Shown here piece after piece: positions 1-64,000 of a DNA stretch of 64,000 bases. The stretch is from contig JAZDLW010000019.1 of NCBI GenBank assembly GCA_043801595.1, positions 1 through 64,000 of the forward strand, written 5' to 3'. The DNA is from Candidatus Aenigmatarchaeota archaeon (GTDB lineage: Archaea > Aenigmatarchaeota > Aenigmatarchaeia > JACPZZ01). The notes beneath the pieces are model-generated. The model saw nothing but the letters and a program-made list of their open reading frames with translations, made no database searches and was not told the origin of the DNA. A program made the position numbers and the translations under genes. Within the stretch, counting starts at the first letter, position 1. Each line of letters opens with the position of its first letter.

Positions 1-426
1 GTTTTTATCTTTGCCAGTGCCCTTTACGCCGACAACCCTTCCGCCTTCGAACAGCAGATCAGTCACCTCGAAGTTTTCGATCACATCCGCATTCTTTTTC
101 GCTTCCTCGAAGACTATGTTGTCGAACAGGTAGCGTTTGCATGCATAACCCGGATTTTCGGTTCCGTCGAATGCAATCTGAGTGTCCGCAGACGTGGCTG
201 TTAAAAAACCGTTAATCCTGCTGTGCTGGACCTCGTTCATTTTGTCGTGCACACCAAGTTCTTCCAGAATGGCTATCGATTTTCCGGTTATACCATCGCC
301 ACAGGTCTTGTCGCGGGGAAACGACGTTTTGTCGAGTAAAAGAGTTTTTATGCCTTTCCTGCCGAGAAATGTAGCACACGATGACCCTGACGGTCCAGCG
401 CCCACTACTATAGCATCATAATCCAT
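1..426 (-). CDS. Geranylgeranyl reductase-family FAD-dependent oxidoreductase (5' part; runs off window start)
   Basis: Manual translation from ATG 426: MDYDAIVVGAGPSGSSCATFLGRKGIKTLLLDKTSFPRDKTCGDG; GxGxxG and PRDKxCGDG motifs of the GGR family. Confidence 0.85.
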   Translation of the reverse strand, partial: MDYDAIVVGAGPSGSSCATFLGRKGIKTLLLDKTSFPRDKTCGDGITGKSIAILEELGVHDKMNEVQHSRINGFLTATSADTQIAFDGTENPGYACKRYLFDNIVFEEAKKNADVIENFEVTDLLFEGGRVVGVKGTGKDKN

Positions 427-543
427 TGATCCTTACCCTCTCTGATTTTGCCAGCAATTCAGATATACATTTGCCAGCTAACGCATGTAAAAATAACTGA
501 TGATCGCGGGTTTATAAATAGTCCAAAAAAACGGTTGCCTATT

Positions 544-595
544 CAACGAAAACCTAATGGTTTCCGTGCATAGGAAATTATGAATTTCCTATGCA
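544..595. repeat. Palindromic repeat-family copy (double hairpin) overlapping the gdhA stop codon
   Basis: TGCATAGGAAAT-N5-ATTTCCTATGCA hairpin; related units at ~38554, ~43747 and in the tRNA-Cys intron. Confidence 0.7.
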
Positions 596-1728
596 TTGTT
601 TGCGTCGGCTTTCTTTTCCATGGCTTTCTTAACGCGGTGAACCGCCAGCGCCATCGCGGCATTGCGAGGCATGACGCCCTTATTTTTCGCTTCGCAAAGA
701 ACGAGTCTGGTGTTTTTCTTTATCTTTTTCTCAACCATATTGAACATATGTTCGGGATTTTTCCCGATGTATTCGGCGTAAGATGATATAACTCCGCCCG
801 CGTTCGCTACAAAGTCCGGAACAACAAGTACTCCGTTCTCATACAGTTTCGCCTCAATTTCCGGCGTTGCAGGTATGTTTGCCGCCTCGACAATGATCTT
901 TGATTTTATTTTGTCCACATTATTGCCGTGTATAACGTTCGGCAGGGCCGATGGTATCAGTATGTCGATATCGAGTTCGAACAGTTTTTCATTTGGCAGC
1001 ACGTTTCCCTGCTTGTAGCCTGTGACAGAACCCGCACTCCTTTTTATCTCTGAAAGATTTCCGATGTCCAGACCGTTTTTATTGTAAATGCATCCTTTGC
1101 TGTCGCTTATTGCAACGATTTTCGCGCCGAGTTCCGAGAGGTGTTTTGCCGCAAAAGCTCCGACATTGCCGTAACCTTCGATTGCGATTGTTGCGCCCTT
1201 CAAGCCTATTTTTGCGTAATCCGCTGCGATTGCTGTTGCGTGTGCGACGCCGAAACCCGTTGATCCGTATTCATGGGGAATACCGCATTTGACGCCTGGC
1301 GAAACGCACAGGTTTGACGGTTTGCCTGTTGCTGATCGAAACGAACCGTTTGCACGCACAAATTCTTCCATGGCCTTTTCCGACGTGTTTATATCGGGAG
1401 CTGCTATGTACCTGCTCGGGCAAATCGGCTTTATCGCTATTGCAAATGAGCGGATTATCGCGGCAGTTTGCTCAGGAGAAAGTTTTTTCGGGTCGGCGAT
1501 AATTCCGGATTTTCCGCCGCCAAAAGGAAGGTCTGCTAATGCGCACTTCCAAGTCATGGTGCGGGCGAGCTTTGCGACCTCGGCTATGCTAACGGAAGGC
1601 GTCATTCGTATGCCGCCTTTTGCAGGACCCAGCGCGGTATTATCGATTACAGTGAAACCGTGCATGCCCGTTTTATTATCGAATACTTCGAGTATCTTTT
1701 CAGGACCGAATTCGTCAACATTCATCAT
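589..1728 (-). CDS. gdhA: Glu/Leu/Phe/Val dehydrogenase (glutamate dehydrogenase)
   Basis: GPAKGGIR, MTWKCA, LPFGGGKSGI, APDINT, GYGNVG, PDFVANAGGV motifs. Confidence 0.9.
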   Translation of the reverse strand: MMNVDEFGPEKILEVFDNKTGMHGFTVIDNTALGPAKGGIRMTPSVSIAEVAKLARTMTWKCALADLPFGGGKSGIIADPKKLSPEQTAAIIRSFAIAIKPICPSRYIAAPDINTSEKAMEEFVRANGSFRSATGKPSNLCVSPGVKCGIPHEYGSTGFGVAHATAIAADYAKIGLKGATIAIEGYGNVGAFAAKHLSELGAKIVAISDSKGCIYNKNGLDIGNLSEIKRSAGSVTGYKQGNVLPNEKLFELDIDILIPSALPNVIHGNNVDKIKSKIIVEAANIPATPEIEAKLYENGVLVVPDFVANAGGVISSYAEYIGKNPEHMFNMVEKKIKKNTRLVLCEAKNKGVMPRNAAMALAVHRVKKAMEKKADANNA

Positions 1729-1851
1729 ATATCACCTTATTCCAATTACTTTTAGTCCATTTCAGCTGCTGATTGTGCTGAAACAGTTGTGAAGCGGTCA
1801 AACGCGAATTTCGACCGATTTTTATTAGCCATTCTATTAAAAAAGCTAATA

Positions 1852-1926
1852 TGCTCCTGCTGGGATTTGAACCCAGGTCTTCGACGTGAAAGGCCGACGT
1901 CCTTGACCGGACTGGACGACAGGAGC
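1852..1926 (-). tRNA. tRNA-Glu(TTC)
   Basis: Cloverleaf GCTCCTG...CAGGAGCA; anticodon loop CT-TTC-AC; T-loop TTCAAAT. Confidence 0.95.
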
Positions 1927-2074
1927 AATTGAAGCTTAAGCAGGTGCTATTGGTATGCACCTGCTTTGGTTTACGCTTTCCTTAGCATCTAATCTTCCTA
2001 TTTTGGTTTCGCATCAGCGAAACCTATCATAGTTTTTGTAGATCCAAGTACTTTTTTCTAAAAAGGACTTGGTT

Positions 2075-2145
2075 TGGGCCCGAAGAGAATTGAACTCTTT
2101 TCTCTGCCGTGTCGAGGCAGCGTCCTGCCGTTAGACTACGAGCCC
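2075..2145 (-). tRNA. tRNA-Val(GAC) with C at position 33
   Basis: GGGCTCG...CGGGCCCA; anticodon arm CTGCC-TCGACAC-GGCAG; T-arm AAGAG-TTCAATT-CTCTT. Confidence 0.9.
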
Positions 2146-2369
2146 GATCCGCAAGGAAACCTTAGGTTCCAAGTTTACCCGAAGGTAAACTGGAGCAGTT
2201 TTGTTTCGACAAAACTAGCATCCTTACCGGTCTATCCTTCCTAAATACACCTTTCCTAATTTTTATTCGCTCCTTTAAATCGTTTCTACGCGGTTTTGAC
2301 AGGTATGTTGGACAATAAGCGAAGTTCGCGTACGTTAATTATATATTGCTTTGTGTTCAAAGACGGCTT

Positions 2370-3416
2370 ATGGTCGGCATAGTAGGGTACGGCGTCTATG
2401 TTCCCAAGTTCAGAATAAAGGTTGAGGACATAGCAAAGGTGTGGAACAAGGATGCGGATTCGATCAAAAGTTCGCTAGGGATAGCCGAGAAATCCGTTGC
2501 GGGCATAGACGAGGATACTGTTACGATTTCGGTGCAGGCGGCGAGAAACGCCGTTAACCATGCAGGAATCGATCCGGTTGATATAGGCGCGATTTTTGTG
2601 GGTTCAGAGTCGCATCCGTACGCAGTCAAACCAACAGCAACGATTGTCGCAGAGGCGATTGAAGCGACGCCCGAAATGACTGCGGCCGACACCGAATTCG
2701 CATGCAAAGCCGGAACAGTTGGCATACAAATGTGCATGGGGATGGTCGGTTCTGATATGATAAAATACGGAATGGCTATAGGTTCGGACACAGCGCAAGG
2801 CATGCCGGGTGATGTGCTGGAATACACAGCGGGCGCGGGAGGCGCTGCTTTCATTGTTGGTAAAGATTCTGTTATTGCGGAAATAGAGGACACTTATTCG
2901 TACACAACAGACACGCCGGATTTCTGGAGGAGGGATTTGCAGCAATTTCCAAGGCACGGATCAAAGTTCACTGGTGAGCCGGCGTATTTCAAACATGTGA
3001 TCGCAGCCGCGAACGGCATACTCGAAAAAACGGATTCAAAAATTAATGATTTCGATTTCGTCGTTTTCCACCAGCCGAACGGCAAGTTCCCGTTGCGCGC
3101 AGCAAAAATGCTCGGCGTGCCTGTTGAAAAATTAATGCCGTCGCTTTTCGTAAACAAGATCGGCAATACGTATTCAGGCGCTTCGTTGATCGGACTCGCC
3201 GGCGTCCTTGATATCGCAAAAGCGGGACAAAAAATTCTTGTAGTTTCATACGGCTCGGGTGCAGGGTCTGACGCGTTTATAATGAAGACCACAGACCTTT
3301 TGGAGAAGAAGAGAAAGAACTCTGTCAAGGTTAGTGAATATGTTGATAAAAAAGAGTACATCGATTACTCAATATACCTGAAAAACAGGAATGCGATTGT
3401 CGGGAGCGGTGCTTGA
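2370..3416 (+). CDS. hmgB: Hydroxymethylglutaryl-CoA synthase (archaeal)
   Basis: [19 protein letters not shown] (catalytic Cys), [24 protein letters not shown]; start moved to ATG 2370. Confidence 0.95.
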
Positions 3417-3418
3417 TA

Positions 3419-4585
3419 ATGAGGAAAGTCGCAGTCATAGGCGGCGGCCTTTCGAAATTCGGCGAACACTGGGACAAAGGGCTAAAGGAATTAATAGCCG
3501 AAGCCGGAATAAACGCGATTGTAGATGCGGGCATATCCGGAAAAGAGATAGACGCTGTTTACGGCGGCACAATGTCAGCGGGCGGTTTCTCAAAACAGGA
3601 GCACATTGCGGCATTGACAGCGGATCAGATGGGGCTCAATCCTCTTCCAGCTGTGCGCGTTGAAGCTGCTTGCGCATCAGGAGGCGTCGCATTGCGCCAA
3701 GCGTACATTTCCGTAGCTTCTGGTGTTCACGATGTTGTTATTGTGGGCGGCGCGGAAAAGATGACGGACGTGAGCATGGAGCAGGCTACTACGATCCTTG
3801 GCGGCGCGTCGGATTATGAATGGGAAGTATTCCATGGCGCGACGTTCCCGGGCATATACGCAATGATGGCAAGAAAGCACATGGCAGATTTCGGCACAAC
3901 AGAGGAACAGATGGCTGCGGTGGCTGTGAAGAATCATGACAACGGTTCGAAGAACCCTTACGCCCAATTCAGGAATAAAATAACAATAGACGATGTTTTG
4001 AAATCCCCGCCAGTTGCGACGCCATTAAAATTGCTTGACTGCTCGCCGATTTCGGACGGTGCGGCTGCGGTTGTTTTAGCGTCGGAAGAATTTGCGAAGA
4101 AAATGAAATCGGATCCTGTATGGATCGCAGCGTCAGCGCAGGCAAGCGACACGCTTTCCCTGCACGACAGGAAATCGCTCACAGAAATAAACTCGACCAA
4201 AGTTGCCGGAGCAAATGCGTTCAAGCAGGCGGGCATTACGCCAAAGGACGTGAATTTGGCAGAGGTCCATGACTGTTTCACGATCGCAGAAATACTGGCA
4301 ATAGAAGATCTTGGTTTTTTCCAAAAAGGAACAGGCGGTAAGGCGACGGAACACGGAGAAACTGCGTTAAACGCCGGAATATCCATAAACACATCCGGCG
4401 GCCTGAAAGCGTGCGGTCATCCTGTAGGAGCGACTGGTGTAAAACAAGCTGTTGAAGTGCTGTGGCAGCTGAGAAACCAGGCAAAGGAACGACAAGTCGC
4501 GAACGCAAACATCGGTCTGACGCATAATGTCGGAGGCTCGGGCGGAACGTGCGTCGTACACATATTTACGAGGGATAAGCAATGA
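3419..4585 (+). CDS. Acetoacetyl-CoA thiolase (archaeal)
   Basis: EAACASGG, EVHDCFT, GHPVGATG, HNVGGSGG; conserved HMGCS-thiolase-DUF35 context. Confidence 0.93.
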   Translation: MRKVAVIGGGLSKFGEHWDKGLKELIAEAGINAIVDAGISGKEIDAVYGGTMSAGGFSKQEHIAALTADQMGLNPLPAVRVEAACASGGVALRQAYISVASGVHDVVIVGGAEKMTDVSMEQATTILGGASDYEWEVFHGATFPGIYAMMARKHMADFGTTEEQMAAVAVKNHDNGSKNPYAQFRNKITIDDVLKSPPVATPLKLLDCSPISDGAAAVVLASEEFAKKMKSDPVWIAASAQASDTLSLHDRKSLTEINSTKVAGANAFKQAGITPKDVNLAEVHDCFTIAEILAIEDLGFFQKGTGGKATEHGETALNAGISINTSGGLKACGHPVGATGVKQAVEVLWQLRNQAKERQVANANIGLTHNVGGSGGTCVVHIFTRDKQ

Positions 4586-4989
4586 AAGGTGTTGCATCTT
4601 CGTGGAGAAGGATGAAGTATAGGTACAATCTTTACTCCACGAAATGCGAGAATTGCAGCGGAATATTCTTCCCGCCGAGGATAATATGTCCGAGATGTAG
4701 AAGGGCGGGAAAGATGATTGAACTGAAATTGAGCGGGCGAGGAAAGATTGTTTCGTTCACAACAATACACTCCCCGCCAGAAGGATACACTTTCCAGACC
4801 CCATACCTGCTTGCCATAATAAAGCTGGAGGAAGGGCCGATGTTAACCACACAGGTTGTTGAAACCGAAGAAAGCGCAATAAGGATAGGAACACAGGTTG
4901 AAATGGTTTTCAGAAAGCTTATCGACCATGGGGAAGAAAATCTTATATCATACGGCTACAAGTTCCGCGTTGCGGACAAGCAGGTTTAA
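4582..4989 (+). CDS. DUF35 Zn-ribbon/OB-fold scaffold of the thiolase-HMGCS complex
   Basis: CENC...CPRC Zn ribbon followed by OB fold; overlaps thiolase stop. Confidence 0.9.
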   Translation: MKGVASSWRRMKYRYNLYSTKCENCSGIFFPPRIICPRCRRAGKMIELKLSGRGKIVSFTTIHSPPEGYTFQTPYLLAIIKLEEGPMLTTQVVETEESAIRIGTQVEMVFRKLIDHGEENLISYGYKFRVADKQV

Positions 4990-4991
4990 CC

Positions 4992-6269
4992 ATGATTTCA
5001 GCCAAAGAAGTTTTCGAGAAATTAAAGGCCGGCGAAATACGCTTGCACGAAATTGAGAATTTCGTTTTCAACGCGCTCGGCAGCGGTGCGGACTGGAAGG
5101 AAGCCTGCGCGATTGCGGCCGAAGCGCGCATACTGTTTATAGAAAATTTAAAGGGGAAAAAATTCCCTGGCATAAGGTCGCATTACATAAGCACAGGCGA
5201 CAAGGCGAAGATCGTCGGGATAGAAAATCAGATCGGCGGGGCTACGATTCCTCTTGGCATAGGCGGACCGCTTGAAATACGCGGTGCTTACGCAAAAGGT
5301 TTGTTTTACTTGACGCTGGCGACAAACGAAGCTGCGTTGATAGCAGGACTGTCAAGAGGGGCGAAGGCGATAAACGAAAGCGGCGGCGTAAAAACCACAG
5401 TAACGAGGGACTGGATGACGCGCGCGCCCGTCCTTGATTTGGGATCCATTGAAGATGCGAAAAAATTAATTGATGCGATAAACGACGACAAGGAATTTTA
5501 CGGAAAAATAAAATCCGCGGCCGAAGCGGAAACGAAAGTTTCAAAACTCGGGTTCATAGAGACGTTCCAGATCGGAAAAAAAGTATGGCTGCGATTTGCG
5601 TTCGAAACGGGCGACAGCATGGGAATGAACTCTGTGACGAAATATTCGGCCAATGCGATCAAAGAAGTCAAGAAAAAGTTTGAAAGCGCGAAGTTAATCG
5701 CGCTTTCGGGAAACATGTGCTGCGACAAGAAATCCAACCACACGAACATAATTCTCGGGCGCGGAAAAGCTGTCGAGGCTGAAACGACCATTAAGAAAGA
5801 TGTTCTCAAAAAAATTTACAACACTGATGCGAGGACGATAGAGAAAATAAACTTCACAAAGAATTATCAGGGTTCCGCATTGGCAGGAACGCTTGGCGGG
5901 TTCAATGCAAATGCCGCGAATACGGTTGCTGCAATATTCCTTGCAACAGGCCAGGATGCTGCTCAAATCGTTGAATCGTCGTCCTGTTTTGTGACAGCAG
6001 AAGATAATAATGGTGACTTGTATTTTTCAATTTCCATGCCGAACCTTGAGGTTGCGACAATAGGTGGCGGAACGAATTTCGCAACAGCGAAAGAATGTCT
6101 TGAGATACTCGACTGCGCCGGGGCTGGAAAAAATCCGGGCGACAACTCCAAAAAACTTGCGGAAATAATCGCGGCGGCCGTGCTTGCACAAGAACTTAAT
6201 TTGCTGGGTGCGCTTTCAAACGATTACGAACTCGCAGAATCGCACATAAGATTGGCGAGAGGGAAATGA
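4992..6269 (+). CDS. hmgA: HMG-CoA reductase, class I (NADPH)
   Basis: ENQIG, LATNEAAL, GDSMGMN, LSGNMCCDKK, TGQDAAQ, C-terminal catalytic His (ESHIRL). Confidence 0.93.
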   Translation: MISAKEVFEKLKAGEIRLHEIENFVFNALGSGADWKEACAIAAEARILFIENLKGKKFPGIRSHYISTGDKAKIVGIENQIGGATIPLGIGGPLEIRGAYAKGLFYLTLATNEAALIAGLSRGAKAINESGGVKTTVTRDWMTRAPVLDLGSIEDAKKLIDAINDDKEFYGKIKSAAEAETKVSKLGFIETFQIGKKVWLRFAFETGDSMGMNSVTKYSANAIKEVKKKFESAKLIALSGNMCCDKKSNHTNIILGRGKAVEAETTIKKDVLKKIYNTDARTIEKINFTKNYQGSALAGTLGGFNANAANTVAAIFLATGQDAAQIVESSSCFVTAEDNNGDLYFSISMPNLEVATIGGGTNFATAKECLEILDCAGAGKNPGDNSKKLAEIIAAAVLAQELNLLGALSNDYELAESHIRLARGK

Positions 6270-6317
6270 TCTTATAACGATGCAATGCATTAATATCTTT
6301 TTGTCTAATATTGAAGC

Positions 6318-6959
6318 ATGAAATTTGATGACAACTTGTTATTTTATAACATGCCTGAAATAAGCGAGATGTCAAAGGGTTTGGCACATAAAATAAATTC
6401 CAGCTACAGACCCGACATCGTAATTGGTGTGTTAAGGGACGGCTTCGTACCTGCGTTTGAGATCGTTCAAGAATTGAAGGTCCCGTATGGTTTCATAAGA
6501 GTTCAAAGGTCAAACATCTCCTTTTTTCAAGATAGCGGTGAAAGGGTTATTGAGGGCGGTGTTGTAGTACCCGGACAACCCGATTATTCATTGAACGGCA
6601 AGCGGGTACTTCTGGTAGACGATACGTATCATAGCGGCCGCACGCTGGAGTACGGCAAGGCTCACCTCGAATCCAAAGGTGCCAAATGTATAATGACAGC
6701 AGTTCTTAATTTCTCGCAAAGCGGTAAAACTCAATGGGACAACAGACAAAAACCTGATTTCTGGGAGTTTGAAGGTTATTCAGGTGTTTTTCCTTGGGAC
6801 GCTAGCAGGTGGAACGCTAGCAGGTTAGGAGGCGGAGATGATTGTATAGATTACGTGATAGAGAAAGGAACGCTTTTTCCGGAATTAAAACCTATAATTC
6901 AAGTGCATTTTTCCAATAATAGACCGCCCCAAGTCGGAGAATCCGATCTTTATACCTAA
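6318..6959 (+). CDS. Type I phosphoribosyltransferase
   Basis: VLLVDDTYHSGRT PRPP-binding loop; GVLRDG; VFPW. Confidence 0.8.
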   Translation: MKFDDNLLFYNMPEISEMSKGLAHKINSSYRPDIVIGVLRDGFVPAFEIVQELKVPYGFIRVQRSNISFFQDSGERVIEGGVVVPGQPDYSLNGKRVLLVDDTYHSGRTLEYGKAHLESKGAKCIMTAVLNFSQSGKTQWDNRQKPDFWEFEGYSGVFPWDASRWNASRLGGGDDCIDYVIEKGTLFPELKPIIQVHFSNNRPPQVGESDLYT

Positions 6960-7951
6960 ACCAAAACGATCTTCCTGAACGCGCTTTCAGCTTCGTCTTT
7001 TTTCATGTTCTTTGTGATGACACGGCCATCTGTAAAAATTGTAAGCTCTTTTTTATTTTGACCGGCCTTAATCAGGAACTCATTTTCCGCGGTCACCAAA
7101 AATCCCGGCGGTAGCCTTTCTTTTGAAACACGCATATCCAACCGTATTTTATAAGGCGGCGATATATGGTACGAATTGCTGCCGCACAGCGATGTTATCC
7201 GCGATTCACAACTTCCGCCCAAAAAATCGAATTTTCGCAGCGAGCAAACCCTGCAGTTCGGGTCTTTCCTGACACTAAAACTTTTCATTATCATATGTTC
7301 CAGATCAGCGTACAAAAGCAAACGCATCAGCGTGTATTTTTGTCCTCCCAAATACTTCAGCGCTTCATTCGACTGTACGGCTGATATCAATGAAATTATC
7401 GAGTTGGTGATGCCGGAGGTTTCGCAAACTTCAGTTTTCATCGGCAACTTTTTTATAAAACAATTAAGACAGTTTGTGGTTACGTCTATGAAGCTAACAT
7501 AACCAACATTTCTTATAGCAGAACCGTATATCCAGGGAATTTGGAGCTTTACGCACGCCTCGTTCAAAACAAACCTGGACTGCATGTTATCCAGGCCGTC
7601 TATAACAAGGTCGTATCCATTAATCAGGCTTTCGGCATTTTTTGGATTGAAGTCTTCTACCTCGGCTATAATATTTATCGAAGAATTTATCCGTTTCAAT
7701 TTGTTCGCCAGACCCAACGCTTTTGGGAGGTTTATATCCTCTTCGGAAAACACACTCTGCCTTTGAATATTGGATAATTCAAGGAAGTCCCTGTCTACGA
7801 GCTTTATTGTGCCGACACCCGACCGCGCCAGAAGTTCCGCTGACGATGATCCCAATGCGCCACACCCAATAATGCAGACTTTGGACTTTCCTATTTTGTC
7901 CTGCGCCCATTTTCCGATGTAGGCAATCTGGCGTGAATATCTGTTTTCCAT
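6956..7951 (-). CDS. ThiF/MoeB (E1-like) adenylyltransferase
   Basis: RYSRQ, GCGALGS, DRDFLELSNIQRQ, two CxxC motifs. Confidence 0.9.
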   Translation of the reverse strand: MENRYSRQIAYIGKWAQDKIGKSKVCIIGCGALGSSSAELLARSGVGTIKLVDRDFLELSNIQRQSVFSEEDINLPKALGLANKLKRINSSINIIAEVEDFNPKNAESLINGYDLVIDGLDNMQSRFVLNEACVKLQIPWIYGSAIRNVGYVSFIDVTTNCLNCFIKKLPMKTEVCETSGITNSIISLISAVQSNEALKYLGGQKYTLMRLLLYADLEHMIMKSFSVRKDPNCRVCSLRKFDFLGGSCESRITSLCGSNSYHISPPYKIRLDMRVSKERLPPGFLVTAENEFLIKAGQNKKELTIFTDGRVITKNMKKDEAESAFRKIVLV

Positions 7952-7993
7952 GAGATAAAATTAGGTTTTATATATAAATCCCGATTTAATTTC

Positions 7994-8422
7994 ATGGATA
8001 CAAGCCAGATACTGAAAAAATACCAGATTATAGCAGTAATCGGATGCTCGACGGATGTTACAAAAGATTCGAATATTGTTCCAGCGTATATGCTTTCGAA
8101 AGGATTCCGTATAATACCGATAAACCCCAACGGAGGAACGATTCTCGGGCAAAAATCCTACAAATCCATGGAAGGGATCCCCTACGACCGTAAATCGCGA
8201 ATAGAGATCGTAAACATATTCCGTCCTTCTTCCGAGCTGTTGCCGATAGTCCACTCGATTGTCAAAGACAAAAAAGCCATGCCTTCGTTGAAAGTCATAT
8301 GGGCACAGCTTGGCATACAGGATGAGGCGGCGAAACAACTGGCAGAACAGAACGGGTTTACTTTTGTCCAAAACCGCTGCATGATGAAGGATTACAAGGT
8401 TAAATTTTCCGTTTCCATTTGA
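7994..8422 (+). CDS. CoA-binding protein (YccU-like)
   Basis: IAVIGCS, IPINP, IVNIFRPS, VIWAQLGI, VQNRC. Confidence 0.88.
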   Translation: MDTSQILKKYQIIAVIGCSTDVTKDSNIVPAYMLSKGFRIIPINPNGGTILGQKSYKSMEGIPYDRKSRIEIVNIFRPSSELLPIVHSIVKDKKAMPSLKVIWAQLGIQDEAAKQLAEQNGFTFVQNRCMMKDYKVKFSVSI

Positions 8423-9779
8423 CGCCTGCGGGTGTGTCTTCGAGAATTATTCCCATGCTTTCAAGCTTGTTCCTTATCTCGTCGGATTTTTTGTAGTCCT
8501 TGTCTTTTCTCGCCTTTTCGCGTTCATTGACAAGTTTTTTAATGTTTTCGGATACAACAATCTTCGAATAATTTTCAAGTACCCCCAAAAGGCCGGCAAG
8601 TTCGAAAATAGTCGTTCTTAAGAAGTTTTTCGAGTCTGCCCCGATTTTATCGTTTTCAGACGTGTATTTGTTCACCAGATCAACCAGTTCAAACAGCGAT
8701 GATATCGCCTCAGGCGTGTTGAAGTCGTCGTCCATACTCTCAACGAAGTCGTCTTTAATTTTTTGGACCGCTTCATCGATTTCGCTATCGCTCCCGCCTT
8801 TTTCTTCGATGTTATCTAGGGTCGCGACAGCATTGTACAATGTGCCGAGCGTGTTCTTTGTCCGCACAAGGCTTTCTTCGTGAAAATCCACCTGGCTCCT
8901 GTAGTGGGACATTGCAAAGAACAATCTCAATACCTCCGCGTTGTATTTTTTCAACGCATCCTTTATTGTTATGAAGTTTCCGAGCGATTTCGACATCTTT
9001 TCTCCGTTGACCAGAAGAAAACCGGAGTGAGTCCATATTTTTACCATCGGCTTCTTTCCGGACATGGATTCCATCTGCGCGATCTCAGCCTCATGATGTG
9101 GGAATATCAGGTCTATCGCGCCGCCGTGCAAGTCGTACTGCGAACCCAGGTATTTTTCGGCTATGGCGGTGTCTTCTATATGCCAGCCTGGCCTTCCGAA
9201 ACCGAAAGGCGAATCCCAGCCAAGCTCGGATTTATCGCGTTTTTTCCACAAAGAGAAGTCCTGCTGGTTCTTTTTTGTCGTGTCTGGTTCGATTCGATGC
9301 TTGCTCAATTCCTCCGTGTTCTGGTGCGATAATTTTCCGTAATCAGCGAATTTCGTTATGTCAAAGTAGACGCCTGTCTTAGTTTCGTATGCGACCTCTT
9401 TTTCGATCATTCTTCGTATCTGGCTTATGATTTCGTTTATGTGCTCTGATGCCCGTGCGAACTTATCGATACTGCTGATACGAAGCGATGTCATGTCGTC
9501 CATGAACGATTTTTCAAACTGCGTTGCGATGTCTTTCGGATTTTTTCCGGTCTCCTTTGCACGGTTTATTATCTTGTCGTCGACGTCGGTTATATTCATC
9601 AAAAAGAAAAGATCGTATCCGCGGTAGCGGAGATATTTTGCGATTATGTCGTACGCGGTGTAAGTCCGTGCGTGTCCTAAGTGCGAGTTATCGTAAACGG
9701 TCGGGCCGCACACAAACATCTTTACGTCCGTTTTCGTCAATTCTTCCTTTTTCTTTGTTAGCGTATTGAATATTCTCAT
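8400..9779 (-). CDS. cysS: Cysteine--tRNA ligase
   Basis: CGPTVYD, HLGH, GRPGWHIE, DLIFPHHE, KMSKS. Confidence 0.97.
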   Translation of the reverse strand: MRIFNTLTKKKEELTKTDVKMFVCGPTVYDNSHLGHARTYTAYDIIAKYLRYRGYDLFFLMNITDVDDKIINRAKETGKNPKDIATQFEKSFMDDMTSLRISSIDKFARASEHINEIISQIRRMIEKEVAYETKTGVYFDITKFADYGKLSHQNTEELSKHRIEPDTTKKNQQDFSLWKKRDKSELGWDSPFGFGRPGWHIEDTAIAEKYLGSQYDLHGGAIDLIFPHHEAEIAQMESMSGKKPMVKIWTHSGFLLVNGEKMSKSLGNFITIKDALKKYNAEVLRLFFAMSHYRSQVDFHEESLVRTKNTLGTLYNAVATLDNIEEKGGSDSEIDEAVQKIKDDFVESMDDDFNTPEAISSLFELVDLVNKYTSENDKIGADSKNFLRTTIFELAGLLGVLENYSKIVVSENIKKLVNEREKARKDKDYKKSDEIRNKLESMGIILEDTPAGVKWKRKI

Positions 9780-10177
9780 ATCAAACCCCTTTCAATAAGG
9801 AACGGAAGTATTTTTTGTTTCGTTATGGGCGTTACTATTTCAACGGGCGCAGCCTCAAGATTCTCGCGGCTAAACCATTTCAGCTCTTCTATGTCTTTTG
9901 TCGTGTGCGGTTCGTTTTTCAGTTCGCCCGTATAAGCGCGTATATGCAAAGACATTTCGCCGGTCTCGTATGAGAATTCGTTCATAAATTTCAACGTCTC
10001 TTCCTTGGCAATTGTTCCGACCTCTTCAATCAATTCGCGCTGCAGGCATTGGAGATCATTTTCGCCTTCTTCAAACTTACCGCCAATTGTCAGGAACCTA
10101 TTGTCATTCGGTTCACGCGAAAGCAGAAGTTTCTTGTTTCTTATCAGAAACAACGCACACTTGTTGATCGTTCTCAT
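9776..10177 (-). CDS. NUDIX hydrolase
   Basis: GGKFEEGENDLQCLQRELIEEVG Nudix box. Confidence 0.85.
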   Translation of the reverse strand: MRTINKCALFLIRNKKLLLSREPNDNRFLTIGGKFEEGENDLQCLQRELIEEVGTIAKEETLKFMNEFSYETGEMSLHIRAYTGELKNEPHTTKDIEELKWFSRENLEAAPVEIVTPITKQKILPFLIERGLI

Positions 10178-10355
10178 AAAAATACTATTAGAATTTTGTA
10201 GATTAAAGCATTAAATCCGTTATTGCGAAGTTCCGGTTAAACAAATAGCCCGAATGTCGAATAGATGATAACGTCGATAAAACGGCCGGACGGTTTTTTA
10301 TAGCTGCAAAGCTTCCAGTTTTTTCGAAAATGCAGGCGTGAAAAATTAGACGGGA

Positions 10356-11513
10356 TCATTTTTTGTGCTTGAATACCGATGTTAGCGGTTCATTTAATAT
10401 GAATTCGTGCATCCTGTTTCGGGCGTCAGCCAGTTTTTCCTGATGTTCCAATAAAAGCTTCTTGACTTTGGGCGTCACTTCTTTTTTGTGTTCGCCGCAC
10501 ATAAGCTGTCCTGATCTGCATGCCTTGTAAACGGAATCGTCATTCAAAAAATTGTTCGCGTCCAATCCGTAGATCGGGCAGATTTCAGGTATTCCGCCCC
10601 TTTCGCGCTGTAGATCTGCGATCGCACTTCCGCCGTTGTACGATGTTTTTATCAGTTTCTCCGCCCTTTCCGGTGTGTCTGTAAGAAATATCGCAGACTC
10701 GGGCCTTGATGTGGACATTTTTCCCTTGCCGTCAAGACCGAACAAAAATTTAGTGCAAACTTCCGCCGGAGGAACCATACCTTTTTTCTTGGCAATGTCC
10801 CGCGCAAGCTGTATGTACGGGTGTTGGTCAATGCCCACCGGGATTACGGTTGGCTGCGTGCCGCCGAATTCTTCCAATTGCGGCAGAAGGATCTGTGCAA
10901 GTTGTACGGCGCCCCTGTAAAAAACGACACCAATGTTTTGGCTTTCATCAACGCCGAAAACACCGTTTATTTTGCCTACTGTCAATTCGCGGGATATATC
11001 AATCGCAAGGTTATAGATATTCGTGTAATCGGAGTCCACGAAAATCCTGGTTTTTCCCGGTTTGAAACCCATTGCTATTATGCTTGGTATTACGTCTTCG
11101 TATGCGATTCGTCTTGATTCTCCAAGCGAGTCCTTTTTGCGCACCAGATACGTTTCATCGTTCGTAACAGGTATGTAAACTGTAGCTCCCTGCTCCTGAA
11201 ACCATAGCAATTCGTCGAAGATCGCCTTATGACCGAGGTGCAGCGGGCCGGACGGGTTAAGGCCTGATACGGCAGCCCACCTGTCGCCGTTTTCCATTGC
11301 TGGCGCAACCGATTCCAAATCCTTGTGCGCATATGTCACGCCCATTTTCATGAATCTGCTCGGAGACGGATGATAGGAAGCGAACCTTGAGACACTTTTC
11401 AGTCCGAGTTCTTCCATTTTTTGTTCGTAGAATCGGCGTTCTTTTTCCCCCAACGCAAGTTTTATGCTGTAATCCTTTTCCACCATTTCGAGCATTTCTT
11501 TAGAGTATGCCAC
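10356..11513 (-). CDS. trpS: Tryptophan--tRNA ligase (divergent TrpRS, paralogue B)
   Basis: SGLNPSGPLHLGH, PVGIDQHPY, KMSTS, CRSGQLMCGEHK; QLAQILLPQ replaces the usual QAADILxPQ. Confidence 0.8.
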   Translation of the reverse strand: MAYSKEMLEMVEKDYSIKLALGEKERRFYEQKMEELGLKSVSRFASYHPSPSRFMKMGVTYAHKDLESVAPAMENGDRWAAVSGLNPSGPLHLGHKAIFDELLWFQEQGATVYIPVTNDETYLVRKKDSLGESRRIAYEDVIPSIIAMGFKPGKTRIFVDSDYTNIYNLAIDISRELTVGKINGVFGVDESQNIGVVFYRGAVQLAQILLPQLEEFGGTQPTVIPVGIDQHPYIQLARDIAKKKGMVPPAEVCTKFLFGLDGKGKMSTSRPESAIFLTDTPERAEKLIKTSYNGGSAIADLQRERGGIPEICPIYGLDANNFLNDDSVYKACRSGQLMCGEHKKEVTPKVKKLLLEHQEKLADARNRMHEFILNEPLTSVFKHKK

Positions 11514-11517
11514 AATA

Positions 11518-12528
11518 TCACCTTAATACCAAAATAATATTTTTTCCCAAACTATCAGCAACAGTTCTTCGCAACTCCTCCGGAGTTATCTTACCTTCGT
11601 AATAAAGTTCAGGAATTTCCAGAGGAGAGGATTCGCCTTTCAATCTTTTTCCCGCCATTTCGGATATTATTCCGATATCAAGAACGGGATTCGGAAGTGA
11701 CGGATTTTTTGAGATGAATGAACGTTCAATAAGCGCACGCGCCTCTTCGGGAGTTGTCCTTCCGGCGATAATACGGTTCGCGTGCAGTCTTTTGCTGTCC
11801 GCCTTGTACGCGGTTATTCCGAACTCTTCCTCCTCGTGCGAAAAGAAATAACTCCAGCCAAGCCCAACCGGGAATGTCGGGGATAAAAATACGGATAAGA
11901 TGCGCGGATAGCCGAGTTTGTCAGCAACTCTTCTGCTTACCGAATCGTAAAGGTCTTCTCTCGGCGGACCGACTTTAATATCGAAATTCAGAATCGTGTT
12001 TATTTCGTCGAACGAGTACCCGAAGCCCCTCTGTTTTTCGATTTCCGTTTTGCTGGGCGGTACTGTTTTTTCCACCATTTCCATAAGAGACGGGTCGGCG
12101 TTGCAAATTTTACTTACCTGTGCCAATCTTTTCTGGAATTCCGGAGAGTCGATATATTCGCTCATCTTAATCACTTTAAGACCTGTCCCGTAAACTTCGT
12201 TCACAGTCTTTACAAAGTCTGCCCTCTCTTTCCCGAGTTGCATGTAACGATATTTTAAATTATCAGATACGTTCCTGCACGCCGCGCTATCCGCAACCAA
12301 TATTGTCGGCTCAGTTTTCCATCCGTTGTCGCGCAGACTCTTTCCGAGTTCTGAAACAAAGAAGTAATACTTCATGCTGTCGATTGTATTTCCGTAGTCA
12401 TCGTAGGTTTCCCCGTAAAATATTCTTGTCGCGTCCGGTTTTCTGGAATCAGCCCTCGCTCTAATTTCTTCGGTATCGGGGTGTTCGATTACCAGCCCTC
12501 TCTGAGAGAATAATTTGCTAATTTCCAT
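11518..12528 (-). CDS. TyrRS-fold protein lacking HIGH motif (class Ic aaRS-like / CDPS-like), paralogue 2
   Basis: By-eye alignment to archaeal TyrRS: ILVAD, MSEYIDSPEF, YSFDEINTI, DIKVGPPRE, YKADSK, TPEEARALI, ITPEELRRTVADSL; clearly paralogous to 12538-13485. Confidence 0.6.
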   Translation of the reverse strand: MEISKLFSQRGLVIEHPDTEEIRARADSRKPDATRIFYGETYDDYGNTIDSMKYYFFVSELGKSLRDNGWKTEPTILVADSAACRNVSDNLKYRYMQLGKERADFVKTVNEVYGTGLKVIKMSEYIDSPEFQKRLAQVSKICNADPSLMEMVEKTVPPSKTEIEKQRGFGYSFDEINTILNFDIKVGPPREDLYDSVSRRVADKLGYPRILSVFLSPTFPVGLGWSYFFSHEEEEFGITAYKADSKRLHANRIIAGRTTPEEARALIERSFISKNPSLPNPVLDIGIISEMAGKRLKGESSPLEIPELYYEGKITPEELRRTVADSLGKNIILVLR

Positions 12529-12537
12529 GATCTCAGC

Positions 12538-13485
12538 TTACGCGAAGAAATTGGCTACGTAAAGATTTAAGTAGCTGAGCGCCATATTTTTAAGTTTTTT
12601 GTCGGACATGCCATCTGTTGAGAACGGACGGATGTCGTTTTCCACTCTTTGCCTTGCCAAGTCGGCTGTTACCAGAACGTGTTCCACGGCTTTTCTGTTC
12701 TTAGAAGATCTAATCAGATACCTTGCCTTGTCGCCGTCAAACGGATCAAGACATATTCTTCTTTCCTGCATACCTTTGCTGCTTAGCTTGTACGGCAGAA
12801 GACCGAATGGAATTTCTTCTTCGGTGTCCCCCAGCGGCTGTATTTCCGTGAGATGAATGGCCGCGTATTTTTTCAAACCCGCCGCGGGTCCGAACCTTCT
12901 TGCTGGTTTGTCGTACATCGCCTCGTATGGGGGACCGACTTTGATGTCCGTATCCCACGCGGCAATTGATGCTAGCTCTTCCAACGGGTAATTGATAGAA
13001 TCTTTATTGTTTCTTCTATCTTCAGGCACGGCCATTGAAACAAGCGATGCGAATCGCGGATTGGTTTCCATTTCCTGTTTCAACTTATTTAATGTCTGCT
13101 GATATTCCGGTGTTTCACGCAATGCGGATGAGAATTCCATGTGAATCTTTCCTTTATATGCAAAGTTTATTCTGTCCAAAAAATTCCAGCGCCTGATTCC
13201 GTAAATACACGCTTCATCGTCGGTCATGTCCTTGTTTATATCGGTCAGAAAGTGGTCTGCGAGAAGCATGCCTGCGTTGGATTCTACGCCTCGCTCAGCC
13301 AGAATATCCTGAAAGTTCATCATAAACAGGCTATATTTCATCATATCGAACGGCTGGCCCGCGCGGTCGTATGTCTGCCCCATCATTATTTGGACAGGAT
13401 TTTTATTTCTTTGTATGGTTTTGAGTTCTTCCATACCTAGTACATCCGCAACAAGTTGCGGTTGTTTGAGATATTCCAATAGCAT
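12538..13485 (-). CDS. TyrRS-fold protein lacking HIGH motif (class Ic aaRS-like / CDPS-like), paralogue 1
   Basis: GQTYD, LLADHFLTDIN (cf. TyrRS LLADLHAYLN), YPLEELASI (cf. YPIMQVNDI), DIKVGPPYE (cf. DVAVGGMEQ), YKLSSKG (cf. KMSSSKG). Confidence 0.6.
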   Translation of the reverse strand: MLLEYLKQPQLVADVLGMEELKTIQRNKNPVQIMMGQTYDRAGQPFDMMKYSLFMMNFQDILAERGVESNAGMLLADHFLTDINKDMTDDEACIYGIRRWNFLDRINFAYKGKIHMEFSSALRETPEYQQTLNKLKQEMETNPRFASLVSMAVPEDRRNNKDSINYPLEELASIAAWDTDIKVGPPYEAMYDKPARRFGPAAGLKKYAAIHLTEIQPLGDTEEEIPFGLLPYKLSSKGMQERRICLDPFDGDKARYLIRSSKNRKAVEHVLVTADLARQRVENDIRPFSTDGMSDKKLKNMALSYLNLYVANFFA

Positions 13486-13488
13486 AGC

Positions 13489-14997
13489 TCACACCATCAA
13501 ATCGTTTTTCAATTCATTTACAATGTCGTACCATTTCGTCCTGTTCCTTTTTGATTCATCCACAATCGCCCGCGAAGGCAGCGGCGTCCAGAATGAAGGT
13601 TGAGATGTTTTTCTTCCCTGCGCACGCGCAAGCGCGTATTCGTAGACTTCTGTGCGCCTGTCGTAGTGTGAAAGCAGCTCATCCTTCAAATGTTGCTGGA
13701 CGATGTCACAGTTGTACTGACCGTTTTTTTCACATTCGCCAACAAGATAGTGACTCATTATTCTTGATCTTTCTTCCGGCGTTTTAGCAGCTTTCAGCGA
13801 ATCGTTCACAGAAGCTGGCGGGTTTTCACAAATTTCCCTGAAATTTATTTTGTTATAGCGGTTGAATTCACGCAGATACCTTACCATGTCCAACGCGCAA
13901 AATTCCGTGGCTTCTGTTGTGTTTGCGATTGAATACGATAGTTTTTCCGTTTCGGTTTTTAACCTGTCGGCGAGCGAAAGTTTTTGAGGGCCGGCGCCAA
14001 CGAACAACGTGCTATCGGGCTGGCTCGAACTGGCCTTGTTTCCGGTCAGACCTCTCATGTGCGGTATGTAAAATGCGGATGGCACGGTTTGCAATCCTGC
14101 AACAGGATTTACGCTTGACAGCGAATTTTTTATCATCTCAAGCGTCATAGTCATATGGCCGTCTTGGTCAGGGCCGCTGACCATGAATGAATGGTAGTTC
14201 GCGAAATCAGGGTGTTGCGGCAGAATTATGTCTGCGGCTTGCGATGCCCCGGCAAACAAGAACGGAAAGTTTTCCGCCAGCTTTTCAAATTTGTAAGTGT
14301 CTATTGCGAAATCAAAATTAATCGTAGCTATCAAACCTGCGGCCATTTCACTTGCCCTTTTTTCTTCTGATTGCAGATACACGTGTGCGGCGTCCAAGTT
14401 TATTCCATTCGCGCCCCAATCGAGCAGGTTATCGGCAGCCCAGTATTCGTATCTTTTTCTGCGCGATAACGAAGGATCGGATTCCATCAATTTTTTTTCT
14501 GTGCCCGCTTCCACATCGGCGACAGGGATGAATACCTGAGCGCCGTTTCTTTGAAAGTAAACTATCGTGGATGCGGTAAGCTTGTGCCCGAAGTGGACAG
14601 CGCCGCTCGGTTTGAAGCCGGATGCTATTCCCATGGTCTTTTCATTATTCAGCGCGTCTACCAATCCTGCGCCATTTCTCTGCCTGATTGCGCGCTGCGA
14701 CACTATGGGAAGTCCGCTGTCAAATTTTTCAAGCTCTTCGTACAATCCTGTCGCTGCCGGCTCCCCTTCTTCTGTGAGGTACCGTGATTCGTAACCAGAC
14801 GGTCCGCCGCTTTGGAGCTGCTTAAAGATTATGTCGTAGTTTTTTGTCCTAATTCTTCGTAGATCACCGTTTTCATCATCAGGAATTTTTGTCAGTTTAC
14901 CTTCAGGCGGTGTTACCCATTTTCCACCCTTTTTGTAATACAATCCTGTGGGTATGTTATCGAAAGAAACAGCATCGTCTTTTCCAGAGTTTTCCAT
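13489..14997 (-). CDS. TrpRS-like protein (paralogue A) with N-terminal extension and atypical C-terminus
   Basis: SGFKPSGAVHFGH, FIPVADVEA, QAADIILPQ, SGPDQDGH, GNKASSS (degenerate KMSKS). Confidence 0.75.
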   Translation of the reverse strand: MENSGKDDAVSFDNIPTGLYYKKGGKWVTPPEGKLTKIPDDENGDLRRIRTKNYDIIFKQLQSGGPSGYESRYLTEEGEPAATGLYEELEKFDSGLPIVSQRAIRQRNGAGLVDALNNEKTMGIASGFKPSGAVHFGHKLTASTIVYFQRNGAQVFIPVADVEAGTEKKLMESDPSLSRRKRYEYWAADNLLDWGANGINLDAAHVYLQSEEKRASEMAAGLIATINFDFAIDTYKFEKLAENFPFLFAGASQAADIILPQHPDFANYHSFMVSGPDQDGHMTMTLEMIKNSLSSVNPVAGLQTVPSAFYIPHMRGLTGNKASSSQPDSTLFVGAGPQKLSLADRLKTETEKLSYSIANTTEATEFCALDMVRYLREFNRYNKINFREICENPPASVNDSLKAAKTPEERSRIMSHYLVGECEKNGQYNCDIVQQHLKDELLSHYDRRTEVYEYALARAQGRKTSQPSFWTPLPSRAIVDESKRNRTKWYDIVNELKNDLMV

Positions 14998-15194
14998 GTA
15001 AACTCCAACTATAACTATTCGTGAATCGCAAGAGATTTAAGGTGCACGCATTCCGGCAATGTTTAAATAGGCGCGAAATTCTAATTAGTTAAGGTAATCG
15101 GTGATGCCGTACCAATGGACGCTCAGTTTGGGATAGACAACGGTTCTGTTATTTCTATCAAGATCAAAAAAATCGAATTTACGGGAAGAGAGTT

Positions 15195-16274
15195 ATGAAT
15201 ATCGAAAATATTGTCCGAAAATCTATCATCGACATGGGCGTAAAGGAATATGCACCGGATAAACAGGAAAAGACGCACAAATTTGATTTGTCGCTGAATA
15301 TAAACCCGTTCGGAGTTTCGGACAGGGTAATGGATAAGATACGCTCGATTTCACCGCCTGTAGTAAACAACTATTACGCTGAAAATCAGGATTTGAAAAT
15401 TGAAATATCGAATTACGTTGGCGTGAAACCGGAACAAGTTTTATTGGGCGACGGCTGTGACGGCTGCATAGAGATGATTGCACACACGTTCATTGAAAAT
15501 GGGGACGAGGTGTTAATACCTGTTCCTACGTTCCATCGATACGAGTTTCACACAGATCTTATGGGCGGGACGCCTGTGTTTTGCGAGATGAATGAAAATT
15601 TCGAGATAGATGCTGGAAAACTTCTGGAAAAGGCTACGGACAAAACGAAGATAATATTCCTCTGCGATCCCAATAACCCCACGGGTCTTGCGATAGACGA
15701 CACAATAAAGGAGAATATAATCAGAAGATTCCACGGAATCGTAGTAATAGACGAAGCCCTTGCCGACACCGCCGGGATAAACGGTTCGAAACTCGTGGAC
15801 AAGCATGACAATCTTATAGTCGTACGCTCATTTTCCAAGACTTTTGGCATAGCATCACTGAGAGTAGGATACATCATATCCAATGAAAAAATCGTTCGGG
15901 AGGTAAAGAAGACATCGTCGCCGTTCAAGGTCAACGGTTTGGCGCAGGAAGCTGCGCTTGAAGCGCTGCGTGACAAGGATTACATCAGGAAATCCAAGGA
16001 GTTTATAGACAAAGAAAAGAATTTTTTGTTCGACAGTCTTAAAACAATTGGTATGAAGTTTACCGATACTAAGACCACAAATTTCCTTCTCGACATCACG
16101 CCAACAGGACTCTCGACGTCTGAATTCGTTGATAGGCTGAAAGAAAAAAACGTAATAGTCACAAACGCAACCGTTTTCCGGGTTTCCGAAGATAAGTTTG
16201 TCAGGGTGTGCATTAGCGACCATGAGAGCAATGCCAAGTTCATAGATGTGATACGGGAGATCTGTGGCGATTGA
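15195..16274 (+). CDS. PLP-dependent aminotransferase, histidinol-phosphate/aromatic (HisC-like)
   Basis: LSLNINPFG, CDPNNPTG, IDEA, RSFSKTFGIASLRVGY (PLP lysine). Confidence 0.88.
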   Translation: MNIENIVRKSIIDMGVKEYAPDKQEKTHKFDLSLNINPFGVSDRVMDKIRSISPPVVNNYYAENQDLKIEISNYVGVKPEQVLLGDGCDGCIEMIAHTFIENGDEVLIPVPTFHRYEFHTDLMGGTPVFCEMNENFEIDAGKLLEKATDKTKIIFLCDPNNPTGLAIDDTIKENIIRRFHGIVVIDEALADTAGINGSKLVDKHDNLIVVRSFSKTFGIASLRVGYIISNEKIVREVKKTSSPFKVNGLAQEAALEALRDKDYIRKSKEFIDKEKNFLFDSLKTIGMKFTDTKTTNFLLDITPTGLSTSEFVDRLKEKNVIVTNATVFRVSEDKFVRVCISDHESNAKFIDVIREICGD

Positions 16275-16319
16275 GTGCAAACGCTTTAATAATCTTTGTT
16301 TCAATACCTTTCAGGTACA

Positions 16320-17012
16320 ATGCCACAACTTTCTGATCTTCGCGTGAAATTGGACCAGATGACCGGGAGAATAACCAGCAAACTCAAAGACAGGTCAAGG
16401 TTTCCGTTGAATACGCCTGTTTATGTGCCGGATGCGATCCCGATAGCAGGTAGAAGTGGCGTATCGCTTTTTGAGTTTGCTATTGAAGGACTGGAAAGGT
16501 ATCATGCTTCGTTGGGCAGGTACAATTATCCGGACCAGTTTCCATTGCTGAGGAATGAAGAGCGTTCAACAGTGTATAGACACGTGCCTCCGGCGGACGT
16601 GAGCGCAGTAAGCATAAGCATAGGAAGTGACATGGTAAATTTCTACCGCGATTTTCTAAAGAACCTTTGCACAGATCATAGCGAGGATCCTATATCGTTC
16701 GGAGAAACCGCTTACTGTGATGCAGACCTTCTTGAATTAACTCACGAAAGAATAAATCTTGGAAGATATGTCGCAGAATCAAAATTACAGAGAGAGCCGT
16801 CTGTAAGAGATTTTGTCGGCGATGAGAAATTGCTTACCCCGAAGTTGAGGGATCTTGGCAGGGAGGAACAGGTCGTATCAAAGGCGAAAAATATTGCCGG
16901 CCAGTATGAACTTTCACAGGATGTAGCGGAAAAATACATGCGATGGATTATTTCAGAAACGATCAAGGTCGAGGTCGAATATCTGCAAAAAAAATTCCAG
17001 CCTGTCGGCTGA
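16320..17012 (+). CDS. Chorismate mutase, eukaryote-like AroQ-beta (Aro7-type)
   Basis: LSDLRVKL, RSRFPLN, HASLGRYNYPDQFP, RINLGRYVAESK, WIISETIKVEVEYL parallel the yeast/plant chorismate mutase motifs. Confidence 0.8.
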   Translation: MPQLSDLRVKLDQMTGRITSKLKDRSRFPLNTPVYVPDAIPIAGRSGVSLFEFAIEGLERYHASLGRYNYPDQFPLLRNEERSTVYRHVPPADVSAVSISIGSDMVNFYRDFLKNLCTDHSEDPISFGETAYCDADLLELTHERINLGRYVAESKLQREPSVRDFVGDEKLLTPKLRDLGREEQVVSKAKNIAGQYELSQDVAEKYMRWIISETIKVEVEYLQKKFQPVG

Positions 17013-17169
17013 TGTTCTGGTTTTTAACTGACAAAAAGCTCCATTCAAAACTGCTTGACGTAGCGTCTGCGAAAAAATTTAACATCGAAACCAATGATAT
17101 GTTAAGCCGTTACACCTTTTGCACGAATCGATTCTGTTGTTTTTATTTCTGGTTGTGCAATAAAATCAT

Positions 17170-17787
17170 ATGGGCGGGCCCGAAACGACTAAGCAGAGTT
17201 ATGACAAGTCGGCATCCTTATGGGCAGACAACCATTGGACACACAACCAAGAAAAAGATTTGGGTCTAATTCCGATTCTGAAAAAATTTGTTGAAATAAT
17301 CGGTAATAGGGGATCGGTATTGGATGCGGGTTGCGGTCCTGGAAGGGACACCAAGTTTTTGCTCGAGTGTGGGATAAAAACAATAGGTATAGATTTTTCC
17401 GACGGTATGCTGGAAGAAGCAAAAAAAAGAGTTCCCAACGGTGATTTTAGGAAAATGGATATGAGAGTTCTCGACTTCGAAGATAACGCATTTGAAGGCG
17501 TATGGGCGTGTGCGTCGTTGCTGCATTTTCCGAAAAATGAAATTTCAAAATCCCTGAAGGAATTTGGCAGGGTATTAAAACCGAACGGAATTTTGTGCGC
17601 GCTTGTAAAAGAAGGAACAGGGGAAGGGATAGAAACAGAGAAATACGGTCCCAGATTTTTTGCTTATTATCAGAAGGAAGAATTCGAAAATAAAGTAAAG
17701 GAAAGCGGTTTTGAAGTGGTCGATTCAGGGATCAACAAAGGAGAAAAGTGGAACTGGATATGGGTATTCGCAAAGCCAGACAAGTAA
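17170..17787 (+). CDS. Class I SAM-dependent methyltransferase
   Basis: VLDAGCGPGRD, GIDFS, VWACASLLH, LKPNG. Confidence 0.9.
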   Translation: MGGPETTKQSYDKSASLWADNHWTHNQEKDLGLIPILKKFVEIIGNRGSVLDAGCGPGRDTKFLLECGIKTIGIDFSDGMLEEAKKRVPNGDFRKMDMRVLDFEDNAFEGVWACASLLHFPKNEISKSLKEFGRVLKPNGILCALVKEGTGEGIETEKYGPRFFAYYQKEEFENKVKESGFEVVDSGINKGEKWNWIWVFAKPDK

Positions 17788-17809
17788 TTTCCGGCGTAGT
17801 TAAAATTAA

Positions 17810-17968
17810 AGCTCGGAGGGAGAGTCGAACTCCCCTTTGACGCTTTCTGCCTCTTTTGATCAAACTTTTTCAAAACAACGAAAACAATCATGTTTTCGTG
17901 CACAGGAAATATTATGTTTCCTGTGAGTTTGACTGCAGGCGCCCACATAGCCGATCTGTCATCCGAGC
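17810..17968 (-). tRNA. tRNA-Cys(GCA) with 88-nt intron at 37/38 (17845-17932)
   Basis: GCTCGGA...TCCGAGCT; GGCGC-CTGCAG|intron|A-GCGTC; CTGC/GCAG central helix with AAA bulge; spliced length 71 nt. Confidence 0.9.
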
Positions 17969-18865
17969 TCAATAGTATGTGTTCATGTACCTGTCCGCAC
18001 TATCTGGCAGGACTGTCACAACAGTGCCGGATTTGATTTTCTTTGCAATCTTTAATGACGCAACAACATTGGCACCGGAGGAAATTCCTACGAACAACCC
18101 CTCTTCCTCGGAGAGTCTTGCGGCCATCGTTATCGCATCCTTATCTTTGACTTTGATGGTTTTATCTATTAAATTAATTCTATCCTCTACCAGCTTAGGT
18201 ATAAACCCCTCCCCGATACCTTCGATACGATGCATTCCGGGCTTTCCTCCTGTTAATACTGCGGAATTGAAAGGTTCGACAGCCACTATTTGCGTATCCG
18301 GCGCTTTCTTCCTGAGAATCTCTGCGATTCCCATCAGAGTGCCGCCGGTTCCGACTCCTGCGACGAACGCGTCGACGTGCCCCACTTCACGCAATATTTC
18401 GTTGGCAGTTTCGTGATGCGCATTGACATTGTCGACGTTCTCGAACTGGTTCAATAAAACCATACCATTGTTCGCTAATAGTTTTGCCTTTTCAATTGTT
18501 CCGTACACACCGAGTTTTTTCGGCGTTAGGACGACTTTTGCGCCGTAGTGCTTCATTATTCTTGCCCTTTCTTTGCTCGCGAACTCGGGCATGACAGCAA
18601 CGAATTTGTAACCCTTTATTGCGCATATCATAGCGAATGCTATGCCCGTGTTCCCTGTGGTCGGCTCAACGATTGTCATTCCCGGACGGAGGATCCCCTT
18701 TCTCTCAGCGGATTCTATCATGTATTTTACAATCCTGTCTTTAACAGAACCGCTTGGATTCAGGAATTCGGCTTTGGCGTACAGTTTCACACCTTTGAGT
18801 TTTGTTATCTTCTTTATTCTTACTATTGGCGTGTTTCCAATCCATTTCAAAATATTGACAGGCAT
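17969..18865 (-). CDS. cysK: Cysteine synthase (O-acetylserine sulfhydrylase)
   Basis: IGNTP, NPSGSVKDR, PTTGNTG, GVGTGGT, GISSGA; start moved to ATG 18865 after GGTGAT. Confidence 0.92.
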   Translation of the reverse strand: MPVNILKWIGNTPIVRIKKITKLKGVKLYAKAEFLNPSGSVKDRIVKYMIESAERKGILRPGMTIVEPTTGNTGIAFAMICAIKGYKFVAVMPEFASKERARIMKHYGAKVVLTPKKLGVYGTIEKAKLLANNGMVLLNQFENVDNVNAHHETANEILREVGHVDAFVAGVGTGGTLMGIAEILRKKAPDTQIVAVEPFNSAVLTGGKPGMHRIEGIGEGFIPKLVEDRINLIDKTIKVKDKDAITMAARLSEEEGLFVGISSGANVVASLKIAKKIKSGTVVTVLPDSADRYMNTYY

Positions 18866-18884
18866 AATATCACCACTATTCATA

Positions 18885-19079
18885 TTAGTCACTCCAGAAA
18901 AATATCTTTCTCCTTGTGTCTGACAGGACTCTGACATCCTTGATAAGGCCGTCACCTCTGAGAATTCCGAGATTGTACCTCAAAGTTCTTTCGGGCAATC
19001 CTGTTTCAATTGCGAGTTCTTGTATATTTCTTGGTCTAGAAAGAGCGTGCTTTATTTTCACCAAGGCAAAGGCGTTCAC
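18885..19079 (-). CDS. Small winged-helix HTH transcription regulator
   Basis: IQELAIETGLPERTLRYNLGIL HTH; GGTGA upstream; co-oriented with cysK. Confidence 0.75.
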   Translation of the reverse strand: MNAFALVKIKHALSRPRNIQELAIETGLPERTLRYNLGILRGDGLIKDVRVLSDTRRKIFFWSD

Positions 19080-19185
19080 CCATTTGATTCACCTTTGATG
19101 ATAACACAATTATGCTTTAATACGTTTTGGATAGCGGCAATGTTGTTTTTGTTCGGTCCTTTTGTATTTGAATTAATCTTTACTT

Positions 19186-19608
19186 TTATTCCGAAATTAT
19201 GAATTTACCCCTTAGATAGCATTCGACAAGATTTTTTGTTGCGGGGAACAGGTTTTTCGGAATTTTGTCCTCCGAAAACCATTCCCATTTTTTCCAATCT
19301 TCAGGAATTAGTAATTTTGGTTCGCCGTCGATCTTTGCAACTGCGCCTATTCCTATGTAGTGGTTTCCTAATGCGTAGTTGGCGTTTACGCAGATTATGT
19401 TGTAAACAGTTGCATTGCAACCGAACTCTTCCTTGATGTTTCTTCGTAGAGCATCTCCAATTTTTTCCCCAAAATTTATCTCTCTTCCAGGAACGCCCCA
19501 AACAGGTTTTCCCCCATAATTCCATTTATCTGTAAGAAGGCCGAGCAGGAATTTCCCATCTTTTACTACCAGAATATCCAAGCTGACTTTTGGTTCTTTG
19601 CTATCCAT
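19186..19608 (-). CDS. NUDIX hydrolase (degenerate Nudix box)
   Basis: From MDSKEPKV: WGVPGREINFGEKIGDALRRNIKEEFG; EPKLLIPEDWKKWEWF. Confidence 0.8.
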   Translation of the reverse strand: MDSKEPKVSLDILVVKDGKFLLGLLTDKWNYGGKPVWGVPGREINFGEKIGDALRRNIKEEFGCNATVYNIICVNANYALGNHYIGIGAVAKIDGEPKLLIPEDWKKWEWFSEDKIPKNLFPATKNLVECYLRGKFIISE

Positions 19609-19647
19609 CGTTGAACCATTCCTTTTACCGTTTCTGTGTGTCTTGTA

Positions 19648-19721
19648 TGCGGCGGCCGGGATTTGAACCCGGGTTTTGAACTTGGCAAGCTCATGTCTTA
19701 GCCAGGCTGGACCACCGCCGC
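19648..19721 (-). tRNA. tRNA-Gly(GCC)
   Basis: GCGGCGG...CCGCCGCA; TGAGC-TTGCCAA-GTTCA. Confidence 0.95.
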
Positions 19722-19854
19722 AAACGCAAACAGACGCACGGAAACTGAAACAGACATTGTCTGTTTCTAACTGCTTATGCGTCAGCAGACTTCGAGGAAA
19801 CCTGCGATTTCCTTTCTTAACTATTCTTCCTATTTGCGTTGTTGTTTTTATTAG

Positions 19855-20013
19855 CGTCGAGGGCGGGATTTGAACCCGCGCTGGCTTCGTTGACCGAACC
19901 AGATTTCGACTGAAGCATATCCTATGATATGCTTCGGTTTGCGTCTGGTTCAAGTTCCTTAACGCCAACAGGTTTAGCAAACCTGCGCCCTAACCTGGCT
20001 AGGCGACCTCGAC
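19855..20013 (-). tRNA. tRNA-Ser(GCT) with ~71-nt intron in the variable arm (approx. 19887-19957)
   Basis: GTCGAGG...CCTCGACG; intact CAGGT-TTGCTAA-ACCTG anticodon arm; insert between TGGC and GCCA of the variable stem; spliced length ~88 nt. Confidence 0.85.
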
Positions 20014-20131
20014 TTGTCGAATCAGAGCTGTTTTGATCAAAGAGCGCTTAATAGCGTCTTTGGCTATCGAAAAGCTTTATATTTATACGAATAAATATCC
20101 TTTTAGATAAAATAGATAAGGTGGAAAACAA

Positions 20132-20434
20132 GTGCCTATTAATGTAAAAGATATTTCTGAGGTATTCGGGAAGGATGTTTTTACTGACAAGGGTGCGTAC
20201 TGCGGTAAAATATCAGACCTTGAGTTTGATCTCACAAAATACAAGATCAGGGCGATCGTTATAGAATCTGTTAAGGGTTCTTATTTGTCGCAAATTGTAG
20301 GCGGCAAGAGGGGCGTGATTGTTCCGTTCCCGATGGTGCAGGCAGTGGGTGATGTTGTCGTAATCAAACATATAACAGCTCCTACAGGCGATATGACAGA
20401 AGACGTACCTGCCGAAACAACGACGCCAGAGTAA
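20132..20434 (+). CDS. PRC-barrel domain protein
   Basis: GKDVFTDKGAYCGKISDL...VPFPMVQAVGDVVVIK. Confidence 0.85.
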   Translation: MPINVKDISEVFGKDVFTDKGAYCGKISDLEFDLTKYKIRAIVIESVKGSYLSQIVGGKRGVIVPFPMVQAVGDVVVIKHITAPTGDMTEDVPAETTTPE

Positions 20435-20464
20435 ATTTTTCTGTATTGAAGTCCATTCTTATTC

Positions 20465-21418
20465 ATGGATAAGCTGTTGAAAGGTTCTTTATTCGTAACT
20501 TCCGCTGCGATCATCTGGGGAGGCACGCCGATAATCGAAAAGGCGGCACTTAACATTGTAAATCCGATGGTGCTTGGCGCGTGGCGTTATTTCCTTGCCG
20601 GACTTGTGCTGTTCGTTTATCTGCGCATTAAAAAGGTTAACATTGACATCGGCAGTATCGCAGGCAAACAACTTTTCATCGCATCGCTTTTCAACTCGAC
20701 CGCTGTCCCGATTTTCTTTTATTACGGTTTGTCCCTTACGGACCCTGTTACAACGGCTTCGATAGGCAATACAGGCGTTTTGTGGGTCGCGTTACTGGGA
20801 ACGGCTTTCCTAAAAGAAAAAATAAAAACGGACGAATTGGCAGGGACGCTTCTTATACTTTTTGGCGTGTACGCTATGCTGAACGGATTCAGTTTCGAGT
20901 CGTCTATCGGCGCGGTTATGGTTGCGGTGGCAGCGCTCTCGGGCGCAATTGCAATGATAATTGAAAGAAAATTGCTTCATCGATTGAACCCTTTGGTCGT
21001 TACGCTTTACGACAGGGCCGTAGGCGGTTCGATTTCCCTTATTGCCGCGCTGTTCTTGTTCGGATCAAAGGCGGTGTTAATCGGCATTATCGGATGGGCG
21101 TATCTGATATTCCTCGCAATCTTCGGCGCTTTGCTGCCTGCCGTGCTTTTTTTCAACGGGCTGAAATTGATAGAAGCTGAACGATCCGCGGCGATACTTT
21201 CCACTGCGCCATTGTTCACACTTGTTTTTACCCTATTATTTATGAACGTCCCAATAACCCAAAGCCAGGTTTCGGGTGCACTGCTTATTTTCGTTGGCGT
21301 AATCATGCTGTCGATGTCGAGAAAAATTCTTTTTGTGACGAGGAATTACGTGTCGTTGTTGGTGCGGTATGAGAAGGACGGGGTACGAAGGATTTTGGAT
21401 AAGATGCGTTCTTTGTAA
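20465..21418 (+). CDS. EamA/DMT family transporter
   Basis: About 10 hydrophobic helices in two repeats; IWG and FLKEK motifs. Confidence 0.88.
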   Translation: MDKLLKGSLFVTSAAIIWGGTPIIEKAALNIVNPMVLGAWRYFLAGLVLFVYLRIKKVNIDIGSIAGKQLFIASLFNSTAVPIFFYYGLSLTDPVTTASIGNTGVLWVALLGTAFLKEKIKTDELAGTLLILFGVYAMLNGFSFESSIGAVMVAVAALSGAIAMIIERKLLHRLNPLVVTLYDRAVGGSISLIAALFLFGSKAVLIGIIGWAYLIFLAIFGALLPAVLFFNGLKLIEAERSAAILSTAPLFTLVFTLLFMNVPITQSQVSGALLIFVGVIMLSMSRKILFVTRNYVSLLVRYEKDGVRRILDKMRSL

Positions 21419-21466
21419 GCTAACGTTTATATTCCAGCGCGCTACAATTGTATCCGGTTGCATTTT

Positions 21467-21631
21467 ATGACAAAAACATGCCCGAAGTGCGGGATCGAAG
21501 TCGTAATTTTTCCGAATGTATTGGGACATCCGGAGCCGATAGGCGACAAATGTCTGGGATGCGGTGCGAAACTGAAGAAGACGTCACTGTGGCATAAAAT
21601 CAAAACCTTTGTGAAGTGGGACAGTGCTTGA
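21467..21631 (+). CDS. Small Zn-ribbon protein (54 aa)
   Basis: Manual translation MTKTCPKCG...DKCLGCGAKLKK; two CxxC pairs. Confidence 0.6.
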   Translation: MTKTCPKCGIEVVIFPNVLGHPEPIGDKCLGCGAKLKKTSLWHKIKTFVKWDSA

Positions 21632-21671
21632 GCTTATAAGTTTATTATCGTACTGATATAGCGGAAAAAAT

Positions 21672-21782
21672 CTAGACGCTTCTTGCCATCCTCATGCTTG
21701 GCCTGTTGAGAAAGTCGGTTATTTCCAGTTCCTTGACCTTTGTTTCCAGGCTTTCCAAAAATTCGTCCACATCGCTTATCAT
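21672..21782 (-). CDS. Putative small protein (36 aa)
   Basis: MISDVDEFLESLETKVKELEITDFLNRPSMRMARSV preceded by GGTGAT. Confidence 0.4.
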   Translation of the reverse strand: MISDVDEFLESLETKVKELEITDFLNRPSMRMARSV

Positions 21783-22042
21783 TCATATCACCTAACAGCT
21801 ATTCACCGTAGTTTATGACGTGGTTTTCGAGTGGATGGAGTTCCGATAGAACTTTTAAAAAAGTTCTATCAAAAGACAGTGGATAGACGCCAAATCGTTT
21901 GACTATCGCTTATTAGAGCTTATCTCCTCAAAAATTTGAGAATGAAGTCGTTATTTGCGCCGGAGGGCGTGGAAGACGGAGGTATTCCGTAACCAACGGC
22001 GAGACACCGAAAAGCCTTCTTTTTTCGCCGATTCCCAAATGG

Positions 22043-22648
22043 TCATGATTTTTTTTCTTTCAGTACTTTGTGCGCGATCCGTATAGCTTCCGTTTTAGTG
22101 GCGTCCATGCTCATTTTTTCCGTGTTTATCACTGCGTCATAAAATTTCTTATTCATTCCATCGGTTCCGTAAATGCGGAAATATTTTGCGGAGTTTCCGG
22201 AATCGCGCTCCTCGAGTTTTTTCCTCGCTTCTCCAATGCTTAAGTTGTCCCTTTTCGCAACACGTTCCGCCTTTTCATCCATGTCGCATTCTATCAAAAT
22301 CCGGCAATCTGCATTCGAGCCGGCGGCCATTCCGGTAAGCCGGCCATCGAGGACGAAACCTCCTCTCATTGTGAGCTGGAGAGTTTTCCTTTCCATCTGG
22401 TTATCCAAATCGTCGGTGGATGATCGCGCCAATTCTTCGAGCGATACTCCGCGCTCCTTTGCAATTTTCCTGAACAAGTCGCCAGACGAGATTTTTTGCA
22501 GGCCGAACTCCTTGGCGAGCGCTTCGGCAACAGTTCCTTTACCAACACCCGATAATCCGGACACGGTTATTGTGAGACCTTTTTTATTTATTTTTGAGGC
22601 GATTTCCTTTTCGTAATTTTCGAGCGCTTTTAGAAACGTTTTTGACAT
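22043..22648 (-). CDS. cmk: Cytidylate kinase (archaeal)
   Basis: ITVSGLSGVGKGT P-loop, SSGDLFR, LDGRL, RVAKRD. Confidence 0.88.
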   Translation of the reverse strand: MSKTFLKALENYEKEIASKINKKGLTITVSGLSGVGKGTVAEALAKEFGLQKISSGDLFRKIAKERGVSLEELARSSTDDLDNQMERKTLQLTMRGGFVLDGRLTGMAAGSNADCRILIECDMDEKAERVAKRDNLSIGEARKKLEERDSGNSAKYFRIYGTDGMNKKFYDAVINTEKMSMDATKTEAIRIAHKVLKEKKS

Positions 22649-22676
22649 ATTCACATCATTCTCCCTTAAGAAAGGT

Positions 22677-23612
22677 TCATTTCATATTTTCATCGAGTAT
22701 CTTAAGACATTTCAGAGCATCGATCTCCTTTCCGGGCGTGTCGATTATTATCGTTCCCTGCATTCCGCGCGCTATTATTTCCTTGGCAATGTTCTCGAAT
22801 TTCAGGTTTGATTTTGACATTGTCGTTACGCCGGTTTCGCCGGACGGCCCGAACGACGGAGTAGAGAAGTACATCATCGGGCTTTTCAAGTAATCTGCAC
22901 CGAGTTTTGTTTCTATCTCATCGAACACTTTTGCAATGTCTTCCTGCGATGTTAACGAGCCTGCGCCGCGGGCATGGATTGCTCCGAAGTTGATGAGCGG
23001 TTCGGTCTGATGGGTCGCCTTTACGATTTCTATGACGTGGCTGAGGCTTCCTATTTCCGTGAGCTTTCCGGCGGTTTCGATCCCTATCGGAGTTTCGACT
23101 TTCAGCGAGTCAACGATTGCTGTTAGTTCTTGTGCAATGGAGCGGATCGCCTCCTTTTCGTACATGCCTTTTATTTCGCCGCACTTTATGCCTAGCATCC
23201 TTCCGTCAAGGATATACGATGAGTGGCAGAAGACGCGGATAGCCTCCCTGTACAATTCGCGTTTGTGGTTTTCGTCCGGATTGACAATGTACATGTTGTC
23301 AGCGTGAAATGACAATTGTATCCGGTATTTCTTTGCCGTGCGGTTTACCTGAAGCAAACCCGTATAAATCTCTTTATAGAGGCCAGACATGCTTACAATG
23401 CTTTTGGGGTTTGTAGTAGCAGCTAAAACGTTCTGCGGAACTACCAATGATTTGAATCCGTATTTGTAGCTGGTTTTCAGGGTTTCAACAACATTACCGA
23501 ACTGGTTGGGAATAACCAGTTCCGGCTCGCGGAAGCCGTCCTTGATACCTATGTTTATGCCGGACCTTTCCTGGATCTTAAGGTTTCTTTTGCGCTCCTG
23601 GTCGAGAATCAT
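22677..23612 (-). CDS. Endonuclease IV / AP-endonuclease family 2 TIM barrel (degenerate)
   Basis: LSFHA, GIETAGKLTEIGSL, IHARG; several expected metal ligands substituted. Confidence 0.7.
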   Translation of the reverse strand: MILDQERKRNLKIQERSGINIGIKDGFREPELVIPNQFGNVVETLKTSYKYGFKSLVVPQNVLAATTNPKSIVSMSGLYKEIYTGLLQVNRTAKKYRIQLSFHADNMYIVNPDENHKRELYREAIRVFCHSSYILDGRMLGIKCGEIKGMYEKEAIRSIAQELTAIVDSLKVETPIGIETAGKLTEIGSLSHVIEIVKATHQTEPLINFGAIHARGAGSLTSQEDIAKVFDEIETKLGADYLKSPMMYFSTPSFGPSGETGVTTMSKSNLKFENIAKEIIARGMQGTIIIDTPGKEIDALKCLKILDENMK

Positions 23613-23687
23613 AATAGTATACTAGCTTTTTTTGGATAAAAGCAGCTAATATATTAGCCTTAATTAGGCCTTTGGCAAGGTATATTT

Positions 23688-24284
23688 ATGACGTCCAGAA
23701 TAGGTGAACTTTTGCGAAAACTCGTCCACATTTCCGGCGTTATTGCAGTGCCGATCCTTTACGTTTTCGGAAGCACGAATACGGCAATAATCTTCTTCGT
23801 GCTTGCAGCGGGACTTTACCTTTATGCGAACATGCGGGCGAAAACGCCTGTCGGGAGATTCCTGGCTGGTTTTAGAAAATTGCTCGATTTCCTTGAAAGG
23901 GACAGCCAGCCCAGGTACAGGGGCGCGATATACTTTTTCGAGAGCATAGGGTTTATTGCGCTGCTTTTCCCTGAAAAGATAGCCGCGATCTCGATAATAG
24001 TGCTTTCTGTTGGCGACGGCATATCCACGCTCGCGGGAAGGGCGCTTGGGCACGTGCGAATCTTCTACAACAAATCAAAATCAGTGGAGGGCAGTGTTTC
24101 CGGTTTTATCGCGTCCTCGGTTGTCTGCGCATTAATAACAAACATACCGGTTGCGATTTTCGCGTCTTTCGTGGGCATGGTAGTCGAATCGCTGGATATC
24201 GATGTCAACGACAATGCAACCATACCATTTGCAGTGGCGATCATAATCTACGTCTTGTCCTTTGCCGGGCTGGTGCGAATTTAA
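23688..24284 (+). CDS. Dolichol/phytol kinase-like membrane protein (SEC59/DGK1/VTE5 family)
   Basis: RKLVH, GDGISTLAG, KSVEGS, NDNATIP. Confidence 0.85.
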   Translation: MTSRIGELLRKLVHISGVIAVPILYVFGSTNTAIIFFVLAAGLYLYANMRAKTPVGRFLAGFRKLLDFLERDSQPRYRGAIYFFESIGFIALLFPEKIAAISIIVLSVGDGISTLAGRALGHVRIFYNKSKSVEGSVSGFIASSVVCALITNIPVAIFASFVGMVVESLDIDVNDNATIPFAVAIIIYVLSFAGLVRI

Positions 24285-24470
24285 ACAGGTATTTTTTAGG
24301 TCGATTTTTCCCTTCTTTATCAATATTCCGTCTTTTTTCAGCATCGCGACCTTTTTGCGCGTTCCTTTGCTGTAACCGTTGACAGAGCCGTCAGACATTA
24401 CCACTTTGTAGCACGGATATTTTTCAGGACATCCCCGTGCGGTATTTTTCGGAGAAGTTTGAATAACACG
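24285..24470 (-). pseudogene. ogt: Methylated-DNA--protein-cysteine methyltransferase (Ogt/MGMT) remnant
   Basis: KLLRKIPHG in one frame joined to PEKYPCYKVVMSDGSVNGYSKG in another; the intervening HTH segment is missing. Confidence 0.6.
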
Positions 24471-24540
24471 CAAAGATATTCAAGATGAGGGTCATGGCGG
24501 CGAAGAAAACAAGGGGCAAAACCGCAGTCAGGATTGAAGT

Positions 24541-25320
24541 TCACAACCTTTTTGCATACAACCTGCACCGGCTTTCCAGCATATTTACCTCGAAACCTTT
24601 TTTTTCCAGAAATGATTTCAGTCTTCGTCCATCATACCGCTTGTTATCAATCTTATGGTACTCCATACTGATTTTTTTTATTTTTTTCAGCGTATCACCA
24701 GAACAATTGAACAAGATGTCATATTCGCTGCCTTCGCAATCCATCTTCAAGAATTCTATCGATGATATCTTTTTTCGTTTGACAAAATCATCCAAGGAGA
24801 TAGTTTCAACCACGACCTTCTTCTCGCCATTCTTGCCATAAAAGGAGTGGCATGCCGTGTTGGACGATACGGAAAGTTTTCCCCGCCCCGTTTTTCCTGA
24901 GACCGCCATTTGGCAAGGGACTATGTTGCCTGCCTTGTTGAGGGTGGCATTCTCCTGTAGCATCCTGAAATTTTCTTCAAAAGGTTCAAACGCATAGACA
25001 ATTCCGCCCGTGGTACGCTTGGAAGCCATGACCGAGAAAATGCCGATATTTGCTCCTATGTCCAGAACAGTGTCTTTTTGTTGTATTTCAAAGCCTTCGG
25101 GATTATATGCACCAAGGACAATTATTTCCCCGATAAGTTCCCTGTCAGTGATGTTTGGTCCCACTCTGACTTTGTAATCAATCCCGTTTCTTAACCTGTA
25201 TGTCAGGAACGGTTTTTTAATCAGGCTGAAATGATCCAGAAGGTAAGTGGGCCAATTCTTGACAAGGATGACAACGCCGAACAACGCCGAAACCCTTTCT
25301 CTTAACAACCCAAAATTCAC
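24541..25320 (-). CDS. FkbM-family methyltransferase
   Basis: VLDIGANIG, YAFEP, LKMDCEGSEYDIL, MEYH. Confidence 0.9.
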   Translation of the reverse strand: MNFGLLRERVSALFGVVILVKNWPTYLLDHFSLIKKPFLTYRLRNGIDYKVRVGPNITDRELIGEIIVLGAYNPEGFEIQQKDTVLDIGANIGIFSVMASKRTTGGIVYAFEPFEENFRMLQENATLNKAGNIVPCQMAVSGKTGRGKLSVSSNTACHSFYGKNGEKKVVVETISLDDFVKRKKISSIEFLKMDCEGSEYDILFNCSGDTLKKIKKISMEYHKIDNKRYDGRRLKSFLEKKGFEVNMLESRCRLYAKRL

Positions 25321-25475
25321 AAAATCACAGTATTGAATATATTTTTCGGTTGTTAAATAACTTCCGTGTCTGGTGACTGGAATAGAATGCGCATTGTCAA
25401 GAATCTCGTTCCATTATTGCATCTCGCTCATCAGAACATGGTCAGTTATGAGCAATCCGAATTTTTCGGAGAAGT

Positions 25476-26315
25476 TTAATCGCCCTGTGCAAACGTTTCC
25501 ACCATTTCGGATATGGTTGCTATCTCCGCGCCCGTTAATGTGAAAACGCGGCGCGATTCCAGGTTTTGCGGCAATTTCAGCTCTTTTACAGCGTTTTTTG
25601 GCAGGCCGAGCCGCTTGGAAGAATGCGCAAGCGCATTCCGTACGGTCTGCTTTTTATGCTGGAACAACAGCGTGACGGTTTCAAAAAATTTTTTTTCGTT
25701 CCTTACGCTGTACGGCTTTTTCCTTTTCGGCGCCATGCGTACGATTGACGAGGAGATGTCAGGCGGCGGAAAAAAACTTTTGCGTCCCACGCCAGCCAGA
25801 AGTTCGGCGTCGGCCAGATAATCGGTCATTACGGAAAGGCGCGAATACGACTTTGTGCCGGGCTTTGCGACCATGCGCTCCGCGAATTCTTTCTGGTAGC
25901 AGATCACAGCCAGTTGCATGCATTTTTTCGAAAGGAGGGCAAAGGTGAGCGGCGACGATATTTTGTACGGGATGTTCGCGACAACCTTGTCGAATTCCAG
26001 GTTTTCAAGCAGGTCAAGGACATCGCCGTTCAAAACCTTTACTTTTTCATTTCCGGCAAAGCGTTTTTCAAGGTACGCCGCAAGGTGCTTGTCGAGTTCT
26101 ATTGCAATTACGCTGCGCGCCTTTTTGGAAAGTTCCTCTGTTAAAATTCCCAAACCCGCGCCTATGTCCAGAACCACATCGCCGCTGCCTATGTTTGCGA
26201 ATTCTATCTCCCTGGCAATTATATCTTTGTCCAGAAGGAAGTTTTGCGATAATTTTTTCGACGGCTTCACTCCAAGCTCAAAAAGCATATTTTTGATATC
26301 GTGCATGAAAGTCAT
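25476..26315 (-). CDS. rsmA: 16S rRNA m6,2A dimethyltransferase (KsgA/Dim1)
   Basis: LSQNFL, DIGAGLG, VANIPY, QKEFAERM, FFPPP. Confidence 0.95.
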   Translation of the reverse strand: MTFMHDIKNMLFELGVKPSKKLSQNFLLDKDIIAREIEFANIGSGDVVLDIGAGLGILTEELSKKARSVIAIELDKHLAAYLEKRFAGNEKVKVLNGDVLDLLENLEFDKVVANIPYKISSPLTFALLSKKCMQLAVICYQKEFAERMVAKPGTKSYSRLSVMTDYLADAELLAGVGRKSFFPPPDISSSIVRMAPKRKKPYSVRNEKKFFETVTLLFQHKKQTVRNALAHSSKRLGLPKNAVKELKLPQNLESRRVFTLTGAEIATISEMVETFAQGD

Positions 26316-26870
26316 TCAGTATTGTTTCTGCAGTCCGCTTGACACGAACAACTTGTACTTGTCCTTGTCTTCGAGTTCATCCAGAATCCTTCGGATTATC
26401 ATCTTTTTCGGGTCTGGCAAGAGTTTTACGCGCTGCGAAATCTCCTCAAAAGACTCGAAGAGTTTCTCTTTCCTCGCATCGATTATGTCCCACAGATGCT
26501 TTTTGCCGACGCCCGGGATAAGCTCAAGCTGATGGAGGCGATTAGTAACAGGACCGGCGTTGTTGTAAAAGTCCACAAATCTCTTCGGGTCGCTGTCAAC
26601 GATCTTTTCAACCACGTTGTTCAACTCCTGTTTCGAAGATACTGTCAGGTCCTGATAGCTTATTCTGCCTCTGATATACCTGACCTTGTCGCGCTTGCCC
26701 TCGCCGATGTACACCCTTTCGCCAACCGGAAGTTCGAGGTCTTCGCGAGGGATAACCTCAAGCAGCGAGAAGTATTTTTCGCCTAATGTCTGCGCGATAG
26801 GTTCGGAGCGCTGCATTCCGATCCTGCCCTTTGGCAGGAAATCTATGACAATTACCCATTCGTCTCTCAT
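26316..26870 (-). CDS. DUF655 putative RNA-binding protein
   Basis: FSLLEV, RVYIGEGKRDK, RLHQLELIPGVGKK HhH; conserved neighbour of rsmA. Confidence 0.9.
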   Translation of the reverse strand: MRDEWVIVIDFLPKGRIGMQRSEPIAQTLGEKYFSLLEVIPREDLELPVGERVYIGEGKRDKVRYIRGRISYQDLTVSSKQELNNVVEKIVDSDPKRFVDFYNNAGPVTNRLHQLELIPGVGKKHLWDIIDARKEKLFESFEEISQRVKLLPDPKKMIIRRILDELEDKDKYKLFVSSGLQKQY

Positions 26871-26989
26871 CTGTCAACACCAGCAAAACCGCAGCTTATA
26901 ACTACAACTGCGTTACTCTCTGCTATCATACTTCCATTACAAAGCCGAGATTTATAAAGTTAAGACATAAATTAAAACTGTTGGTTTTG

Positions 26990-27319
26990 ATGGAATTCCA
27001 GAAGAGGCTTCCCGCGCAAGAGAAAAATATTTCCGAGATAGAATCGGATAAGGACATAAGGGTCAGGATATTCGGGAAGATTGTCGATATAGGGGAGGAT
27101 TCTTTTGTAATCGACGACGGCGAAGGACATGTCCAAATTGCGGCAGAGGTTGGCACGAGTTTAAGCGGTATACATATCAATGACAGCGTGAAAGTGATCG
27201 GGCGGGTCTTTGCGTCGGAAAACGGATTCGAGCTGAGGGCAGAAGCTTTGCAAAACGTTAACGGAATTGATTTTTCGCTCTATAAAAAGGTGAAGGAATT
27301 AGAGAAGAGTAGCGGTTGA
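26990..27319 (+). CDS. Single OB-fold protein (RPA small subunit-like)
   Basis: VRIFGKIVD...VIDDGEG...VKVIGRV; upstream of PCNA. Confidence 0.7.
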   Translation: MEFQKRLPAQEKNISEIESDKDIRVRIFGKIVDIGEDSFVIDDGEGHVQIAAEVGTSLSGIHINDSVKVIGRVFASENGFELRAEALQNVNGIDFSLYKKVKELEKSSG

Positions 27320-27321
27320 CT

Positions 27322-28074
27322 ATGTTTGAACTCACGATTTCCGATGTCGATATGCTGAAGAATTCGATTGCGGTCGCGTCCGAGATCATAGACGAGGGCA
27401 CATTCAAAATCGCAAAAAACGGCATGAGATTTGTTGCTGCGGACCGCGCGTTAGTGGCTGTGGTAGACTTAATGATCGGCGCGTCTTCATTCGAAAAATA
27501 CGAATTGACAGAAGACGCTTCGGTCGGCGTGAACATGGCAAGTTTCGTATCGATATTACGCCGCGCTTCCACGAGCGACAAGATAACCCTGAAAAAAGAC
27601 GACGGCAAAAACAAATTAAAAATAATAATATCCGGCTCTTCCTCGAGAAGATTCGAGATCCCGATCATGGATATACAGGAATCCGAGACTCCTCCCATAG
27701 ACAAGCTTGATTTCACTTCGGTTGTCGAGGTTAAATCCGACGTGCTCGCACAAGGCATCGCCGATGCAGAGGTTGTTTCCGACCTTGTCATATTCGAGGC
27801 GGACCCGCAGTTTTTCAGGATAAAATCGGAAGGCGACTCAACCAATACGGAATTAGAACTTGAAAAAGGGAATCCGGTATTGCTTAAACTTGAAGCGAAC
27901 GCAAGCACGAAATCCGGATACCCGCTGGACTACCTGAAGAAGATAATCAAGGCATCGAAACTCACCGAGACCGCGACCTTAAGGTTTTCGTCAGATTTTC
28001 CAATCAGAATGGAGTTTGACAACGGCGACAAAATCAAGATTTCGTTTGTTCTTGCGCCGCACGTAATAGAGTAG
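27322..28074 (+). CDS. pcn: DNA sliding clamp PCNA
   Basis: ADRALVAVVDL, YPLDYL, FPIRMEF, FVLAP. Confidence 0.95.
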   Translation: MFELTISDVDMLKNSIAVASEIIDEGTFKIAKNGMRFVAADRALVAVVDLMIGASSFEKYELTEDASVGVNMASFVSILRRASTSDKITLKKDDGKNKLKIIISGSSSRRFEIPIMDIQESETPPIDKLDFTSVVEVKSDVLAQGIADAEVVSDLVIFEADPQFFRIKSEGDSTNTELELEKGNPVLLKLEANASTKSGYPLDYLKKIIKASKLTETATLRFSSDFPIRMEFDNGDKIKISFVLAPHVIE

Positions 28075-28124
28075 CCTGATGGAAAGCCTTTTAATTACTT
28101 CAGCTCTACTAATGGCAGGTAGAC

Positions 28125-29531
28125 ATGAATAACCGCGACATTCTAGAATATTATTCCCGCGACGACGTACAGAAATCGCTATTAACAGCGTCGAAAGACC
28201 GCGAGATAGCGGGCGTTTTCAGCAGCGGCGCGTTCGGGCAAAGGCCGAATATTCTCGTTTATCCTACCGATGTTGTTAACATGGTCAAATCCGGCAGCGT
28301 TGCGTTCCACGGTTCGGTGGAGCGGTGGGATAACCCGATGGTGCTGCGGCCGGGAATGGACAAGGATGAAATGGACGAAATGCGCAAGGGATTCGAATTA
28401 ATGATCGACCTTGACATAAAAGTTTTCGAATACGCCAAGATATATGCAAAGATATTTTACGAAGAACTGCGCTCGTTCGGAATAAAGAATATCGGCGTGA
28501 AATACACTGGCGGCAAGTCGTTCCACATGGTCGTACCGTTTGAGTCGTTTCCCGAAAATGTCGATTATAAACCCACGCGCACACAGTATCCGCTCATACC
28601 CCAGGTCATTGTCGCGTACATGAAAGAAAAAACGCGTCTCAAACTTCGCGACGCGATACTGCGGGCCGAGCCCGATATCAATGAGATTGCGAAAAAATTG
28701 CAGACGTCTACCGAGACGCTGATTGCGGCTGATGGACTTGATATTGACAGGATAATATCCAACGACGTTTCTAGGGCTGAATCCGAAAATAAAACTATAA
28801 CAGGTTTCGTAGGAAAGACAATCACGGAATTCGGGTTGTTCACGAGCAGGCACATGTTTCGCCTTCCGTACTCGCTGCACGAGTCGAGCTTTCGCGTCAG
28901 CCTTCCCATTAAAATTTCTGACATAGACAAATTTGAAAAGGACGACGCGTTGCCCGACAAGGTTAAGATAAAGGAGACGTTCCTCGATTACAACAAATCC
29001 GATGCAGGCGAGGTTACGGAATTGATAACGGAAGCGCTTGACTGGCATAATGCAAGAAAAAAAGAAGAAGAGGTGAAGAAAAAATTCATAATTTCCAATT
29101 CCGGCAAGATAACCGAGGAATTTTTCCCGCCATCAATACAGCAGATAGCCCGCGGCGTTCCTGACGGCCGCAAGCGGTCTGTGCTAATACTTTTTAATTT
29201 CCTGAGAAATATGAACTGGGGCAACGACGAGATTGAAAATTACCTTGTCGGATGGAACGAGAAGAATACGCCACCACTGCCATCAAACTACATGCGTTCG
29301 CAAGTAAGATGGTTACGCAATTCGAAAACGATGCTTCCGCCGAATTTCGGCAACGAGAATTTCTACAAGTCAATGGGCATAAACTGCGAAACTGAGACAA
29401 AAATGGGCGTAAAAAATCCAGTAACATACGCGATCAAGGGCTTCAATGCCTCGGTTCGCAGAAGGGTGATCAAGAAAACCTCCAGAAAGCCCAAAAAACA
29501 GAAGGAAGAGGACGAATACGTGGCTGACTAG
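28125..29531 (+). CDS. priS: Fused DNA primase PriS-PriL
   Basis: N-terminal IDLD, YTGGKSFH, RHMFRLPYSLHE (PriS); C-terminal FFPPSI...GVPDGRKR...NPVTY (PriL-like). Confidence 0.85.
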   Translation: MNNRDILEYYSRDDVQKSLLTASKDREIAGVFSSGAFGQRPNILVYPTDVVNMVKSGSVAFHGSVERWDNPMVLRPGMDKDEMDEMRKGFELMIDLDIKVFEYAKIYAKIFYEELRSFGIKNIGVKYTGGKSFHMVVPFESFPENVDYKPTRTQYPLIPQVIVAYMKEKTRLKLRDAILRAEPDINEIAKKLQTSTETLIAADGLDIDRIISNDVSRAESENKTITGFVGKTITEFGLFTSRHMFRLPYSLHESSFRVSLPIKISDIDKFEKDDALPDKVKIKETFLDYNKSDAGEVTELITEALDWHNARKKEEEVKKKFIISNSGKITEEFFPPSIQQIARGVPDGRKRSVLILFNFLRNMNWGNDEIENYLVGWNEKNTPPLPSNYMRSQVRWLRNSKTMLPPNFGNENFYKSMGINCETETKMGVKNPVTYAIKGFNASVRRRVIKKTSRKPKKQKEEDEYVAD

Positions 29532-29570
29532 CGGTTATATTTTTACCTGTTAACTAAATAATAGGTCAAA

Positions 29571-30098
29571 ATGTCCGACATACTCACGTACGATACAATA
29601 CGCAAGATCCACAAGGATGAGGAGTCATCCATCAAATTATCGAAAATACCGGACGATTTTTTTGACAAGGTGAAGGAATACATAAAATCAAAGGAGGAGA
29701 CTTTGAAGTCGGATCCTTCCACAGCCCAAGAGTTCCAAAACGTGAAACACAGGCTGATGTTCATTGTCGAGACGCGGGAAAGGAAAATACTGGGCATGGC
29801 CCTGTATTCGGTGAGAACAGGACTACCACCGGAAAACCTCATACCAGCAGAAAAGCCGTTTTTCCAGAGCATACTCGAGGCGCTAAAGGGCTACAAACAA
29901 ATAAGAGAGGATGTTCTGGAGCCGAAAGAAATCACTGCGTTAAAGGTTGTGGCGTTCATCGACGATGTCACGATGTTCGTTGGCGAAGACATGGCGTCTT
30001 ACGGCCCTTTCAAAAAAGGCGATGTTGCTTCTGTTCCGGAGAAAAACGCGGAAATTCTCATCAAAGACGGCAAAGCAGAGGAAATGAAAATAAAGTAA
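29571..30098 (+). CDS. GINS complex protein
   Basis: RERKIL helical domain followed by FVGEDMASYGPFKKGDVASVP B-domain; follows primase. Confidence 0.85.
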   Translation: MSDILTYDTIRKIHKDEESSIKLSKIPDDFFDKVKEYIKSKEETLKSDPSTAQEFQNVKHRLMFIVETRERKILGMALYSVRTGLPPENLIPAEKPFFQSILEALKGYKQIREDVLEPKEITALKVVAFIDDVTMFVGEDMASYGPFKKGDVASVPEKNAEILIKDGKAEEMKIK

Positions 30099-30141
30099 TA
30101 TATTTAACGCTTGCCGGCGAAACCGAGAAAAGGCGATAATT

Positions 30142-31206
30142 ATTAGCAACCCGATAAAGATAGCAGGTGCCGGGCCTTCGGGCCTTTCGGCTGCGATAAA
30201 CCTTGTGAAAGCGGGCTTTGAAGTCGAGGTTTTTGAGGCTGGAAAAGACTGCGGTTCCCGGTTTGGCGGAGATTTGCAGGGCCTTGAAAACTGGTCCAAA
30301 AAGGAAAATGTCCTTGACGATCTCAAACAGATGAACATCGAAATAAATTTTGACTGCGCCCCTTTCAAAAAAATGTACGGCATGACCGGAAAAAACAAAA
30401 CAGCGCTTGAATTCAGCAAACCCGCATTTTACCTTGTCAAACGCGGGACTGTTGGCGGAAGCCTTGACCAAGGATTGAAAAGACAGGCCATGGAAAACGG
30501 CGTGAAAATAATATTCAATTCAAGGATCGGGAACGAGGCTGACATTATTGCAACAGGGCCCTTTTCCAAGGAGTCGTTTGCCGTTGACAGAGGCATAATA
30601 TTCGATACTGATATGGACGACATTGCCGTAGGCTTGGCGGACGACAAATTCGCGTACAAGGGATACGCTTATTTCCTTGTTACAAACGGATACGGCTGCA
30701 TATGCACGGTTTTATTCGATAAACTGGAACGCGTTAACGACAGTTTGGACAGGACAATCAAATTTTTTGAGAAAAATTTCAACGTCGATATTAAAAACCC
30801 CAGACGCGTGGGCGGCGTGGGAACGTTTTCACTGGGAAACAAATTCGAGGTTGATGGAAAAAAATATGTCGGCGAGGCGGCTGGTATACAGGACCTTTTA
30901 TGGGGATTCGGGATGCGCAGCGCGATTACGTCAGGTTATCTTGCGGCCAAAAGCATAATAGATAAGACCAGCTATCAGGATGTTGCCCGGAAATATTTTG
31001 AAAAAAGATTGAAAGCATCGCTCGTAAACAGGTTTGTTGCCGAAACTTTTTTGCAGAAGTTGGCGCCATTAAATGCAGTGTTTTCGCCGAAAGACCACGA
31101 CAAAATGCTGGAAGCGTTCGGCAGGAGTTATACGAATTATCCGAAAATCCTGTATCCCCTTGCACTATGGTCGTTGAGCAGGCGGTACAAGTCACTTAGA
31201 AATTAA
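30142..31206 (+). CDS. FAD-dependent oxidoreductase (GGR-like); probable non-canonical ATT start
   Basis: IKIAGAGPSGLSAA lies upstream of the first GTG (30205); GYAYF, VGEAAG, GFGMRSAITSG. Confidence 0.75.
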   Translation: MSNPIKIAGAGPSGLSAAINLVKAGFEVEVFEAGKDCGSRFGGDLQGLENWSKKENVLDDLKQMNIEINFDCAPFKKMYGMTGKNKTALEFSKPAFYLVKRGTVGGSLDQGLKRQAMENGVKIIFNSRIGNEADIIATGPFSKESFAVDRGIIFDTDMDDIAVGLADDKFAYKGYAYFLVTNGYGCICTVLFDKLERVNDSLDRTIKFFEKNFNVDIKNPRRVGGVGTFSLGNKFEVDGKKYVGEAAGIQDLLWGFGMRSAITSGYLAAKSIIDKTSYQDVARKYFEKRLKASLVNRFVAETFLQKLAPLNAVFSPKDHDKMLEAFGRSYTNYPKILYPLALWSLSRRYKSLRN

Positions 31207-31877
31207 ACAAAGTCCCTGCTGCAAAGCCCGCTTGCAATGTCTTCTATCACGTCCTGAGGTCTTCGCGATTTTACGATTGCGGATGCTGCCGCAACGCCAG
31301 CTGCGCCCAGTTGTTTTGCTATGAGCGAATCCGACCGGCTTGAAACGCCCGCACCGCAGATAACGCCAACGGATTCGTTTATTGCTTTAACCAGTCTGAC
31401 CGTTTCCGTTATTACGTCCGGCCTTGTTTTCGAAATTGAGTTGTTGCCGCCTATCAGTTCGGGCGGTTCTATCAATATATAATCCGGCTTAAATTTCGCG
31501 AACGTCTCCGATTCTTGCGGGGAAGACGAACAACAAATAACCATCAAACCGTTTTGCTTTGCCCGCATGATACAGGTTTCCATTTCCTTTAGACCGATCC
31601 TTTTTTCGGAATGGTTTATCATCGTGCCTATTGCTCCGGCTTCCTTAACGGATTCCGCTGTTATGGAACCTGTGTGCGCGCCCGGTTCCACTGGGTCGAT
31701 GTGCTGGGCAATAACAGGCACGATATTCGAAAACAACCTGATATCGGAGAACGCCGGCGCTATTGCAATGTTCACGCCGAACCTGTCAGCGGCCAGCTTC
31801 GCAGCTTTTGCTATGGCTTCGCCCCTTAATCCCAACGCTTCGTTGTAGGATTTAAAATTCACGATAAACAATGCCAT
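31203..31877 (-). CDS. tpiA: Triosephosphate isomerase (archaeal type)
   Basis: VNFKSY, AQHID, INHSEKR, IEPPELIG, CGAGV. Confidence 0.95.
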   Translation of the reverse strand: MALFIVNFKSYNEALGLRGEAIAKAAKLAADRFGVNIAIAPAFSDIRLFSNIVPVIAQHIDPVEPGAHTGSITAESVKEAGAIGTMINHSEKRIGLKEMETCIMRAKQNGLMVICCSSSPQESETFAKFKPDYILIEPPELIGGNNSISKTRPDVITETVRLVKAINESVGVICGAGVSSRSDSLIAKQLGAAGVAAASAIVKSRRPQDVIEDIASGLCSRDFV

Positions 31878-31882
31878 AAGCA

Positions 31883-32977
31883 TTACCGTTGCTTGAATAG
31901 CTTTTCCACGCGTCCCATTATATCCTTGTAACCTTCGTTGTATTCGAGCTCTTCCGGTATAAGCGTGGCAGGATGGATAAACCCTTGCGTTCGCAAACCT
32001 TCCGACTTCTCCGCAGCCTTTCTGCGGACCAAATCCCAGTTCGGGCCTTCGAACCCGTCTATAGGACCTGTCAATTTTCCGTTGTGCATGCTGAACAGCA
32101 ATGCCGATACAAGCGGGTTGCAGTAGTACGATGTTGCGGATGTGTTTATTGTCACAGGCATAAGGGTCATGTGGTGCGAACCTCTTGTGTTTCCCGCAAC
32201 GAAATGCGCGTCCTTGAATGCGTAGCACGCTTCTTCCGTTGCCGGGAACGTCTTTTGCAAGCGAATGATCATTGCAGGATCGTCCTTTCCGACATACGTT
32301 CCTTTGATGTTGTGCAATCGGTCTGTGCTGGCTGAGACAACCGGTTCGCCGTCTTTGTTCTTAACAGATTCGACAACATAACGACCAGGGTACATCAATA
32401 TCGCCGCTATTTCCGGTACCTGGCTCCATGTTTCCAGTTCAACAACACGGTTTTTCATAACGTCCATCACAGTAAACTTGACGCCCTTGGCGAGCGACGG
32501 GTTGATCAATAAACCCGTGTTTGATTTTATGTCGCAGAACATTGTGAACAACGGGTAGTTGAATGCGCCCGGTTCAGTTTTATCAGCGGCGAACACAGCA
32601 AACGCCTCGTTTGGCCGTTCGTCGAATTCCATTTCCGCAACTCCCGGTCCCATGCCTTTTACGTTCCCGGAGAACGAGTCTGCGAGAAGATCTTGTCCTG
32701 CGCCATAGAGGCCTTGTTCCTTTGCAACGGCAACGCTCTTGCTGAATGCGTCCCACGCGAGCTTGTGTATTTCGTTGCTGTTTACGCCTTTCGTATGTGT
32801 TGCGACAATATGGATGTCGTCGCCCGCATAGCCGACATAGCTGTCTATGATCATTCCCGATGCCTTCGCGTCGCTGACAAAACTTTTTACGCTGTTTAAC
32901 AATTCATCGGACGGTCTTGTATGGCCTCCGATAGATCCGATGTCAGCCTTAATCACTGTTACTGTAATTTTTCCCAT
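31883..32977 (-). CDS. fbp: Fructose-1,6-bisphosphate aldolase/phosphatase (class V FBPase)
   Basis: KADIGSIGGH, GLYGAGQDLL, DKTEPGAFN, YVGKDDP, EELEY. Confidence 0.95.
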   Translation of the reverse strand: MGKITVTVIKADIGSIGGHTRPSDELLNSVKSFVSDAKASGMIIDSYVGYAGDDIHIVATHTKGVNSNEIHKLAWDAFSKSVAVAKEQGLYGAGQDLLADSFSGNVKGMGPGVAEMEFDERPNEAFAVFAADKTEPGAFNYPLFTMFCDIKSNTGLLINPSLAKGVKFTVMDVMKNRVVELETWSQVPEIAAILMYPGRYVVESVKNKDGEPVVSASTDRLHNIKGTYVGKDDPAMIIRLQKTFPATEEACYAFKDAHFVAGNTRGSHHMTLMPVTINTSATSYYCNPLVSALLFSMHNGKLTGPIDGFEGPNWDLVRRKAAEKSEGLRTQGFIHPATLIPEELEYNEGYKDIMGRVEKLFKQR

Positions 32978-32994
32978 TTGCATTCCCTCCATTT

Positions 32995-33050
32995 CTTTTT
33001 TGATCAAACTTTTACCATTCTCTTTTGCTTAAGCTTTTCTGAAAAGCTTA
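32995..33050. repeat. Palindromic repeat-family copy between gap and fbp
   Basis: Minus strand reads TAAGCTTTTCAGAAAAGCTTAAGCAAAAGAGAATGGTAAAAGTTTGATCAAAA. Confidence 0.7.
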
Positions 33051-34079
33051 GGCGAACGCCATTTCCATCTTGTTTTTTATTGCGGTCATGCCAAGCAAGC
33101 TGTCTGTCATTGCCATTGATGCCTTCTGGTCCATCAAACCAGTCATTGCCATCAGCGCATCGACGTCCTCCGGAACAACAATCGATTCCTGCGGCACTGT
33201 TATTGCCATTGACAATTCGTTGTTGTCGGAAATAATAGTATTCGCGTGCAGGTTTACAGTGTAGGTGTCGCTCCTGAGAAAACCCAAGTCACGCGCCTTT
33301 TCGACGACGTCCGCGGTCGAGTTTGCGTTTTTCAGAACCGCGACCCTCGATTCCTTTTCGTAAAGGCTGATTATTTCCTCCTTGGAAGGCGCACTTCCAT
33401 CGAATAATACGGAAATGCTGTGCACATGCATGAGTGTTTGCGGGGCTTTGAAGGCCGTTGTTTTTATCGGTATATTCCCCAGCACGGTCTGCACATCGTG
33501 GGCGTGATGCGAGTTTGCCTGCCATTCGACAGAGTTCAGCGCCGAACCTTTCGAATCGTTCGGATCAGCTCCACGCCTGATCAGCGAAACGGAAATCTTT
33601 TTCACGTCAGTTCTCGCTTCCATCAGGGGTTTTATGATTCTGCACAGTCCGGTTGTGTTACAACTAACGACGCGGACAAAGTTTTTGTTTTTTGCAGCGG
33701 CAAAATTGCTGCGCGAGTTAAAGCTTATTTCGGCAATGTCCTCTTTTTCACCGCCCTGAAATATTGCGCGTTTGTTTTTCGGGATATACAGTTCCTCCTT
33801 GTTTTTGACGCCCCTTTTGTCTGGCGACGCGTCGATGATTACGTCAGAGACATTGAGCATCTCTTCGACCGTTCCCGCTATCTGTATCCCCGCCTTTGCG
33901 AACGATTCCATATTTTCCTTAGGCGAGAAAATCCTGATATTTTTTGATGCGGCAACTCTTGCATCGGCATCTGGCGTGAACTTTGATACGCCGACCAGTT
34001 TTATTCCCGGATGCTTTGCAAGAACGTCGGCAACACGCTTTCCGATTGTTCCGTAACCGTTAACACACACAGATAGCAT
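33048..34079 (-). CDS. gap: Glyceraldehyde-3-phosphate dehydrogenase, archaeal type II
   Basis: NGYGTIGKRVA, FQGGEK, VVSCNTTGL, RRGADP, QESIVVPE. Confidence 0.95.
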   Translation of the reverse strand: MLSVCVNGYGTIGKRVADVLAKHPGIKLVGVSKFTPDADARVAASKNIRIFSPKENMESFAKAGIQIAGTVEEMLNVSDVIIDASPDKRGVKNKEELYIPKNKRAIFQGGEKEDIAEISFNSRSNFAAAKNKNFVRVVSCNTTGLCRIIKPLMEARTDVKKISVSLIRRGADPNDSKGSALNSVEWQANSHHAHDVQTVLGNIPIKTTAFKAPQTLMHVHSISVLFDGSAPSKEEIISLYEKESRVAVLKNANSTADVVEKARDLGFLRSDTYTVNLHANTIISDNNELSMAITVPQESIVVPEDVDALMAMTGLMDQKASMAMTDSLLGMTAIKNKMEMAFA

Positions 34080-34093
34080 ATTCATTTCCTCCT

Positions 34094-35281
34094 TCATTCC
34101 TTGAACCATTCCAATCCGTAATACGGACCGTAGATAACCCTTTTGAAAAACGCCTTGCCGGACGAGCTGTTTATGTGCGGTTTGAATCCGAGCTTGTTGA
34201 ACAGCGCCATCGAGTCCCCGCCGAAACCCATTACAAGGTGGCCGTGCTTTTCGTCGAATGCCTCCGAATAAACGTGTGCGGCGCCTCTCATACCAGGTTC
34301 TGTTATTGACGCCGCGATTTCGTAAAAACCGGTTGCGCCGTTGATGAGTATGCCCGCGTTCTTTGAAAATTTCAAAGTTTCCATGTACTTTAGGATCGTA
34401 TCAGGACCTATATCTACAACTTTTCCGGTGTGAAGTTCCGTAGCAGGCGCGCACACAAATCCGGAGCCATTTTGGATACAGTAATCAGTCGGGAGCATTA
34501 TCCTTCCGTTAAATTCCGATATGATATTCTTCGCAGCTTCCAATAATTTTCCCTCGTCTTTCCACAATTGTTCGTTGTCGCCGACATTCCTTCCCTGTGC
34601 CTTCTCCATATACACAGAGAACAAACCGCCGAGCATCGCTTTCATTTTCGGAAATTTCTTTAACATTGCAGGCAGTATTTCCAGCTGGTCCGGCAGCTTT
34701 TTGCCGCCGAGTATTGCGAACGAGTCCATAGCCTCGAGTATGTTCGTCACTTTTGCTGCCAGTTCGATGTCTTCCTGCAATGCTGGACCGAGCATGATTT
34801 TGTAGCCTTCTTCCTGCAGCGTTTTCGGTATGTGGTAAGTTGTCAGTTCTTTCCTGTGCGAGGCCGGATCGTCCTTTACAATTGCGAGGTTCGGAACCTG
34901 TTTGAGCATTTTGTACATTTTCGTCTCTTTCACATCGGTGAAGTTCCATTCCTCCTCGTCGCTTCTCGTGTTTTCCAGAATTATGACAGATCCGTTGGAT
35001 ATCATGCCAGCCAAATCGCCGGTCCTGAAGCCGGCGAATTTTATCTCGGAATGCGGAAGATGCAGCTGTATAGCGTCAGCGTGATTTTTCAGGGTTTCGT
35101 TTTTGCCCTGATCGCCCTGGTGCGATGCGACTATAACGCAACTCGCTCCTTGGTCGAACGCGAATTTTATTGTGCGGACAGCCTGCAGGATCTTCTCAAT
35201 ATCCCTGAAAAAGCCTGTCTTCTCATCAAAAGGCGAGTTCATGTCGACCTTTGCGAACACGTTTTTTCCTTCGAGGTCCAT
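34094..35281 (-). CDS. pgk: Phosphoglycerate kinase (divergent)
   Basis: VDMNSP, SHQG, LENTR, LGGKK, DIGP, GGDS; operon with gap-fbp-tpi. Confidence 0.82.
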   Translation of the reverse strand: MDLEGKNVFAKVDMNSPFDEKTGFFRDIEKILQAVRTIKFAFDQGASCVIVASHQGDQGKNETLKNHADAIQLHLPHSEIKFAGFRTGDLAGMISNGSVIILENTRSDEEEWNFTDVKETKMYKMLKQVPNLAIVKDDPASHRKELTTYHIPKTLQEEGYKIMLGPALQEDIELAAKVTNILEAMDSFAILGGKKLPDQLEILPAMLKKFPKMKAMLGGLFSVYMEKAQGRNVGDNEQLWKDEGKLLEAAKNIISEFNGRIMLPTDYCIQNGSGFVCAPATELHTGKVVDIGPDTILKYMETLKFSKNAGILINGATGFYEIAASITEPGMRGAAHVYSEAFDEKHGHLVMGFGGDSMALFNKLGFKPHINSSSGKAFFKRVIYGPYYGLEWFKE

Positions 35282-35417
35282 GTTATCAACACTTCTCTAT
35301 TATGCGAGCCTAAAAAGGTTTTCGCCGGACAGACCGCCAATTTTGGTAGTATATTATCCTACATTATCCTATGTTCACATATATTTATAGTTTACCTTGA
35401 TATTCCGGTGTTTTGCG

Positions 35418-36404
35418 TTAGTTTGCAGGGAATGCAAGGCTTTTCTTAATTTCCCTTACAACGAACGGGCCTTCGTACACCAATGCTGTCAAAAGCTGGA
35501 AGGTTCTCGCCTTGTCGCCGAATCTGAGAATATTCTCTGCGCTGGAAATTCCGCCGCAGGCTGTGAGCGGAATCTTCGTTTTCCCGGACAGATAATCCAC
35601 CATTTCTACGGTGCTTTCAAAAATAGCTTTGCCGCTTTTGCCGCCTTTGCCAGCGCCGACTTGCGGCTCGATGACAGGCAGTGTGTTTGCGAACACAAGG
35701 CCGTCGACGCCCTCCCTTTCCGATATGTCTACGAGCTTCATCATTTTTTCCAGTTCCTGTTGGTTTTTCAGATCGTATCTCGGCATCTTTGTCATTAGCG
35801 GTTTTTTCCTGACGCGGTTAAGGTTAACGAGCAATTCTTCGTAACCTTCCAGTTCTTGGTAAATCCTTTTTTCTTCGAGATTAGGACAACTTATGTTCAA
35901 TTCTATTCCGTCGACAAGCGGTTCGATTATTCGGAGACATTCGACCCATTCATTTATATTCTGTCCTGCTATACTTGCGATGATGGGTTTGTCGCGCGTC
36001 TGGTATCTCCGCAAATTTTTCGCAGCTTTTTCCGCGCCGCTGCCAGGCAAACCCATGGAATTTACAATGGATTTTTCTTTTGTGTAGCGTACGATCCATG
36101 GCTTCGGATTCCCCTTTCGCTGGTATCTTGTTATTGTCCCGCCGACAACGTAACCGAATCCAAGCGCCATCATTGAATCAAGAAATGCGCAGCTCTTGTC
36201 GTAGCCTGCAGCCAATCCGATCGGGTTGTCGATTTTAATGCCGGCGATTTCTGTCTCAAGTTGCGGATATTTTTTATCCGTCAATCCGAGCAGATTCCAG
36301 AAAGGTCGCCCGAGTGTGTAATTGATTTCTCCCAATTTTTGCGCGTTGTCACCGCTTAACCGAAATAGAATAGGCCTTAATGCATTTTCGTAGACTGCGC
36401 CCAT
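35418..36404 (-). CDS. pyrD: Dihydroorotate dehydrogenase
   Basis: NPIGLAAGYDK, GNPKP, NSMGLP, NISCPN, GGKSG, GGI. Confidence 0.9.
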   Translation of the reverse strand: MGAVYENALRPILFRLSGDNAQKLGEINYTLGRPFWNLLGLTDKKYPQLETEIAGIKIDNPIGLAAGYDKSCAFLDSMMALGFGYVVGGTITRYQRKGNPKPWIVRYTKEKSIVNSMGLPGSGAEKAAKNLRRYQTRDKPIIASIAGQNINEWVECLRIIEPLVDGIELNISCPNLEEKRIYQELEGYEELLVNLNRVRKKPLMTKMPRYDLKNQQELEKMMKLVDISEREGVDGLVFANTLPVIEPQVGAGKGGKSGKAIFESTVEMVDYLSGKTKIPLTACGGISSAENILRFGDKARTFQLLTALVYEGPFVVREIKKSLAFPAN

Positions 36405-36479
36405 GAACACTATAACAGGGATTAAAGTTAAATCGGCATTTGCGGCGATTTAAAACCAATACCAGTAATAGTTTACAAG

Positions 36480-37517
36480 ATGAGAATTGATCCACACGTT
36501 CATTGCAGGGACTGGAAACAATCTTACAAGGCGACCATAGGCGACGTTTTTTCGTTGGCAAAATCGCAGGGCGTCAATATCATCTTCGACATGCCGAATA
36601 CGGATCCGCCCATAATTTACAGCGTTGACGTTGACCGAAGATTAAGAACAGCCGAAGAACAGGGCGTATCCGAAGGATATTTTTTGTACATAGGAGTGAC
36701 AAGCGACCGCAGCCAAATACGCGAGGCGGTTGATGTTGTTAAAAAAAACCCGAAAGTTGTCGGGTTGAAAATGTTCGCAGGCCGTTCTGTGGGCGATTTG
36801 TCCGTAATCAAAGAAAGCGACCAAAAAACCGTTTACGAAACGCTTTCGAAGCTTGACTATCGTGGCGTCATTTCAGTACATTGCGAGAAGGAATCGTTAT
36901 TCAGAAATGACCTTTGGGATCCAACAAGACCGGAAACATGGAACGATGCGCGGCCCGAAATATCCGAGGTTGAATCGATAAGAGACCAGATAAAATTTGC
37001 AGCGCAATACAGTTTCAAGGGAACGCTACATATATGCCACGTATCCACACCTATGTCGGTTGACGTGATCAGAAAAGCGAAAAAACGGGGAAAAATAAGC
37101 ATTGTGTGCGGTGCCACGCCCCATCACCTTTTCTATTCGACGGATGACATGGCTGAAAACGGATTGATGCTCAAAGTAAACCCGCCGATAAGAAGCGCTG
37201 AGACGCGTAAAAATTTGATGTACGAATTGCTCGACGGCAGGATCGATTGGATAGAGACCGATCATGCGCCGCACACGATTGATGAAAAATTAAACGAACC
37301 TTACGCGTCCGGAATAAGGAGTCTGGAGCTCTACTCCGAACTGATAAAAAAACTCAACACAATGGGCGTGCCAAAGGAGCGTATCGACGACCTTACATAC
37401 AATAACATTGTCAAGGTGTTTAGAAAGGCAGGCCCGATCACTTTTGAAAGAAAGGACGATTCCGCAGTTTATAATCATCCTGGAACTGACGGGTTCAGAA
37501 ACTATCGTAAAAGATAA
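36480..37517 (+). CDS. pyrC: Dihydroorotase
   Basis: DPHVHCR, DMPNT, HCE, CHVST, KVNPPIR, TDHAPH. Confidence 0.93.
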   Translation: MRIDPHVHCRDWKQSYKATIGDVFSLAKSQGVNIIFDMPNTDPPIIYSVDVDRRLRTAEEQGVSEGYFLYIGVTSDRSQIREAVDVVKKNPKVVGLKMFAGRSVGDLSVIKESDQKTVYETLSKLDYRGVISVHCEKESLFRNDLWDPTRPETWNDARPEISEVESIRDQIKFAAQYSFKGTLHICHVSTPMSVDVIRKAKKRGKISIVCGATPHHLFYSTDDMAENGLMLKVNPPIRSAETRKNLMYELLDGRIDWIETDHAPHTIDEKLNEPYASGIRSLELYSELIKKLNTMGVPKERIDDLTYNNIVKVFRKAGPITFERKDDSAVYNHPGTDGFRNYRKR

Positions 37518-37519
37518 AA

Positions 37520-38458
37520 TTAAAGTTTTTTTAGCGCGTCTTCGTGCCCCAAAAACAATGCGAGCACGGCCATCCTTACCTGCAGCGAATGGCGTATTTG
37601 CTGGAAAAATACGACGCGTTTGTCAGAATCGATCTCCTTGTTTATCTCGGTCGTGCGCGGCATTGCGTGCAGGACTATACAATGTTTCGGCAGTATGGCC
37701 ATAGTTGAACTGTCAACGGAATAAAAATATTTTTCCGGATCTTCATTGTGCGGCATGTACTCCTTTTTCAGGCGCGTTACGTAAACTATGTCCGGTTTTA
37801 TTTCTTCCAGTGTTTTGTTGAGGTAAGACATGTTTATCGGAATTTCGTGGTATGAATCGTTTGCGTATTGTTTTGACAGCCCAAGCCCGATGGGACATAT
37901 CCCGAATATCGTATTTCCCGAGAACTTGTTCATTCCCAGAATCAACGAATTTGAAGGCCTGTAATATTTCAAACCGCCTATGACTGCGATCTTCAGATTT
38001 GTCAGCCTTCCGAGAAGTTTCCATATTGTGTACATGTCGTACAGCGCCTGCGTCGGATGTTCGTTGATTCCGTCACCTGCGTTTATAACAGGCACGTTCA
38101 CAATGGACGCGTATTGTGCTACTGAACCGGGTTCGCTGTCCCTGATGACAAGAGCGTCGCAATACTGCTCCAATGTGCGTACCGTGTCTTCCCGGGTCTC
38201 GCCTTTTTCCATCGACGAATTCATTTCTGTGAAAGTTTGCACGTCCCCGCCAAGCGTGTGCATCGCAGTCGAAAAGCTCGTAACGGTCCGCGTGCTCGGC
38301 TCGAAGAATGCGGTTATAACTATTTCGCCGTTGCACATGCCCAGCTTAGACCCTTTTCCGGAAAGCGGCTCAAGTTTGCGCGAATATTCCATTATCGTTT
38401 CTATGTCTTTCCTTGAAAGATCGTTCATGCTCAGCAGGTCTTTTTTATTGCCCCACAT
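37520..38458 (-). CDS. pyrB: Aspartate carbamoyltransferase catalytic subunit
   Basis: FFEPSTRT, KGET, NAGDG, HPTQ, HAMPR. Confidence 0.93.
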   Translation of the reverse strand: MWGNKKDLLSMNDLSRKDIETIMEYSRKLEPLSGKGSKLGMCNGEIVITAFFEPSTRTVTSFSTAMHTLGGDVQTFTEMNSSMEKGETREDTVRTLEQYCDALVIRDSEPGSVAQYASIVNVPVINAGDGINEHPTQALYDMYTIWKLLGRLTNLKIAVIGGLKYYRPSNSLILGMNKFSGNTIFGICPIGLGLSKQYANDSYHEIPINMSYLNKTLEEIKPDIVYVTRLKKEYMPHNEDPEKYFYSVDSSTMAILPKHCIVLHAMPRTTEINKEIDSDKRVVFFQQIRHSLQVRMAVLALFLGHEDALKKL

Positions 38459-38550
38459 TGTTTATTGTTTTACGCCTTTTGAAATTTAAGCGGCTGGAAA
38501 CAAAGGTTATTAAAAACAAATAACGATAATATATTTGTATTCGATTCAAA

Positions 38551-38716
38551 CTTCATAGGAAATTATCGGATTTCCTATGCGGGAAATCATCGGATTTCCC
38601 GCACACGAAAACCTGCGGGTTTTCTTTGTGCACGGAAACATCGGTTTCCGTTGTTTGGAAAAGTTTGATCAAATAAGCCTTTTCATAAAAGGCTTAAGCG
38701 AAAAGAGAATGAAAAA
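38551..38716. repeat. Largest composite copy of the palindromic repeat family (about 5 tandem hairpins)
   Basis: CATAGGAAAT/ATTTCCTATG, GCGGGAAAT/ATTTCCCGC, GAAAAC/GTTTTC, ACGGAAAC/GTTTCCGT, AAAAGTTTGATCAAA, TAAGCCTTTT/AAAAGGCTTA. Confidence 0.8.
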
Positions 38717-38725
38717 GGCGGTTTT

Positions 38726-39376
38726 ATGGGCGAGATGACGTTAGGCGATGTGAAGATCGAGCATTTCGGACACGCGTCTTTCCGCATTACGCACAAGGAC
38801 AGTTTTTTCTACATAGATCCTTACATAAAGCCCGACGACGGGAAAAAGTCCGAATTAATCCTTGCGACGCACGAGCATTTTGACCATTGTTCGCAGGAAA
38901 ATATACGCGAATTGTTGGAGGAAACCGGTACGGTTATCGCCCCTACTGGTTGTCTCTCGCAACTTGAAGGTTTGAATGTGCAAATCATTGAGGCGGGTGA
39001 CGAGATAGATGCGGACGGCATAATTATCAAAGCCGTTGCGGCATACAATACGAACAAATTCCGTTCGCCCGGAAACGTATTCCATCCGCGCGGGTTGGGT
39101 GTCGGATACGTTATCACGATCGGAAAAATCACGGTATACCATGCGGGTGATACGGATTTTGTAAGAGAGATGAAAAATCTCGGAAAAATCGATGTGGCAT
39201 TGCTGCCGATTGGAGGAACGTATACCATGGACGCAAACGAGGCGGCACAAGCTGCGAATGCGATAAGGCCGAGAATCGCTATACCGATGCATTACAGCGC
39301 AAAAGAAAACCTCAAGGTGAATCCGCAAGACTTTGCGAAACTCGTTGACAAATCAGTAGAAGTAAGGATAATCTAA
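38726..39376 (+). CDS. Metallo-beta-lactamase-fold hydrolase
   Basis: GHASF, IDPY, THEHFDH, YHAGDT, PIGG, PMHY. Confidence 0.9.
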   Translation: MGEMTLGDVKIEHFGHASFRITHKDSFFYIDPYIKPDDGKKSELILATHEHFDHCSQENIRELLEETGTVIAPTGCLSQLEGLNVQIIEAGDEIDADGIIIKAVAAYNTNKFRSPGNVFHPRGLGVGYVITIGKITVYHAGDTDFVREMKNLGKIDVALLPIGGTYTMDANEAAQAANAIRPRIAIPMHYSAKENLKVNPQDFAKLVDKSVEVRII

Positions 39377-39390
39377 AACCGCATTCCGAT

Positions 39391-40542
39391 TTAATACAAT
39401 CCCAATTCGACTATTCTCTTTGCGATGTACGCTGGGCCGTCGAGCGTTCCGAATTCTTTTTTCAGCTCGGCGTTTGTTGCATTGATATATGGAATGCAAA
39501 ACTGCGCTATTTCAACAGCCTCGTCGACCTGTTCCGGTTTTTTAATTTCCACACCGAGTCCGTGTTTTTTTACGGTCTTCGCGTTGTGGATAAATTCCTC
39601 GTCGTCGCCTTTGACCCATGCAGGGTAGACAACAGGCTTTCCGGCGTTCCATGCCGACCACAACATGCCGTATCCTAACTGCCCAACGATTGCGCGTATA
39701 CGCGGGTCGGCGTAAACGTGAACGAACTCCGCACGGGGCGGGGTTATTTTTACGTATTTTTCGCCATCGACTGGCGAGAATAAACCTGTTACGATTTTGT
39801 GACCGGTTCTTGCAACGATTTGTTTCAATTCCTCGATTTTTTTGCCGGTACCGCTGAATACCATTCCTATTGAATCGTTTGGTATTGCGATGTCAGCGCG
39901 AACTGGCGATTCTTTCATGTGAGGAGTGAATTCCTCGTTTTCCAGAGGCTCGTAGCTTTTGTCGTACTCTAAACTGTGGATACGCGGGATAAAGTTCACG
40001 CTTCTTTTTTTCTCTTTATTCCGCATAAAATTGCCGAATTCCGCAAAGCTTGTCATCTTGCTTCTTTTTAACATTTCACTGTGGCGCAGAGGAAACGCGT
40101 AAGCTATCGGAACATCCATTCCGAAATCGTCATAGAGGTCGCCTGTGCTAAGGACAATTCTTGCGTTATTGCTTTTGAACGCTTTCTCTTCGTTTTCAAG
40201 ATTTTTCACACTGAAAGCGGTATAATGTTTTTTTAGCGCTTCGTTCACTGTTGGCATATACTTCACATTGTTTGCAAGCCAATCTTTGTGATCAATCGCA
40301 TTTCCCCAGTAAACGCCATAAGCGAGGGCTATGTCTGCGGCGAATGTGTCCGGGTAAACACGCCTTCTGTCGATTTCCCTGTTATCAGCGATCTCCTTTA
40401 ACAGTCCTATTTTTGATCCGGGGACAGGAAGGACTATGTCCAAATTCGGATTCAACACCATCAGGTGATATGCTATGTTCAGCGCCATGAATATCGGTTC
40501 ATTGCCGTGCGAGAACCTTGCCAAAATATATTCGTTGCTCAT
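39391..40542 (-). CDS. GT-B fold glycosyltransferase-like protein
   Basis: C-terminal VGQLGYGMLWSAWNAGKPVV...EFIHNAKTVKKHGLG resembles the GT28 C-domain. Confidence 0.55.
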   Translation of the reverse strand: MSNEYILARFSHGNEPIFMALNIAYHLMVLNPNLDIVLPVPGSKIGLLKEIADNREIDRRRVYPDTFAADIALAYGVYWGNAIDHKDWLANNVKYMPTVNEALKKHYTAFSVKNLENEEKAFKSNNARIVLSTGDLYDDFGMDVPIAYAFPLRHSEMLKRSKMTSFAEFGNFMRNKEKKRSVNFIPRIHSLEYDKSYEPLENEEFTPHMKESPVRADIAIPNDSIGMVFSGTGKKIEELKQIVARTGHKIVTGLFSPVDGEKYVKITPPRAEFVHVYADPRIRAIVGQLGYGMLWSAWNAGKPVVYPAWVKGDDEEFIHNAKTVKKHGLGVEIKKPEQVDEAVEIAQFCIPYINATNAELKKEFGTLDGPAYIAKRIVELGLY

Positions 40543-41276
40543 TTTTCATAAACCTCTTTCTGCATTGAATTAGAAAATTCTTCTGGCGTGTTATGCTGTA
40601 CATGTTCGTATAGAATGTTGTTGAAACCGTTGGATTGTTTTTTCAAATCTTCTAGGTCTTTGCCTGTCATCATGAGCGCGGCGTTTATTGTGTACGGTTT
40701 GTTTTCAAGTATCGGGTTATTGGCTCTCTGGATATCATTGTACCGATAGTTCGCTTTTACTGTGCATGATAAAATACCGTCATTTTTCAGCACACGCTTA
40801 ATTTCCCGCAGGCATTTCGCCTGATCTTCTTGTCCGATGAAATGCATGAAATTCATAGCGCAAACGATATCCATCGACGATGCGTCGAAAGGCAGGTGCT
40901 GCGCATCAGTGACAATGATTTCGTCCAGATCATTTGACTTTGCGATTTTTGCGGCATCTTCGGACACGTCTACGCCTATCGAACGCGTTTTGTAACCCAG
41001 GTTCGCAAGATAATTTTGCATGTTTTTCATAGCTTCGCCCGTCGAACAACCTATGTCCAGAATTGTTAGCGCGCCTGCATTTTGCGGATTGCCGCGCTTC
41101 GTTTCTAGGTAACTTGCAACCGGCGCTAAGAATTCTGTGTACCTGTCGCTGAATGTAAGGTTGCTTCTCCATATCCTGCTGCCGTTATTGATGTCGTATG
41201 CGAAATCAGCAGCCACGGATTGGTCGACGCCGTTTATAACACCTTTGTCGGATGTGCGGTTTGCAGCATAAAACAT
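40539..41276 (-). CDS. Class I SAM-dependent methyltransferase
   Basis: ILDIGCSTG, GVDVS, LPFDASSMD, RVLKNDG; start after GGTGAT. Confidence 0.85.
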   Translation of the reverse strand: MFYAANRTSDKGVINGVDQSVAADFAYDINNGSRIWRSNLTFSDRYTEFLAPVASYLETKRGNPQNAGALTILDIGCSTGEAMKNMQNYLANLGYKTRSIGVDVSEDAAKIAKSNDLDEIIVTDAQHLPFDASSMDIVCAMNFMHFIGQEDQAKCLREIKRVLKNDGILSCTVKANYRYNDIQRANNPILENKPYTINAALMMTGKDLEDLKKQSNGFNNILYEHVQHNTPEEFSNSMQKEVYEK

Positions 41277-41418
41277 AGTTATCACCACTAGTAAGTGACA
41301 GTGATATATAAATCTTATGTTCGTCAAATGTCGATTTGCGGAAGCGATAATCATTATGGCTGGTAAATCAACTATTTAAGCTGAAATTCATTAATGTAAA
41401 AGAATCAGGCGAAAACTT

Positions 41419-41712
41419 ATGAAATATCCGAGAAAAGTGCGAAAATACTGCCAGACATGCAAAAAGCACACTGAACAAACTGTTGAAAGGGCAAAGAAAC
41501 GCGGACGCGCGATGGGTCATCCTATGTCCCAATCACAAAGAAGGTTCAAAAGAAAATTAGCAGGTTACGGTGCGTTCCCAAGGCCAAATCCGAAAGGACG
41601 GGCCAAGCCGACCACCAAAGTCGACTTGAGATTCAAGTGCACCGTTTGCGGGAAAAAACACGTTTCCGGAAAAGGTTTCAGGGTAAAGAAACTTGAATTC
41701 GAGAAAGAATAA
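41419..41712 (+). CDS. rpl44e: 50S ribosomal protein L44e
   Basis: [26 protein letters not shown]. Confidence 0.95.
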
Positions 41713-41725
41713 CAATGGTGATAAT

Positions 41726-41902
41726 ATGACAAAACAAAAATCGATGTTCCTGCGCGTGAAATGCGGAAAGTGCAATAACGAGCAGGCGGTATTTTCGCGC
41801 GCATCTATGAAAGTTAAATGTCTCGTATGCGGCGAGATTCTTGCCGAACCGAGCGGCGGCGAGGCGAAATTAAAAACGCAGATTCTGGAAGTATTGAAGT
41901 AA
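41726..41902 (+). CDS. rps27e: 30S ribosomal protein S27e
   Basis: FLRVKCGKCNNEQ...CLVCG...PSGG. Confidence 0.95.
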   Translation: MTKQKSMFLRVKCGKCNNEQAVFSRASMKVKCLVCGEILAEPSGGEAKLKTQILEVLK

Positions 41903-41949
41903 ACTTTATTTTTTCGCATTAATTAATTCGCGACATCAAGTGAATAGTT

Positions 41950-42717
41950 ATGAAAAGGAGAGACGCTTTTCCGGTTTTTGGCGAACTCGTAGTCGGCACT
42001 ATAGTCGCAGTCAATCCTTATTCGGCCTCTGCACGGTTAGACGAGTATAACAGCAACGGCATGATACACATTTCCGAAGTTTCTTCAAAATGGGTAAGGG
42101 ATATCCGCGAATTTGTAAAGGAGAACCAGCGCTGCGTTTGCAAGGTAATGAAGGTTGATGCGGAACAAGGCCACATAAACCTGTCGCTGAAGCGCGTTAG
42201 CAAAGAAGAGTATGACAGAAAAATGTCCGATTTCAAGAGCGAGGAAAAGGCGGAAAAGATGCTCGAGGACATAGGCAAACAGATGGAAAAAACCCTTGAT
42301 CAGATGTACGACGAGGTCGGTTATCAGTTACAGGACACGTTCGGTTCGTTGTTCAAGGCGTTTAAAATCGCGCTGAAAGACAAAAAACTGCTTGTCAAAA
42401 AAGGCGTCAATGAGAAATACGTTGATGCAATAGTCGATTCTGCGTCGAAAATATTTCAGGAAAGCAAGACCGAGCTGAAATGCAGACTCACGCTGACCTC
42501 GAAAAAACCAGACGGCATAAACGCAATAAAGAAAGCGTTGCTTGATGCGGAGAAGGAAGGCGTTGAGATAAGGTACATTTCCGCGCCGGTTTATATGTTA
42601 AAACTCATTGGCACTGACCCGAAGAAAACGGAAAAGAAAGTAATATCCATAGCCGAATCAATTTCAAACGCGATCGAGAAGAGCGGCGGAGAAGCCAGCT
42701 ACGAGCTTGTTTATTGA
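41950..42717 (+). CDS. eif2a: Translation initiation factor 2 subunit alpha
   Basis: S1 domain GMIHISEVS, INLSLKRV, SAPVY; conserved operon. Confidence 0.93.
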   Translation: MKRRDAFPVFGELVVGTIVAVNPYSASARLDEYNSNGMIHISEVSSKWVRDIREFVKENQRCVCKVMKVDAEQGHINLSLKRVSKEEYDRKMSDFKSEEKAEKMLEDIGKQMEKTLDQMYDEVGYQLQDTFGSLFKAFKIALKDKKLLVKKGVNEKYVDAIVDSASKIFQESKTELKCRLTLTSKKPDGINAIKKALLDAEKEGVEIRYISAPVYMLKLIGTDPKKTEKKVISIAESISNAIEKSGGEASYELVY

Positions 42718-42730
42718 ATCGGGATGAATT

Positions 42731-42892
42731 ATGAATAAAATAAAAAAATGCGAGCGCTCCCATTACACGCTGAAAGACGTGTGCGTCGAATGCGGTTTGC
42801 GCACACGTTCGGCGCATCCGATGAAATTCTCCCCCGAAGACAGGTACGGAAAATACAGGCGGATGGCTGAAAAACAGGATATATACCCGTGA
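42731..42892 (+). CDS. nop10: H/ACA RNP protein Nop10
   Basis: Manual translation YTLKDVCVECG...HPMKFSPEDRYGKYRR. Confidence 0.92.
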   Translation: MNKIKKCERSHYTLKDVCVECGLRTRSAHPMKFSPEDRYGKYRRMAEKQDIYP

Positions 42893-42914
42893 AAATAATC
42901 TTATTTTGATAGAA

Positions 42915-43712
42915 ATGGAAACACATATCGTAGTTTCGGAGACGCCAAAATTAAACAACCCCATACTCATTGAAGGCTTGCCCGGCGTGGGAAATGTCGG
43001 GCGCGTTGCTGCGGGTTATTTCATAGACCAGGCTAAGGCGGTAAAATTTGCGGAATTGTATTCGAGACATTTTCTGCCTTTCGTACTTGTCCACGACAAT
43101 GCGGAAGTTTCGCTGCTTAAGAATGAATTCTACTATGTCAAGGCAAAGAAAAAGGGTGACCGCGACATAATCGTTTTGATCGGCGACGCACAATCATTGG
43201 ACCAGGTCGGGCATTACGAAATTGCCACAAAGATCCTCGATTTCGTGGCGGGATTCGGTTGCAAAGAGTTGTACACACTCGGCGGGTTCGGAACAGGCCA
43301 GATTGAAACGCAATCGCCAAAAGTTTTCGGCGCAATGTCGTCGCAGAAACTGAGAAAAAAACTTGAAAGTTTTGGAATAGATTTTGACGTTTCACCAAAG
43401 ATCGGCACAATTGTCGGAGCTTCGGGCCTTCTGCTCGGGCTTGGAAAGCTAAGGGGAATGGAAGGCGTCTGCCTGATGGGCGAGACTGCGGGCTTTCCGA
43501 TTGTAACAGATCCGAAATCGGCGGAGGCTGTGTTAAGAGTGCTTGTAAAAATACTGGGTATCAAGCTTGACATGAAAGGGCTTGACCAGAGGGTAAAGGA
43601 AATGGAGAGCTTCATAAACAAGGTTGAATCGCTGCAGAGAAAGGCGGTTGAAGAGATGCAAAGGGGCTCGCAAAAGGATGCGAAGGACGACCAGCTCAGG
43701 TACATAGGCTAA
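42915..43712 (+). CDS. Proteasome assembly chaperone (PAC2 family)
   Basis: EGLPGVGNVG, YTLGG, CLMGET, DPKSA, LRYIG C-terminus. Confidence 0.9.
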   Translation: METHIVVSETPKLNNPILIEGLPGVGNVGRVAAGYFIDQAKAVKFAELYSRHFLPFVLVHDNAEVSLLKNEFYYVKAKKKGDRDIIVLIGDAQSLDQVGHYEIATKILDFVAGFGCKELYTLGGFGTGQIETQSPKVFGAMSSQKLRKKLESFGIDFDVSPKIGTIVGASGLLLGLGKLRGMEGVCLMGETAGFPIVTDPKSAEAVLRVLVKILGIKLDMKGLDQRVKEMESFINKVESLQRKAVEEMQRGSQKDAKDDQLRYIG

Positions 43713-43790
43713 ACTTTTGGGACAACGGAAAGCAAAGCTTTCCGTGCATAGGAAATTCGATAATTTCCTATGAAAGTTTAATCAAAAACG
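43711..43790. repeat. Palindromic repeat-family copy
   Basis: ACGGAAAGC/GCTTTCCGT and CATAGGAAAT/ATTTCCTATG hairpins followed by AAAGTTTAATCAAAA. Confidence 0.75.
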
Positions 43791-43851
43791 TCAATATTAA
43801 GCTTAAGAACATTGTTGTGCAGATTAATTGATTGCCTGAAGAGGATTTCTT

Positions 43852-44025
43852 ATGGAATACACCAGATTCGAGAGGGTAAGGATAATCGGTGCAAGAGCGC
43901 TGCAAATATCGCTCGGTGCGCCTGTCCTTATCAAAGACATTGATGAAATTGACCCTGTCAAGATCGCCATCAAGGAAATGGAACAGAACCTGATACCGAT
44001 AACGGTCATAAGGCCGAAAGCTTAA
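43852..44025 (+). CDS. rpoK: RNA polymerase subunit K (Rpo6)
   Basis: Manual translation [24 protein letters not shown]. Confidence 0.95.
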
Positions 44026-44080
44026 TCAAATAAGCTTTTAAGAAAAGCTTAAGCAAAAACGGAAAAGTTTGATCAAAAAA
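44017..44080. repeat. Palindromic repeat-family copy overlapping the rpoK stop
   Basis: TCAAATAAGCTTTTAAGAAAAGCTTAAGCAAAAACGGAAAAGTTTGATCAAAA. Confidence 0.75.
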
Positions 44081-44111
44081 TATTTATACGACCTGAAAAC
44101 TAAACAGGTTT

Positions 44112-45284
44112 ATGATAAACGATTTGCGTTTTCTAAAGGTGCCCAATTCAAAGGCTGGCGAGTCTGTGGCGATACGCGCAAAGACGGACAAATATTACAT
44201 GGCTTCGGTGCCGTCGGGGACGTCGAAAAGCGATTCCGAGGCTGTTGATCTTCCGCTTGACATTGTTGAAAAACGATTCTACGACATAAAGGACAAGATC
44301 ATCGGAATAGATGAAAACAATTTTGAAGCTGTTGACGATTTCTTAAAACAGGCGGACGGAACGAACAATTTCCGCAAGCTGGGCGGCAATTTATCGCTGG
44401 CAATATCAATGGCAGTATTCCGCGCCGCTGCGAAGGGTGATATCTGGAAGCTGGTAAATCAGTTCGCATCAACATTCCCGTTTCCGATGGGAAACGTAAT
44501 CGGCGGGGGCAGCCACGGCGGCAATACGACAATACAGGAATTCCTGATAATTCCGGCAAAGGCGAGAACAATGGAAGAGGCGGTAGCGACGAACAGGGAA
44601 ATAAGAAAAACAGTCGGCGACCAGCTTGAGGCGAGAAACTGGTTAATTGCGACAAATACGGAGAACGCCTTTACGACAAAGCTCGACGACATGAAGACTC
44701 TTGAAATGCTTACCGCAATTGCGAAAAATTACGGTGCGTTGGTTGGTATCGACGTTGCGGCGTCGCAGTTCCATTTCAACGCGCGGTATTCCTACGACGC
44801 GCTCGGCAAAAGCTTAAACCCAGTGCAGCAGCTTGAATTTATCCAAGAATTGATAAAGAACTACAAACTTTTCTATGTCGAAGATCCTTTGTACGAAAAG
44901 GACTTCGACCACTTCGCGGAACTTACGAAAAGCGTGAAAGGCTGTATAATAGCGGGCGATGATTTGTACTCCACCAACAAAGCGCTGATTGCGAAAGGCA
45001 TAGAAAAAAATTCAACCAACGGCGTGATAATCAAGCCAAACCAGTGCGGTACTGTATCGTCGGCGTTAGGCGCAGCGATGCTGGCAAAGAAAGCTGGATT
45101 TTGTTTAATCGCGTCGCACCGCTCAGTCGAAACAACGGATAACTGGATATCGGATTTTGCGGTCGGGTTAGGCGCGTCGCTGATAAAGACGGGGATAATC
45201 GGGAAAGAGCGCGAATCCAAACTTAACAGGCTCGCGGAAATATGGAACAAAATTGAAAAACCGAGAATGGCAAAGCTGTTTTAA
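44112..45284 (+). CDS. eno: Enolase
   Basis: PSGTS, LGGN, GGGSH, IQEF, DVAAS, EDP, GDDL, KPNQ, SHRS, IKTG. Confidence 0.9.
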   Translation: MINDLRFLKVPNSKAGESVAIRAKTDKYYMASVPSGTSKSDSEAVDLPLDIVEKRFYDIKDKIIGIDENNFEAVDDFLKQADGTNNFRKLGGNLSLAISMAVFRAAAKGDIWKLVNQFASTFPFPMGNVIGGGSHGGNTTIQEFLIIPAKARTMEEAVATNREIRKTVGDQLEARNWLIATNTENAFTTKLDDMKTLEMLTAIAKNYGALVGIDVAASQFHFNARYSYDALGKSLNPVQQLEFIQELIKNYKLFYVEDPLYEKDFDHFAELTKSVKGCIIAGDDLYSTNKALIAKGIEKNSTNGVIIKPNQCGTVSSALGAAMLAKKAGFCLIASHRSVETTDNWISDFAVGLGASLIKTGIIGKERESKLNRLAEIWNKIEKPRMAKLF

Positions 45285-45367
45285 TTTTTTTAAAGGCAGT
45301 AGTTGGTCAACGGACATTCTGCATAACGCTTAAACCCTTAACTATCAACTAACTATCAGTGTTCCAG

Positions 45368-46099
45368 ATGGCATCAAGACCTGAAATTATGGAAAGGCTC
45401 GTAATGCAGCCGGCAAGTTCCGTTTATCCGTTACTAGGAACGGCTTACAAAAGCGCGGGCAATAACATTGAGTATTCAATGCATCTTGTCATGACGGGCA
45501 AGAGCTATTACGATTCCAAGCCGAAAGATGGAAGGATGTCAACGGCAGCCGAAGAGTTAGCGATCCAGCTTTCGCTGGAACGTGCTGGCCAAGATCCGAA
45601 GAAAGTGGGCGTATTCAATGATTTGTTCGTAATAAATGATTCTTATTGGCGCGTGTGGCAATGGACAGCGACTGGTTTACGAATCCCGAAAGGACGAGAT
45701 CCGACTAAATACGAAACCGACGCAAAAGGAAGAAAATACTGGGCAAGGGAAGTACTGATAGGAAAAGACGTAATCGGTGAAATTCTCGTTCCCGAAGGCA
45801 ATGGAAGAGTCGCTGTTGAATGGGACGAAGTTTTCGGATTGCCAAAAACAACGGACAACATCGATTTCCCGCACAAACCTTACACGACTCATTTTTGGTT
45901 TAACCAAACTCCCAGCAAAGACGGCAAATCCGGCCATTATGATGTCGCTGTCGGGCGTAGGGGCTTTTGGCTCCGCGATGTGGACAGGGGATGCCTCGCC
46001 GTCAACGCGCTCTACGCGCGTTCGGATGCGGGTTCGGATGACGGCTTCCGTCCGGTTCGGGGTTCGTTGCCGGAAATTAAAAATACTTCTGCAAAATAA
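45368..46099 (+). CDS. Hypothetical protein, probable DGR target (C-type lectin-like C-terminus)
   Basis: C-terminal ...YARSDAGSDDGFRPVRG encoded by an A-depleted, GC-rich segment. Confidence 0.6.
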   Translation: MASRPEIMERLVMQPASSVYPLLGTAYKSAGNNIEYSMHLVMTGKSYYDSKPKDGRMSTAAEELAIQLSLERAGQDPKKVGVFNDLFVINDSYWRVWQWTATGLRIPKGRDPTKYETDAKGRKYWAREVLIGKDVIGEILVPEGNGRVAVEWDEVFGLPKTTDNIDFPHKPYTTHFWFNQTPSKDGKSGHYDVAVGRRGFWLRDVDRGCLAVNALYARSDAGSDDGFRPVRGSLPEIKNTSAK

Positions 46100-46284
46100 A
46101 TATTGTTTATTTTTCTAAACTCCGCAGCTTTCGCCGCCGCTCGTTTGCGGAATGAGGTTCTGCGCCTTCAATGGCTGATAAACATTTCTACGGAAACCAT
46201 TTGTTTCCGTGCAGAGGAAATGACAGCTTTTCCTCTGTCGCGCATCGAAGAACCTATTTAAATACCACCCTATTATCTGTATTG

Positions 46285-47013
46285 ATGCAAGAGGATCTTT
46301 TGATTCCAAGGGCGGAATACCTGTCAGCCGGCGTACATATCGGGATGAGGCAGCGCACGGAAGATATGAAGGAGTTCATTTTCAAGATACGATCCGATGG
46401 TTTAGCTGTTCTTGACATCAAAAAACTGGATGACAGAATCCGAGTTGCTGCGAAATTCCTCGCAAGCAGAAAGAGTATGCTCATAGTTTCGCGAAGAGGC
46501 GTCGGAATGAAGGCGGCTGAGAAATTTGCAGAGCTCACGGGCGGAAAAGCGATAACAGGACGGTTTTTTCCGGGCACGCTGACAAACCCGGCGTATGAAA
46601 AATTCTTCCAGCCGGATGTTGTGATCGCTATGGATCCTTTGGTTGATGCGCAGGCCGTTGTCGAGGCTGTCGACGAAAGAATACCTGTCGTTGCTTTGTG
46701 TGACACGTTCAATGAAACCAAGAATCTGGATCTTATACTGCCGACGAATAACAAGGGAAAGCGCGCACTAGCGCTGATATTCTGGCTTCTCACACGGGAA
46801 ACTATGAAATTGAAAGGGCTGGTAAAGTCTGACGAAGAATACGCCTCGATGATAGCGGAAAAGGTCAAAGCGGAAACGCCCGGACTCAAACCCGATGCTG
46901 CGGTAGACGGCGTAACTTATTTCGAAGGCGTCGAAACGTATGAGGACAGGGCAAAAGAAGAGAATAAGTACGAAAGAAAAGGCAAGCCTGGAAGAAGGAA
47001 TCAGAGGCGTTAA
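46285..47013 (+). CDS. rps2: 30S ribosomal protein S2
   Basis: YLSAGVHIG, GRFFPGTLTNP, IPVVALCDT, PTNNKG. Confidence 0.95.
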   Translation: MQEDLLIPRAEYLSAGVHIGMRQRTEDMKEFIFKIRSDGLAVLDIKKLDDRIRVAAKFLASRKSMLIVSRRGVGMKAAEKFAELTGGKAITGRFFPGTLTNPAYEKFFQPDVVIAMDPLVDAQAVVEAVDERIPVVALCDTFNETKNLDLILPTNNKGKRALALIFWLLTRETMKLKGLVKSDEEYASMIAEKVKAETPGLKPDAAVDGVTYFEGVETYEDRAKEENKYERKGKPGRRNQRR

Positions 47014-47055
47014 AACAATATTATTCTAGTTGCATCAACTGATGTAGTGGTAATT

Positions 47056-48768
47056 ATGGACGATATACGAAAAGCGGCGAAAAAGTACGCTTTGCAGAAT
47101 GCCGTATTCTTTGGCGGCAAAGCCAACATGGGCGCTGTGATAGGAAAGATAATGGCTGACAAACCAACGCCGAAGGACAGGATCAAAGATATACAGGCTG
47201 TTGCAAGAGAGGAAGTTGAAACCGTTAATCGTATGTCCGCTGACGACCAGCGAAGGGAGCTTGCGTTGATCGATCCTTCACTGCTCGAGAAAAAGGAAAA
47301 GGAGCAGCGCAAGGGTCTTCCGGAACTTTTGAACGCGATAAAAGGAAAAGTCGTAACGCGTTTCCCGCCGGAGCCGAACGGATATCCTCATCTGGGCCAT
47401 GCAAAGGCCGCGATAATAGGCGAAACCTATGCAAGGATGTACGACGGCAAATTCATTCTGCGTTTCGACGACACCAACCCGCTAAAAGAAAAGAGGGAAT
47501 ATTACGACGCTATAAAGCTTGGAACAGATTGGCTCGGCATAAAATTTGACAGGATAAAAAACACTTCCGATGACATGGAAAAAATTTACAAATATGCGGA
47601 AAAACTGGTCAACGACGGAAACGCTTATGTCTGCTTTTGCAAAATGGAGGATATGCGGAAAAACAGGGCGGAGATGCGGGAATGCGAATGCAGAAACGCC
47701 GACACAAAAAAAACGAAAGAAAACTGGAAAATGATGTTTTCAAAACTGATGCCGAACGAGGCGATACTGCGATTAAAAACCGATATCGCGAACGTAAACA
47801 CGGCTGTTCGGGATCCGACGTTATTCAGGATAATCGACCACGATCATCCGTTGCAACGAAAAAAATACAGGGTGTGGCCGACATACGATTTTTCGGTCGC
47901 GATAGAAGACCATATCGACGGCATAACGCATGCGATGCGCACGAAGGAATACGAATTAAGAGACGAATTATATTTCACGCTGATAAAACTGCTCAACCTC
48001 AATAAACCCGAATTAATAGAATTTTCCAGGCTTGAGATGGAGAACGCGCCGTTGTCGAAAAGAAAAATAAACCCACTGATTGATAAAAAGCTTGTTGAAG
48101 GCTGGGACGATCCACGATTACCTACGTTAGCAGGATTGTGCAGGCGCGGTTTTCTTCCAGAAGCGATAAGGGAGTTTGTAATCTCGCTCGGTATTGCGAA
48201 GACGGAGGCTGTGATAAAATGGGAAGCGCTTGAAAGCATTAACCGAAAAGTTCTGGACCCAATGGTCAACAGGTATTATTTTGTTCCGGATCCTATTCGC
48301 GTCGAGATAAAAGGCGCTCCATTGGTTGTTAAATCGGACGCACCACTACACCCTTTGAAAAAGGACAATAAGAGTTACGAGTTCAAGGGACCGGATTTTT
48401 ATGTTTACATTTCCGGCGATGACGCCAAAGTTATGCGGAAAGACGACAATGTCAGGTTGATGCATTTGTTCAATATTGTAATTACAAAAATAGGCGAAAA
48501 ATACATGGAGGCGAAATATGCCGGCGACGACAAGGCTGCGAAAAAAATACACTGGGCGCCGCAAAATTCCATCCGTGTGTCCCTTCGCACATTCGAGCCG
48601 CTGTTTATCAACGAAGAATTTAACAAAAACAGCCTTGCAATAAGGGAAGGTTTGCTGGAACCGCACGGCCAAATCATCAACGAAGGAGAGCGTGTGCAGT
48701 TCGAACGCATGTGTTTTGCAATACTGGACGATAAAAAATCGATGACGTTCAATATGATACACAGGTGA
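47056..48768 (+). CDS. gltX: Glutamate--tRNA ligase
   Basis: RFPPEPNGYPHLGH, RFDDTNP, VWPTYDF, LSKRK, GWDDPRLPT. Confidence 0.96.
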   Translation: MDDIRKAAKKYALQNAVFFGGKANMGAVIGKIMADKPTPKDRIKDIQAVAREEVETVNRMSADDQRRELALIDPSLLEKKEKEQRKGLPELLNAIKGKVVTRFPPEPNGYPHLGHAKAAIIGETYARMYDGKFILRFDDTNPLKEKREYYDAIKLGTDWLGIKFDRIKNTSDDMEKIYKYAEKLVNDGNAYVCFCKMEDMRKNRAEMRECECRNADTKKTKENWKMMFSKLMPNEAILRLKTDIANVNTAVRDPTLFRIIDHDHPLQRKKYRVWPTYDFSVAIEDHIDGITHAMRTKEYELRDELYFTLIKLLNLNKPELIEFSRLEMENAPLSKRKINPLIDKKLVEGWDDPRLPTLAGLCRRGFLPEAIREFVISLGIAKTEAVIKWEALESINRKVLDPMVNRYYFVPDPIRVEIKGAPLVVKSDAPLHPLKKDNKSYEFKGPDFYVYISGDDAKVMRKDDNVRLMHLFNIVITKIGEKYMEAKYAGDDKAAKKIHWAPQNSIRVSLRTFEPLFINEEFNKNSLAIREGLLEPHGQIINEGERVQFERMCFAILDDKKSMTFNMIHR

Positions 48769-49024
48769 CGCTAGTTTTATTTAGGAATACCATAACCGAA
48801 CAGCTTAAAAGCTTAGCAGGTTGCACAAGTTGAATATACGGGACTAAGAGTGCAACTATCCATGTGTTTCAATTCAAAGATAACGCTGAAACAGCCTAGC
48901 AACCTTTTTATATCTATCCGCGTCAATTAACTGATGTCTTAAACGTGCTAAGGGCGCGTTTCTGATTAACCAATGAATGTATGTGGGCATTTGTAATGCA
49001 AATGCCTGAATGGAGGTTGTGAAT

Positions 49025-49390
49025 ATGACAGTTGAAAAGAAATTCGTTGTTCCGAAGGAACTTGTTAACAAGGTATACGAAGCTATAGAACTTGCAAAAA
49101 CTTCTGGCAAAATACGCAAGGGAACGAACGAGACGACAAAATCCATTGAGCGAGGCGAGTCGAAGCTTGTTGTAATTGCCGAAGACGTGGATCCCGCGGA
49201 AATAGTGATGCACCTTCCGGTTATCTGTTCAGAGAAGCGGGTGCCGTTTATCTATGTTCCGAACAAAGTCGAACTGGGCAAGGCTTCTGGTGTTGATGTA
49301 GGGACAGCCGCGGTTTCGATAGCCGAAGCAGGCGATGCAGCTTCGGTTTTAAAAGAAATACTCGAAGGATTGTCCAAGGTAAAAAAGTAA
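49025..49390 (+). CDS. rpl7ae: 50S ribosomal protein L7Ae
   Basis: KGTNETTK, IAEDVDP, ELGKASG; GGAGGT RBS. Confidence 0.96.
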   Translation: MTVEKKFVVPKELVNKVYEAIELAKTSGKIRKGTNETTKSIERGESKLVVIAEDVDPAEIVMHLPVICSEKRVPFIYVPNKVELGKASGVDVGTAAVSIAEAGDAASVLKEILEGLSKVKK

Positions 49391-49404
49391 TGACGTGATT
49401 ACGT

Positions 49405-49617
49405 ATGGCAAACGAACCAACACCGGCTGAAATTGTTCAACTACTCGGGCGAACAGGCGTCAGAGGCGTAACGCAAGTGAGATGCAAACTCATTGATGGT
49501 AAAGACGCAGGGAAAGTGCTCGTAAGAAACGTGACAGGTCCTGTGAGACTTGGCGATATAATCATGCTTAGAGAGACGGAAATGGAATTCGCCGGCGAAA
49601 TGAGAGGGCGACGCTGA
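49405..49617 (+). CDS. rps28e: 30S ribosomal protein S28e
   Basis: [19 protein letters not shown]. Confidence 0.95.
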
Positions 49618-49793
49618 TGAAATGCTCTTTTTGCGGGAATGATATCATTGCCGGCACGGGCAAAACGATTGTTAGGAAAGACGGTTCGCTGTCCAACTTC
49701 TGCAACACAAAGTGCGAAAGAAATTTCAACATGCGCGACCCAGTGAACGTAAAATGGACAAACGCTGCGAAAAAAGCCTCGAACAAAGAGTAA
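49617..49793 (+). CDS. rpl24e: 50S ribosomal protein L24e
   Basis: Manual translation MKCSFCG...GTG...RKDG...FCNTKC...VKWT. Confidence 0.93.
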   Translation: MKCSFCGNDIIAGTGKTIVRKDGSLSNFCNTKCERNFNMRDPVNVKWTNAAKKASNKE

Positions 49794-49799
49794 TCCCGT

Positions 49800-50453
49800 A
49801 TGTTTGTTAAAATCGGGGCCGAGGCGACTGTCAAAACCGTTGATTTTGACAATATGGACGCTGTTCTTAAAGAGCGAATAAGGAAAAACTACAGGATAAA
49901 CGAACTCGACGAAAAGCTGCGTTCACAGCGCACACGGACAGAAGCGAAAATAACCGGAGAAGCGCGGCGTGCGGGCGTTAATACGCCGATGGTTTTCCAG
50001 ACCGAAGAAAAAAACTATAAAATCTTTTTCGAAAGAATAAACGGAAAAACGCTGAAAGCCTGCGTCAATAGCGGAAACCGTGAAAAAGTTTCCATTATCG
50101 CGGAAAAATGGGGAGAAGCGGTCGGAAAGCTCCATGTCGCGAATATCATACACGGCGATTTAACAACGTCGAATTCGATAGTGCATGACAACAAAATTTA
50201 TATGATAGATTTCGGGCTTTCGTTTTTCTCTTCCCGCGAGGAAGATAAAGCGGAGGATATAAACCTGCTACGACAATCGTTAGACGCCACGCACAACCGC
50301 GTTTTCGAAGCGGTGTGGGGCGCCTTTGTCGCCGGTTATCTCAGGTATGGAAACGAAAAAACGCTGGAGCGGGCTTCGGAAATCGCGGCAAGGGGAAGGT
50401 ATGTTACAGACAGAAAAAAAGGCCGAAAGCCTTTAAAAATAACGGATGCGTGA
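49800..50453 (+). CDS. bud32: KEOPS kinase Bud32
   Basis: GAEA, KERIRKNYR, IHGDLTTSN, IDFGL, RGRY. Confidence 0.92.
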   Translation: MFVKIGAEATVKTVDFDNMDAVLKERIRKNYRINELDEKLRSQRTRTEAKITGEARRAGVNTPMVFQTEEKNYKIFFERINGKTLKACVNSGNREKVSIIAEKWGEAVGKLHVANIIHGDLTTSNSIVHDNKIYMIDFGLSFFSSREEDKAEDINLLRQSLDATHNRVFEAVWGAFVAGYLRYGNEKTLERASEIAARGRYVTDRKKGRKPLKITDA

Positions 50454-50697
50454 TAATTTCGTGAAAAACATAAAAAAGCTCATAAAAGGCGAAAAGCCCG
50501 AATTGGGAGCGGTTGCAGAAGAGGCGTTAATCGCGACATTGATAACCGGCGCTGTGCTTGTTGTTATCGGTGTCGTACTTTCATCGTTTATGCCAATCGG
50601 TATTGCGCCTTTAATGGCGATGTCTGGAGCTTTATTAAGCTTCCTATCATTAATCTTTATGATCACTTTTTGGTTCAGCCAAGAAGGGTTCAAATAA
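50446..50697 (+). CDS. Small hypothetical membrane protein
   Basis: Two hydrophobic helices; overlaps the bud32 end. Confidence 0.6.
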   Translation: MRDNFVKNIKKLIKGEKPELGAVAEEALIATLITGAVLVVIGVVLSSFMPIGIAPLMAMSGALLSFLSLIFMITFWFSQEGFK

Positions 50698-50805
50698 GCC
50701 TTTTCTTTTAAAAAAGAAAAGCCTTAATGGAAAAGAAAAACAACCACAAGGGTCGGCGAACATATATAATTGTTGAGCCACTAAGATTTGATTTACGTGT
50801 CTAAA

Positions 50806-51753
50806 ATGGAAGAGAAAAATAAGGAAACGGTCGAAAAGGAAAAACCGGCAGAAGCCGAAAAGGCGGTAGAAAACGTTGTCGAAACCGCCCCGGTCGAAGC
50901 GCCGATCGCAGAGGCGATTACGCCGGCCGCTCCTACAGTCGAGATAACGCCGGAAGACGTTAAAGCGTTCATGCCGTCACTTGAAAACTGGAAACCAAAA
51001 ACAAAGCTCGGAAAAGAGGTCATGGAAGGCAAGCAGGATAACATTTATAAAATTCTTGAAAACGGCGTCAAGATCAAGGAATTTCAGATTGTCGACAAGC
51101 TTGTACCAGATCTGGGAAATGAAATAATCTATATCGGCGGTTCTCCGGGAAAAGGCGGTGGCAGTCAGAGAACCATCACGAAAAAAACCGCCAGAATGCA
51201 TAAATCAGGGCGCAGATTCAGACTTTCGTCGCTCGTTGTTGTCGGTAACGGCAACGGAATAGTCGGCATCGGACAAGGCACGGGAAAGGAACACAGGAAT
51301 GCCATTGAGAAGGCAGTTGAACATGCGAAACTTAATCTTGTTACCATTCGCAGGGGTTGCGGTTCATGGCAGTGTGCGTGCGGACAGGCCCATTCGTTTG
51401 CAACAAAGGCAGTCGGACGTTCAGGATCAGTAACAGTTGAATTCCGGCCTGCACCAAGAGGAACAGGGCTTGTAACAAGCGATGATTTGAAGAAAGTCCT
51501 GAAGTCGGTTGGGATAAAAGATGCATGGTGCCGGACAAGCGGAAACACCGCGTCAAGGACGAATCTAATAAAAGCAGGGTTCAATGCGCTGAAAAGCATG
51601 AACAATATGAAAACCGTTTCAAATGACCTTTTTTTAAAAGGTCAATCAAAAGAGAATGAAAAAGTTCAATCAAATAAACTTTCTTCGGAAGAAAGTTTAA
51701 TCAAAGAAGCTTTGGAAAAAGGTAAATCAAATAAGCCTTTGGAAAAGGCTTAA
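50806..51753 (+). CDS. rps5: 30S ribosomal protein S5 with N- and C-terminal extensions
   Basis: WKPKTKLG, SGRRFR, RRGCGSWQC, PAPRGTGL; the C-terminal ~40 codons are repeat-family DNA. Confidence 0.93.
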   Translation: MEEKNKETVEKEKPAEAEKAVENVVETAPVEAPIAEAITPAAPTVEITPEDVKAFMPSLENWKPKTKLGKEVMEGKQDNIYKILENGVKIKEFQIVDKLVPDLGNEIIYIGGSPGKGGGSQRTITKKTARMHKSGRRFRLSSLVVVGNGNGIVGIGQGTGKEHRNAIEKAVEHAKLNLVTIRRGCGSWQCACGQAHSFATKAVGRSGSVTVEFRPAPRGTGLVTSDDLKKVLKSVGIKDAWCRTSGNTASRTNLIKAGFNALKSMNNMKTVSNDLFLKGQSKENEKVQSNKLSSEESLIKEALEKGKSNKPLEKA

Positions 51754-51769
51754 GCGAAAAGTGATAAAA

Positions 51770-52114
51770 ATGTACATTGCAATAAGATTGCGCGGACATG
51801 CGGGGACAAACCAAGACATTGACGAGACTATGGATTTTCTCGGGCTAAAGGCGCCTAATAATTGTGTTGTGGTCGAAGAAAACGCGGTCATGAAAGGAAT
51901 GCTGCACAAGGCAAAGGATTACATTGCGTGGGGAGAGGCCGACGAAAAGACAGTGGAGCAGTTGCGTGCGATTGCCAAGGACAAAGACGGAAAAATAATT
52001 ATCAGGTTCAGCCCGCCTTCAAAGGGGTTCAAGAACCTCAAGGAGCATTACCCGAAAGGCGCGCTGGGATATTACGGGAAAAAAATAAACGATTTTGTGC
52101 AGATCTTCATCTAA
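51770..52114 (+). CDS. rpl30: 50S ribosomal protein L30
   Basis: IRLRG, GMLHKAKDYIAWGE, PPSKG, GALGYYG. Confidence 0.9.
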   Translation: MYIAIRLRGHAGTNQDIDETMDFLGLKAPNNCVVVEENAVMKGMLHKAKDYIAWGEADEKTVEQLRAIAKDKDGKIIIRFSPPSKGFKNLKEHYPKGALGYYGKKINDFVQIFI

Positions 52115-52137
52115 CGCAAAAGAGAATGGTGTGGAAA

Positions 52138-52530
52138 ATGGCAAGAAAAGAAAAAAAGAACAAAAAGTTCAGAGGGCTCCATACACACGGTCACGGGAAC
52201 AAGAAAAAGTGGAGAGGCGGCGGGTCGCGCGGCGGGCGCGGTTTTGCCGGAAAATACCATCATAAAAAAACGTGGGCGATCAGATGGGGAGAGGTCAATG
52301 TCAAAAAGGGATTCACATCAATAGGGCGTGAAACAAAGAAAACCATAAACGTCGGCGATATAGAGGATGTTGCAAACGGCAAAAATTCCGTCAATTTATC
52401 AGAGCTGGGTTACGGCAAGGTGCTCGGATCCGGAAAGATAACAAAGGCGGTTAAAGTCGAGGCGCCGCAATTTTCGAAGTCCGCAAAAGAAAAGATAGAA
52501 AAGGCTGGCGGCCAGGCAATAGAAGCCTAG
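52138..52530 (+). CDS. rpl15: 50S ribosomal protein L15
   Basis: RGGGSRGGRGFAG, KVLGSG, FSKSAKEKIEKAGG. Confidence 0.93.
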   Translation: MARKEKKNKKFRGLHTHGHGNKKKWRGGGSRGGRGFAGKYHHKKTWAIRWGEVNVKKGFTSIGRETKKTINVGDIEDVANGKNSVNLSELGYGKVLGSGKITKAVKVEAPQFSKSAKEKIEKAGGQAIEA

Positions 52531-52588
52531 TTAATGGAAAAAGCTTAATCAAACAAACTTTTAAGAAAAGTTTGATCAAAAAAGCGAA
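52531..52588. repeat. Palindromic repeat-family copy between rpl15 and secY
   Basis: AAAAGCTTAATCAAACAAACTTTTAAGAAAAGTTTGATCAAAA. Confidence 0.7.
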
Positions 52589-52615
52589 GGCTGGTAACAA
52601 TGACGAGGTATTACG

Positions 52616-54172
52616 ATGATTTTGGAGCCGCTATTTAATTTTCTGCCTTCGATAAAAAAGCCTGTTGAAAAGCAGACGCTTAAAAAAAGATTGAAGTGGA
52701 CAGGCATAATGCTTCTTCTTTATTTTGCAATGTCCCAGGTCACGGTTTACGGCGTTTCAGAAACGGCGTTGCAAAGGTTTGCGTTTCTTGAACTGATTTT
52801 AGGATCCAGGTTCGGATCTTTGATGACGCTGGGAATAGGGCCTATCGTAACCGCGTCTATAATATTGCAGCTGATGGTCGGTTCAAAGATAATAAACTGG
52901 GACCTCTCAAAACGCGAGCAGAAATTGAAGTTCGAAGGCACGCAGAAGATCCTTGCAATTGTAATTACAGTGGTCGAGGCTGCGGCATACGTATCGTTTG
53001 GCGCGGTTCCGCCCATACCCGGTGCTTCTGCGTTGCTGGTTGCATTTCTCATATTACAGTTGTCTCTGGGCGGCTGGCTGGTCATACTCATGGACGAAAT
53101 AGTAACGAAATGGGGTTTTGGATCAGGCATAAGCCTGTTTATCGCAGCGGGAGTTTCGAGCCAGATAATAATACGAATGGTAAATCCACTCGCCGCATGC
53201 GTCGATAACCCGTTAAAAGTCTGCATTCCCGATGCCACGAACGCGCCCGCAGGATTGATACCGAATGCGCTGCTGGGTTTATTTTCCGGCAACTTCGCAG
53301 ATGCAATCGTCAATCTTATACCGATAATATCAACCGTGATAGTTTTCATGATCGTAATCTACGCGCAGGCGATACGCGTTGAGATACCGCTGGCTTTCGG
53401 ATATTTCCGCGGGTTCGGAAGAAGCTGGCCGCTGAAATTCATTTACACGAGCAATATACCTGTAATCTTAACAGCAGCGCTGATCGCAAACGTGCAAGTT
53501 ATGGGCGCGCTGCTCGCAGCGAAGGGATTTCCGATACTCGGCACGTTCGACGCGTCCAATACACCACAAAGCGGCATTTCGTTGATGTTTTCCGTGCCGC
53601 GTGAACTGCCGGTACAGACAATGATGCTTACAATCGGGATAGCGGTCGTTATCGGGTCTTTGATTTCGGTTTACTATATCAAAAAATACCTTGGCGAGAT
53701 AATGGTCTTGTCAGGGTTGCTAGGGATAATCATATGGTTCTTCGGATTCCAGGCCTTGGGATTTTCCGCAGCCACAGCTTTGACAGCGCAGAGCGTTGCG
53801 AGGCTGATCGCGTACACGCTGTTCCTGTCATTGGGGTCAATTATGTTTTCGATATTCTGGGTGAACACTGCCGGAATGGACGCCGGAAGCGTTTCAAAGC
53901 AGATACAGTCAATAGGAATGCAGATACCCGGATTCAGGCGCGATCCGCGAATAATAGAATCCGTGCTTGAGAAATACATACCAAACCTTGCAGTGCTCGG
54001 CGGTGCGTTCGTAGGTATTCTAGCCGCGTTCGCAGACTCTGTAAACGCGCTTGGAACAGGGACGGGAATACTTTTAACAGTAATGATAATATACAACATG
54101 TACGAACAGCTGGGCATGCAGCAAATGGAAGAGCTGCATCCGGCTGTGCGAAAATTGTTCGGAAAGGAGTGA
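52616..54172 (+). CDS. secY: Preprotein translocase subunit SecY
   Basis: LGIGPIVTAS, KWGFGSGISLFI, YTSNIP, QIPGFR, GTGILL. Confidence 0.96.
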   Translation: MILEPLFNFLPSIKKPVEKQTLKKRLKWTGIMLLLYFAMSQVTVYGVSETALQRFAFLELILGSRFGSLMTLGIGPIVTASIILQLMVGSKIINWDLSKREQKLKFEGTQKILAIVITVVEAAAYVSFGAVPPIPGASALLVAFLILQLSLGGWLVILMDEIVTKWGFGSGISLFIAAGVSSQIIIRMVNPLAACVDNPLKVCIPDATNAPAGLIPNALLGLFSGNFADAIVNLIPIISTVIVFMIVIYAQAIRVEIPLAFGYFRGFGRSWPLKFIYTSNIPVILTAALIANVQVMGALLAAKGFPILGTFDASNTPQSGISLMFSVPRELPVQTMMLTIGIAVVIGSLISVYYIKKYLGEIMVLSGLLGIIIWFFGFQALGFSAATALTAQSVARLIAYTLFLSLGSIMFSIFWVNTAGMDAGSVSKQIQSIGMQIPGFRRDPRIIESVLEKYIPNLAVLGGAFVGILAAFADSVNALGTGTGILLTVMIIYNMYEQLGMQQMEELHPAVRKLFGKE

Positions 54173-54176
54173 TCGA

Positions 54177-54761
54177 ATGTCTTTGGTAATTGTTGCAGGG
54201 GCGCCGGGCGTGGGAAAAACAACCGTCCAGAATGTCGCATTGGAACAATTGCAGCAAACGAAACCGATCAAGGTCGCGATGTTCGGCGATTATATGTTTT
54301 CGATAGCAGAGAAGGAAAAACTTGTAAAAAACAGGGACGAGATGCGAACGAAAATACCGCGCGAAAAGTACAAGGACCTGCAGGCGAAAGCCGCGGAACA
54401 GATAGCGGCGGATGCGAAAAGCCGGAATGTGATCGTAAACACGCATCTTTCAATGATAACGGCTTTCGGGATAATTCCCGGGCTGCCGTTGAACATATTG
54501 AAGATGCTTGATCCGAAACTGATAGTGATTGTCGAAGCGGATCCGGAGGAGATAGCGATTCGCCAGAAGACGGACAAGGAACGGGAACGCTCCGACTTCG
54601 GAGACGCGGGAAAGCTGCGCGAGTTCCAGAATTATTCGAGATCGTGCGCTGCGGCATATTCGGTCATACAAAACGTGCCTGTAAAGATAATAATGAACAG
54701 ACATGGAAAGATCCGCGAGGCGGCAGGCGAACTGACAGAAGTGTTGCGCAATGTTTTCTGA
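54177..54761 (+). CDS. adkA: Adenylate kinase (archaeal)
   Basis: GAPGVGKTT, FGDYM, RDEMR, NTH, PGLP; follows secY. Confidence 0.92.
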   Translation: MSLVIVAGAPGVGKTTVQNVALEQLQQTKPIKVAMFGDYMFSIAEKEKLVKNRDEMRTKIPREKYKDLQAKAAEQIAADAKSRNVIVNTHLSMITAFGIIPGLPLNILKMLDPKLIVIVEADPEEIAIRQKTDKERERSDFGDAGKLREFQNYSRSCAAAYSVIQNVPVKIIMNRHGKIREAAGELTEVLRNVF

Positions 54762-55215
54762 TCTGCTAAACGCGATATTCGCGCCATTGTTATCGCAAGG
54801 CCTTTTCATAGGAGTGACAATCATATCCGTGCTCGCATCATCGATTACTACGTTGTTCTACAGATTTTTTGTTGACCAGACGACGATGAAGGACGTAAGA
54901 AAGAACATGGAGCTGTACCGCGAGCTTGCAAATGCCGCGCAAAAGGAAAATAATGTCGGGAAAATGAACGAGAATGTGGATAAAATGATGAAGCTGAACA
55001 AACAATATTTTTCGTTGTCAACGAAGCCGATGATATTGTCTTTGCTTGTGTTTGCGGTGATATTTCCGTGGATGGGACAGACTTTTTTGAATGTTGTGGT
55101 TAATTTACCGTTCACGCTGCCGTTTATCGGCAATACGACCGGCTGGTTCGGCTGGTATTTTTTGCTGGCGATCCCGTCGAGCATAGTGATGCGTAAACTC
55201 TTGGACCTCGAATAA
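54751..55215 (+). CDS. DUF106 EMC3/TMCO1-family membrane insertase
   Basis: TM - coiled coil - KPM - TM - WFGWYF pattern; conserved position after adk. Confidence 0.85.
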   Translation: MFSDLLNAIFAPLLSQGLFIGVTIISVLASSITTLFYRFFVDQTTMKDVRKNMELYRELANAAQKENNVGKMNENVDKMMKLNKQYFSLSTKPMILSLLVFAVIFPWMGQTFLNVVVNLPFTLPFIGNTTGWFGWYFLLAIPSSIVMRKLLDLE

Positions 55216-55269
55216 ACCGGCAATTTCTTGCTTAAAAACTTCTTAGTCCAATCAGTTTCAGGAACGACC

Positions 55270-56220
55270 ATGATAACGAAAGAAGACGCGAAAACGAACG
55301 ACAGGTACGGGACGTATCCAGAAAAAAGAACCATAGCCCAGCTTATGGATTACGGCGTGATAAACCTGGATAAACCGCAGGGACCGACCAGCCACCAAGC
55401 GGTTGCATGGTTGCGCGACATTCTTGGAACAAGGAAAATCTCGCACACAGGTACGATCGATCCGATGGTAAGCGGGGTTCTTGTTGTTTTGTTAAACGAG
55501 TCGCCGAAAGCGACAGAAGTTATCGGGCACGAAGAGAAGGAGTATATCGCGCTTATGCACGTGCACCAGCAGTTTCCGAAAAACATTATTGAAAATTCGG
55601 TCAAAAAATTCGTTGGAAAGATAACACAGCTTCCTCCGCTGCGATCAGCGGTTGCGCGTCGCGAGAGGGTGCGCGAAATAAAGGAAATAGAACTGCTTGA
55701 AATAAACGGTAAAGATGTTTTATTCCGCGTCCGCTGCGAGGCAGGCACGTACATACGACGATTGATCGACGACATAGGAAAAGATTTGAAGTCGAAAGCG
55801 CACATGGCAGAGCTGCGAAGAATACGGGCGGGCGTGTTCGAAGAGAAAGATTCTTTCACAATGCACAATGCCAAGGACGCATGGGACGCTTACAAGGAGA
55901 ACGGCGATGAAAGCAGGCTGCGAAAAATAATAATGCCGCTTGAAAAAGTTTTGGATGTTGTTGGCGTGAAAAAAATAATTGTAAAGGATTCGGCTGTCAA
56001 TAAGATATGCAACGGAGCGGCTGTCGGCGTTAACGGCATAGCGAAACTCAGCGATAACATCGGAAAAGGCGAAACTGTTGTCATACTAACGCTAAAGGGC
56101 GAGATAGTCGCTGTTGCAGCAGCGTTGATGGACTCGAAGGCGATAACAAAAGCAAACCGCGGGATTGCGGCGAATACGGACCGCGTGTTAATGAAACTAA
56201 ATACGTATCCCTATTTGTAA
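55270..56220 (+). CDS. cbf5: Pseudouridine synthase Cbf5 (TruB family)
   Basis: DKPQGPTSH, HTGTIDP, QLPP, CEAGTYIR, PUA domain. Confidence 0.93.
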   Translation: MITKEDAKTNDRYGTYPEKRTIAQLMDYGVINLDKPQGPTSHQAVAWLRDILGTRKISHTGTIDPMVSGVLVVLLNESPKATEVIGHEEKEYIALMHVHQQFPKNIIENSVKKFVGKITQLPPLRSAVARRERVREIKEIELLEINGKDVLFRVRCEAGTYIRRLIDDIGKDLKSKAHMAELRRIRAGVFEEKDSFTMHNAKDAWDAYKENGDESRLRKIIMPLEKVLDVVGVKKIIVKDSAVNKICNGAAVGVNGIAKLSDNIGKGETVVILTLKGEIVAVAAALMDSKAITKANRGIAANTDRVLMKLNTYPYL

Positions 56221-56234
56221 CCGGAAAAAATCGC

Positions 56235-57203
56235 TCAGCGTCCGGGTATCGGCTTCACAAACATATGTTCTTCCCAGTGAACTGTTTCGGTGTAGCCTGC
56301 TGACGGAAGCACCTTTTTACGGATATATTCGTCAAGCTCTACCGTTGTCTTTTCTTTCAATGTTCTGTAACTCCTTTCTATTTCCGCAAAAGCGCTTCCG
56401 GTCTCCCTTCTCAGAATTGCGAGATGGGTGTTGAGGCGGGCTGCGCAATATCCGACTTTGTCTGAACCGGTTTCTTCGTGCATCCCGCGCATGCAATCGG
56501 TTATGACCGAAGCCGTTATTTCCGCGCGCTTGTCGCGGTGATGCTCTCTTCTGTAACTTCTTGTGCCCTCCTCGAATTTTCTTAGCGCTTCGTAATAGTC
56601 TTTCATGCCATTGATAATCTTTCCTGTCAGGAAGCTAAGATAATCCGGTTGCAGTTCAAAAGTGATCGGTGTCAGGTCGATTGTCACGTTTTTGTTAGAC
56701 TCTGACTCGCTTGGTCCCAGTGGCGTGACTTTCTTTTGCTTGTATAGGACGCCTCCCATGACCTCCGCTACTTCTGAATTTGTTTTTTGCAGGCCTTTTC
56801 CTTCAAATACATTGTTTGGCAGCAAAACGAAAACATGCTGCATAAGGCGGGTGTTGTAACCTTCAGTGTCGTCCAGAGGAGAAAGTATCGACCGCCAGTA
56901 TTCCGAGGGCGGTTGCGACAAAATCAGGCTAGATATTCTGTCCCTGATTTCATCAGGCGCACACGCGTTCTTTGTCAATATTTGTTTCTGTTTCTGGCTG
57001 TGGAAAGTCCTTACCCTTTCTTCTACAGCGGTTTTTTCAATACTTTCGATTATCTGCGAACCGTAGGATGTTGCTATGTCCATTGCCAGCTGTTTCGTTT
57101 TTCCAGGGTCCTGTTCCGATTCGCGGAGCGTCAGGCGGAGGTCTTCTACCGAGAACATGGCATCGTTGTTGATTTGTTGCATTTCTTCCCAGCTGTTCAT
57201 CAT
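56235..57203 (-). CDS. Hypothetical protein
   Basis: 322-aa ORF filling the gap; no motif recognised. Confidence 0.6.
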   Translation of the reverse strand: MMNSWEEMQQINNDAMFSVEDLRLTLRESEQDPGKTKQLAMDIATSYGSQIIESIEKTAVEERVRTFHSQKQKQILTKNACAPDEIRDRISSLILSQPPSEYWRSILSPLDDTEGYNTRLMQHVFVLLPNNVFEGKGLQKTNSEVAEVMGGVLYKQKKVTPLGPSESESNKNVTIDLTPITFELQPDYLSFLTGKIINGMKDYYEALRKFEEGTRSYRREHHRDKRAEITASVITDCMRGMHEETGSDKVGYCAARLNTHLAILRRETGSAFAEIERSYRTLKEKTTVELDEYIRKKVLPSAGYTETVHWEEHMFVKPIPGR

Positions 57204-57280
57204 GACAAATCATTATCAGGTAAGTTTTAAATTACCATGAGAATGAAAGGTTTTAATCCCTTGCACGTCAGAAAAATCTT

Positions 57281-58078
57281 ATGAAAAACGGATGGAAAAT
57301 CTACGTGTTTGAGCACGATCCTTATTCTTCCGAACTGGCAGAATCGCTGCAACTGGTATTCGGGCTGGAGAGGAGAAGCGTAAATGTAACGTACGGGGAC
57401 AACAGGAAACAAATTATAAATAAAGTGAAAAAAGCCATCAACGGGGATCATGAAAGGATTCTCACTGTCCTTGGTCACGGATACGCACACAAAATGACCT
57501 ACGGCCTCTGCAAGCACGTCGCCGACAGTCGAAGCGACGGTTATGTCTACTACCATTTCGACCAGCACGGCGACATCGGTCACATATGGACGCGCATCAC
57601 CCACGGCGGCTTCGTAGCCAGATTGTTCAATGATACGAAAGCGCAGGATGTTGTATTTTCCGATGAACCCGATTTCAACAGCCGCGCGCTTGCCAGGGGT
57701 TTGGACGTGGACGATACCGGGGCGTCGTTGATGACAAATAAGAACGTTCCTGACGCATATTGTTCGTTCGATCTGGATTGCATGCGTTACGAGGAAATAA
57801 AAACCGGCTGGCCGGGAGGAACGATGCATTCGATCGCATTGCTCAACGAAGTGGAAAATATCAAAACGAAGAAGGACATAATCTCAGCCGATGTCCTTGG
57901 CTATTCCGGCGAAAGGGATGCCAAAAGTCACGTGATGTATGCGGTGCTCATGGAGACGCTCATCGGAGGCGGACGCGTCGATGAATTCAAGTCGCTACAC
58001 GAAATCGCAAAGAATGGGCGGATCGACTATCAAGACATGCTCAAAGAATTCAAGTCAATCGGAAGTTGCGGACGCTGA
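57281..58078 (+). CDS. Arginase/ureohydrolase-fold protein (divergent)
   Basis: LGHGYAH, HFDQHGD, SFDLDC metal-binding motifs. Confidence 0.6.
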   Translation: MKNGWKIYVFEHDPYSSELAESLQLVFGLERRSVNVTYGDNRKQIINKVKKAINGDHERILTVLGHGYAHKMTYGLCKHVADSRSDGYVYYHFDQHGDIGHIWTRITHGGFVARLFNDTKAQDVVFSDEPDFNSRALARGLDVDDTGASLMTNKNVPDAYCSFDLDCMRYEEIKTGWPGGTMHSIALLNEVENIKTKKDIISADVLGYSGERDAKSHVMYAVLMETLIGGGRVDEFKSLHEIAKNGRIDYQDMLKEFKSIGSCGR

Positions 58079-58087
58079 TAACGCATA

Positions 58088-58111
58088 CTAAAAAGAATAG
58101 CGCCGAGGAAG
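58088..58111. repeat. Copy of tRNA-Ser(TGA) 3' end plus trailer (att-like site 1)
   Basis: CTAAAAAGAATAGCGCCGAGGAAG matches 60222-60245 at 23 of 24 nt. Confidence 0.8.
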
Positions 58112-58172
58112 CGATATACCTCGAAGTGTTCACATCCTGCCCTTGTTTTATCTTATTAGGACTTTCTATAGT

Positions 58173-58616
58173 TTACGTTGCATGCACAGCATAATTCGAT
58201 GGCGCATACGAATCGTATAATTTCCAAATGTCGCCAATCTTTTGCATTCTAAAGGTGTTTGCGGGATCAAGATATGTTTTATTATTTTCTGTTTTTATCA
58301 CATCCGCGGTAATAGTAGCATCGGTCTGATTGTTATACTCTACTTTGGTGATGTTTAGATCCATCCCCATTTTGGAGCATGCATCCGGTTGCGGTTTAGT
58401 TTCTACACAGAATTTTCTAACAACATCCCAATATTGGATACCCAGATAATCTCCGGATTTTTCAAAATCACCAGATTTCCAAAGGGAAAGAAGTGCTCTA
58501 AGGTCGTTTTCCGGCGTATGTGAGAAATATGTGTTAAAAATAAGCCAAGCCATAGCAACGAACAGAACAATACTTACAATTCGCTTTTTATTAGGAGTTA
58601 TTTTCAGTGTTTTCAT
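58173..58616 (-). CDS. Membrane-anchored secreted protein (possibly NTF2-like)
   Basis: Basic N-terminus plus one TM helix; ATITADV...FRMQKIGDIWKL; AT-rich. Confidence 0.6.
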   Translation of the reverse strand: MKTLKITPNKKRIVSIVLFVAMAWLIFNTYFSHTPENDLRALLSLWKSGDFEKSGDYLGIQYWDVVRKFCVETKPQPDACSKMGMDLNITKVEYNNQTDATITADVIKTENNKTYLDPANTFRMQKIGDIWKLYDSYAPSNYAVHAT

Positions 58617-58697
58617 TCTCTCACTTGATGTATGTCCATGCCCATCCTTCCGGCCTCCAAACCTTAAACCCAAAGGATGGGATATGGACAATTTGAC

Positions 58698-58712
58698 TTA
58701 GCGCCGAGGAAG
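58698..58712. repeat. Copy of tRNA-Ser(TGA) 3' end (att-like site 2)
   Basis: TTAGCGCCGAGGAAG is identical to 60231-60245. Confidence 0.75.
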
Positions 58713-58900
58713 AACGACCCGGTTTATCAGGGTCATACAGCCTTCCGCACGAAACTATGATGAGCTTTCATGTTATTGGGGTCGCTGGAAAATAAAGGCG
58801 ACGGTAAAGCTCCCTTTTTGGCTGCATCTTGCCTAGTTTGCGGGTAAAGGCACCGAAATCTATAAAAACTATAACTGCTATAACACCTATAGGTGATATA

Positions 58901-59080
58901 GTGACCAACACTACAATAGCAGTGAGGAAAGAGACGAAAGAGCTGTTGAAGCACTTCGGCGGCAAAGGCGACACGTACGATGACGTTATCCAGAAGATGT
59001 CAGCGACATACGAAGAGTTTGTAAACACTCAATACAACCGTTTGACGGAAAAACATAAGTTCAAGAAGATGGACCTATGA
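58901..59080 (+). CDS. Putative antitoxin (ribbon-helix-helix-like)
   Basis: GTG after AGGTGAT; TTIAVRKETKELLK...TYDDVI; overlaps the toxin by 4 nt. Confidence 0.75.
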   Translation: MTNTTIAVRKETKELLKHFGGKGDTYDDVIQKMSATYEEFVNTQYNRLTEKHKFKKMDL

Positions 59081-59340
59081 TGGCTGTCCTGATACACGAC
59101 GCAGCCGATAAATCGCTAAGAAGTTTTGAGAAGAAAGTGCGGGAAAGGATAAAACAGCAAATAAAACTTCTGGCTGAGAACCCGTATTCCACACAGTTGG
59201 ACATCGTGAAACTCAAGGGAATAAACGACGGCCCGGACTTATTCAGGATGCGCGTCGGTAATTACAGGGTCATTTATTTCATCCAAGATGGGAAAATCCT
59301 TATAACGGATATAGGAAGACGGGAACGAATCTATGGTTGA
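59077..59340 (+). CDS. relE: RelE/ParE-family toxin
   Basis: LAENP, KLKG, FRMRVGNYRVIY, IGRRERIY. Confidence 0.9.
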   Translation: MMAVLIHDAADKSLRSFEKKVRERIKQQIKLLAENPYSTQLDIVKLKGINDGPDLFRMRVGNYRVIYFIQDGKILITDIGRRERIYG

Positions 59341-59414
59341 TCCGCATGGTTGGCAAATAAAACCGACGGTGGGGATCCCTCGCTAGTTTTAAGTTTAGAT
59401 ATTGAATTCTAATT

Positions 59415-60128
59415 ATGGCAGTCGATGACAAGCTATCTAAATATTGTAAAGGAATAATAGAATACCCATTTTATAGCCATCCTTATTTTTCTGACGCTAT
59501 TAACGCAAACGGAACTGTAGATGTTAAAAAATTTCAACAACGATATCAGACATTCTTATCAGATAAACGATTAAGACGATCCCTCTCTGATACTGAAAAA
59601 AAAGTGTTGCTGGGAAGAGCGGGCATAGAAGGTTACCAGAAAACCCAAAAGGAGATAGGAGCGGAAATGCGGCGATCCGGTAACAGAGTTTTTCAAATAG
59701 AAACAAAGGCGTTGAGAAAATTACTGCCAAGAAGCAACGGAGGTGTATTAGACGCACTCTACCTTGAAGAGTTTGAAGCCACAAGTGCGAAGTACGCTAA
59801 ATCGAAAGATTTTGATTTGGATTATATAAACCGAATTAAATCGCAGGCGGCGGCAAAGATCATGGAGGAAGAAGAAAAGACACGCAAACAAATACAGCTA
59901 ACTGAAGAAAATGCTCGTCATAAGGCTCATTTAACTGAGTACGGTATCCAACATTTAGGACTTTCATCACGCACAAATAACAGCTTATTGAGAGGAGGCG
60001 TCGATGTCATAGATCAGCTAGAAGAAAAAAGTGATGAAGAATTACTTAAAATACGAAATGTAGGAGTAAAGTCAATAAGAGAAGTTCGTGAAAGACTGGA
60101 AGCTTATCACAAACAAAGGAAGCCCTGA
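59415..60128 (+). CDS. Fusion of sigma-70 region-4 HTH and RNA polymerase alpha C-terminal domain
   Basis: LSDTEKKVL..R.G....TQKEIG......RVFQIETKALRKL; IQHLGLSSRTNNSLLRGG...EELLKIRNVGVKSIREV. Confidence 0.85.
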   Translation: MAVDDKLSKYCKGIIEYPFYSHPYFSDAINANGTVDVKKFQQRYQTFLSDKRLRRSLSDTEKKVLLGRAGIEGYQKTQKEIGAEMRRSGNRVFQIETKALRKLLPRSNGGVLDALYLEEFEATSAKYAKSKDFDLDYINRIKSQAAAKIMEEEEKTRKQIQLTEENARHKAHLTEYGIQHLGLSSRTNNSLLRGGVDVIDQLEEKSDEELLKIRNVGVKSIREVRERLEAYHKQRKP

Positions 60129-60234
60129 TCACAAGACTGTTATTTTGGTGAGGTCTCCAACCAGTGGGTCTCCTGGGCCGGGAGTTTACCCTATAATTGA
60201 ACTCCCTCGTATGGGCGTCCTCTAAAAAGATTAG

Positions 60235-60468
60235 CGCCGAGGAAGGGATTTGAACCCTTACGGGACTTGCGCCCCACCGGATTTCTAAGGCTCCAAACTT
60301 AAAGGATTCCTCATCTCGCCGCCGTGATCAGAATCAAGCCTTGTTGTCATAGCCTCTCAAGTATCGCCTATGCACCAATCATCTCTGGTATCAGCATATC
60401 CGGCGCATTTAACCTGGTTCTGCCTTCGATTGTACAGCTGGAATACTTCCAGCAGCAAAAACCTCGGC
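60235..60468 (-). tRNA. tRNA-Ser(TGA) with three predicted introns (8/9: 60425-60460; 30/31: 60363-60399; 37/38: 60283-60355)
   Basis: Removing three BHB-like inserts gives an 88-nt cloverleaf: GCCGAGG-TG-GCAGAACCAGGTTAAATGC-G-CCGGA-CTTGAGA-TCCGG-TGGGGCGCAAGTCCCGT-AAGGG-TTCAAAT-CCCTT-CCTCGGC-G. Confidence 0.8.
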
Positions 60469-60650
60469 TCTCCTCGGCATATTTTAATTGCGCGGAAAGG
60501 TTAATAAACGTCCGTTTGGCACGCCGCGTTTAGATACCAAGCTACGTCAAAAAATCACGCATAAATATGGCATATGACGTAGTTGAATGACAGGTATTAT
60601 AAAAAAAACATTCGCTAAATCTAAAAGAAACGAAAAACGGAATAATTGTT

Positions 60651-62366
60651 ATGACTAAACTTGTTTGGCTGATCGGAGGGGAAGCGGGCTTCGGAGTCCG
60701 TGAGGCCGGCCTGATATTCGCAAAAACGTGCACACATGCCGGTTTTAACATATTCGGGCACGTCGAATACCCGTCGCTGATACGCGGAGGGCATAACACA
60801 TACCAAGTCAGCGTTGATGACGAGGTTTTCTGCCAGTCGAAGAATGTCGATATCATTGTGGCGCTTAACAAGGAGACCATAGACAAGCACACAAACGAGC
60901 TTTCCAAAGGCGGCGCAATAATTTACGATTCCGGTTCGATGACAAAGGATGTTGAGAAAACTAACGCGTTGTTTTATCCGGTGCCGCTTAAGCAATTAGT
61001 AACGGAAACGGGCGGAAAGGACATAGTCCGCAACACGGTTGCAATAGGAGCGTCGTGCGCTGTTGTCGGCCTTGATTTTTCGTTTGTGAAAGATTCGCTC
61101 AGCGAAGAGTTTAAATCAAAGGGCGCGGAGATAGTCGAGATGAACGTTAAGGCTGCGAAAGCGGGCTATGATTACATAAAAAAGAATTTCAAGAATGAAT
61201 TCGCTTTCACGCTCAAACCGAAGAATAGAGAGGAAAAAATAGTACTGACAGGCAACGATGCGATCGGGATAGGTGCGGTAAAAGCGGGATGCAATTTCTA
61301 CGCAGGCTATCCGATGACGCCTGTAACATCGCTGATGCAGTTTTTTGCAGCCCACGCAAAGGATTATGAAATCGTTTTCCGAAATTCCGCCGACGAAATA
61401 GAAGCGATCAATATGGCAATCGGAGCTTCGTATGCCGGTGCAAAATCAATGACCGCGTCTTCAGGCGGCGGTTACGCGCTCATGGTCGAAGCAATCGGAA
61501 TGGCTGCGATGACAGAGATACCGGTTGTAATAGTTGAAGGGACGAGAACCGGACCTTCGACAGGCTTGCCGACGTGGACAGAGCAGGGCGATTTGCGATT
61601 CGTATTGCATTCGTCTCACGGCGAGTTTCCGCGAATAGTCGTTGCGCCCGGAGATGTCGAAGAATGCTATTACAAAACCATCGAGACATTCAATCTGGCC
61701 TACAAGTATCAGGTGCCTGCTGTCATATTGACAGACCGCCAGCTTGGCGAGAGCCATATGAGTACGGACAAGTTTGAGACGGATGCGAAGAATGACAAAT
61801 TCGTAATGGACGACAACGATGCGAAGAATGATTACAAAAGATTCGCTTTTACCGAGAGCGGATTATCGCCGCGCTCCGTGCCAGGGCAGAAAAACGGTCT
61901 TTATGTTGCAAACAGCTATGAGCATGACGAGACGGGCGTCTATGCTGAAGACGCCGATAATACGAAAAAGATGAAGGACAAAAGAATGAAAAAACTCGAA
62001 TTGATACTCAAGGAGATACCGGAACCCGTATTGCACGGGGAGAAGAATTCTGACATAACATTGATCGCGTGGGGATCAACAAAACTTCCGGCGCTGCAGG
62101 CAATAAAGATCCTTAATGAACAGAAAATAAGTGCGAACGTCTTGCAAATCGTTTACATGGAGCCTTTCAAATCCGAGGCTGTTGCGAAAATTCTAAACAA
62201 TGCTAAAAAACTGCTGATTGTTGAGAATAACCAGACAGCGCAGCTTGCCGGACTGATACGCGAGAAGACCGGTATCGAAATAAAGGAAAAATTGTTGAAA
62301 TACAACGGGCGGCAGTTTTTCGCAGAGGAGATCGCTGACAAAGCAAAGGAAATGCTAAAGAGATGA
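60651..62366 (+). CDS. korA: 2-oxoacid:ferredoxin oxidoreductase alpha subunit (gamma-alpha fusion)
   Basis: GGEAGFG, IRGGHN, GYPMTP, SSGGG, GPSTGLPT. Confidence 0.92.
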   Translation: MTKLVWLIGGEAGFGVREAGLIFAKTCTHAGFNIFGHVEYPSLIRGGHNTYQVSVDDEVFCQSKNVDIIVALNKETIDKHTNELSKGGAIIYDSGSMTKDVEKTNALFYPVPLKQLVTETGGKDIVRNTVAIGASCAVVGLDFSFVKDSLSEEFKSKGAEIVEMNVKAAKAGYDYIKKNFKNEFAFTLKPKNREEKIVLTGNDAIGIGAVKAGCNFYAGYPMTPVTSLMQFFAAHAKDYEIVFRNSADEIEAINMAIGASYAGAKSMTASSGGGYALMVEAIGMAAMTEIPVVIVEGTRTGPSTGLPTWTEQGDLRFVLHSSHGEFPRIVVAPGDVEECYYKTIETFNLAYKYQVPAVILTDRQLGESHMSTDKFETDAKNDKFVMDDNDAKNDYKRFAFTESGLSPRSVPGQKNGLYVANSYEHDETGVYAEDADNTKKMKDKRMKKLELILKEIPEPVLHGEKNSDITLIAWGSTKLPALQAIKILNEQKISANVLQIVYMEPFKSEAVAKILNNAKKLLIVENNQTAQLAGLIREKTGIEIKEKLLKYNGRQFFAEEIADKAKEMLKR

Positions 62367-62370
62367 AGAA

Positions 62371-63222
62371 ATGAAGATAGAAGATTTTGATTTTGGAACA
62401 AGGCCGAAATGGTGCCCCGGATGCGGGAACTTCTCAATATGGGTCGGGCTGCGCCAAGCACTGGTTGAGACGAACGTCGAACCGCACAATTTGTCTGTTG
62501 TCTACGGAATAGGATGTCACGGGCATTTGTCGAACATGCTGAGATGCTACGGTTTCGAGTCGTTACACGGACGGGAGATTCCGGTTGCCATCGGCGCGAA
62601 GCTTGCTAACAATAATCTCAAGGTTATCGCTGTTGCCGGTGACGGCGACTGCTACGGAGAAGGATTGAATCATTTCATCAATGCAGCGAGAATGAACGTA
62701 GGAATAACGCTGATGGTCTGCAATAACATGGTTTACGGTTTGACAGCAGGGCAGACGTCGCCGACATCGGAGAAAGGATTCAAAACAAAAACAACGCCTT
62801 CCGGTTCGATAGACACACCGATCAATCCGCTGGCTTTGGCAATATCAGCAGGCGCAACGTTTGTAGCGCGGGTTTTTGCAGGCGATCTTCAAAGCATGAA
62901 AAAAATAATCGCGGAGGCGATAAACCACAAAGGATTCGCACTTGTCGATGTTTTGCAGCCTTGCGTCACGTTCAACAAGATAAACACGCATGAATTTTAC
63001 CAGAAACACATTTACAGACTGCAGGACGAGAACCACGATATGGGCGACAAAGCCAAGGCGCTTGCGAAATCCTTTGAATGGGGCGAACGCATTCCCACGG
63101 GCATATTCTACAAGGAACAAAGACCAGCGTACGAGAGCTTGCTTCCGCGTGTTAAAATGCCGCTGTACAAACAGGACCGCACAAACGTGAACGTCGATAA
63201 GCTCATAGCTGAGTTTGCCTGA
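62371..63222 (+). CDS. korB: 2-oxoacid:ferredoxin oxidoreductase beta subunit
   Basis: WCPGCG, GIGCHG, GDGD, YGLTAGQTSPT, QPCVTFN. Confidence 0.92.
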   Translation: MKIEDFDFGTRPKWCPGCGNFSIWVGLRQALVETNVEPHNLSVVYGIGCHGHLSNMLRCYGFESLHGREIPVAIGAKLANNNLKVIAVAGDGDCYGEGLNHFINAARMNVGITLMVCNNMVYGLTAGQTSPTSEKGFKTKTTPSGSIDTPINPLALAISAGATFVARVFAGDLQSMKKIIAEAINHKGFALVDVLQPCVTFNKINTHEFYQKHIYRLQDENHDMGDKAKALAKSFEWGERIPTGIFYKEQRPAYESLLPRVKMPLYKQDRTNVNVDKLIAEFA

Positions 63223-63281
63223 TCGCTTATAGCGCGAAAACGCAAGGCGAGTTTTTTATACCAGAAGAGGCAACATTATTC

Positions 63282-63401
63282 ATGAAATGGGACTATGAAG
63301 GCCTTCATGTCGACGGATACATAATAAACAAGAAATTATTTCCGCTGATACTCATTTTCATCGGAATCGTTCTGCTGGCACTGATCGAAATCGCAAAATG
63401 A
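63282..63401 (+). CDS. Putative small single-TM protein (39 aa)
   Basis: MKWDYEGLHVDGYIINKKLFPLILIFIGIVLLALIEIAK. Confidence 0.45.
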   Translation: MKWDYEGLHVDGYIINKKLFPLILIFIGIVLLALIEIAK

Positions 63402-63443
63402 CCTGAAAACCGCGTTTTTAAGCGTTGCATAACTATTTTTATT

Positions 63444-63716
63444 ATGGTGAACGAACGCAGCGAGGCGCTGTTCAGGATTGTAGTTGCAATAGTTTCCGGT
63501 ATTGTTCTCGGCATTTGGAGAGTAGCGACAAAAATTGTCGCTGTCGTTCACTGGTTTATTGTTCTGATAACTAAAAAACGCGATGCTGAGCTTGCGTTGT
63601 TTTGCAACAGGTGGAACGTTGAGTATTACAGGTTTATCCGTTATCTGACTTTTGTAACGAACAAGCGGCCTTTTCCGTTTGAGCCGTTATCGAAAAAAGT
63701 CCCGCGAATGGAATAG
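63444..63716 (+). CDS. DUF4389-like small membrane protein
   Basis: WFIVLITKKR...YLTFVTNKRPFPF. Confidence 0.75.
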   Translation: MVNERSEALFRIVVAIVSGIVLGIWRVATKIVAVVHWFIVLITKKRDAELALFCNRWNVEYYRFIRYLTFVTNKRPFPFEPLSKKVPRME

Positions 63717-63730
63717 CTATTCAGGTGCGT

Positions 63731-64000
63731 TTAACAGCCGTATTTTTTGGCCCACGGCTCGCGTCCGAATTCCGAAGAGTCGCAGTATTCGGTGAATATG
63801 TATCCGAAACCGTTTTCGAGCAGCGCGCTATTTAGGTTTTTATTGTTGCAATAAACCACAGCAACAGTCCGGCCGTAGCTTCCCTTTGTCTGTTTATCAT
63901 CTTCGTCCACGATTGCGGTTGATCCTATCGGGCATAACGACGATGTGAAGTTCGTGGCTTCGTCGCCGCCCTCCTCGCCTTTTTCCGGCGCGTTGACAAG
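63731..64000 (-). CDS. Thermonuclease (SNase-like) family protein, 3' part
   Basis: Manual translation LVNAPE...EATNF...SYGRTVAVVYC...LNSALLENG. Confidence 0.8.
   Translation of the reverse strand, partial: LVNAPEKGEEGGDEATNFTSSLCPIGSTAIVDEDDKQTKGSYGRTVAVVYCNNKNLNSALLENGFGYIFTEYCDSSEFGREPWAKKYGC

Follow-up and report, generated by a model that had tools for sequence, protein, structure and literature searches.

Introduction

Among the described systems, the closest to the locus analyzed here are the TrpRS-A1/A2, TrpRS-A-like, and ORF1 clusters of CPR bacteria and DPANN archaea (Mukai, Reynolds, Crnkovic, Soll; PMC5370408). Clusters of TrpRS-A2, TrpRS-A-like, and "ORF1" genes in DPANN archaea were reported in 2017, with their function left open by the authors (PMC5370408), who had already proposed that ORF1 binds to TrpRS-A homodimers or takes part in a trypanosomatid-like heterodimer (Mukai et al., 2017, Life 7:8; PMC5370408). 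The bacterial operon is reported to be located under a trp repressor or beside trpS, and it was interpreted as serving Trp metabolism or encoding, and not the production of antibiotics, toxins, or peptidoglycan (PMC5370408).

In the 64,000-nucleotide stretch of contig JAZDLW010000019.1 (GCA_043801595.1; Candidatus Aenigmatarchaeota archaeon) analyzed in this study, referred to below as the window, four adjacent genes (A-D) form a member of the published TrpRS-A-like/ORF1/ORF1/TrpRS-A2 cluster, in which A fits TrpRS-A-like and D fits TrpRS-A2 as described by Mukai et al. (2017); the match is to the published description, not to published sequences. An earlier note on this DNA knew of no described system with this architecture, a claim contradicted by the 2017 report (PMC5370408). 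We tentatively propose that the cluster encodes two accessory TrpRS/partner complexes acting on tRNA-Trp, and that it represents a laterally transferred system of Trp-tRNA supply and quality control.

Results

Organization, conservation, and origin of the cluster

The four genes are encoded on the reverse strand in the order A (13489..14997; 502 aa, ATG start), a divergent TrpRS paralog, B (12538..13485; 315 aa), the TyrRS-like ORF1-type partner of A, devoid of HIGH, C (11518..12528; 336 aa), the ORF1-type partner of D, and D (10356..11513; 385 aa, GTG start), a second TrpRS. They are separated by 3 nt (A/B, 13486-13488), 9 nt (B/C, 12529-12537), and 4 nt (C/D, 11514-11517). The earlier note had described four co-oriented ORFs with these gaps, the outer pair being TrpRS-like and the inner pair TyrRS-like paralogs without HIGH, and had regarded the block as made purely of class Ic paralogs. 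The ORF coordinates confirm the layout, and the other points are borne out by the family, motif, and structural data given below: A-D constitute an operon-like block containing class Ic paralogs only, composed of two two-gene modules, A+B and C+D. The intergenic region between A and a divergent aminotransferase gene (14998..15194, 197 nt, assigned to neither strand) contains, as read from the sequence, A/T-rich TATA-like boxes and a GGAG located 7 nt upstream of the ATG of A, and may act as a promoter. An Rfam search over 8000-20500 returned two tRNAs and no other family.

The four-gene arrangement is not due to chance, since in 71 unique related loci D follows within 150 nt in 58 of the 67 C genes with room downstream and after one inserted gene in six more, and A lies within 150 nt upstream of B in 26/27 B genes with room upstream. 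The dN/dS values (NG86) were 0.126 for A (one pair) and, as medians, 0.138 for B (six pairs), 0.098 for C (43 pairs), and 0.084 for D (26 pairs); at about 0.08-0.14, they indicate purifying selection on all four families. As judged by protein comparisons, the Aenigmarchaeote acquired the cluster laterally: the flanking CysRS shares 70-74% identity with Aenigmarchaeota proteins, and the closest named homologs of C belong to Woesearchaeota or Nanoarchaeota (54-58%). True ORF1 was found in none of seven genomes of the same order and in none of the 370 other genomes of the phylum that were sampled, eight of which yielded only weak partial matches to a shorter family.

TrpRS paralogs A and D

Both outer proteins match PF00579 (class I W/Y synthetases; cut-off 21.1 bits), A with 72.9 bits (E 3.5e-20, residues 119-357) and D with 130.8 bits (E 8.2e-38). 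HIGH, KMSKS, and GxDQ are intact in both, being represented in the translations and alignments by HFGH, KASSS, and GPDQ in A, and by HLGH, KMSTS, and GIDQ in D. Protein A carries an N-terminal extension of ~105 aa, a conserved C-terminal tail, and indels relative to both D and canonical TrpRS (alignment A2); it scores below the cut-off of every NCBIfam TrpRS equivalog, and its closest solved relative is Aeropyrum pernix TrpRS (3a04, E 3.9e-20, catalytic domain only). Protein D exceeds the cut-off of TIGR00233 trpS (222.7 vs. 176.75), is closest among solved structures to TrpRS from A. pernix (3a04, E 1.1e-60) and Pyrococcus horikoshii (3jxe, E 1.4e-57), and contains an Fe-S-type motif, C312-x19-C332-x6-C339-x2-H342. 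A search for canonical trpS and tyrS elsewhere in the genome located both, the former at L003:1273-2415 (NF008927, 506 bits vs. a cut-off of 478). The reading that we favor gives no reason for two TrpRS paralogs beyond this canonical enzyme.

Fold and pocket of the ORF1 proteins B and C

B and C are paralogs (27% identity, E 2e-26, 302 columns) that share GxTYD, MKY, AD, and DIKVGPPxExxYD. B matches no family in Pfam or NCBIfam and has 17 homologs at E<=0.001. The AF2 model of C (pLDDT 92.8, pTM 0.92) has archaeal TyrRS as its best Foldseek matches (E 1.7e-11 to 1e-10, TM 0.65-0.70) and superposes on 2cya with a Z of 24.6 (VIA; rmsd 2.9, 287 residues); TrpRS structures are found among the matches as well as TyrRS (Foldseek, VIA). 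C is thus modeled as a complete archaeal-TyrRS fold comprising a Rossmann domain and a C-terminal helical domain. Its sequence homology to TyrRS is weak but significant, with a match of the ORF1 profile A1 to 2cya (E 8.7e-4) and an hhalign alignment to TyrRS over 239 columns (E 1.2e-4). C has (T/P)xDxxK in place of HIGH and keeps a KMSKS-like "SK". With HIGH absent and the Asp of GxDQ, which binds ribose, lost as well, ORF1 is probably unable to form aminoacyl-adenylates.

Among 102 distinct ORF1 sequences (72 C-type and 30 B-type), G39, D43, G46, R102, Y171, E175, K185, G187, P188, Y194, D195, G237, Y241, and R252 are present in 102/102, and position 41 is T or S in every one; all 28 invariant columns of alignment A1 fall within the catalytic domain, none of them beyond residue 252. 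In profile alignments, Y171/E175 correspond to the YxxxQ pair of TyrRS and E191 to the Gln of its GxDQ motif, which we take to be Methanocaldococcus jannaschii Q173. As stated in excerpts of one report, Y151, Q155, and Q173 are among the residues of M. jannaschii TyrRS that hydrogen-bond tyrosine, and the main-chain amino-group contact was assigned, by analogy, to the residues of AlbC equivalent to Y151 and Q155 (PMC3105412). By these alignments, ORF1 keeps invariantly the residues with which TyrRS grips the alpha-amino group of its amino acid. A distant ~290-aa branch of the superfamily retains G39, D80, Y171, E175, K185, E191, Y194, D195, and Y241, and T41 is not conserved in it. Pocket conservation as extreme as this (with T/S two residues after G39 and YxxxE, both resembling cyclodipeptide synthases) suits an enzyme better than a passive subunit and in this respect runs against the reading that we favor.

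Predicted complex and natural fusions

The C-D complex predicted with ESMFold2 reached ipSAE values of 0.76, 0.76, and 0.77, the best control being 0.00; this mark is attained by 116/157 solved complexes and 2/215 mismatched pairs, counts that are only approximate here, as our own alignments were supplied for C-D. Contacts agreed by 100% among the runs, with a partner pLDDT of at least 89. The predicted interface is small (30-31 contacts) and comprises residues 43-49 and 66-75 of D and 224-232 and 271-278 of C, segments that are conserved in the D-type and C-type families and altered or deleted in canonical TrpRS and B-type ORF1. C and D are thus predicted to bind via a non-canonical interface, not via the CP1 dimer helices. 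The score may partly reflect memory, because the families of both chains have solved dimers; the predicted interface differs from the solved one. ORF1 and TrpRS also occur as natural fusions, P0187 (778 aa) and P0153 (612 aa).

tRNA-Trp linkage and neighboring genes

tRNA-Trp(CCA) accounts for 11 of the 20 tRNA genes in the 71 unique related loci. Nine of the 11 are located 2-404 nt upstream of the called start of a C gene, and in the remaining two loci (L069, L103) the called C ORF start overlaps the tRNA-Trp, leaving no gap value. Within the window, no tRNA-Trp adjoins the cluster, and only one tRNA-Trp, intron-bearing, was found in the genome; both observations sit uneasily with the reading that we favor. 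The genome contains neither suppressor nor unusual tRNAs. A "tRNA-Pyl(CUA)" called by aragorn on contig C19 was rejected, because the gene encodes tRNA-Arg(UCU) and the call had shifted its intron.

On the forward strand, divergent from the operon, a HisC-like class I/II aminotransferase is encoded (15195..16274; PF00155, E 2.1e-53), which scores 260.5 against TIGR01141 hisC, slightly below the cut-off of 276.55. It is followed by a gene for a plant/yeast-type chorismate-mutase-like protein (16296..17012, forward strand; 238 aa; PF01817, E 7.8e-11), which matches TIGR01802 over its full length (78.7 bits vs. a cut-off of 170.9) and whose closest solved relative is Arabidopsis CM1 (4ppu, E 3e-18). 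Homologs of the aminotransferase (48-54% identity) adjoin the cluster at 5/10 genome loci and 9/71 unique loci, and chorismate-mutase homologs adjoin D in L010 and L012 and are present in 9/71 unique loci. The 71 loci further include as neighbors Asp/Glu racemase (10), M28 (9), YbaK-type tRNA_edit (8), MR_MLE (7), M20 (5), and M15 (5). In L050, peptidase and opine-dehydrogenase genes are inserted in the operon itself (A B OctDH M20 C M28 D); operons of this type resemble a pathway more than a spare synthetase, another point against the favored reading. The aminotransferase and chorismate mutase here, and the racemases, peptidases, and YbaK-type editing domains of relatives, were read as functions of amino-acid salvage. 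Searches of the 86%-complete genome for chorismate synthase, prephenate dehydratase, and prephenate dehydrogenase detected none of the three.

Discussion

We consider the most plausible explanation, proposed here with reserve, to be that tRNA-Trp is the substrate of two complexes, each made up of a TrpRS paralog and its ORF1. In these, the TrpRS subunit (A or D) would activate Trp and charge the tRNA, and ORF1 would dock by its family-specific loops on the N-terminal helical region of its TrpRS partner, avoiding the usual class Ic dimer interface. Docked ORF1 may bind the tRNA and/or its aminoacyl end and would thereby contribute tRNA binding, hand-over, or proofreading. The cluster would travel with amino-acid salvage genes in hosts incapable of aromatic amino acid synthesis. 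The earlier note would have given up its interpretation if the inner ORFs lacked the Rossmann fold, if synteny were confined to this genome, or if D were the sole TrpRS and the other three genes were decaying; the data contradict all three.

The main idea of the earlier note was a tRNA-dependent machine in which activating enzymes feed transferases that use aminoacyl-tRNA. In the form considered here, the TrpRS paralogs would make Trp-tRNA-Trp for ORF1 partners resembling cyclodipeptide synthases (CDPSs), and ORF1, with its retained TyrRS anticodon-binding domain, would transfer or condense the aminoacyl group to yield a Trp-containing small molecule or a modified aminoacyl-tRNA. We regard this as unlikely, although it deserves serious attention. 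ORF1 lacks HIGH and the ribose-binding Asp, yet its G39-x-T/S41 and Y171-x3-E175 are invariant, and excerpts of two reports name G35, S37 (the acyl-enzyme nucleophile), Y178, and E182 as conserved CDPS residues, AlbC E182Q being inactive (PMC3105412; PMC12945691). However, CDPS P184 has no counterpart in ORF1, T41 is lost from conservation in the distant branch, and YxxxE is equally explicable as a TrpRS-like contact with the amino group (E199 of human TrpRS; PMC2831299). CDPS structures match the catalytic domain of C (Z 9-12.4), and faint sequence matches were obtained (PF16715, E 0.29; TIGR04539, E 0.1; PDB 5ocd, E 1.1), but each falls far under its family cut-off, and ORF1 has a full C-terminal domain absent from CDPSs. 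As for genomic context, the modules are accompanied by tRNA-Trp genes of their own, and the operons of relatives include or adjoin genes for peptidases, racemases, and opine dehydrogenase. A CDPS-bearing cluster also appears, at 0.93, in an Atlas feature search, and we treat it as a lead only; the window, however, holds none of the tailoring enzymes typical of CDPS clusters, and the bacterial operon context was read as Trp metabolism and encoding (PMC5370408).

It is improbable that A and D do no more than provide reserve TrpRS activity under stress or against an inhibitor, for example as alternative enzymes that resist a natural TrpRS inhibitor or are adapted to low Trp, with ORF1 as a merely stabilizing, chaperone-like subunit with no ligand function. 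This option was listed by Mukai et al. (PMC5370408), agrees with the patchy distribution expected under lateral transfer, and has precedents in duplicated TrpRS genes, of which indolmycin-resistant TrpRS and Deinococcus radiodurans TrpRS II are named in an excerpt of one source (PMC9437257). A passive subunit, however, would not hold 14 pocket positions invariant in 102/102 sequences across 27%-identical branches, two distinct modules side by side argue for non-redundant roles, and inhibitor biosynthesis genes are absent nearby.

Very improbable, in our estimation, is the pairing of a TrpRS paralog with ORF1 through the normal class Ic dimer interface, so that each heterodimer would have a single active site and a single site for the anticodon, as in the double-length trypanosomatid TyrRS. 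The same possibility was raised by Mukai et al. (PMC5370408), dimerization is obligatory in class Ic enzymes, whose tRNA is bound across the two subunits, ORF1 preserves the whole fold including the C-terminal domain, and ORF1-TrpRS fusions are known. The predicted C-D contacts, however, lie outside the CP1 dimer helices, and in the AF2 model of fusion P0187 (pLDDT 83.3) the Leishmania TyrRS 3p0h (665 residues) covers just one of the halves, with 301 residues aligned to model positions 432-760. Since the pTM of this model is low (0.58), the relative placement of its halves is uncertain, and the canonical pseudo-dimer is weakened only. Of the heterodimers suggested in the earlier note, binding as such is supported by the complex prediction and the natural fusions, whereas the predicted interface is not that of class Ic dimers and the likeness to double-length TyrRS does not extend over both halves of the fusion.

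Least probable is that one or both modules load tRNA-Trp with a substrate different from L-Trp, such as a Trp analog or a D-amino acid, or remove products of this kind, ORF1 then being the site of chiral or chemical proofreading. In its favor, TrpRS and TyrRS are capable of mischarging D-amino acids, and genes for racemases (Asp_Glu_race, MR_MLE), for D-Ala-D-Ala-dipeptidase-like M15, and for YbaK-type editing domains are repeatedly met next to the modules. At eight loci in eight other Aenigmarchaeota genomes, an Asp/Glu racemase gene comes after the gene of the distant, shorter ORF1 branch, and a search of the 86%-complete genome for PF04414, the family of archaeal D-aminoacyl-tRNA deacylases, gave no hit. 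The window, however, contains no racemase and the genome no suppressor or unusual tRNA. The pocket changes of D and A relative to human and P. horikoshii TrpRS (Y159 -> V/A, Q194 -> P) are no sign of new specificity, since A. pernix TrpRS (3a04/3a05, the latter deposited under a title that names a tryptophan complex) likewise departs from the human and Pyrococcus enzymes at both positions (Leu, Ala).

Comparison with known systems

Like the published clusters (PMC5370408), this one comprises an additional TrpRS whose Cys-rich motif is of the Fe-S type, another TrpRS homolog with indels, and an uncharacterized ORF beside each paralog; a canonical TrpRS coexists, tRNA-Trp genes adjoin the modules in relatives, and the distribution is patchy, laterally transferred, and of the DPANN groundwater type. 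It differs in that the host is an Aenigmarchaeote, this copy has no adjoining tRNA-Trp, and the fourth metal ligand of D is His and not Cys. ORF1 was previously predicted to lack a Rossmann fold, with 70 residues matched to CysRS (PMC5370408), in contrast to the confident, complete TyrRS-type model obtained here. In addition to this fold and the invariant amino-group-binding residues, new elements are the predicted C-D interface, the natural fusions, the tRNA-Trp linkage, the salvage neighbors, and the indications of lateral acquisition and purifying selection.

D and A share the SG(F/L)xPSGxxH(F/L)GHK and (A/T)(D/N)xE signatures of A. pernix TrpRS (3a04/3a05), and D also has the C...C-x6-C-x2-(C/H) motif in the anticodon-binding region of this crenarchaeal-type enzyme and of the Fe-S TrpRS from Thermotoga maritima (2g36). 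In contrast to these enzymes, D and A occur alongside a canonical TrpRS of eukaryote-like type encoded by the same genome, both have a partner gene of their own, and A bears large N- and C-terminal additions. The double-length trypanosomatid TyrRS (3p0h) likewise combines two class Ic modules, one of them catalytic, a state matched by the single-chain fusions P0187 and P0153; here, however, the modules derive from different subfamilies (TyrRS-like and TrpRS-like), are mostly encoded by separate genes, and have a predicted contact different from the class Ic dimer interface. With CDPSs (AlbC, Rv2275, YvmC; PF16715), ORF1 shares a class Ic catalytic fold without HIGH/KMSKS function, in which G-x-(S/T) follows the first strand and the amino-acid pocket contains a Y-x3-E pair, and likely the handling of an aminoacyl moiety rather than ATP, but it keeps a C-terminal anticodon-binding-type domain and a KMSKS-like SK, has Thr in place of Ser and no Pro184 equivalent, scores 11.3 bits against a family cut-off of 27, and is always accompanied by a TrpRS paralog. 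PheRS, an (alpha-beta)2 enzyme, offers a further parallel, as its catalytic subunit is paired with a second subunit carrying a degenerate, inactive synthetase module and serving tRNA binding and editing; PheRS is a universal class II enzyme, whereas the pairs described here are class I, rare, and accessory.

Gene layout and the two TrpRS paralogues

The cluster occupies the reverse strand of the window in the order A-B-C-D, with gaps between the ORFs of 3, 9, and 4 nt: A (13489-14997, -; 502 aa), B (12538-13485, -; 315 aa), C (11518-12528, -; 336 aa), and D (10356-11513, -; 385 aa, GTG start). Intervals of 197 nt and 178 nt separate A from a divergent aminotransferase gene and D from a downstream Nudix gene and CysRS, respectively. 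A (HFGH/KASSS) and D (HLGH/KMSTS) both exceed the cut-off of Pfam PF00579 (E 3.5e-20 and 8.2e-38) and possess the HIGH, KMSKS, and GxDQ motifs, all of which places them in the TrpRS family, and their best solved relative is A. pernix TrpRS (D, E 1.1e-60; A, E 3.9e-20). D also passes TIGR00233 trpS (222.7 bits vs. a cut-off of 176.75); A lies under every NCBIfam TrpRS cut-off and passes Pfam only. The two proteins share 26% identity across the catalytic core. D carries an Fe-S-type motif, C312-x19-C332-x6-C339-x2-H342, and among 58 D orthologues four cysteines are found in 41 (spacing x19, x20, or x22), another fourth residue in 3, and no such motif in 14.

The layout, gaps, and motifs that the earlier note had read from the sequence alone were right in every detail according to ORF calls, Pfam, and paralogy. 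The canonical trpS and tyrS genes that it proposed to seek elsewhere were both found among the host contigs, a TrpRS at L003:1273-2415 (NF008927, 506.2 vs. a cut-off of 478) and a TyrRS at L001:1420-2520 (NF006330, 382.3 vs. 220), in a genome with four PF00579 matches.

Predicted fold of the ORF1 proteins B and C

B and C, the ORF1-type partners of A and D, are paralogous (27% identity, E 2e-26). No family was found for them in Pfam or NCBIfam, and C searched as a single sequence against PDB chains gave chance GFP-like matches only (E >= 0.077), so that its fold was recognizable only via a model. AlphaFold2, supplied with an alignment (A1) of 38 sequences of the B and C types, gave a model of C (pLDDT 92.8, pTM 0.92) whose top solved Foldseek matches were the archaeal TyrRS structures 2cyb, 7fg6, and 2cya (E 1.7e-11 to 1e-10, TM 0.65-0.70). 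In an all-against-all structure alignment, the model matched A. pernix TyrRS 2cya with Z 24.6 (rmsd 2.9, 287/336 residues), the Leishmania, mimivirus, and human TyrRSs with Z 22-23, yeast and A. pernix TrpRS with Z ~21, and cyclodipeptide synthases (CDPSs) with Z 9-12.4 over the catalytic domain only. Kinship with PvcA, indicated by an Atlas feature search (DIT1_PvcA clusters, 0.93), is not favored, PvcA 3e59 ranking with Z 8.8 among generic class I folds.

The A1 profile reached A. pernix TyrRS at E 8.7e-4, and hhalign matched ORF1 to the host TyrRS at E 1.2e-4 over 239 columns. When aligned to TyrRS (residues numbered as in protein C), Y171/E175 correspond to the YxxxQ pair, E191 to the Gln of GxDQ, and S245-K246 to the S-K of KMSKS, and the ORF1 segments 'NPVLD' and 'ITPEELR' fall on motifs of the TyrRS C-terminal domain. 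C is thus predicted to have a class Ic fold that includes an anticodon-binding domain at the C-terminus, as in TyrRS. HIGH is replaced in B and C by a conserved xDxxK, placed by motif pattern and model secondary structure, the hhalign and HMM alignments stopping short of this N-terminal region. GxDQ reads GPP(R/Y)E, with loss of the ribose-binding Asp; the position of M. jannaschii D158 holds T, S, or A, and that of Y32 (placed by motif spacing, G39 minus 2) holds F, M, or L. Because HIGH, the ribose-binding Asp, the Tyr-OH ligands, and any PF00579 match are missing, B and C are not classified as TyrRS; the TyrRS likeness that the earlier note saw in the inner ORFs is borne out by the AlphaFold2 model, Foldseek, and hhalign.

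Amino-acid pocket of ORF1 and its likeness to cyclodipeptide synthases

According to the consulted portion of the AlbC study, M. jannaschii TyrRS holds tyrosine via Y32, Y151, Q155, D158, and Q173, with a contact to G34; G35, Y178, and E182 of the CDPS AlbC superpose on TyrRS G34, Y151, and Q155, and AlbC S37 serves as the nucleophile that forms the acyl-enzyme (Sauguet et al., 2011; PMC3105412). We compared the corresponding pocket in 102 distinct ORF1 sequences (72 C-type, 30 B-type). G39, D43, G46, R102, Y171, E175, K185, G187, P188, Y194, D195, G237, Y241, and R252 are invariant, position 41 is T in 101 sequences and S in one, K53, E191, and S245 are each kept in 101/102, and D80 in 100/102. 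The 28 invariant columns of A1 all lie within the catalytic domain, up to residue 252, and the clustering of the conserved residues in three dimensions is deduced from the alignments. Judged by sequence, ORF1 appears to keep the amino-group side of the TyrRS pocket (G, Y, E, E), and both Tyr-OH ligands are exchanged for hydrophobic or small residues, likewise in CDPSs. This combination argues that ORF1 may bind an amino acid, or an aminoacyl moiety, but not activate it, which is compatible with an enzyme as well as with a non-enzymatic protein.

The main rival to the reading that we favor below, namely that ORF1 is itself a tRNA-dependent transferase with CDPS-like chemistry, fed by a private TrpRS, draws on this frozen pocket, on its G-x-T plus Y-x3-E constellation, on faint CDPS matches in three libraries, and on the pathway-like operons of relatives. 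Among the conserved CDPS residues G35, S37, Y178, E182, P184, and Y202, ORF1 has the G, a T in place of the S, the Y, and the E, whereas the Pro is absent and Y202 has no clear equivalent. The CDPS matches are, however, sub-threshold (PF16715, 11.3 vs. 27 bits; TIGR04539, 12.1 vs. 45), and T41 was ruled out as a universal nucleophile, since it is not kept in a distant branch of ~290 aa. On balance, we consider a transferase possible but doubtful.

The shorter, distant ORF1 branch, whose members measure ~270-360 aa and match no Pfam family, is present in eight further genomes of Aenigmarchaeota (G075, G186, G187, G198, G211, G225, G319, and G324; loci L019-L027) and keeps G39, D80, P157, Y171, E175, K185, G187, E191, Y194, D195, and Y241. 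Its gene is followed by an Asp/Glu/hydantoin racemase gene in 8/9 loci (7/8 genomes), the ninth being cut off; the racemase comes directly after it in 7 loci, as in the pair L023:1135-2022:- and L023:437-1138:-, and behind one 129-aa ORF in L022. Racemase genes recur also beside full-length ORF1-TrpRS modules.

Distribution, synteny, and linkage to tRNA-Trp

The ORF1 family is small, with 203 representatives at 50% identity (E <= 0.001) among 1.84 billion proteins searched. Ten genome loci and 77 metagenome loci yielded 71 unique loci. Of the 67 C genes with enough sequence beyond them, 58 have D within 150 nt downstream; an M28-peptidase-like gene intervenes in 6 more, and no D was seen in 3. 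A lies within 150 nt upstream of B in 26/27 cases. Synteny in other genomes, which the earlier note had asked about, is therefore kept, and as the orders A-B-C-D, C-D-A-B, C-D alone, and C-D-C-D all occur, the modules are A+B and C+D. In one Woesearchaeote (L008:1083-3843), canonical TyrRS and TrpRS genes adjoin the aminotransferase and an A-B-C-D block, giving six class Ic genes in ~9 kb.

Of 20 tRNA genes detected by aragorn in the 71 loci, 11 are tRNA-Trp(CCA); nine lie 2-404 nt ahead of the called C start, and the two in L069 and L103 are overlapped by the start of the C ORF as called and give no gap value. By discriminator base, the cluster-linked tRNA-Trp genes form two sets of five loci: those with G73 (L007, L011, L013, L043, L083) are divergent from C, and those with A73 (L058, L069, L085, L086, L103) share its strand and sit between two C-D pairs. 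G73 is the identity element for bacterial TrpRS (PMC5370408). No tRNA-Trp was found in the window, and the one tRNA-Trp of the host genome, with a 90-nt intron, is on contig C23.

Long introns are present in many host tRNAs. In the window these include tRNA-Cys(GCA) (17809-17969, -; intron ~88 nt), found by aragorn intron mode only, and tRNA-Ser(GCU) (19854-20013, -; intron ~69 nt), found by Rfam. A tRNA-Pyl(CUA) called by aragorn intron mode on contig C19 (6366-6533, -; L015) was rejected: its loop CTTCTAA, re-read, gives tRNA-Arg(UCU) with an intron of ~90 nt at 37/38, at a locus unreported by the Rfam tRNA model, and a suppressor tRNA is absent.

Neighboring genes

The divergent neighbor of A (15195-16274, +) encodes a HisC-like aminotransferase, homologues of which (48-54% identical) lie beside the cluster in 5/10 genome loci. 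A chorismate-mutase-like protein of the plant/yeast (allosteric) type is encoded at 16296-17012 (+; TIGR01802 full length, below cut-off; 4ppu, E 3e-18), and this gene recurs adjacent to D in relatives. The host genome, 86% complete, yielded no chorismate synthase, prephenate dehydratase, or prephenate dehydrogenase (PF01264, PF00800, PF02153). The chorismate-mutase-like protein could be either an orphan enzyme or one that binds a ligand.

Among the 71 unique loci, many of which are short, so that all counts are lower bounds, an Asp/Glu/hydantoin racemase occurs in 10 (in 7 adjacent on the same strand), aminotransferase, chorismate mutase, and M28 peptidase in 9 each, a YbaK-type aminoacyl-tRNA editing domain in 8, an MR_MLE racemase/epimerase in 7, an EamA transporter in 6, M20 peptidase and an M15 D-Ala-D-Ala-dipeptidase-like protein in 5 each, and an opine-dehydrogenase-like protein in 3. 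Several genes of this set also lie inside the operon, as in L050 (A B OctDH M20 C M28 D). The neighborhood as a whole speaks of salvage of amino acids and dipeptides, of stereo-conversion, and of quality control of tRNA. That the cluster provides plain spare synthetases for stress or resistance seems unlikely.

The M28-peptidase-like gene (L012:8986-9795, L050:8980-9801, and 7 other loci) lies between C and D in some relatives, and the M20 peptidase gene (L050:6841-8004 and 4 others) separates B from C. The opine-dehydrogenase-like gene accompanies both in 3 loci, which brings the operon to seven genes. Upstream of a C-D pair without A-B, L006:1628-7999 (also L092) holds genes for an aminotransferase, an amidohydrolase, an MR_MLE racemase/epimerase, and a 511-aa beta-eliminating lyase of the tryptophanase/tyrosine phenol-lyase family. 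Beyond CysRS in the window, a ThiF-family E1-like protein (6956-7951, -; 331 aa) and a CoA-binding-domain protein (7994-8422, +) appear unrelated to the cluster.

Origin and selection

CysRS flanking the cluster is 70-74% identical to proteins named Aenigmarchaeota, and the closest named homologues of C belong to Woesearchaeota or Nanoarchaeota (54-58%), with a few from CPR bacteria. ORF1 was found in 0/7 other genomes of the same order, and true ORF1 in 0/370 other genomes of the phylum sample, 8 of which gave weak partial matches to the shorter family. From these comparisons we conclude that the cluster and its aminotransferase were acquired laterally. In a locus from Nanoarchaeota, a DDE transposase gene (L005:1886-2707) separates the aminotransferase gene from A, which fits mobility of the cluster.

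Decay of the genes, which the earlier note had named as a result that would speak against it (dN/dS near 1), is not seen in any of the four families. For orthologue pairs 72-97% identical, NG86 dN/dS is 0.126 for A (1 pair), with medians of 0.138 for B (6 pairs), 0.098 for C (43 pairs), and 0.084 for D (26 pairs), values that are rough because dS (0.6-2.3) is near saturation, yet all far below 1.

Predicted complex of D with C and natural fusions

ESMFold2 predictions of D with C gave ipSAE values of 0.76, 0.76, and 0.77, and all three controls gave 0.00; this mark is reached by 116/157 solved complexes and 2/215 mismatched pairs, reference counts that are only rough here, the pair's own alignments having been supplied. 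The runs agreed in 100% of contacts, with partner pLDDT of at least 89, and the predicted contacts are few (30-31). They involve residues 43-49 and 66-75 of D, ahead of the first Rossmann strand, and residues 224-232 (an insertion before the KMSKS-like loop) and 271-278 (the linker to the C-terminal domain) of C. Within their own families, D-type and C-type, these segments are conserved; canonical TrpRS differs from D here, and B-type ORF1 has lost the segments of C.

ORF1 and TrpRS are fused in two representatives, P0187 (778 aa) and P0153 (612 aa). The AlphaFold2 model of P0187 (pLDDT 83.3) has a low pTM of 0.58, which makes its ORF1/TrpRS geometry tentative; its C-terminal half matches A. 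pernix TrpRS with Z 39.6. The double-length Leishmania TyrRS 3p0h aligns with one half only of this model (301 residues; pTM 0.58), and the predicted D-C interface differs from the class Ic dimer interface. Both observations point to a working picture in which ORF1 would sit peripherally on TrpRS-A, which may still homodimerize. The earlier note had offered heterodimers with a pseudo-catalytic subunit as an alternative; canonical pseudo-dimers now seem improbable, their geometry being absent from the D-C prediction and from the P0187 model, the latter with its pTM of 0.58.

Proposed role of the TrpRS/ORF1 modules

In human and Pyrococcus TrpRS, indole is bound at positions Y159 and Q194 (PMC2831299), which in D and A are changed to V/A and P, respectively. 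A novel amino-acid specificity was considered on this basis and dropped, as A. pernix TrpRS (3a04/3a05) departs at both positions too, with Leu and Ala, and 3a05 is titled as a tryptophan complex. That the cluster handles altered or D-amino-acid substrates is very improbable in our view.

The most likely reading, held tentatively and at somewhat less than even confidence, is that of two accessory complexes working on tRNA-Trp, each formed by an ORF1 protein and its TrpRS paralogue. ORF1 would be a subunit without activation, contacting the tRNA and/or the aminoacyl end, and the system would be coupled to amino-acid salvage in an auxotrophic host.

Synthetase paralogues outside translation have repeatedly become new enzymes, including cyclodipeptide synthases, MshC, GluQRS, and HisZ. 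Speculatively, ORF1 could be a further, TyrRS-derived type of aminoacyl-tRNA-dependent enzyme, in which a CDPS-like Thr/Tyr/Glu pocket replaces ATP chemistry, the anticodon-binding domain is kept, and the protein is tied to its own TrpRS paralogue, as well as to its own tRNA-Trp in relatives. Two channeled 'charge-and-transfer' machines would then produce, alter, or proofread an aminoacyl product derived from Trp, perhaps in connection with D/L amino-acid conversion. A catalytic ORF1 would define a new tRNA-dependent enzyme family, and it could also be a naturally insulated synthetase/tRNA pair, useful in code engineering. With ORF1 as a structural subunit, the module would be the first known case of a PheRS-like two-subunit design in a class I synthetase.

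Comparison with the published TrpRS-A/ORF1 cluster

The earlier note knew of no described system with this architecture; such a cluster had in fact been published (Mukai, Reynolds, Crnkovic, and Soll, Life 2017; PMC5370408). The authors described a clade, 'TrpRS-A', found in CPR bacteria and in a small number of DPANN archaea, a TrpRS-A2 group with a C-x22-C-x6-C-x2-C Fe-S motif, a further homologue with insertions and deletions ('TrpRS-A-like'), and 'ORF1', always associated and co-evolving with TrpRS-A/TrpRS-A-like, with canonical TrpRS and tRNA-Trp genes alongside (PMC5370408). They reported 12 cluster instances, with one or two tRNA-Trp genes per archaeal genome and adjacency not required, and left the function open, suggesting either that ORF1 binds to homodimers of TrpRS-A or that it enters a heterodimer resembling the pseudo-dimer of trypanosomatids; the Rossmann fold was missed by their SWISS-MODEL prediction for ORF1 (PMC5370408). 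In a literature search outside the subscription journals, only PMC5370408 was found to use the TrpRS-A/ORF1 names. To that description our analysis adds that the partner, as modeled, is TyrRS-type over its full length and has a frozen pocket for an amino acid, that docking onto its TrpRS is predicted, and that it travels with tRNA-Trp, racemase, peptidase, and aminotransferase genes.

A, B, C, and D fit the published cluster, the match to its families being by description and not by sequences. The TrpRS-A2 motif has four Cys with x22 spacing, whereas D in the window has x19 and His as the fourth ligand, and unlike 11 of the 71 related loci the window copy is without tRNA-Trp. As in the published cluster, the host genome holds extra TrpRS paralogues beyond the canonical TrpRS, and an ORF1 gene of no known family adjoins each of them here.

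Follow-up and report, generated by a model that had tools for sequence, protein, structure and literature searches.

This locus raises the question of whether a four-gene operon of aminoacyl-tRNA synthetase (aaRS)-like proteins and the aminotransferase, chorismate mutase and methyltransferase genes that face it form one functional unit. The initial annotation proposed a biosynthetic cluster in which an aromatic or non-proteinogenic amino acid would be supplied to Trp/TyrRS-like enzymes and methylated, with the reservation that the linkage could be coincidental. The window analysed here is a stretch of 64,000 nucleotides from a Candidatus Aenigmatarchaeota archaeon (contig JAZDLW010000019.1).

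Gene content of the locus

The following features were identified:

10197..17804 (approximate bounds), no strand: inserted island of ~7.6 kb, delimited by congener comparison
10356..11513, minus strand: W1, TrpRS-A2-type archaeal TrpRS paralogue, 385 aa (PF00579)
11518..12528, minus strand: U1, ORF1 partner, 336 aa, TyrRS fold, predicted to bind W1
12538..13485, minus strand: U2, second ORF1 paralogue and partner of W2, 315 aa, core motifs as in U1
13489..14997, minus strand: W2, TrpRS-A-like protein, 502 aa (PF00579)
14998..15194, no strand: divergent intergenic region, 197 bp
15195..16274, plus strand: subfamily I-beta PLP aminotransferase of a distinct orthologous group, 359 aa
16320..17012, plus strand: long AroQ-beta (yeast/plant-type) chorismate mutase, 230 aa
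17170..17787, plus strand: class I SAM methyltransferase, 205 aa
17809..17969, minus strand: intron-containing tRNA-Cys(GCA), found by ARAGORN with introns and a relaxed threshold

These coordinates confirm the claimed layout, with the three plus-strand genes beyond the divergent gap and the mutase ATG at 16320, 45 nt past the aminotransferase stop (database protein P0256, 230 aa); a 157-nt gap precedes the methyltransferase gene. The four genes of the minus-strand operon (502, 315, 336 and 385 aa) are separated by only 3, 9 and 4 nt. Neither a tRNA nor an Rfam family was found in the intergenic region (14998..15194), and a sigma-70 promoter scan, which is unsuited to archaea, remained at chance level. 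The claimed absence of other his or aro genes from the window agrees with a scan of 58 ORFs, the main non-overlapping set picked from 106 ORFs of at least 120 aa, among which no further family of this kind was found. Pfam and NCBIfam assigned no family to U1 or U2.

Relation to TrpRS-A/ORF1 clusters

Clusters of TrpRS-A2, TrpRS-A-like and ORF1 genes were described in 2017 in DPANN archaea and CPR bacteria (Mukai, Reynolds, Crnkovic, Soll, Life 7:8, PMC5370408), and the window operon matches them in gene order, taxa and features as far as the available text of that paper sets these out. In that text the cluster is tied to tryptophan metabolism and tRNA-Trp rather than to antibiotics, a role in tryptophan metabolism and coding is preferred to small-molecule synthesis, and both trpR-headed operons and Trp-free proteins are reported. 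As in those clusters, W1 and W2 are extra archaeal-type TrpRSs encoded beside a canonical TrpRS (contig C13; the TyrRS is on contig C23), and ORF1 goes together with TrpRS-A: a W1 homologue was present in 90 of 100 ORF1 loci, the remaining ten being loci that end within ~1.1 kb of the ORF1 match. One apparent ORF1 match, in genome G055, was discarded as a housekeeping TyrRS.

The best PDB match of W1 is A. pernix TrpRS (3a04, E 1.1e-60). W1 keeps HLGH, GIDQ and KMSTS, and alignments place QxxQ at the pocket motif QxxD, so that the pocket Asp is lost; at the four-Cys [4Fe-4S] motif, of which the family consensus is four Cys, it has C312/C332/C339/H342. W2 aligns with A. pernix TrpRS over 325 residues (Z 28.8, rmsd 3.2), shows HFGH, K129 (GFKPSG), Q253/D256 and KASSS as invariants over 25 orthologues, and carries insertions in its C-terminal domain, in keeping with the insertions and deletions of TrpRS-A-like proteins. 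No tRNA-Trp was found in positions 9500-20500 of the window, hence none in the island, and a relaxed scan located one intron-containing tRNA-Trp on contig C23. In 6 of 25 related loci a tRNA-Trp gene either faces ORF1 head to head or directly precedes it, with more such cases in another scan; the available text of PMC5370408 describes tRNA-Trp within the operon for bacteria and, for archaea, as found in addition.

Fold and predicted interaction of ORF1

U1 adopts a full-length TyrRS fold without HIGH, which is replaced by TIDS (AF2 pLDDT 92.8), and aligns with A. pernix TyrRS over 289 residues across positions 1-336 (Z 24.0, rmsd 3.1), an alignment that includes a retained anticodon-type C-terminal domain. 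Its profile matches Mj TyrRS (E 7e-5) and AlbC (E 6e-4). It carries G39/T41/Y171/E175, K185, E191, D195, Y241 and R252, and the invariant polar residues form a dense set; compared with the TyrRS pocket, the amino-group residue Tyr151 is kept, Gln155 is changed to Glu and Asp158 to Thr. T41 is invariant in 69/69 U1 orthologues and present in 87% of 87 family members, the position being Gly in those that are most distant. U2, which follows W2 in related loci, is 27% identical to U1 and shares its core motifs.

Structure prediction suggests that U1 docks on W1. The predicted complex scored 0.73, against 0.00 for the best control, a mark reached by 116 of 157 solved pairs and by 2 of 215 mismatched pairs; runs agreed in at least 96% of contacts and partner pLDDT was at least 87. 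The predicted contact involves the N-terminal region of W1 and a loop insertion of ORF1 rather than the usual class Ic dimer helices. ORF1-TrpRS fusion proteins also exist (P0133, P0158).

Aminotransferase and chorismate mutase

The aminotransferase had been called HisC-like, of which the subfamily I-beta fold holds and the HisC identity does not: the TIGR01141 hisC score (260.5 bits) lies below the cut-off (276.55), the first histidinol-phosphate Arg, retained in most HisC-like comparison rows, is absent in 13/13 orthologue rows (one a duplicate), and HisD was not found in this genome (86% complete). The PLP Lys215 and Arg337 are kept. The protein is likely an aromatic or prephenate aminotransferase. 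It contains no Trp in 359 aa.

The mutase belongs to the long helical AroQ-beta subclass (yeast/plant profile E 1e-37 to 1e-41). Its residues R8, R144, K155, E182, T214 and E218 are invariant in 46/46 rows and map to R16, R157, K168, E198, T242 and E246 in the active site of the yeast enzyme. At G141, S142 and T145, which presumably form the Trp/Tyr effector site of the yeast enzyme, G141 is kept and S142 and T145 are changed to E and Y in the window subclade; a second ORF1-linked subclade, only 25-30% identical to the first, keeps S142/T145. The AroQ-beta label and the role of Glu246 follow the available text of PMC7762937. At one locus (L030) an unrelated short CM_2 fusion precedes ORF1.

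Conservation of the gene neighbourhood

Seventy locus groups, each a distinct ORF1 locus and many of them short, were surveyed. An aminotransferase orthologue lies beside the ORF1 operon in nine groups and a yeast/plant-type mutase in eleven, with both in three and neither in 53. The genome-wide background is 2/351 for the aminotransferase and 8/351 for the full-length mutase, and a long mutase without ORF1 occurs in 8/351 genomes. The linkage of the aminotransferase and the mutase to ORF1 operons thus exceeds chance, and coincidence was rejected for these two genes; aaRS-like operons do recurrently neighbour them. Of the three plus-strand genes, then, two co-occur with the operon elsewhere and the methyltransferase does not, a methyltransferase orthologue (at least 40% identity) being found in 0/70 groups.

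The association is concentrated where the W2 module is present: 8/31 groups with it have the aminotransferase and 10/31 the mutase, against 1/39 each without, and either enzyme occurs in 15/31 groups with W2/U2 versus 2/39 without. Most linked genes lie within 1.4 kb, and several mutase genes overlap the TrpRS-A2 stop. The accessory set is variable: a tryptophanase family and TrpB2 (above cut-off) swap in beside the TrpRS-A/ORF1 core, as do a TrpX-like ABC binding protein, racemases, N-acylamino-acid-racemase-like proteins and deacylases, and YbaK or B3/4 editing domains as well as EamA, AlaE, GlpM and MFS transporters are found near related clusters. A B3/4-fused TrpRS (L154) considered as a TrpRS-A scores as canonical TrpRS.

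This variability is what would be expected if the enzymes, together with peptidases and racemases, were co-selected for aromatic amino acid salvage and passed no substrate to TrpRS-A/ORF1. Each enzyme also occurs alone, an aminotransferase orthologue lying away from ORF1 in 2/8 genomes carrying one (G192, G075), and of nine mutase loci lacking ORF1 two have Trp-related neighbours independently, a trp operon at L152 and, at L150, TrpRS, a decarboxylase and tRNA-Trp; the low number of groups with both enzymes points the same way. We nevertheless consider such a scavenging role unlikely, as the enzymes track the W2/U2 module, the mutase genes are often translationally coupled to TrpRS-A2, and at least two mutase subclades have been recruited.

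The island, the methyltransferase and precursor supply

All seven genes reside in one insertion between the nudix-cysS promoter region and the tRNA-Cys 3' end, which marks the insertion site; the tRNA-Cys was missed by Rfam and by default ARAGORN, and both its exons match congeners at 88-100%. In four of five congeners (G003, G004, G005, G006) the site is empty, the DNA corresponding to window positions 7.1-10.2 kb being followed within ~25-140 bp by the tRNA-Cys 3' end, and in the fifth (G002) it holds ~2.6 kb of other genes, unrelated to those of the island. Relatives without the operon thus do not keep the neighbouring genes in place, and the locus is best explained as a mobile island of TrpRS-A/ORF1 genes that brings along an aminotransferase and a chorismate mutase. 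An 8-bp direct repeat at the insertion ends (10202, 17805) is a hint only, as chance predicts 4.2 copies of the word in the window and 4 are present.

The initial annotation's methyl tailoring is not borne out. Besides its absence from all 70 groups, in two of which only 26-30% matches occur, no methyltransferase orthologue was found in the five congeners; the closest homologues are 65-70% identical. It was accordingly rejected as a tailoring enzyme: the gene is not conserved alongside the cluster and probably entered as a passenger in the one insertion.

The check for a shikimate pathway likewise gave no support to a self-contained route to the precursors. In this genome (86% complete) it found no chorismate synthase, EPSP synthase, prephenate dehydratase (PDT), prephenate dehydrogenase (PDH) or chorismate-binding enzymes; searches of 24 other ORF1 genomes also failed to find chorismate synthase, and PDT and PDH were not found in the four of those 24 that carry the mutase. 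De novo precursor supply is therefore unlikely, and the mutase is left without a visible substrate source, so that an outside source of chorismate or keto acids would be needed; an intact-looking chorismate mutase in cells where no chorismate synthase was found suggests that metabolites pass from the host to the archaeon or its counterparts. The proposed supply of an aromatic amino acid to the TrpRS-like enzymes fits the aminotransferase and mutase residues, with the self-contained route falling away.

Against this background, a cluster making an arogenate-like non-protein amino acid de novo, ligating it and methylating it appears highly improbable. Seven genes in one insertion and the exporters adjoining related clusters agree with it, and invariant basic residues (aminotransferase R115, W2 K129) could bind an extra carboxylate; it is contradicted by the distribution of the methyltransferase and the 157-nt gap before it, by the missing chorismate pathway and by the unrelated genes at the G002 site.

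Proposed function

The role of TrpRS-A/ORF1 has been in question since 2017, and the linkage, active-site map and docking surface turn that question into one of named residues and substrates. We assign a probability of roughly 0.4 to a scheme in which an aromatic amino acid, provided by the aminotransferase and mutase, is attached to tRNA-Trp by TrpRS-A and then handed to an acceptor by ORF1. Each TrpRS paralogue would spend ATP to load the amino acid onto tRNA-Trp, the ORF1 partner, predicted to be docked on it, would receive the aminoacyl group on Thr41, and its transfer to an amine acceptor would form a peptide bond. For the TrpRS-A-like module, the aminotransferase and mutase would make Phe, Tyr or arogenate, starting from chorismate or from aromatic keto acids of outside origin. 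If ORF1 does transfer aminoacyl groups, it would constitute a novel family of tRNA-dependent enzymes that bridges TyrRS and cyclodipeptide synthases (CDPSs) in structure.

Its chief competitor is a model of surrogate charging when tryptophan runs short, in which TrpRS-A/ORF1 would be auxiliary tRNA-Trp synthetases of relaxed or shifted specificity, using Trp if present and otherwise Phe/Tyr made by the mutase and aminotransferase, with ORF1 as a tRNA-binding or proofreading (deacylating) subunit. The placement of tRNA-Trp beside ORF1 in many loci (6/25 in one scan) and the order tRNA-Trp, ORF1, TrpRS-A2, mutase at L012 are consistent with this, as are the trpR-headed operons and Trp-free proteins of PMC5370408, as far as its available text reports them, the lost pocket Asp of W1 (QxxQ), the anticodon-type domain kept by ORF1, the Trp-supply neighbours and the Trp-free window aminotransferase. 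We regard it as doubtful, as a canonical TrpRS is present, the invariant polar residues of ORF1 exceed the needs of a scaffold, none of eight scanned aminotransferase loci has an adjacent tRNA-Trp, and host-dependent cells should obtain Phe/Tyr ready-made. Should the island misload tRNA-Trp after all, it would be a dedicated route to read Trp codons under starvation.

A bolder version of the transfer scheme, improbable in our estimation, would make ORF1 an undescribed class of aminoacyl-tRNA-consuming enzyme, intermediate between TyrRS and CDPS, that works docked on its TrpRS paralogue with a dedicated tRNA-Trp as carrier. Minimal DPANN/CPR symbionts would thereby assemble a peptide whose aromatic building block, possibly the non-protein amino acid arogenate, derives from host chorismate through an imported mutase of eukaryote type and a novel prephenate aminotransferase.

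Comparison with known systems

With the 2017 clusters, as the available text of PMC5370408 presents them, the window shares extra archaeal-type TrpRSs beside a canonical one, every extra copy having an orphan class I aaRS-like ORF as its partner, a TrpRS-A-like gene with indels, and the taxa; CPR loci L023-L026 show the order tRNA-Trp, ORF1, TrpRS-A, bacterial TrpRS described there. In contrast to that description, the window island lacks tRNA-Trp, His replaces the fourth Cys of the motif in W1, and ORF1, the 2017 model of which lacked a Rossmann fold, is a complete TyrRS fold. The aminotransferase link, the empty site and the ORF1 active-site map are new here; the main text of PMC5370408 mentions neither chorismate nor aminotransferase, although these neighbours may already appear in its Figure 4A and supplements.

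The aminotransferase shares with HisC and ArAT (PMC4703992) the subfamily I-beta fold, PLP lysine and carboxylate arginine, and its F113 and F244 fall, as mapped by motif, at two positions where ArAT has Phe and HspAT has Tyr. It differs from ArAT/HisC in an invariant Arg115 at the Met129/Leu112 position (also mapped by motif), in DEAL for DEAY and in a GDGCDGC motif. The mutase has the long helical subclass and catalytic-site equivalents in common with ScCM/AtCM1; unlike these, it occurs in a prokaryote in which chorismate synthase was not found, and its effector residues are changed. The Leishmania pseudo-dimeric TyrRS (PDB 3p0h; Z 21.9 to ORF1), an analogy raised in the available text of PMC5370408, likewise combines a catalytic class Ic unit with an altered one, whereas the TrpRS-like W1 and TyrRS-like U1 are separate chains.

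The CDPSs (AlbC, Rv2275; PF16715) resemble ORF1 in their TyrRS-derived Rossmann fold without HIGH. According to the available text of PMC3105412, AlbC G35/Y178/E182 superimpose on TyrRS G34/Y151/Q155, S37 acts as nucleophile and the E182Q change abolishes activity; ORF1 G39, Y171 and E175 occupy the G35/Y178/E182 positions, and T41 stands at the S37 spacing (G+2) with the hydroxyl kept. By profile comparison, ORF1 matches CDPSs weakly (probability 6%, E 0.006, 3 CDPS rows), the Pfam CDPS match (E 0.29) falls below the Pfam cut-off, and ORF1 is structurally nearer TyrRS (Z 24.0) than CDPS (Z 11-14). Unlike CDPSs, ORF1 has Thr41 in place of the catalytic Ser, a C-terminal domain where CDPSs have no anticodon-binding domain, and a Lys/Ser loop where KMSKS lies, and it is always paired with its own TrpRS paralogue.

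Gene layout and insertion at tRNA-Cys

The window belongs to a small genome, archaeal in gene content (814 kb, 86% complete), in which canonical TrpRS and TyrRS are encoded separately. The features relevant to the cluster are as follows:

10356–11513, minus strand: W1, TrpRS-A2-type TrpRS paralogue, matching PF00579
11518–12528, minus strand: U1, ORF1 partner protein of W1, without Pfam or NCBIfam family
12538–13485, minus strand: U2, ORF1 partner protein of W2, without Pfam or NCBIfam family
13489–14997, minus strand: W2, TrpRS-A-like protein, matching PF00579
15195–16274: aminotransferase, across 197 bp from the operon
16320–17012: chorismate mutase, ATG at 16320, 45 nt past the aminotransferase stop
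17170–17787: methyltransferase
17809–17969, minus strand: tRNA-Cys with an intron, reported neither by Rfam nor by ARAGORN at default settings

These coordinates confirm the initially annotated layout of four minus-strand genes, a 197-bp divergent gap and a 45-nt spacing between aminotransferase and mutase. Within the operon W2-U2-U1-W1 the genes are 3–9 nt apart, and U1 and U2, both of the orphan aaRS-like family ORF1, share 27% identity.

The seven genes constitute a single insertion. In four of the five congeners searched (G003–G006), DNA matching the window up to approximately 10,196 is followed within 25–140 bp by the 3' end of tRNA-Cys, while in the fifth (G002) an ABC transporter and another gene occupy the site, which thus accepts foreign DNA. 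The initial annotation would have been contradicted by relatives that lack the operon yet keep its neighbours in place; the site lacks them in all five congeners, whether it leads directly to tRNA-Cys or holds other genes. Among 60 relatives no ORF1 (one weak match being a TyrRS), no mutase and no aminotransferase orthologue was found (full-length matches of at most 32% identity, one split match of 38–39%), and no methyltransferase orthologue was found in the five congeners searched.

The tRNA-Cys is flanked by cysS (8400–9779) and cysteine synthase (cysK, 17969–18955); cysK has no DNA match in the five congeners, which suggests that a further insertion flanks tRNA-Cys on its opposite side. 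Elsewhere in the window, a tRNA-like gene with a long insertion (19855–20013, minus strand) scored 48.4 bits as Rfam tRNA and was read by relaxed ARAGORN as Ser(GCT) with an intron. One plus-strand operon (2346–6269), conserved in the congeners, encodes HMG-CoA synthase, thiolase, a ChsH2-like protein and HMG-CoA reductase, and so covers some of the mevalonate pathway in this minimal archaeon. In a 237-aa protein of this archaeal genome (59415–60128, plus strand), a sigma-70 region 4 domain is joined to the C-terminal domain of bacterial RNA polymerase alpha.

Linkage of aminotransferase and mutase to the cluster

Loci were collected with a 69-row U1 alignment, 24 of them from genomes and 76 from metagenomes; those with a named source belong to Woesearchaeota, Nanoarchaeota and CPR bacteria. 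A W1 homologue was present in 90 of the 100. After loci had been merged at ORF1 identity of at least 95%, an aminotransferase orthologue (at least 45% identity) was found in nine of the 70 groups, a long mutase in eleven (five at least 40% identical to that of the window) and both together in three. Groups with the W2 module (W2/U2) carried the aminotransferase in 8/31 and the mutase in 10/31 cases, against 1/39 each without it, and among loci of at least 8 kb either enzyme was found in 12/18 with the module versus 2/20 without; since locus lengths are uneven and kin are not independent, these counts should be read as minima, and the Fisher values are too strong.

As background, 351 genomes of one order yielded two strong ORF1 matches, two aminotransferase orthologues, one of them adjoining ORF1, and eight full-length long-mutase matches, none in ORF1 genomes. 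The eight include the unpublished G399, used in that count only; the unpublished G277 and G208 are non-orthologues in the aminotransferase background, and G277 is also one comparison row of the aminotransferase alignment. The aminotransferase orthologue occurs in 7/25 ORF1 genomes (adjacent to ORF1 in six) and the mutase in 4/24, adjoining the operon every time, while of nine ORF1-free mutase neighbourhoods seven were unrelated and two tryptophan-related. Group counts set against the genome background, a form of the co-occurrence check initially proposed, thus tie both enzymes strongly, yet not exclusively, to the cluster, to which they belong. A methyltransferase orthologue (at least 40% identity) was found in 0/70 groups; this gene is likely no member of the cluster, and the suggested methyl tailoring is not supported.

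The aminotransferase orthologues form a tight group of 12 rows. When pocket positions were mapped by motif onto the enzymes of PMC4703992, both marker positions of the aromatic enzyme were Phe in the window protein too, one Arg of the histidinol-phosphate enzyme was absent, and an invariant Arg115 fell within the side-chain pocket, which fits an aromatic or prephenate aminotransferase.

The mutase is of the AroQ-beta class. The equivalents of yeast R16, R157, K168, E198, T242 and E246 are invariant in 46/46 rows, and the first five are active-site positions. Glu246 is given as an active-site residue in PMC7762937. The effector site differs from that of yeast (S142 to E, T145 to Y). A second cluster-linked subclade (25–30% identical) keeps a plant/yeast-like effector site and in one locus (L030) an unrelated short CM_2 fusion precedes ORF1, so that mutases were likely recruited repeatedly. 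In another locus (L150, 6315–9914) TrpRS, a PLP decarboxylase, a long chorismate mutase and tRNA-Trp are consecutive, without ORF1.

Source of aromatic precursors

Searches of the window's genome (86% complete) turned up no chorismate synthase, EPSP synthase, prephenate dehydratase (PDT), prephenate dehydrogenase (PDH), chorismate-binding enzyme or HisD; each of these searches was positive in 14/14 controls. Chorismate synthase was found in 0/24 other ORF1 genomes, themselves incomplete (the search set also included one non-ORF1 genome), and in 2/9 ORF1-free mutase genomes; PDH exceeded the cut-off in 1/25 and PDT in 2/25 ORF1 genomes, none of them among the four mutase carriers. The missing upstream pathway is a consistent pattern across ORF1 genomes, incomplete as these are, and chorismate would need an outside source. 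Because prephenate and arogenate spontaneously lose water and CO2 to give phenylpyruvate and Phe, aminotransferase and mutase alone could yield Phe or arogenate. A de novo route to the precursors lacks support, and a self-contained cluster with a methylated product is very improbable.

ORF1 and the TrpRS paralogues

The predicted U1 model (pLDDT 92.8) aligned from end to end with archaeal TyrRS (Z 24.0, rmsd 3.1, 289 aligned); against cyclodipeptide synthases Z was 11–14. The ORF1 family profile matched Mj TyrRS (E 7e-5) and AlbC (E 6e-4) and reached 97% probability against archaeal TyrRS; direct comparison with a cyclodipeptide synthase profile was weak (6%). Relative to TyrRS, Y151 is kept (Y171), whereas Q155 is replaced by E175, D158 by T, A167 by K185, Q173 by E191 and HIGH by TIDS. 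According to PMC3105412, AlbC G35, Y178 and E182 superimpose on TyrRS G34, Y151 and Q155, the aminoacyl group is attached to S37, and the E182Q variant has no activity. In ORF1 the S37 spacing is occupied by Thr41. Among distant ORF1 relatives (P0193, P0200, P0227, P0232–P0255) some are acidic, including one named from Nanohaloarchaea, and some have Gly in place of Thr41. A CPR locus (L188, 646–2079, minus strand) encodes a cyclodipeptide synthase domain apparently fused, as judged by eye, to a solute-binding-like C-terminal half.

ATP-binding motifs are kept in both W1 and W2; the pocket Asp is kept in W2 and is Gln in W1, and Lys129 is invariant in W2. Modelling supports W1-U1 binding: the predicted complex scored 0.73 (best control 0.00), with at least 96% of contacts agreeing between runs and partner pLDDT of at least 87. 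The score mark is reached by 116/157 solved versus 2/215 mismatched pairs, counts that are only rough here because an author-built alignment was used. The predicted contact places W1 43–49 and 66–75 against U1 224–232 and 271–278, where W225, Y227, F228 and F229 are at least 90% conserved in the U1 alignment. Fusions of W1-type and U1-type proteins exist.

Other neighbours and possible function

Elsewhere the core adjoins M28 and M20 hydrolases, racemases, an N-acylamino-acid-racemase-like enolase, a D-aminoacylase-like enzyme, opine dehydrogenase, a tryptophanase-family enzyme, TrpB2, TrpE, a TrpX-like ABC transporter, YbaK domains, canonical TrpRS and EamA/AlaE/GlpM/MFS transporters; their common theme is aromatic amino acid supply and quality control. 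Parallel scavenging, as an alternative function, is unlikely. In one locus (L004, 3628–12170) an aminotransferase, a tryptophanase-family lyase, a weak GNAT match and D-aminoacylase-like and N-acylamino-acid-racemase-like enzymes lie ahead of ORF1/TrpRS-A2, a set resembling a D-to-L amino acid conversion route. ORF1/TrpRS-A modules also occur in tandem, with up to three pairs per locus (L007, L036, L051, L013).

At default settings, tRNA-Trp was adjacent in 6/25 loci scanned, in 0/8 of those bearing the aminotransferase, and it was not found in the window's island. Editing-type domains (B3/4, YbaK) are fused to canonical TrpRS beside the cluster (L154, 7465–9258; L024, 13215–14678), hinting at mischarged tRNA-Trp. 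Surrogate charging under Trp starvation is somewhat less probable than our preferred reading, itself tentative (probability roughly 0.4), in which an aminoacyl group would be shuttled on tRNA-Trp and transferred by ORF1, with aromatic precursors from outside feeding this transfer.

Relation to known systems

Our literature search did not find the linkage of aminotransferase or mutase to the cluster, and found TrpRS-A, ORF1 and tRNA together only in Mukai et al. 2017 (PMC5370408). In its main text, where chorismate and aminotransferase are not mentioned, TrpRS-A1, A2, A-like and ORF1 were described with their function left open, tryptophan metabolism and coding being favoured and a heterodimer raised. 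The cluster reported here is a variant of this known, unexplained TrpRS-A/ORF1 cluster.

What the first reader, a model, noticed from the sequence alone, without database searches (positions are those of the whole stretch)
11518..13485. HIGH-less TyrRS-fold pair with cyclodipeptide-synthase-like residues: a possible aaRS-to-CDPS intermediate
Seen: where TyrRS has GFEPSG..HLGH, these have G-[EQ]-T-Y-D with no HIGH. Where TyrRS has YPxxQ, they have YxxxE (YPLEE, YSFDE). They keep a vestigial KMSKS region (YKLSSKG, YKADSKR) and C-terminal helices resembling the archaeal TyrRS anticodon domain (ITPEELRRTVADSL vs LHPMDLKNAVAEEL). Known: CDPSs such as AlbC derive from class Ic aaRSs, lost the ATP motifs, use a GxS nucleophile and a YxxxE catalytic Glu, and lack the anticodon domain. 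Inference: ATP-independent aminoacyl-tRNA-utilising enzymes with a Thr nucleophile (GxT) that still retain the tRNA-binding domain.
Basis: partly seen in the sequence, partly recalled or inferred. Interest (0 to 1): 0.85.

Follow-up and report, generated by a model that had tools for sequence, protein, structure and literature searches.

The report
Known synthetase look-alikes, probably starvation helpers
These two genes encode ATP-motif-less look-alikes of the enzymes that load amino acids onto tRNA; they belong to a gene cluster described in 2017 whose function is unknown, and they more likely help a tiny archaeon keep its tRNA correctly loaded when tryptophan is scarce than make cyclic dipeptides.

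Summary
The motifs are real. Both proteins (A, 12538-13485; B, 11518-12528) model confidently as full-length archaeal TyrRS folds (Z 24.5 and 24.7) without HIGH. They are the 'ORF1' proteins of the TrpRS-A cluster of Mukai et al. 2017, flanked by two extra TrpRS paralogues (T1, T2). A T2-type gene follows B in 50 of 50 related loci, fused in 2. A modelled B:T2 complex passes its controls through a surface that is not the usual class Ic dimer face. Profiles and a tree place the family beside CDPSs, as a sister rather than an intermediate. It is not a CDPS: the cyclisation Tyr and the Pro of YxxxExP are missing, and the Thr is lost in distant members that keep the core. Relatives sit beside tRNA-Trp, -His, -Phe or -Tyr, the matching synthetase and a racemase or aminotransferase, and mostly avoid that same amino acid. 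This marks a starvation module and argues against a product that consumes it. Best guess (0.35): an ATP-independent deacylase clearing D- or non-cognate aminoacyl groups from tRNA. No activity is shown.

The parts
13489..14997 (-). T1: TrpRS paralogue ('TrpRS-A-like'), 502 aa; HIGH (HFGH) and a KMSKS-like KASSS kept; C-terminal part unlike the TrpRS anticodon domain
   Evidence: PF00579 72.9 bits, residues 119-357; H135, H138, Q253, D256, Q278, K321 invariant in 16 of 16; directly upstream of A in 11 of 11 A-containing loci
12538..13485 (-). A: HIGH-less TyrRS-fold protein ('ORF1' partner of T1), 315 aa
13366..13380 (-). A motif G36-Q-T38-Y-D40 (position of CDPS GxS)
   Evidence: Thr in 27 of 32 A-type, Ser 2, Val 1, gap 2
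12976..12990 (-). A motif Y166-xxx-E170
   Evidence: Tyr and Glu in 32 of 32 A-type
11518..12528 (-). B: HIGH-less TyrRS-fold protein ('ORF1' partner of T2), 336 aa
12400..12414 (-). B motif G39-E-T41-Y-D43; the HIGH position downstream reads D50-S-M-K53
   Evidence: Thr in 164 of 166 B-type; register
12004..12018 (-). B motif Y171-xxx-E175 (TyrRS Y151/Q155; AlbC Y178/E182)
   Evidence: E175 in 154 of 166 B-type
11944..11982 (-). B family signature D183-I-K185-V-G187-P-P-R-E191-x-x-Y194-D195, the most invariant stretch across all subgroups
   Evidence: K185 in 241, G187 in 243, E191 in 243 and D195 in 244 of 245 sequences
11833..11859 (-). B aromatic insertion 224-232 before the KMSKS-like loop; predicted docking surface for T2
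11791..11808 (-). B KMSKS-like remnant Y241-K-x-x-S-K246; lysines kept in A and B, mostly lost in groups C and E
10356..11513 (-). T2: TrpRS paralogue ('TrpRS-A2'), 385 aa; HLGH and KMSTS intact, anticodon domain intact, three of four cluster Cys (C312, C332, C339; His at 342), altered pocket helix (R200, Q207)
   Evidence: TIGR00233 222.7 bits over cut-off 176.75; the genome has a separate TrpRS (C13) and TyrRS (C23)
15195..16274 (+). Divergently transcribed HisC-family aminotransferase, no Trp residue; probable keto-acid salvage partner
   Evidence: same family in 6 of 50 related loci, Trp-free in 7 of 7 including this one
16296..17012 (+). Plant/yeast-type chorismate mutase fold; role unexplained, since no chorismate synthase or prephenate dehydratase/dehydrogenase was found in this 86% complete genome
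   Evidence: in 9 of 50 related loci

Best explanation
A and B are ATP-independent, TyrRS-derived enzymes of an aromatic-amino-acid starvation module, each paired with its own active TrpRS paralogue (A with T1, B with T2). Shown computationally: the fold; the loss of HIGH; a kept and more acidic alpha-amino-binding set (Y171, E175, E191); tight genetic coupling of B to T2; a modelled B:T2 contact that leaves both normal dimer faces free; and association of the wider family with one tRNA, its synthetase and a racemase or aminotransferase. Inferred: when Trp is scarce the module salvages it from D-Trp or the keto acid and adds synthetase and tRNA. B, docked beside T2, binds the aminoacyl end of tRNA and hydrolyses wrong cargo (most likely the D-isomer, otherwise a smaller non-cognate residue), returning tRNA and amino acid to the pool. 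This would be the CDPS-type aminoacyl-ester chemistry with water as acceptor; Thr41 may carry a transient acyl-enzyme in A/B but is not needed family-wide. I put about 0.75 on 'an enzyme acting on an aminoacyl group, serving supply of the cognate amino acid' and 0.35 on deacylation specifically.
For: Coupling: a T2-type gene follows B in 50 of 50 loci (next gene in 43, one M28 peptidase gene between in 4, fused in 2, convergent in 1; in L030 B was seen only as the tblastn match). Further fusions: P0191, P0157. Complex: ipSAE 0.80, best of 3 controls 0.00; that mark was reached by 116 of 157 solved and 2 of 215 mismatched pairs (counts hold only roughly, own alignments used); runs agree in at least 96% of contacts, partner pLDDT at least 88; interface T2 43-49/66-75 with B 224-232/271-278. 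tRNA link: a tRNA-Trp gene abuts B in 25 of 50 loci. Among 20 distant loci, tRNA-His lies near 4 His modules and tRNA-Phe, -Tyr and -Trp directly before one module each. Starvation signature: in CPR-type loci B lacks Trp in 21 of 23 and T2 in 22 of 23, against 31 of 135 other ORFs. His modules have 1 His in 1599 residues (27 expected) and racemases 0 in 1199, with normal Trp in the ORF1-like proteins. Group C (mostly TrpRS-linked) modules have 2 Trp in 2285 and racemases 0 in 1880, with normal His. The Phe module has 3 Phe in 287 (kin are not independent). D-amino-acid context: 26 of 33 genomes with a family hit carry the two-Cys racemase, adjacent in 24, against 52 of the other 338. DTD1 and DTD2 are each found in only 1 of 371 genomes of the phylum.
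Against: No activity was measured and model coordinates could not be inspected. In 18 of 20 racemase loci from genomes without a hit there is no family member next to the racemase (several end at contig edges), so a racemase plus synthetase can apparently do without it. This genome has no racemase of that type (86% complete), and no tRNA-Trp was found near the operon. The window's own A, B and T2 each hold 2 Trp, so the starvation signature is weak here. L114 and L119 (beside HisRS) and the Tyr module protein are not depleted of their cognate residue. DTD absence is phylum-wide and so does not discriminate. T1 is not Trp-depleted and lacks a recognisable anticodon domain, which a pure editing model does not explain. 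That TrpRS, TyrRS, PheRS and HisRS can charge D-isomers is recalled, not checked in a paper here.
Confidence: 0.35

Rival explanations
1. Salvage hydrolase on small molecules: A/B release Trp (His, Phe, Tyr in relatives) from amides or esters with a free alpha-amine, such as D-residue peptides, and hand it to the racemase or the docked synthetase; tRNA is not the substrate.
For: Neighbours are salvage enzymes: M28 peptidase 4, OSBS/N-acyl-amino-acid-racemase-like 4, VanX-like 3, LD-carboxypeptidase 2, TrpB2-like 2 of 50 loci. The gene is optional beside racemase+HisRS, where other supply genes fill the slot. Anticodon-end positions are not conserved.
Against: The whole tRNA-binding domain fold is kept; tRNA genes abut the ORF; generic peptidases would do this job.
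Confidence: 0.2
2. Non-catalytic partner: a pseudo-synthetase that binds amino acid or tRNA and stabilises or tunes TrpRS-A (Mukai et al. suggested binding to, or heterodimers with, TrpRS-A).
For: 50 of 50 coupling, fusions and a predicted stable contact; E175 is Ala in 9 of 166 B-type; pseudo-dimeric TyrRS precedent (PMC9437257, passage).
Against: Invariant residues cluster in the pocket, not the interface. Groups C and E sit beside the genome's only TrpRS (5 of 5 tested) or a HisRS, a class II enzyme (only copy in 4 of 5), and lack the docking insertion. The modelled interface is not the class Ic dimer face, which argues against a pseudo-dimer.
Confidence: 0.2
3. On-tRNA repair or transacylation: B epimerises D-aminoacyl-tRNA to L, or moves an aminoacyl group between tRNAs through an acyl-Thr41 (the first CDPS half-reaction run both ways), keeping UGG decoding alive without ATP.
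For: Thr41 in 164 of 166 B-type at the AlbC S37 position; two Glu and a Lys around the alpha-carbon site; module tRNA-Trp genes carry A73 in 20 of 20 bacterial-type loci but G73 in 5 of 5 archaeal loci, the opposite of each host's norm (norm from PMC5370408), as expected of a dedicated carrier.
Against: No Thr in groups C and E; a free racemase would make an epimerase redundant; no precedent known to me.
Confidence: 0.15
4. CDPS-like peptide-bond former: A and B use aminoacyl-tRNA from T1/T2 to make cyclic or, more plausibly, linear dipeptides, possibly with a D-residue from the racemase.
For: G-x-T, YxxxE and CP1-region similarity to CDPS; tree; dedicated synthetases; a language-model neighbour cluster is auto-named 'putative cyclodipeptide synthase' (a lead only).
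Against: No Y202 or P184 equivalent, and Y202 is needed for cyclisation (PMC5935735, passages); cognate-amino-acid avoidance; tailoring genes typical of CDPS clusters are not recurrent among neighbours; CDPS HMM matched by 1 of 34 and 0 of 26 members at E up to 10.
Confidence: 0.1

Closest known systems
TrpRS-A / TrpRS-A-like / ORF1 clusters of DPANN archaea and CPR bacteria (Mukai, Reynolds, Crnkovic, Soll 2017, PMC5370408)
   Same: Same architecture: ORF1 always with TrpRS-A, TrpRS-A-like in archaea, a canonical TrpRS besides, tRNA-Trp(A73)-ORF1-TrpRS-A-bacterial TrpRS in CPR, Trp-free CPR proteins. A and B are ORF1; T2 is TrpRS-A2; T1 is TrpRS-A-like.
   Different: The paper read a putative HIGH motif and a missing Rossmann fold; the models here show a complete class Ic fold with HIGH lost. 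It gives no function, no interface, and does not describe the racemase-, HisRS-, PheRS- or TyrRS-linked relatives in the text I read.
Cyclodipeptide synthases (AlbC, Rv2275, YvmC; PF16715)
   Same: Class Ic-derived Rossmann plus CP1 fold, no HIGH, Gly and hydroxyl residue after strand 1, YxxxE helix; weak but in-register profile similarity; sister position in the tree.
   Different: A/B keep the C-terminal domain and a KMSKS-like loop, have Thr not Ser, lack Y202 and P184 equivalents, and add invariant K185, E191, D195; operon context is tRNA, synthetase and salvage genes.
Archaeal/eukaryotic TyrRS (2cya, 1j1u; PF00579) and the pseudo-dimeric Leishmania TyrRS (3p0h)
   Same: Full-length fold (Z 22-25), amino-binding Tyr; one HIGH-less unit fused to an active unit in some genomes.
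   Different: No HIGH; both Gln become Glu; Tyr-hydroxyl readers lost (F37, T178); predicted contact with the partner is not through CP1; the partner is TrpRS-like.
Trans-editing deacylases (DTD1, DTD2, YbaK/ProX, AlaX)
   Same: Proposed role only: free-standing, ATP-independent removal of wrong aminoacyl groups, often tied to a synthetase (PMC7373986, passages).
   Different: No sequence match and a different fold; none known to me derives from a class I catalytic domain.

Membership tests
TrpRS-A/ORF1 cluster (Mukai 2017) | Unannotated ORF always linked to a TrpRS-A or TrpRS-A-like gene | tested here: met
   50 of 50 B loci with a T2-type gene; 11 of 11 A loci with T1
TrpRS-A/ORF1 cluster (Mukai 2017) | Present in addition to a canonical TrpRS | tested here: met
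   Separate TrpRS on C13 and TyrRS on C23
TrpRS-A/ORF1 cluster (Mukai 2017) | Bacterial form: tRNA-Trp(A73) - ORF1 - TrpRS-A1, Trp-free proteins | tested here: met
   20 same-strand tRNA-Trp genes, all A73, directly before homologues of B; Trp-free 21 of 23 and 22 of 23
TrpRS-A/ORF1 cluster (Mukai 2017) | TrpRS-A2 four-Cys motif | tested here: inconclusive
   Window T2 has C312, C332, C339 and His342; the fourth Cys is present in 14 of 44 homologues
TrpRS-A/ORF1 cluster (Mukai 2017) | Sequence identity to the published ORF1 proteins | not testable with these tools
   The paper's figures are not held; membership rests on architecture and taxa (Microgenomates-group bacteria, DPANN archaea)
Cyclodipeptide synthase | Rossmann plus CP1 fold without HIGH | tested here: met
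Cyclodipeptide synthase | Catalytic Ser (GxS, AlbC S37) | tested here: not met
   Thr in 164 of 166 B and 27 of 32 A; Gly in most of groups C and E
Cyclodipeptide synthase | Y178 and E182 | tested here: met
   Y171/E175 and Y166/E170 align to the CDPS YxxxE
Cyclodipeptide synthase | Y202 (cyclisation) and P184 | tested here: not met
   YxxxE is not followed by x-P, and the following strand ends K-x-G-P, with Gly where AlbC has Y202; the register is inferred through TyrRS, not from superposed coordinates
Cyclodipeptide synthase | No C-terminal tRNA-binding domain, no KMSKS | tested here: not met
   Domain present (aligned to residue 336 and 315); K242 in 160 and K246 in 125 of 166 B-type
Cyclodipeptide synthase | PF16715 or TIGR04539 cut-off | tested here: not met
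   11.3 bits against 27; 12.1 against 45
Cyclodipeptide synthase | Forms cyclodipeptides from aminoacyl-tRNA through an acyl-enzyme | not testable with these tools
   needs an assay
Class Ic aaRS (TyrRS/TrpRS) | Catalytic plus anticodon-domain fold | tested here: met
   Z 24.5, rmsd 3.0, 287 aligned and Z 24.7, rmsd 3.0, 282 aligned to 2cya
Class Ic aaRS (TyrRS/TrpRS) | HIGH motif | tested here: not met
   Position reads D50-S-M-K53
Class Ic aaRS (TyrRS/TrpRS) | KMSKS motif | tested here: inconclusive
   YKxxSK aligns near it; lysines kept in A/B, mostly lost in C/E
Class Ic aaRS (TyrRS/TrpRS) | Homodimer through CP1 | not tested
D-aminoacyl-tRNA deacylase (DTD1/DTD2) | PF02580 or PF04414 sequence family | tested here: not met
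   No hit at E up to 1; proposed likeness is of function only
D-aminoacyl-tRNA deacylase (DTD1/DTD2) | Hydrolyses D-aminoacyl-tRNA | not testable with these tools
   needs an assay

The most novel reading that the evidence does not exclude
A and B are living members of the sister lineage of CDPSs and carry out a new ATP-independent reaction on charged tRNA: D-to-L epimerisation of the aminoacyl ester, or transfer of an aminoacyl group between tRNAs through an acyl-Thr. They would work docked on a dedicated synthetase and, in many relatives, with a tRNA-Trp whose discriminator base is the opposite of the host's, letting auxotrophic DPANN/CPR cells keep translating when one aromatic amino acid runs out.
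Probability: 0.15. Interest if true: 0.9.

Novelty: new member of a known kind. Interest (0 to 1): 0.55.

Why it matters
The ORF1 proteins have been an unexplained part of the translation machinery of DPANN and CPR since 2017. This analysis corrects their fold, proposes a specific docking surface on TrpRS-A, names residues to mutate (T41, E175, K185, E191, D195) and shows a wider family re-tuned for Trp, His, Phe or Tyr shortage. If they are deacylases, they would be proofreaders built from a synthetase catalytic domain in a phylum that lacks DTD1 and DTD2. Whatever they do, they look like the closest full-length relatives of CDPSs, which makes the origin of tRNA-dependent peptide-bond enzymes testable.

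Tried and rejected
Sequence searches of solved structures with B or its profile gave nothing meaningful. Pfam scans of 53 distant hits gave only the fused TrpRS parts and scattered hits below cut-off. BshC (Z 10.9-11.1) and PvcA/DIT1 (Z 9.0; atlas neighbour) share the fold class but score far below TyrRS and were not pursued. A canonical B:T2 pseudo-dimer was considered and is not what the model gave. A locus scan with the group C alignment could not be run for lack of a conserved stretch; a genome search was used instead. An anticorrelation test with DTD1/DTD2 was uninformative because both are nearly absent from the phylum. My first idea, a linear L-D dipeptide ligase with K185 binding an acidic side chain, was dropped: the racemases have a hydrophobic residue where P. 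horikoshii aspartate racemase has the Arg recalled to bind the side-chain carboxylate, and the modules avoid their cognate amino acid. No Rfam element was found in 9500-18500, and promoter and terminator counts are at shuffle level. The operon's GC and GC3 match the genome, so recent transfer is not shown, though no A/B-type match was found in 6 of 6 same-genus genomes (71-91% complete). Literature searches found no paper other than PMC5370408 on this cluster; the library lacks most subscription journals. No supplements were read; those of PMC5370408, and its figures, may hold alignments that bear on residue assignments.
Full report
OBSERVATION. They are 27% identical and match no Pfam or NCBIfam family above cut-off. 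They are the middle of a four-gene run with gaps of 3, 9 and 4 bases: T1 (13489-14997) - A - B - T2 (10356-11513). T1 and T2 are TrpRS paralogues with intact HIGH and KMSKS-like motifs. The genome, a 0.81 Mb assembly, 86% complete, of DPANN type judged by its relatives, has its own TrpRS and TyrRS elsewhere. An aminotransferase and a plant/yeast-type chorismate mutase are transcribed divergently.

FOLD AND RESIDUES. AlphaFold2 models (pLDDT 95.0 and 96.1) match archaeal and eukaryotic TyrRS over their whole length: Z 24.5, rmsd 3.0, 287 aligned and Z 24.7, rmsd 3.0, 282 aligned to 2cya. CDPSs match only the first 220 or so residues: best Z 12.3 and 14.6 (9j61), AlbC 10.7 and 10.9. For comparison, Sauguet et al. 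give Z up to 10.7 for AlbC against class Ic enzymes (PMC3105412, passages). Profile alignment to 20 DPANN TyrRS places G39, Y171, E175 and E191 on the TyrRS residues numbered G34, Y151, Q155 and Q173 in M. jannaschii; these contact the substrate (PMC3105412 section 12), and that the last three hold the alpha-amino group is partly from that text and partly my own knowledge. The HIGH position reads D50-S-M-K53. The two Tyr-hydroxyl readers become F37 and T178. K185 lies two residues before the Gly that ends the strand, the place of AlbC L200 at the pocket floor; this register is inferred, and I could not view coordinates. Over 245 family sequences (166 B, 32 A, 25 C, 11 D, 11 E; proteins under 250 aa were left out, and two D rows are doubtful), K185, G187, E191 and D195 are nearly invariant (241, 243, 243, 244). 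T41 is kept in B (164), A (27) and D (9) but in none of C or E. E175 is lost in 12 B-type.

RELATION TO CDPS. A, B and whole-family profiles hit a small CDPS profile (5 DPANN-type sequences) with YxxxE in register (E 5.7e-4, 1.2e-3, 9.4e-5); group C gave E 0.014; TyrRS, T1 and T2 profiles gave E 0.09-0.2, out of register. A 43-row tree of the catalytic core separates family+CDPS from TyrRS/TrpRS at 99/95, and forcing CDPS with TyrRS is rejected (p-AU 0.0099). The CDPS branch is long, the alignment is at about 15% identity, only one CDPS subfamily was sampled and the tree is unrooted. The fair reading is probable common origin; CDPSs fall outside the Thr-bearing clade, so 'intermediate' is not shown. 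Membership fails on Ser, Y202, P184 and the retained C-terminal domain. Y202 is needed for cyclisation and E182 is the proposed base for peptide-bond formation (PMC5935735, passages).

PRIOR DESCRIPTION. Mukai et al. [quoted passage not shown] They saw putative HIGH and KMSKS motifs, thought the Rossmann fold missing, and left function open. The architecture here is the same. A search for both names returned only that paper. A review of duplicated synthetases (PMC9437257, passages) and Aravind et al. 2010 (PMC2922099, abstract and passages) did not mention the family in what I saw.

GENE CONTEXT. In 50 GTDB loci (the patterns favour B-type) a T2-type gene follows B in 50: next gene in 43, behind one M28 peptidase gene in 4, fused in 2, convergent in 1. 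A occurs in 11, always behind T1. A tRNA-Trp gene abuts B in 25: 20 on the same strand, all A73, many ending a few bases before the start codon, and 5 divergent archaeal ones, all G73. Racemase (8), aminotransferase (6) and chorismate mutase (9) recur; racemase and aminotransferase never share a locus among these. A folded B:T2 pair scored ipSAE 0.80 against 0.00 for the best of 3 controls; that mark was reached by 116 of 157 solved and 2 of 215 mismatched pairs, roughly applicable since my own alignments were used; runs agree in at least 96% of contacts and partner pLDDT is at least 88. The contact joins the T2 N-terminal extension (43-49, 66-75) to a B-specific aromatic insertion (224-232) and 271-278. 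It is not the CP1 face through which class Ic enzymes dimerise, so it is less likely to be recalled from solved dimers. It supports binding and does not show it.

WIDER FAMILY. A search of 1.84 billion representatives gave 205 hits at E up to 0.001. A profile of the distant group C hit 33 of 371 genomes of the phylum. I fetched 20 of these places: the gene sits with a two-Cys racemase or an aminotransferase and with TrpRS, HisRS, TyrRS or PheRS. The neighbouring TrpRS is the only one in 5 of 5 genomes tested and HisRS the only one in 4 of 5. Of the 33 genomes 26 have the racemase, 24 next to the gene, against 52 of the other 338. The modules avoid their own amino acid: His modules 1 His in 1599 residues and racemases 0 in 1199, with normal Trp in the ORF1-like proteins; group C modules 2 Trp in 2285 (L102 left out because its start was over-extended) and racemases 0 in 1880, with normal His; the Phe module 3 Phe in 287, its aminotransferase 3 in 366; CPR-type B and T2 Trp-free in 21 and 22 of 23. 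Exceptions: L114 and L119, the Tyr-module protein, T1, and the window's own A, B and T2 (2 Trp each). Such avoidance is the known mark of genes expressed when that amino acid is short (my own knowledge). Against an obligate role: 18 of 20 racemase loci from genomes without a hit have no family member beside them (20 loci from 19 of 52 such genomes, chosen by racemase score).

MECHANISM. A pathway switched on by Trp shortage should not spend Trp on a secondary product, so the CDPS reading falls to about 0.1. The pocket keeps the amino-binding residues, loses the ATP motif and keeps tRNA-binding architecture, which fits an enzyme acting on an aminoacyl ester. Salvage through racemases raises the D-isomer pool, and the phylum has DTD1 and DTD2 in only 1 of 371 genomes each, so proofreading of charged tRNA is my best single guess (0.35). 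Small-molecule salvage (0.2), a non-catalytic partner (0.2) and on-tRNA epimerisation or transacylation (0.15) remain open. The chorismate mutase is unexplained: no chorismate synthase, prephenate dehydratase or dehydrogenase was found in this genome.

EARLIER NOTES OF THIS SCAN (unchecked AI notes, not support) report the same cluster in other genomes and similar pseudo-synthetases behind T-box or TrpR control; I did not test those regulatory claims.

VERDICT. Real, already described as a cluster, function unknown. The CDPS kinship is partly right, the CDPS function probably wrong. Interest 0.55.

Noticed in passing
L004:91-164, L009:9882-9952, L014:3018-3088, L016:6875-6945, L019:7703-7773: tRNA-Trp genes divergent from B in five archaeal loci all have G73, the bacterial discriminator, while the CPR module tRNAs have A73; in both domains the module tRNA looks orthogonal to the host TrpRS.
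   Followed up: partly
L024-L049, tRNA-Trp 3' ends: In many CPR-type loci the ORF1 start codon follows the tRNA-Trp 3' end within 0-3 bases, so tRNA processing would leave a leaderless mRNA.
   Followed up: no
L122, L125, L126, L128, L131, L136, L137, L139, L140: Racemase plus HisRS pairs, both with 0-1 His, occur without the ORF1-like gene; two (L126, L131) carry a 200-216 aa ORF whose N-terminus recalls HisG (from memory, untested).
   Followed up: no
window 16296-17012: Eukaryote-type (plant/yeast) chorismate mutase fold in a DPANN-type genome with no detectable shikimate or prephenate enzymes; conserved in 9 of 50 loci.
   Followed up: partly
L114:7419-8876: A divergent second HisRS-like gene (485 aa) directly upstream of a group E member, echoing the T1/T2 arrangement with a class II synthetase.
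   Followed up: no
L074 (G000:C23) and L026, L027, L030: A YbaK-like editing domain matches directly upstream of this genome's TyrRS (fusion not checked), and YbaK domains are fused singly or doubly to CPR TrpRS next to the module.
   Followed up: no
L026, L028, L030, L032, L034, L037-L039, L041, L043, L044, L050: Records titled Gammaproteobacteria or Pseudomonadales carry loci that look like Microgenomates-type CPR DNA; titles or binning may be off.
   Followed up: no
L055:1447-2130: A bona fide CDPS in a genome of the same class has Cys in place of the catalytic Ser.
   Followed up: no
window 8400-10177: A NUDIX gene and CysRS follow T2 on the same strand after a 178-base gap; they did not recur in the 50 related loci, so they are probably not part of the module.
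   Followed up: partly
window 2346-6269: Mevalonate-pathway-like run (thiolase, OB-fold partner, HMG-CoA reductase by inspection; not scanned).
   Followed up: no
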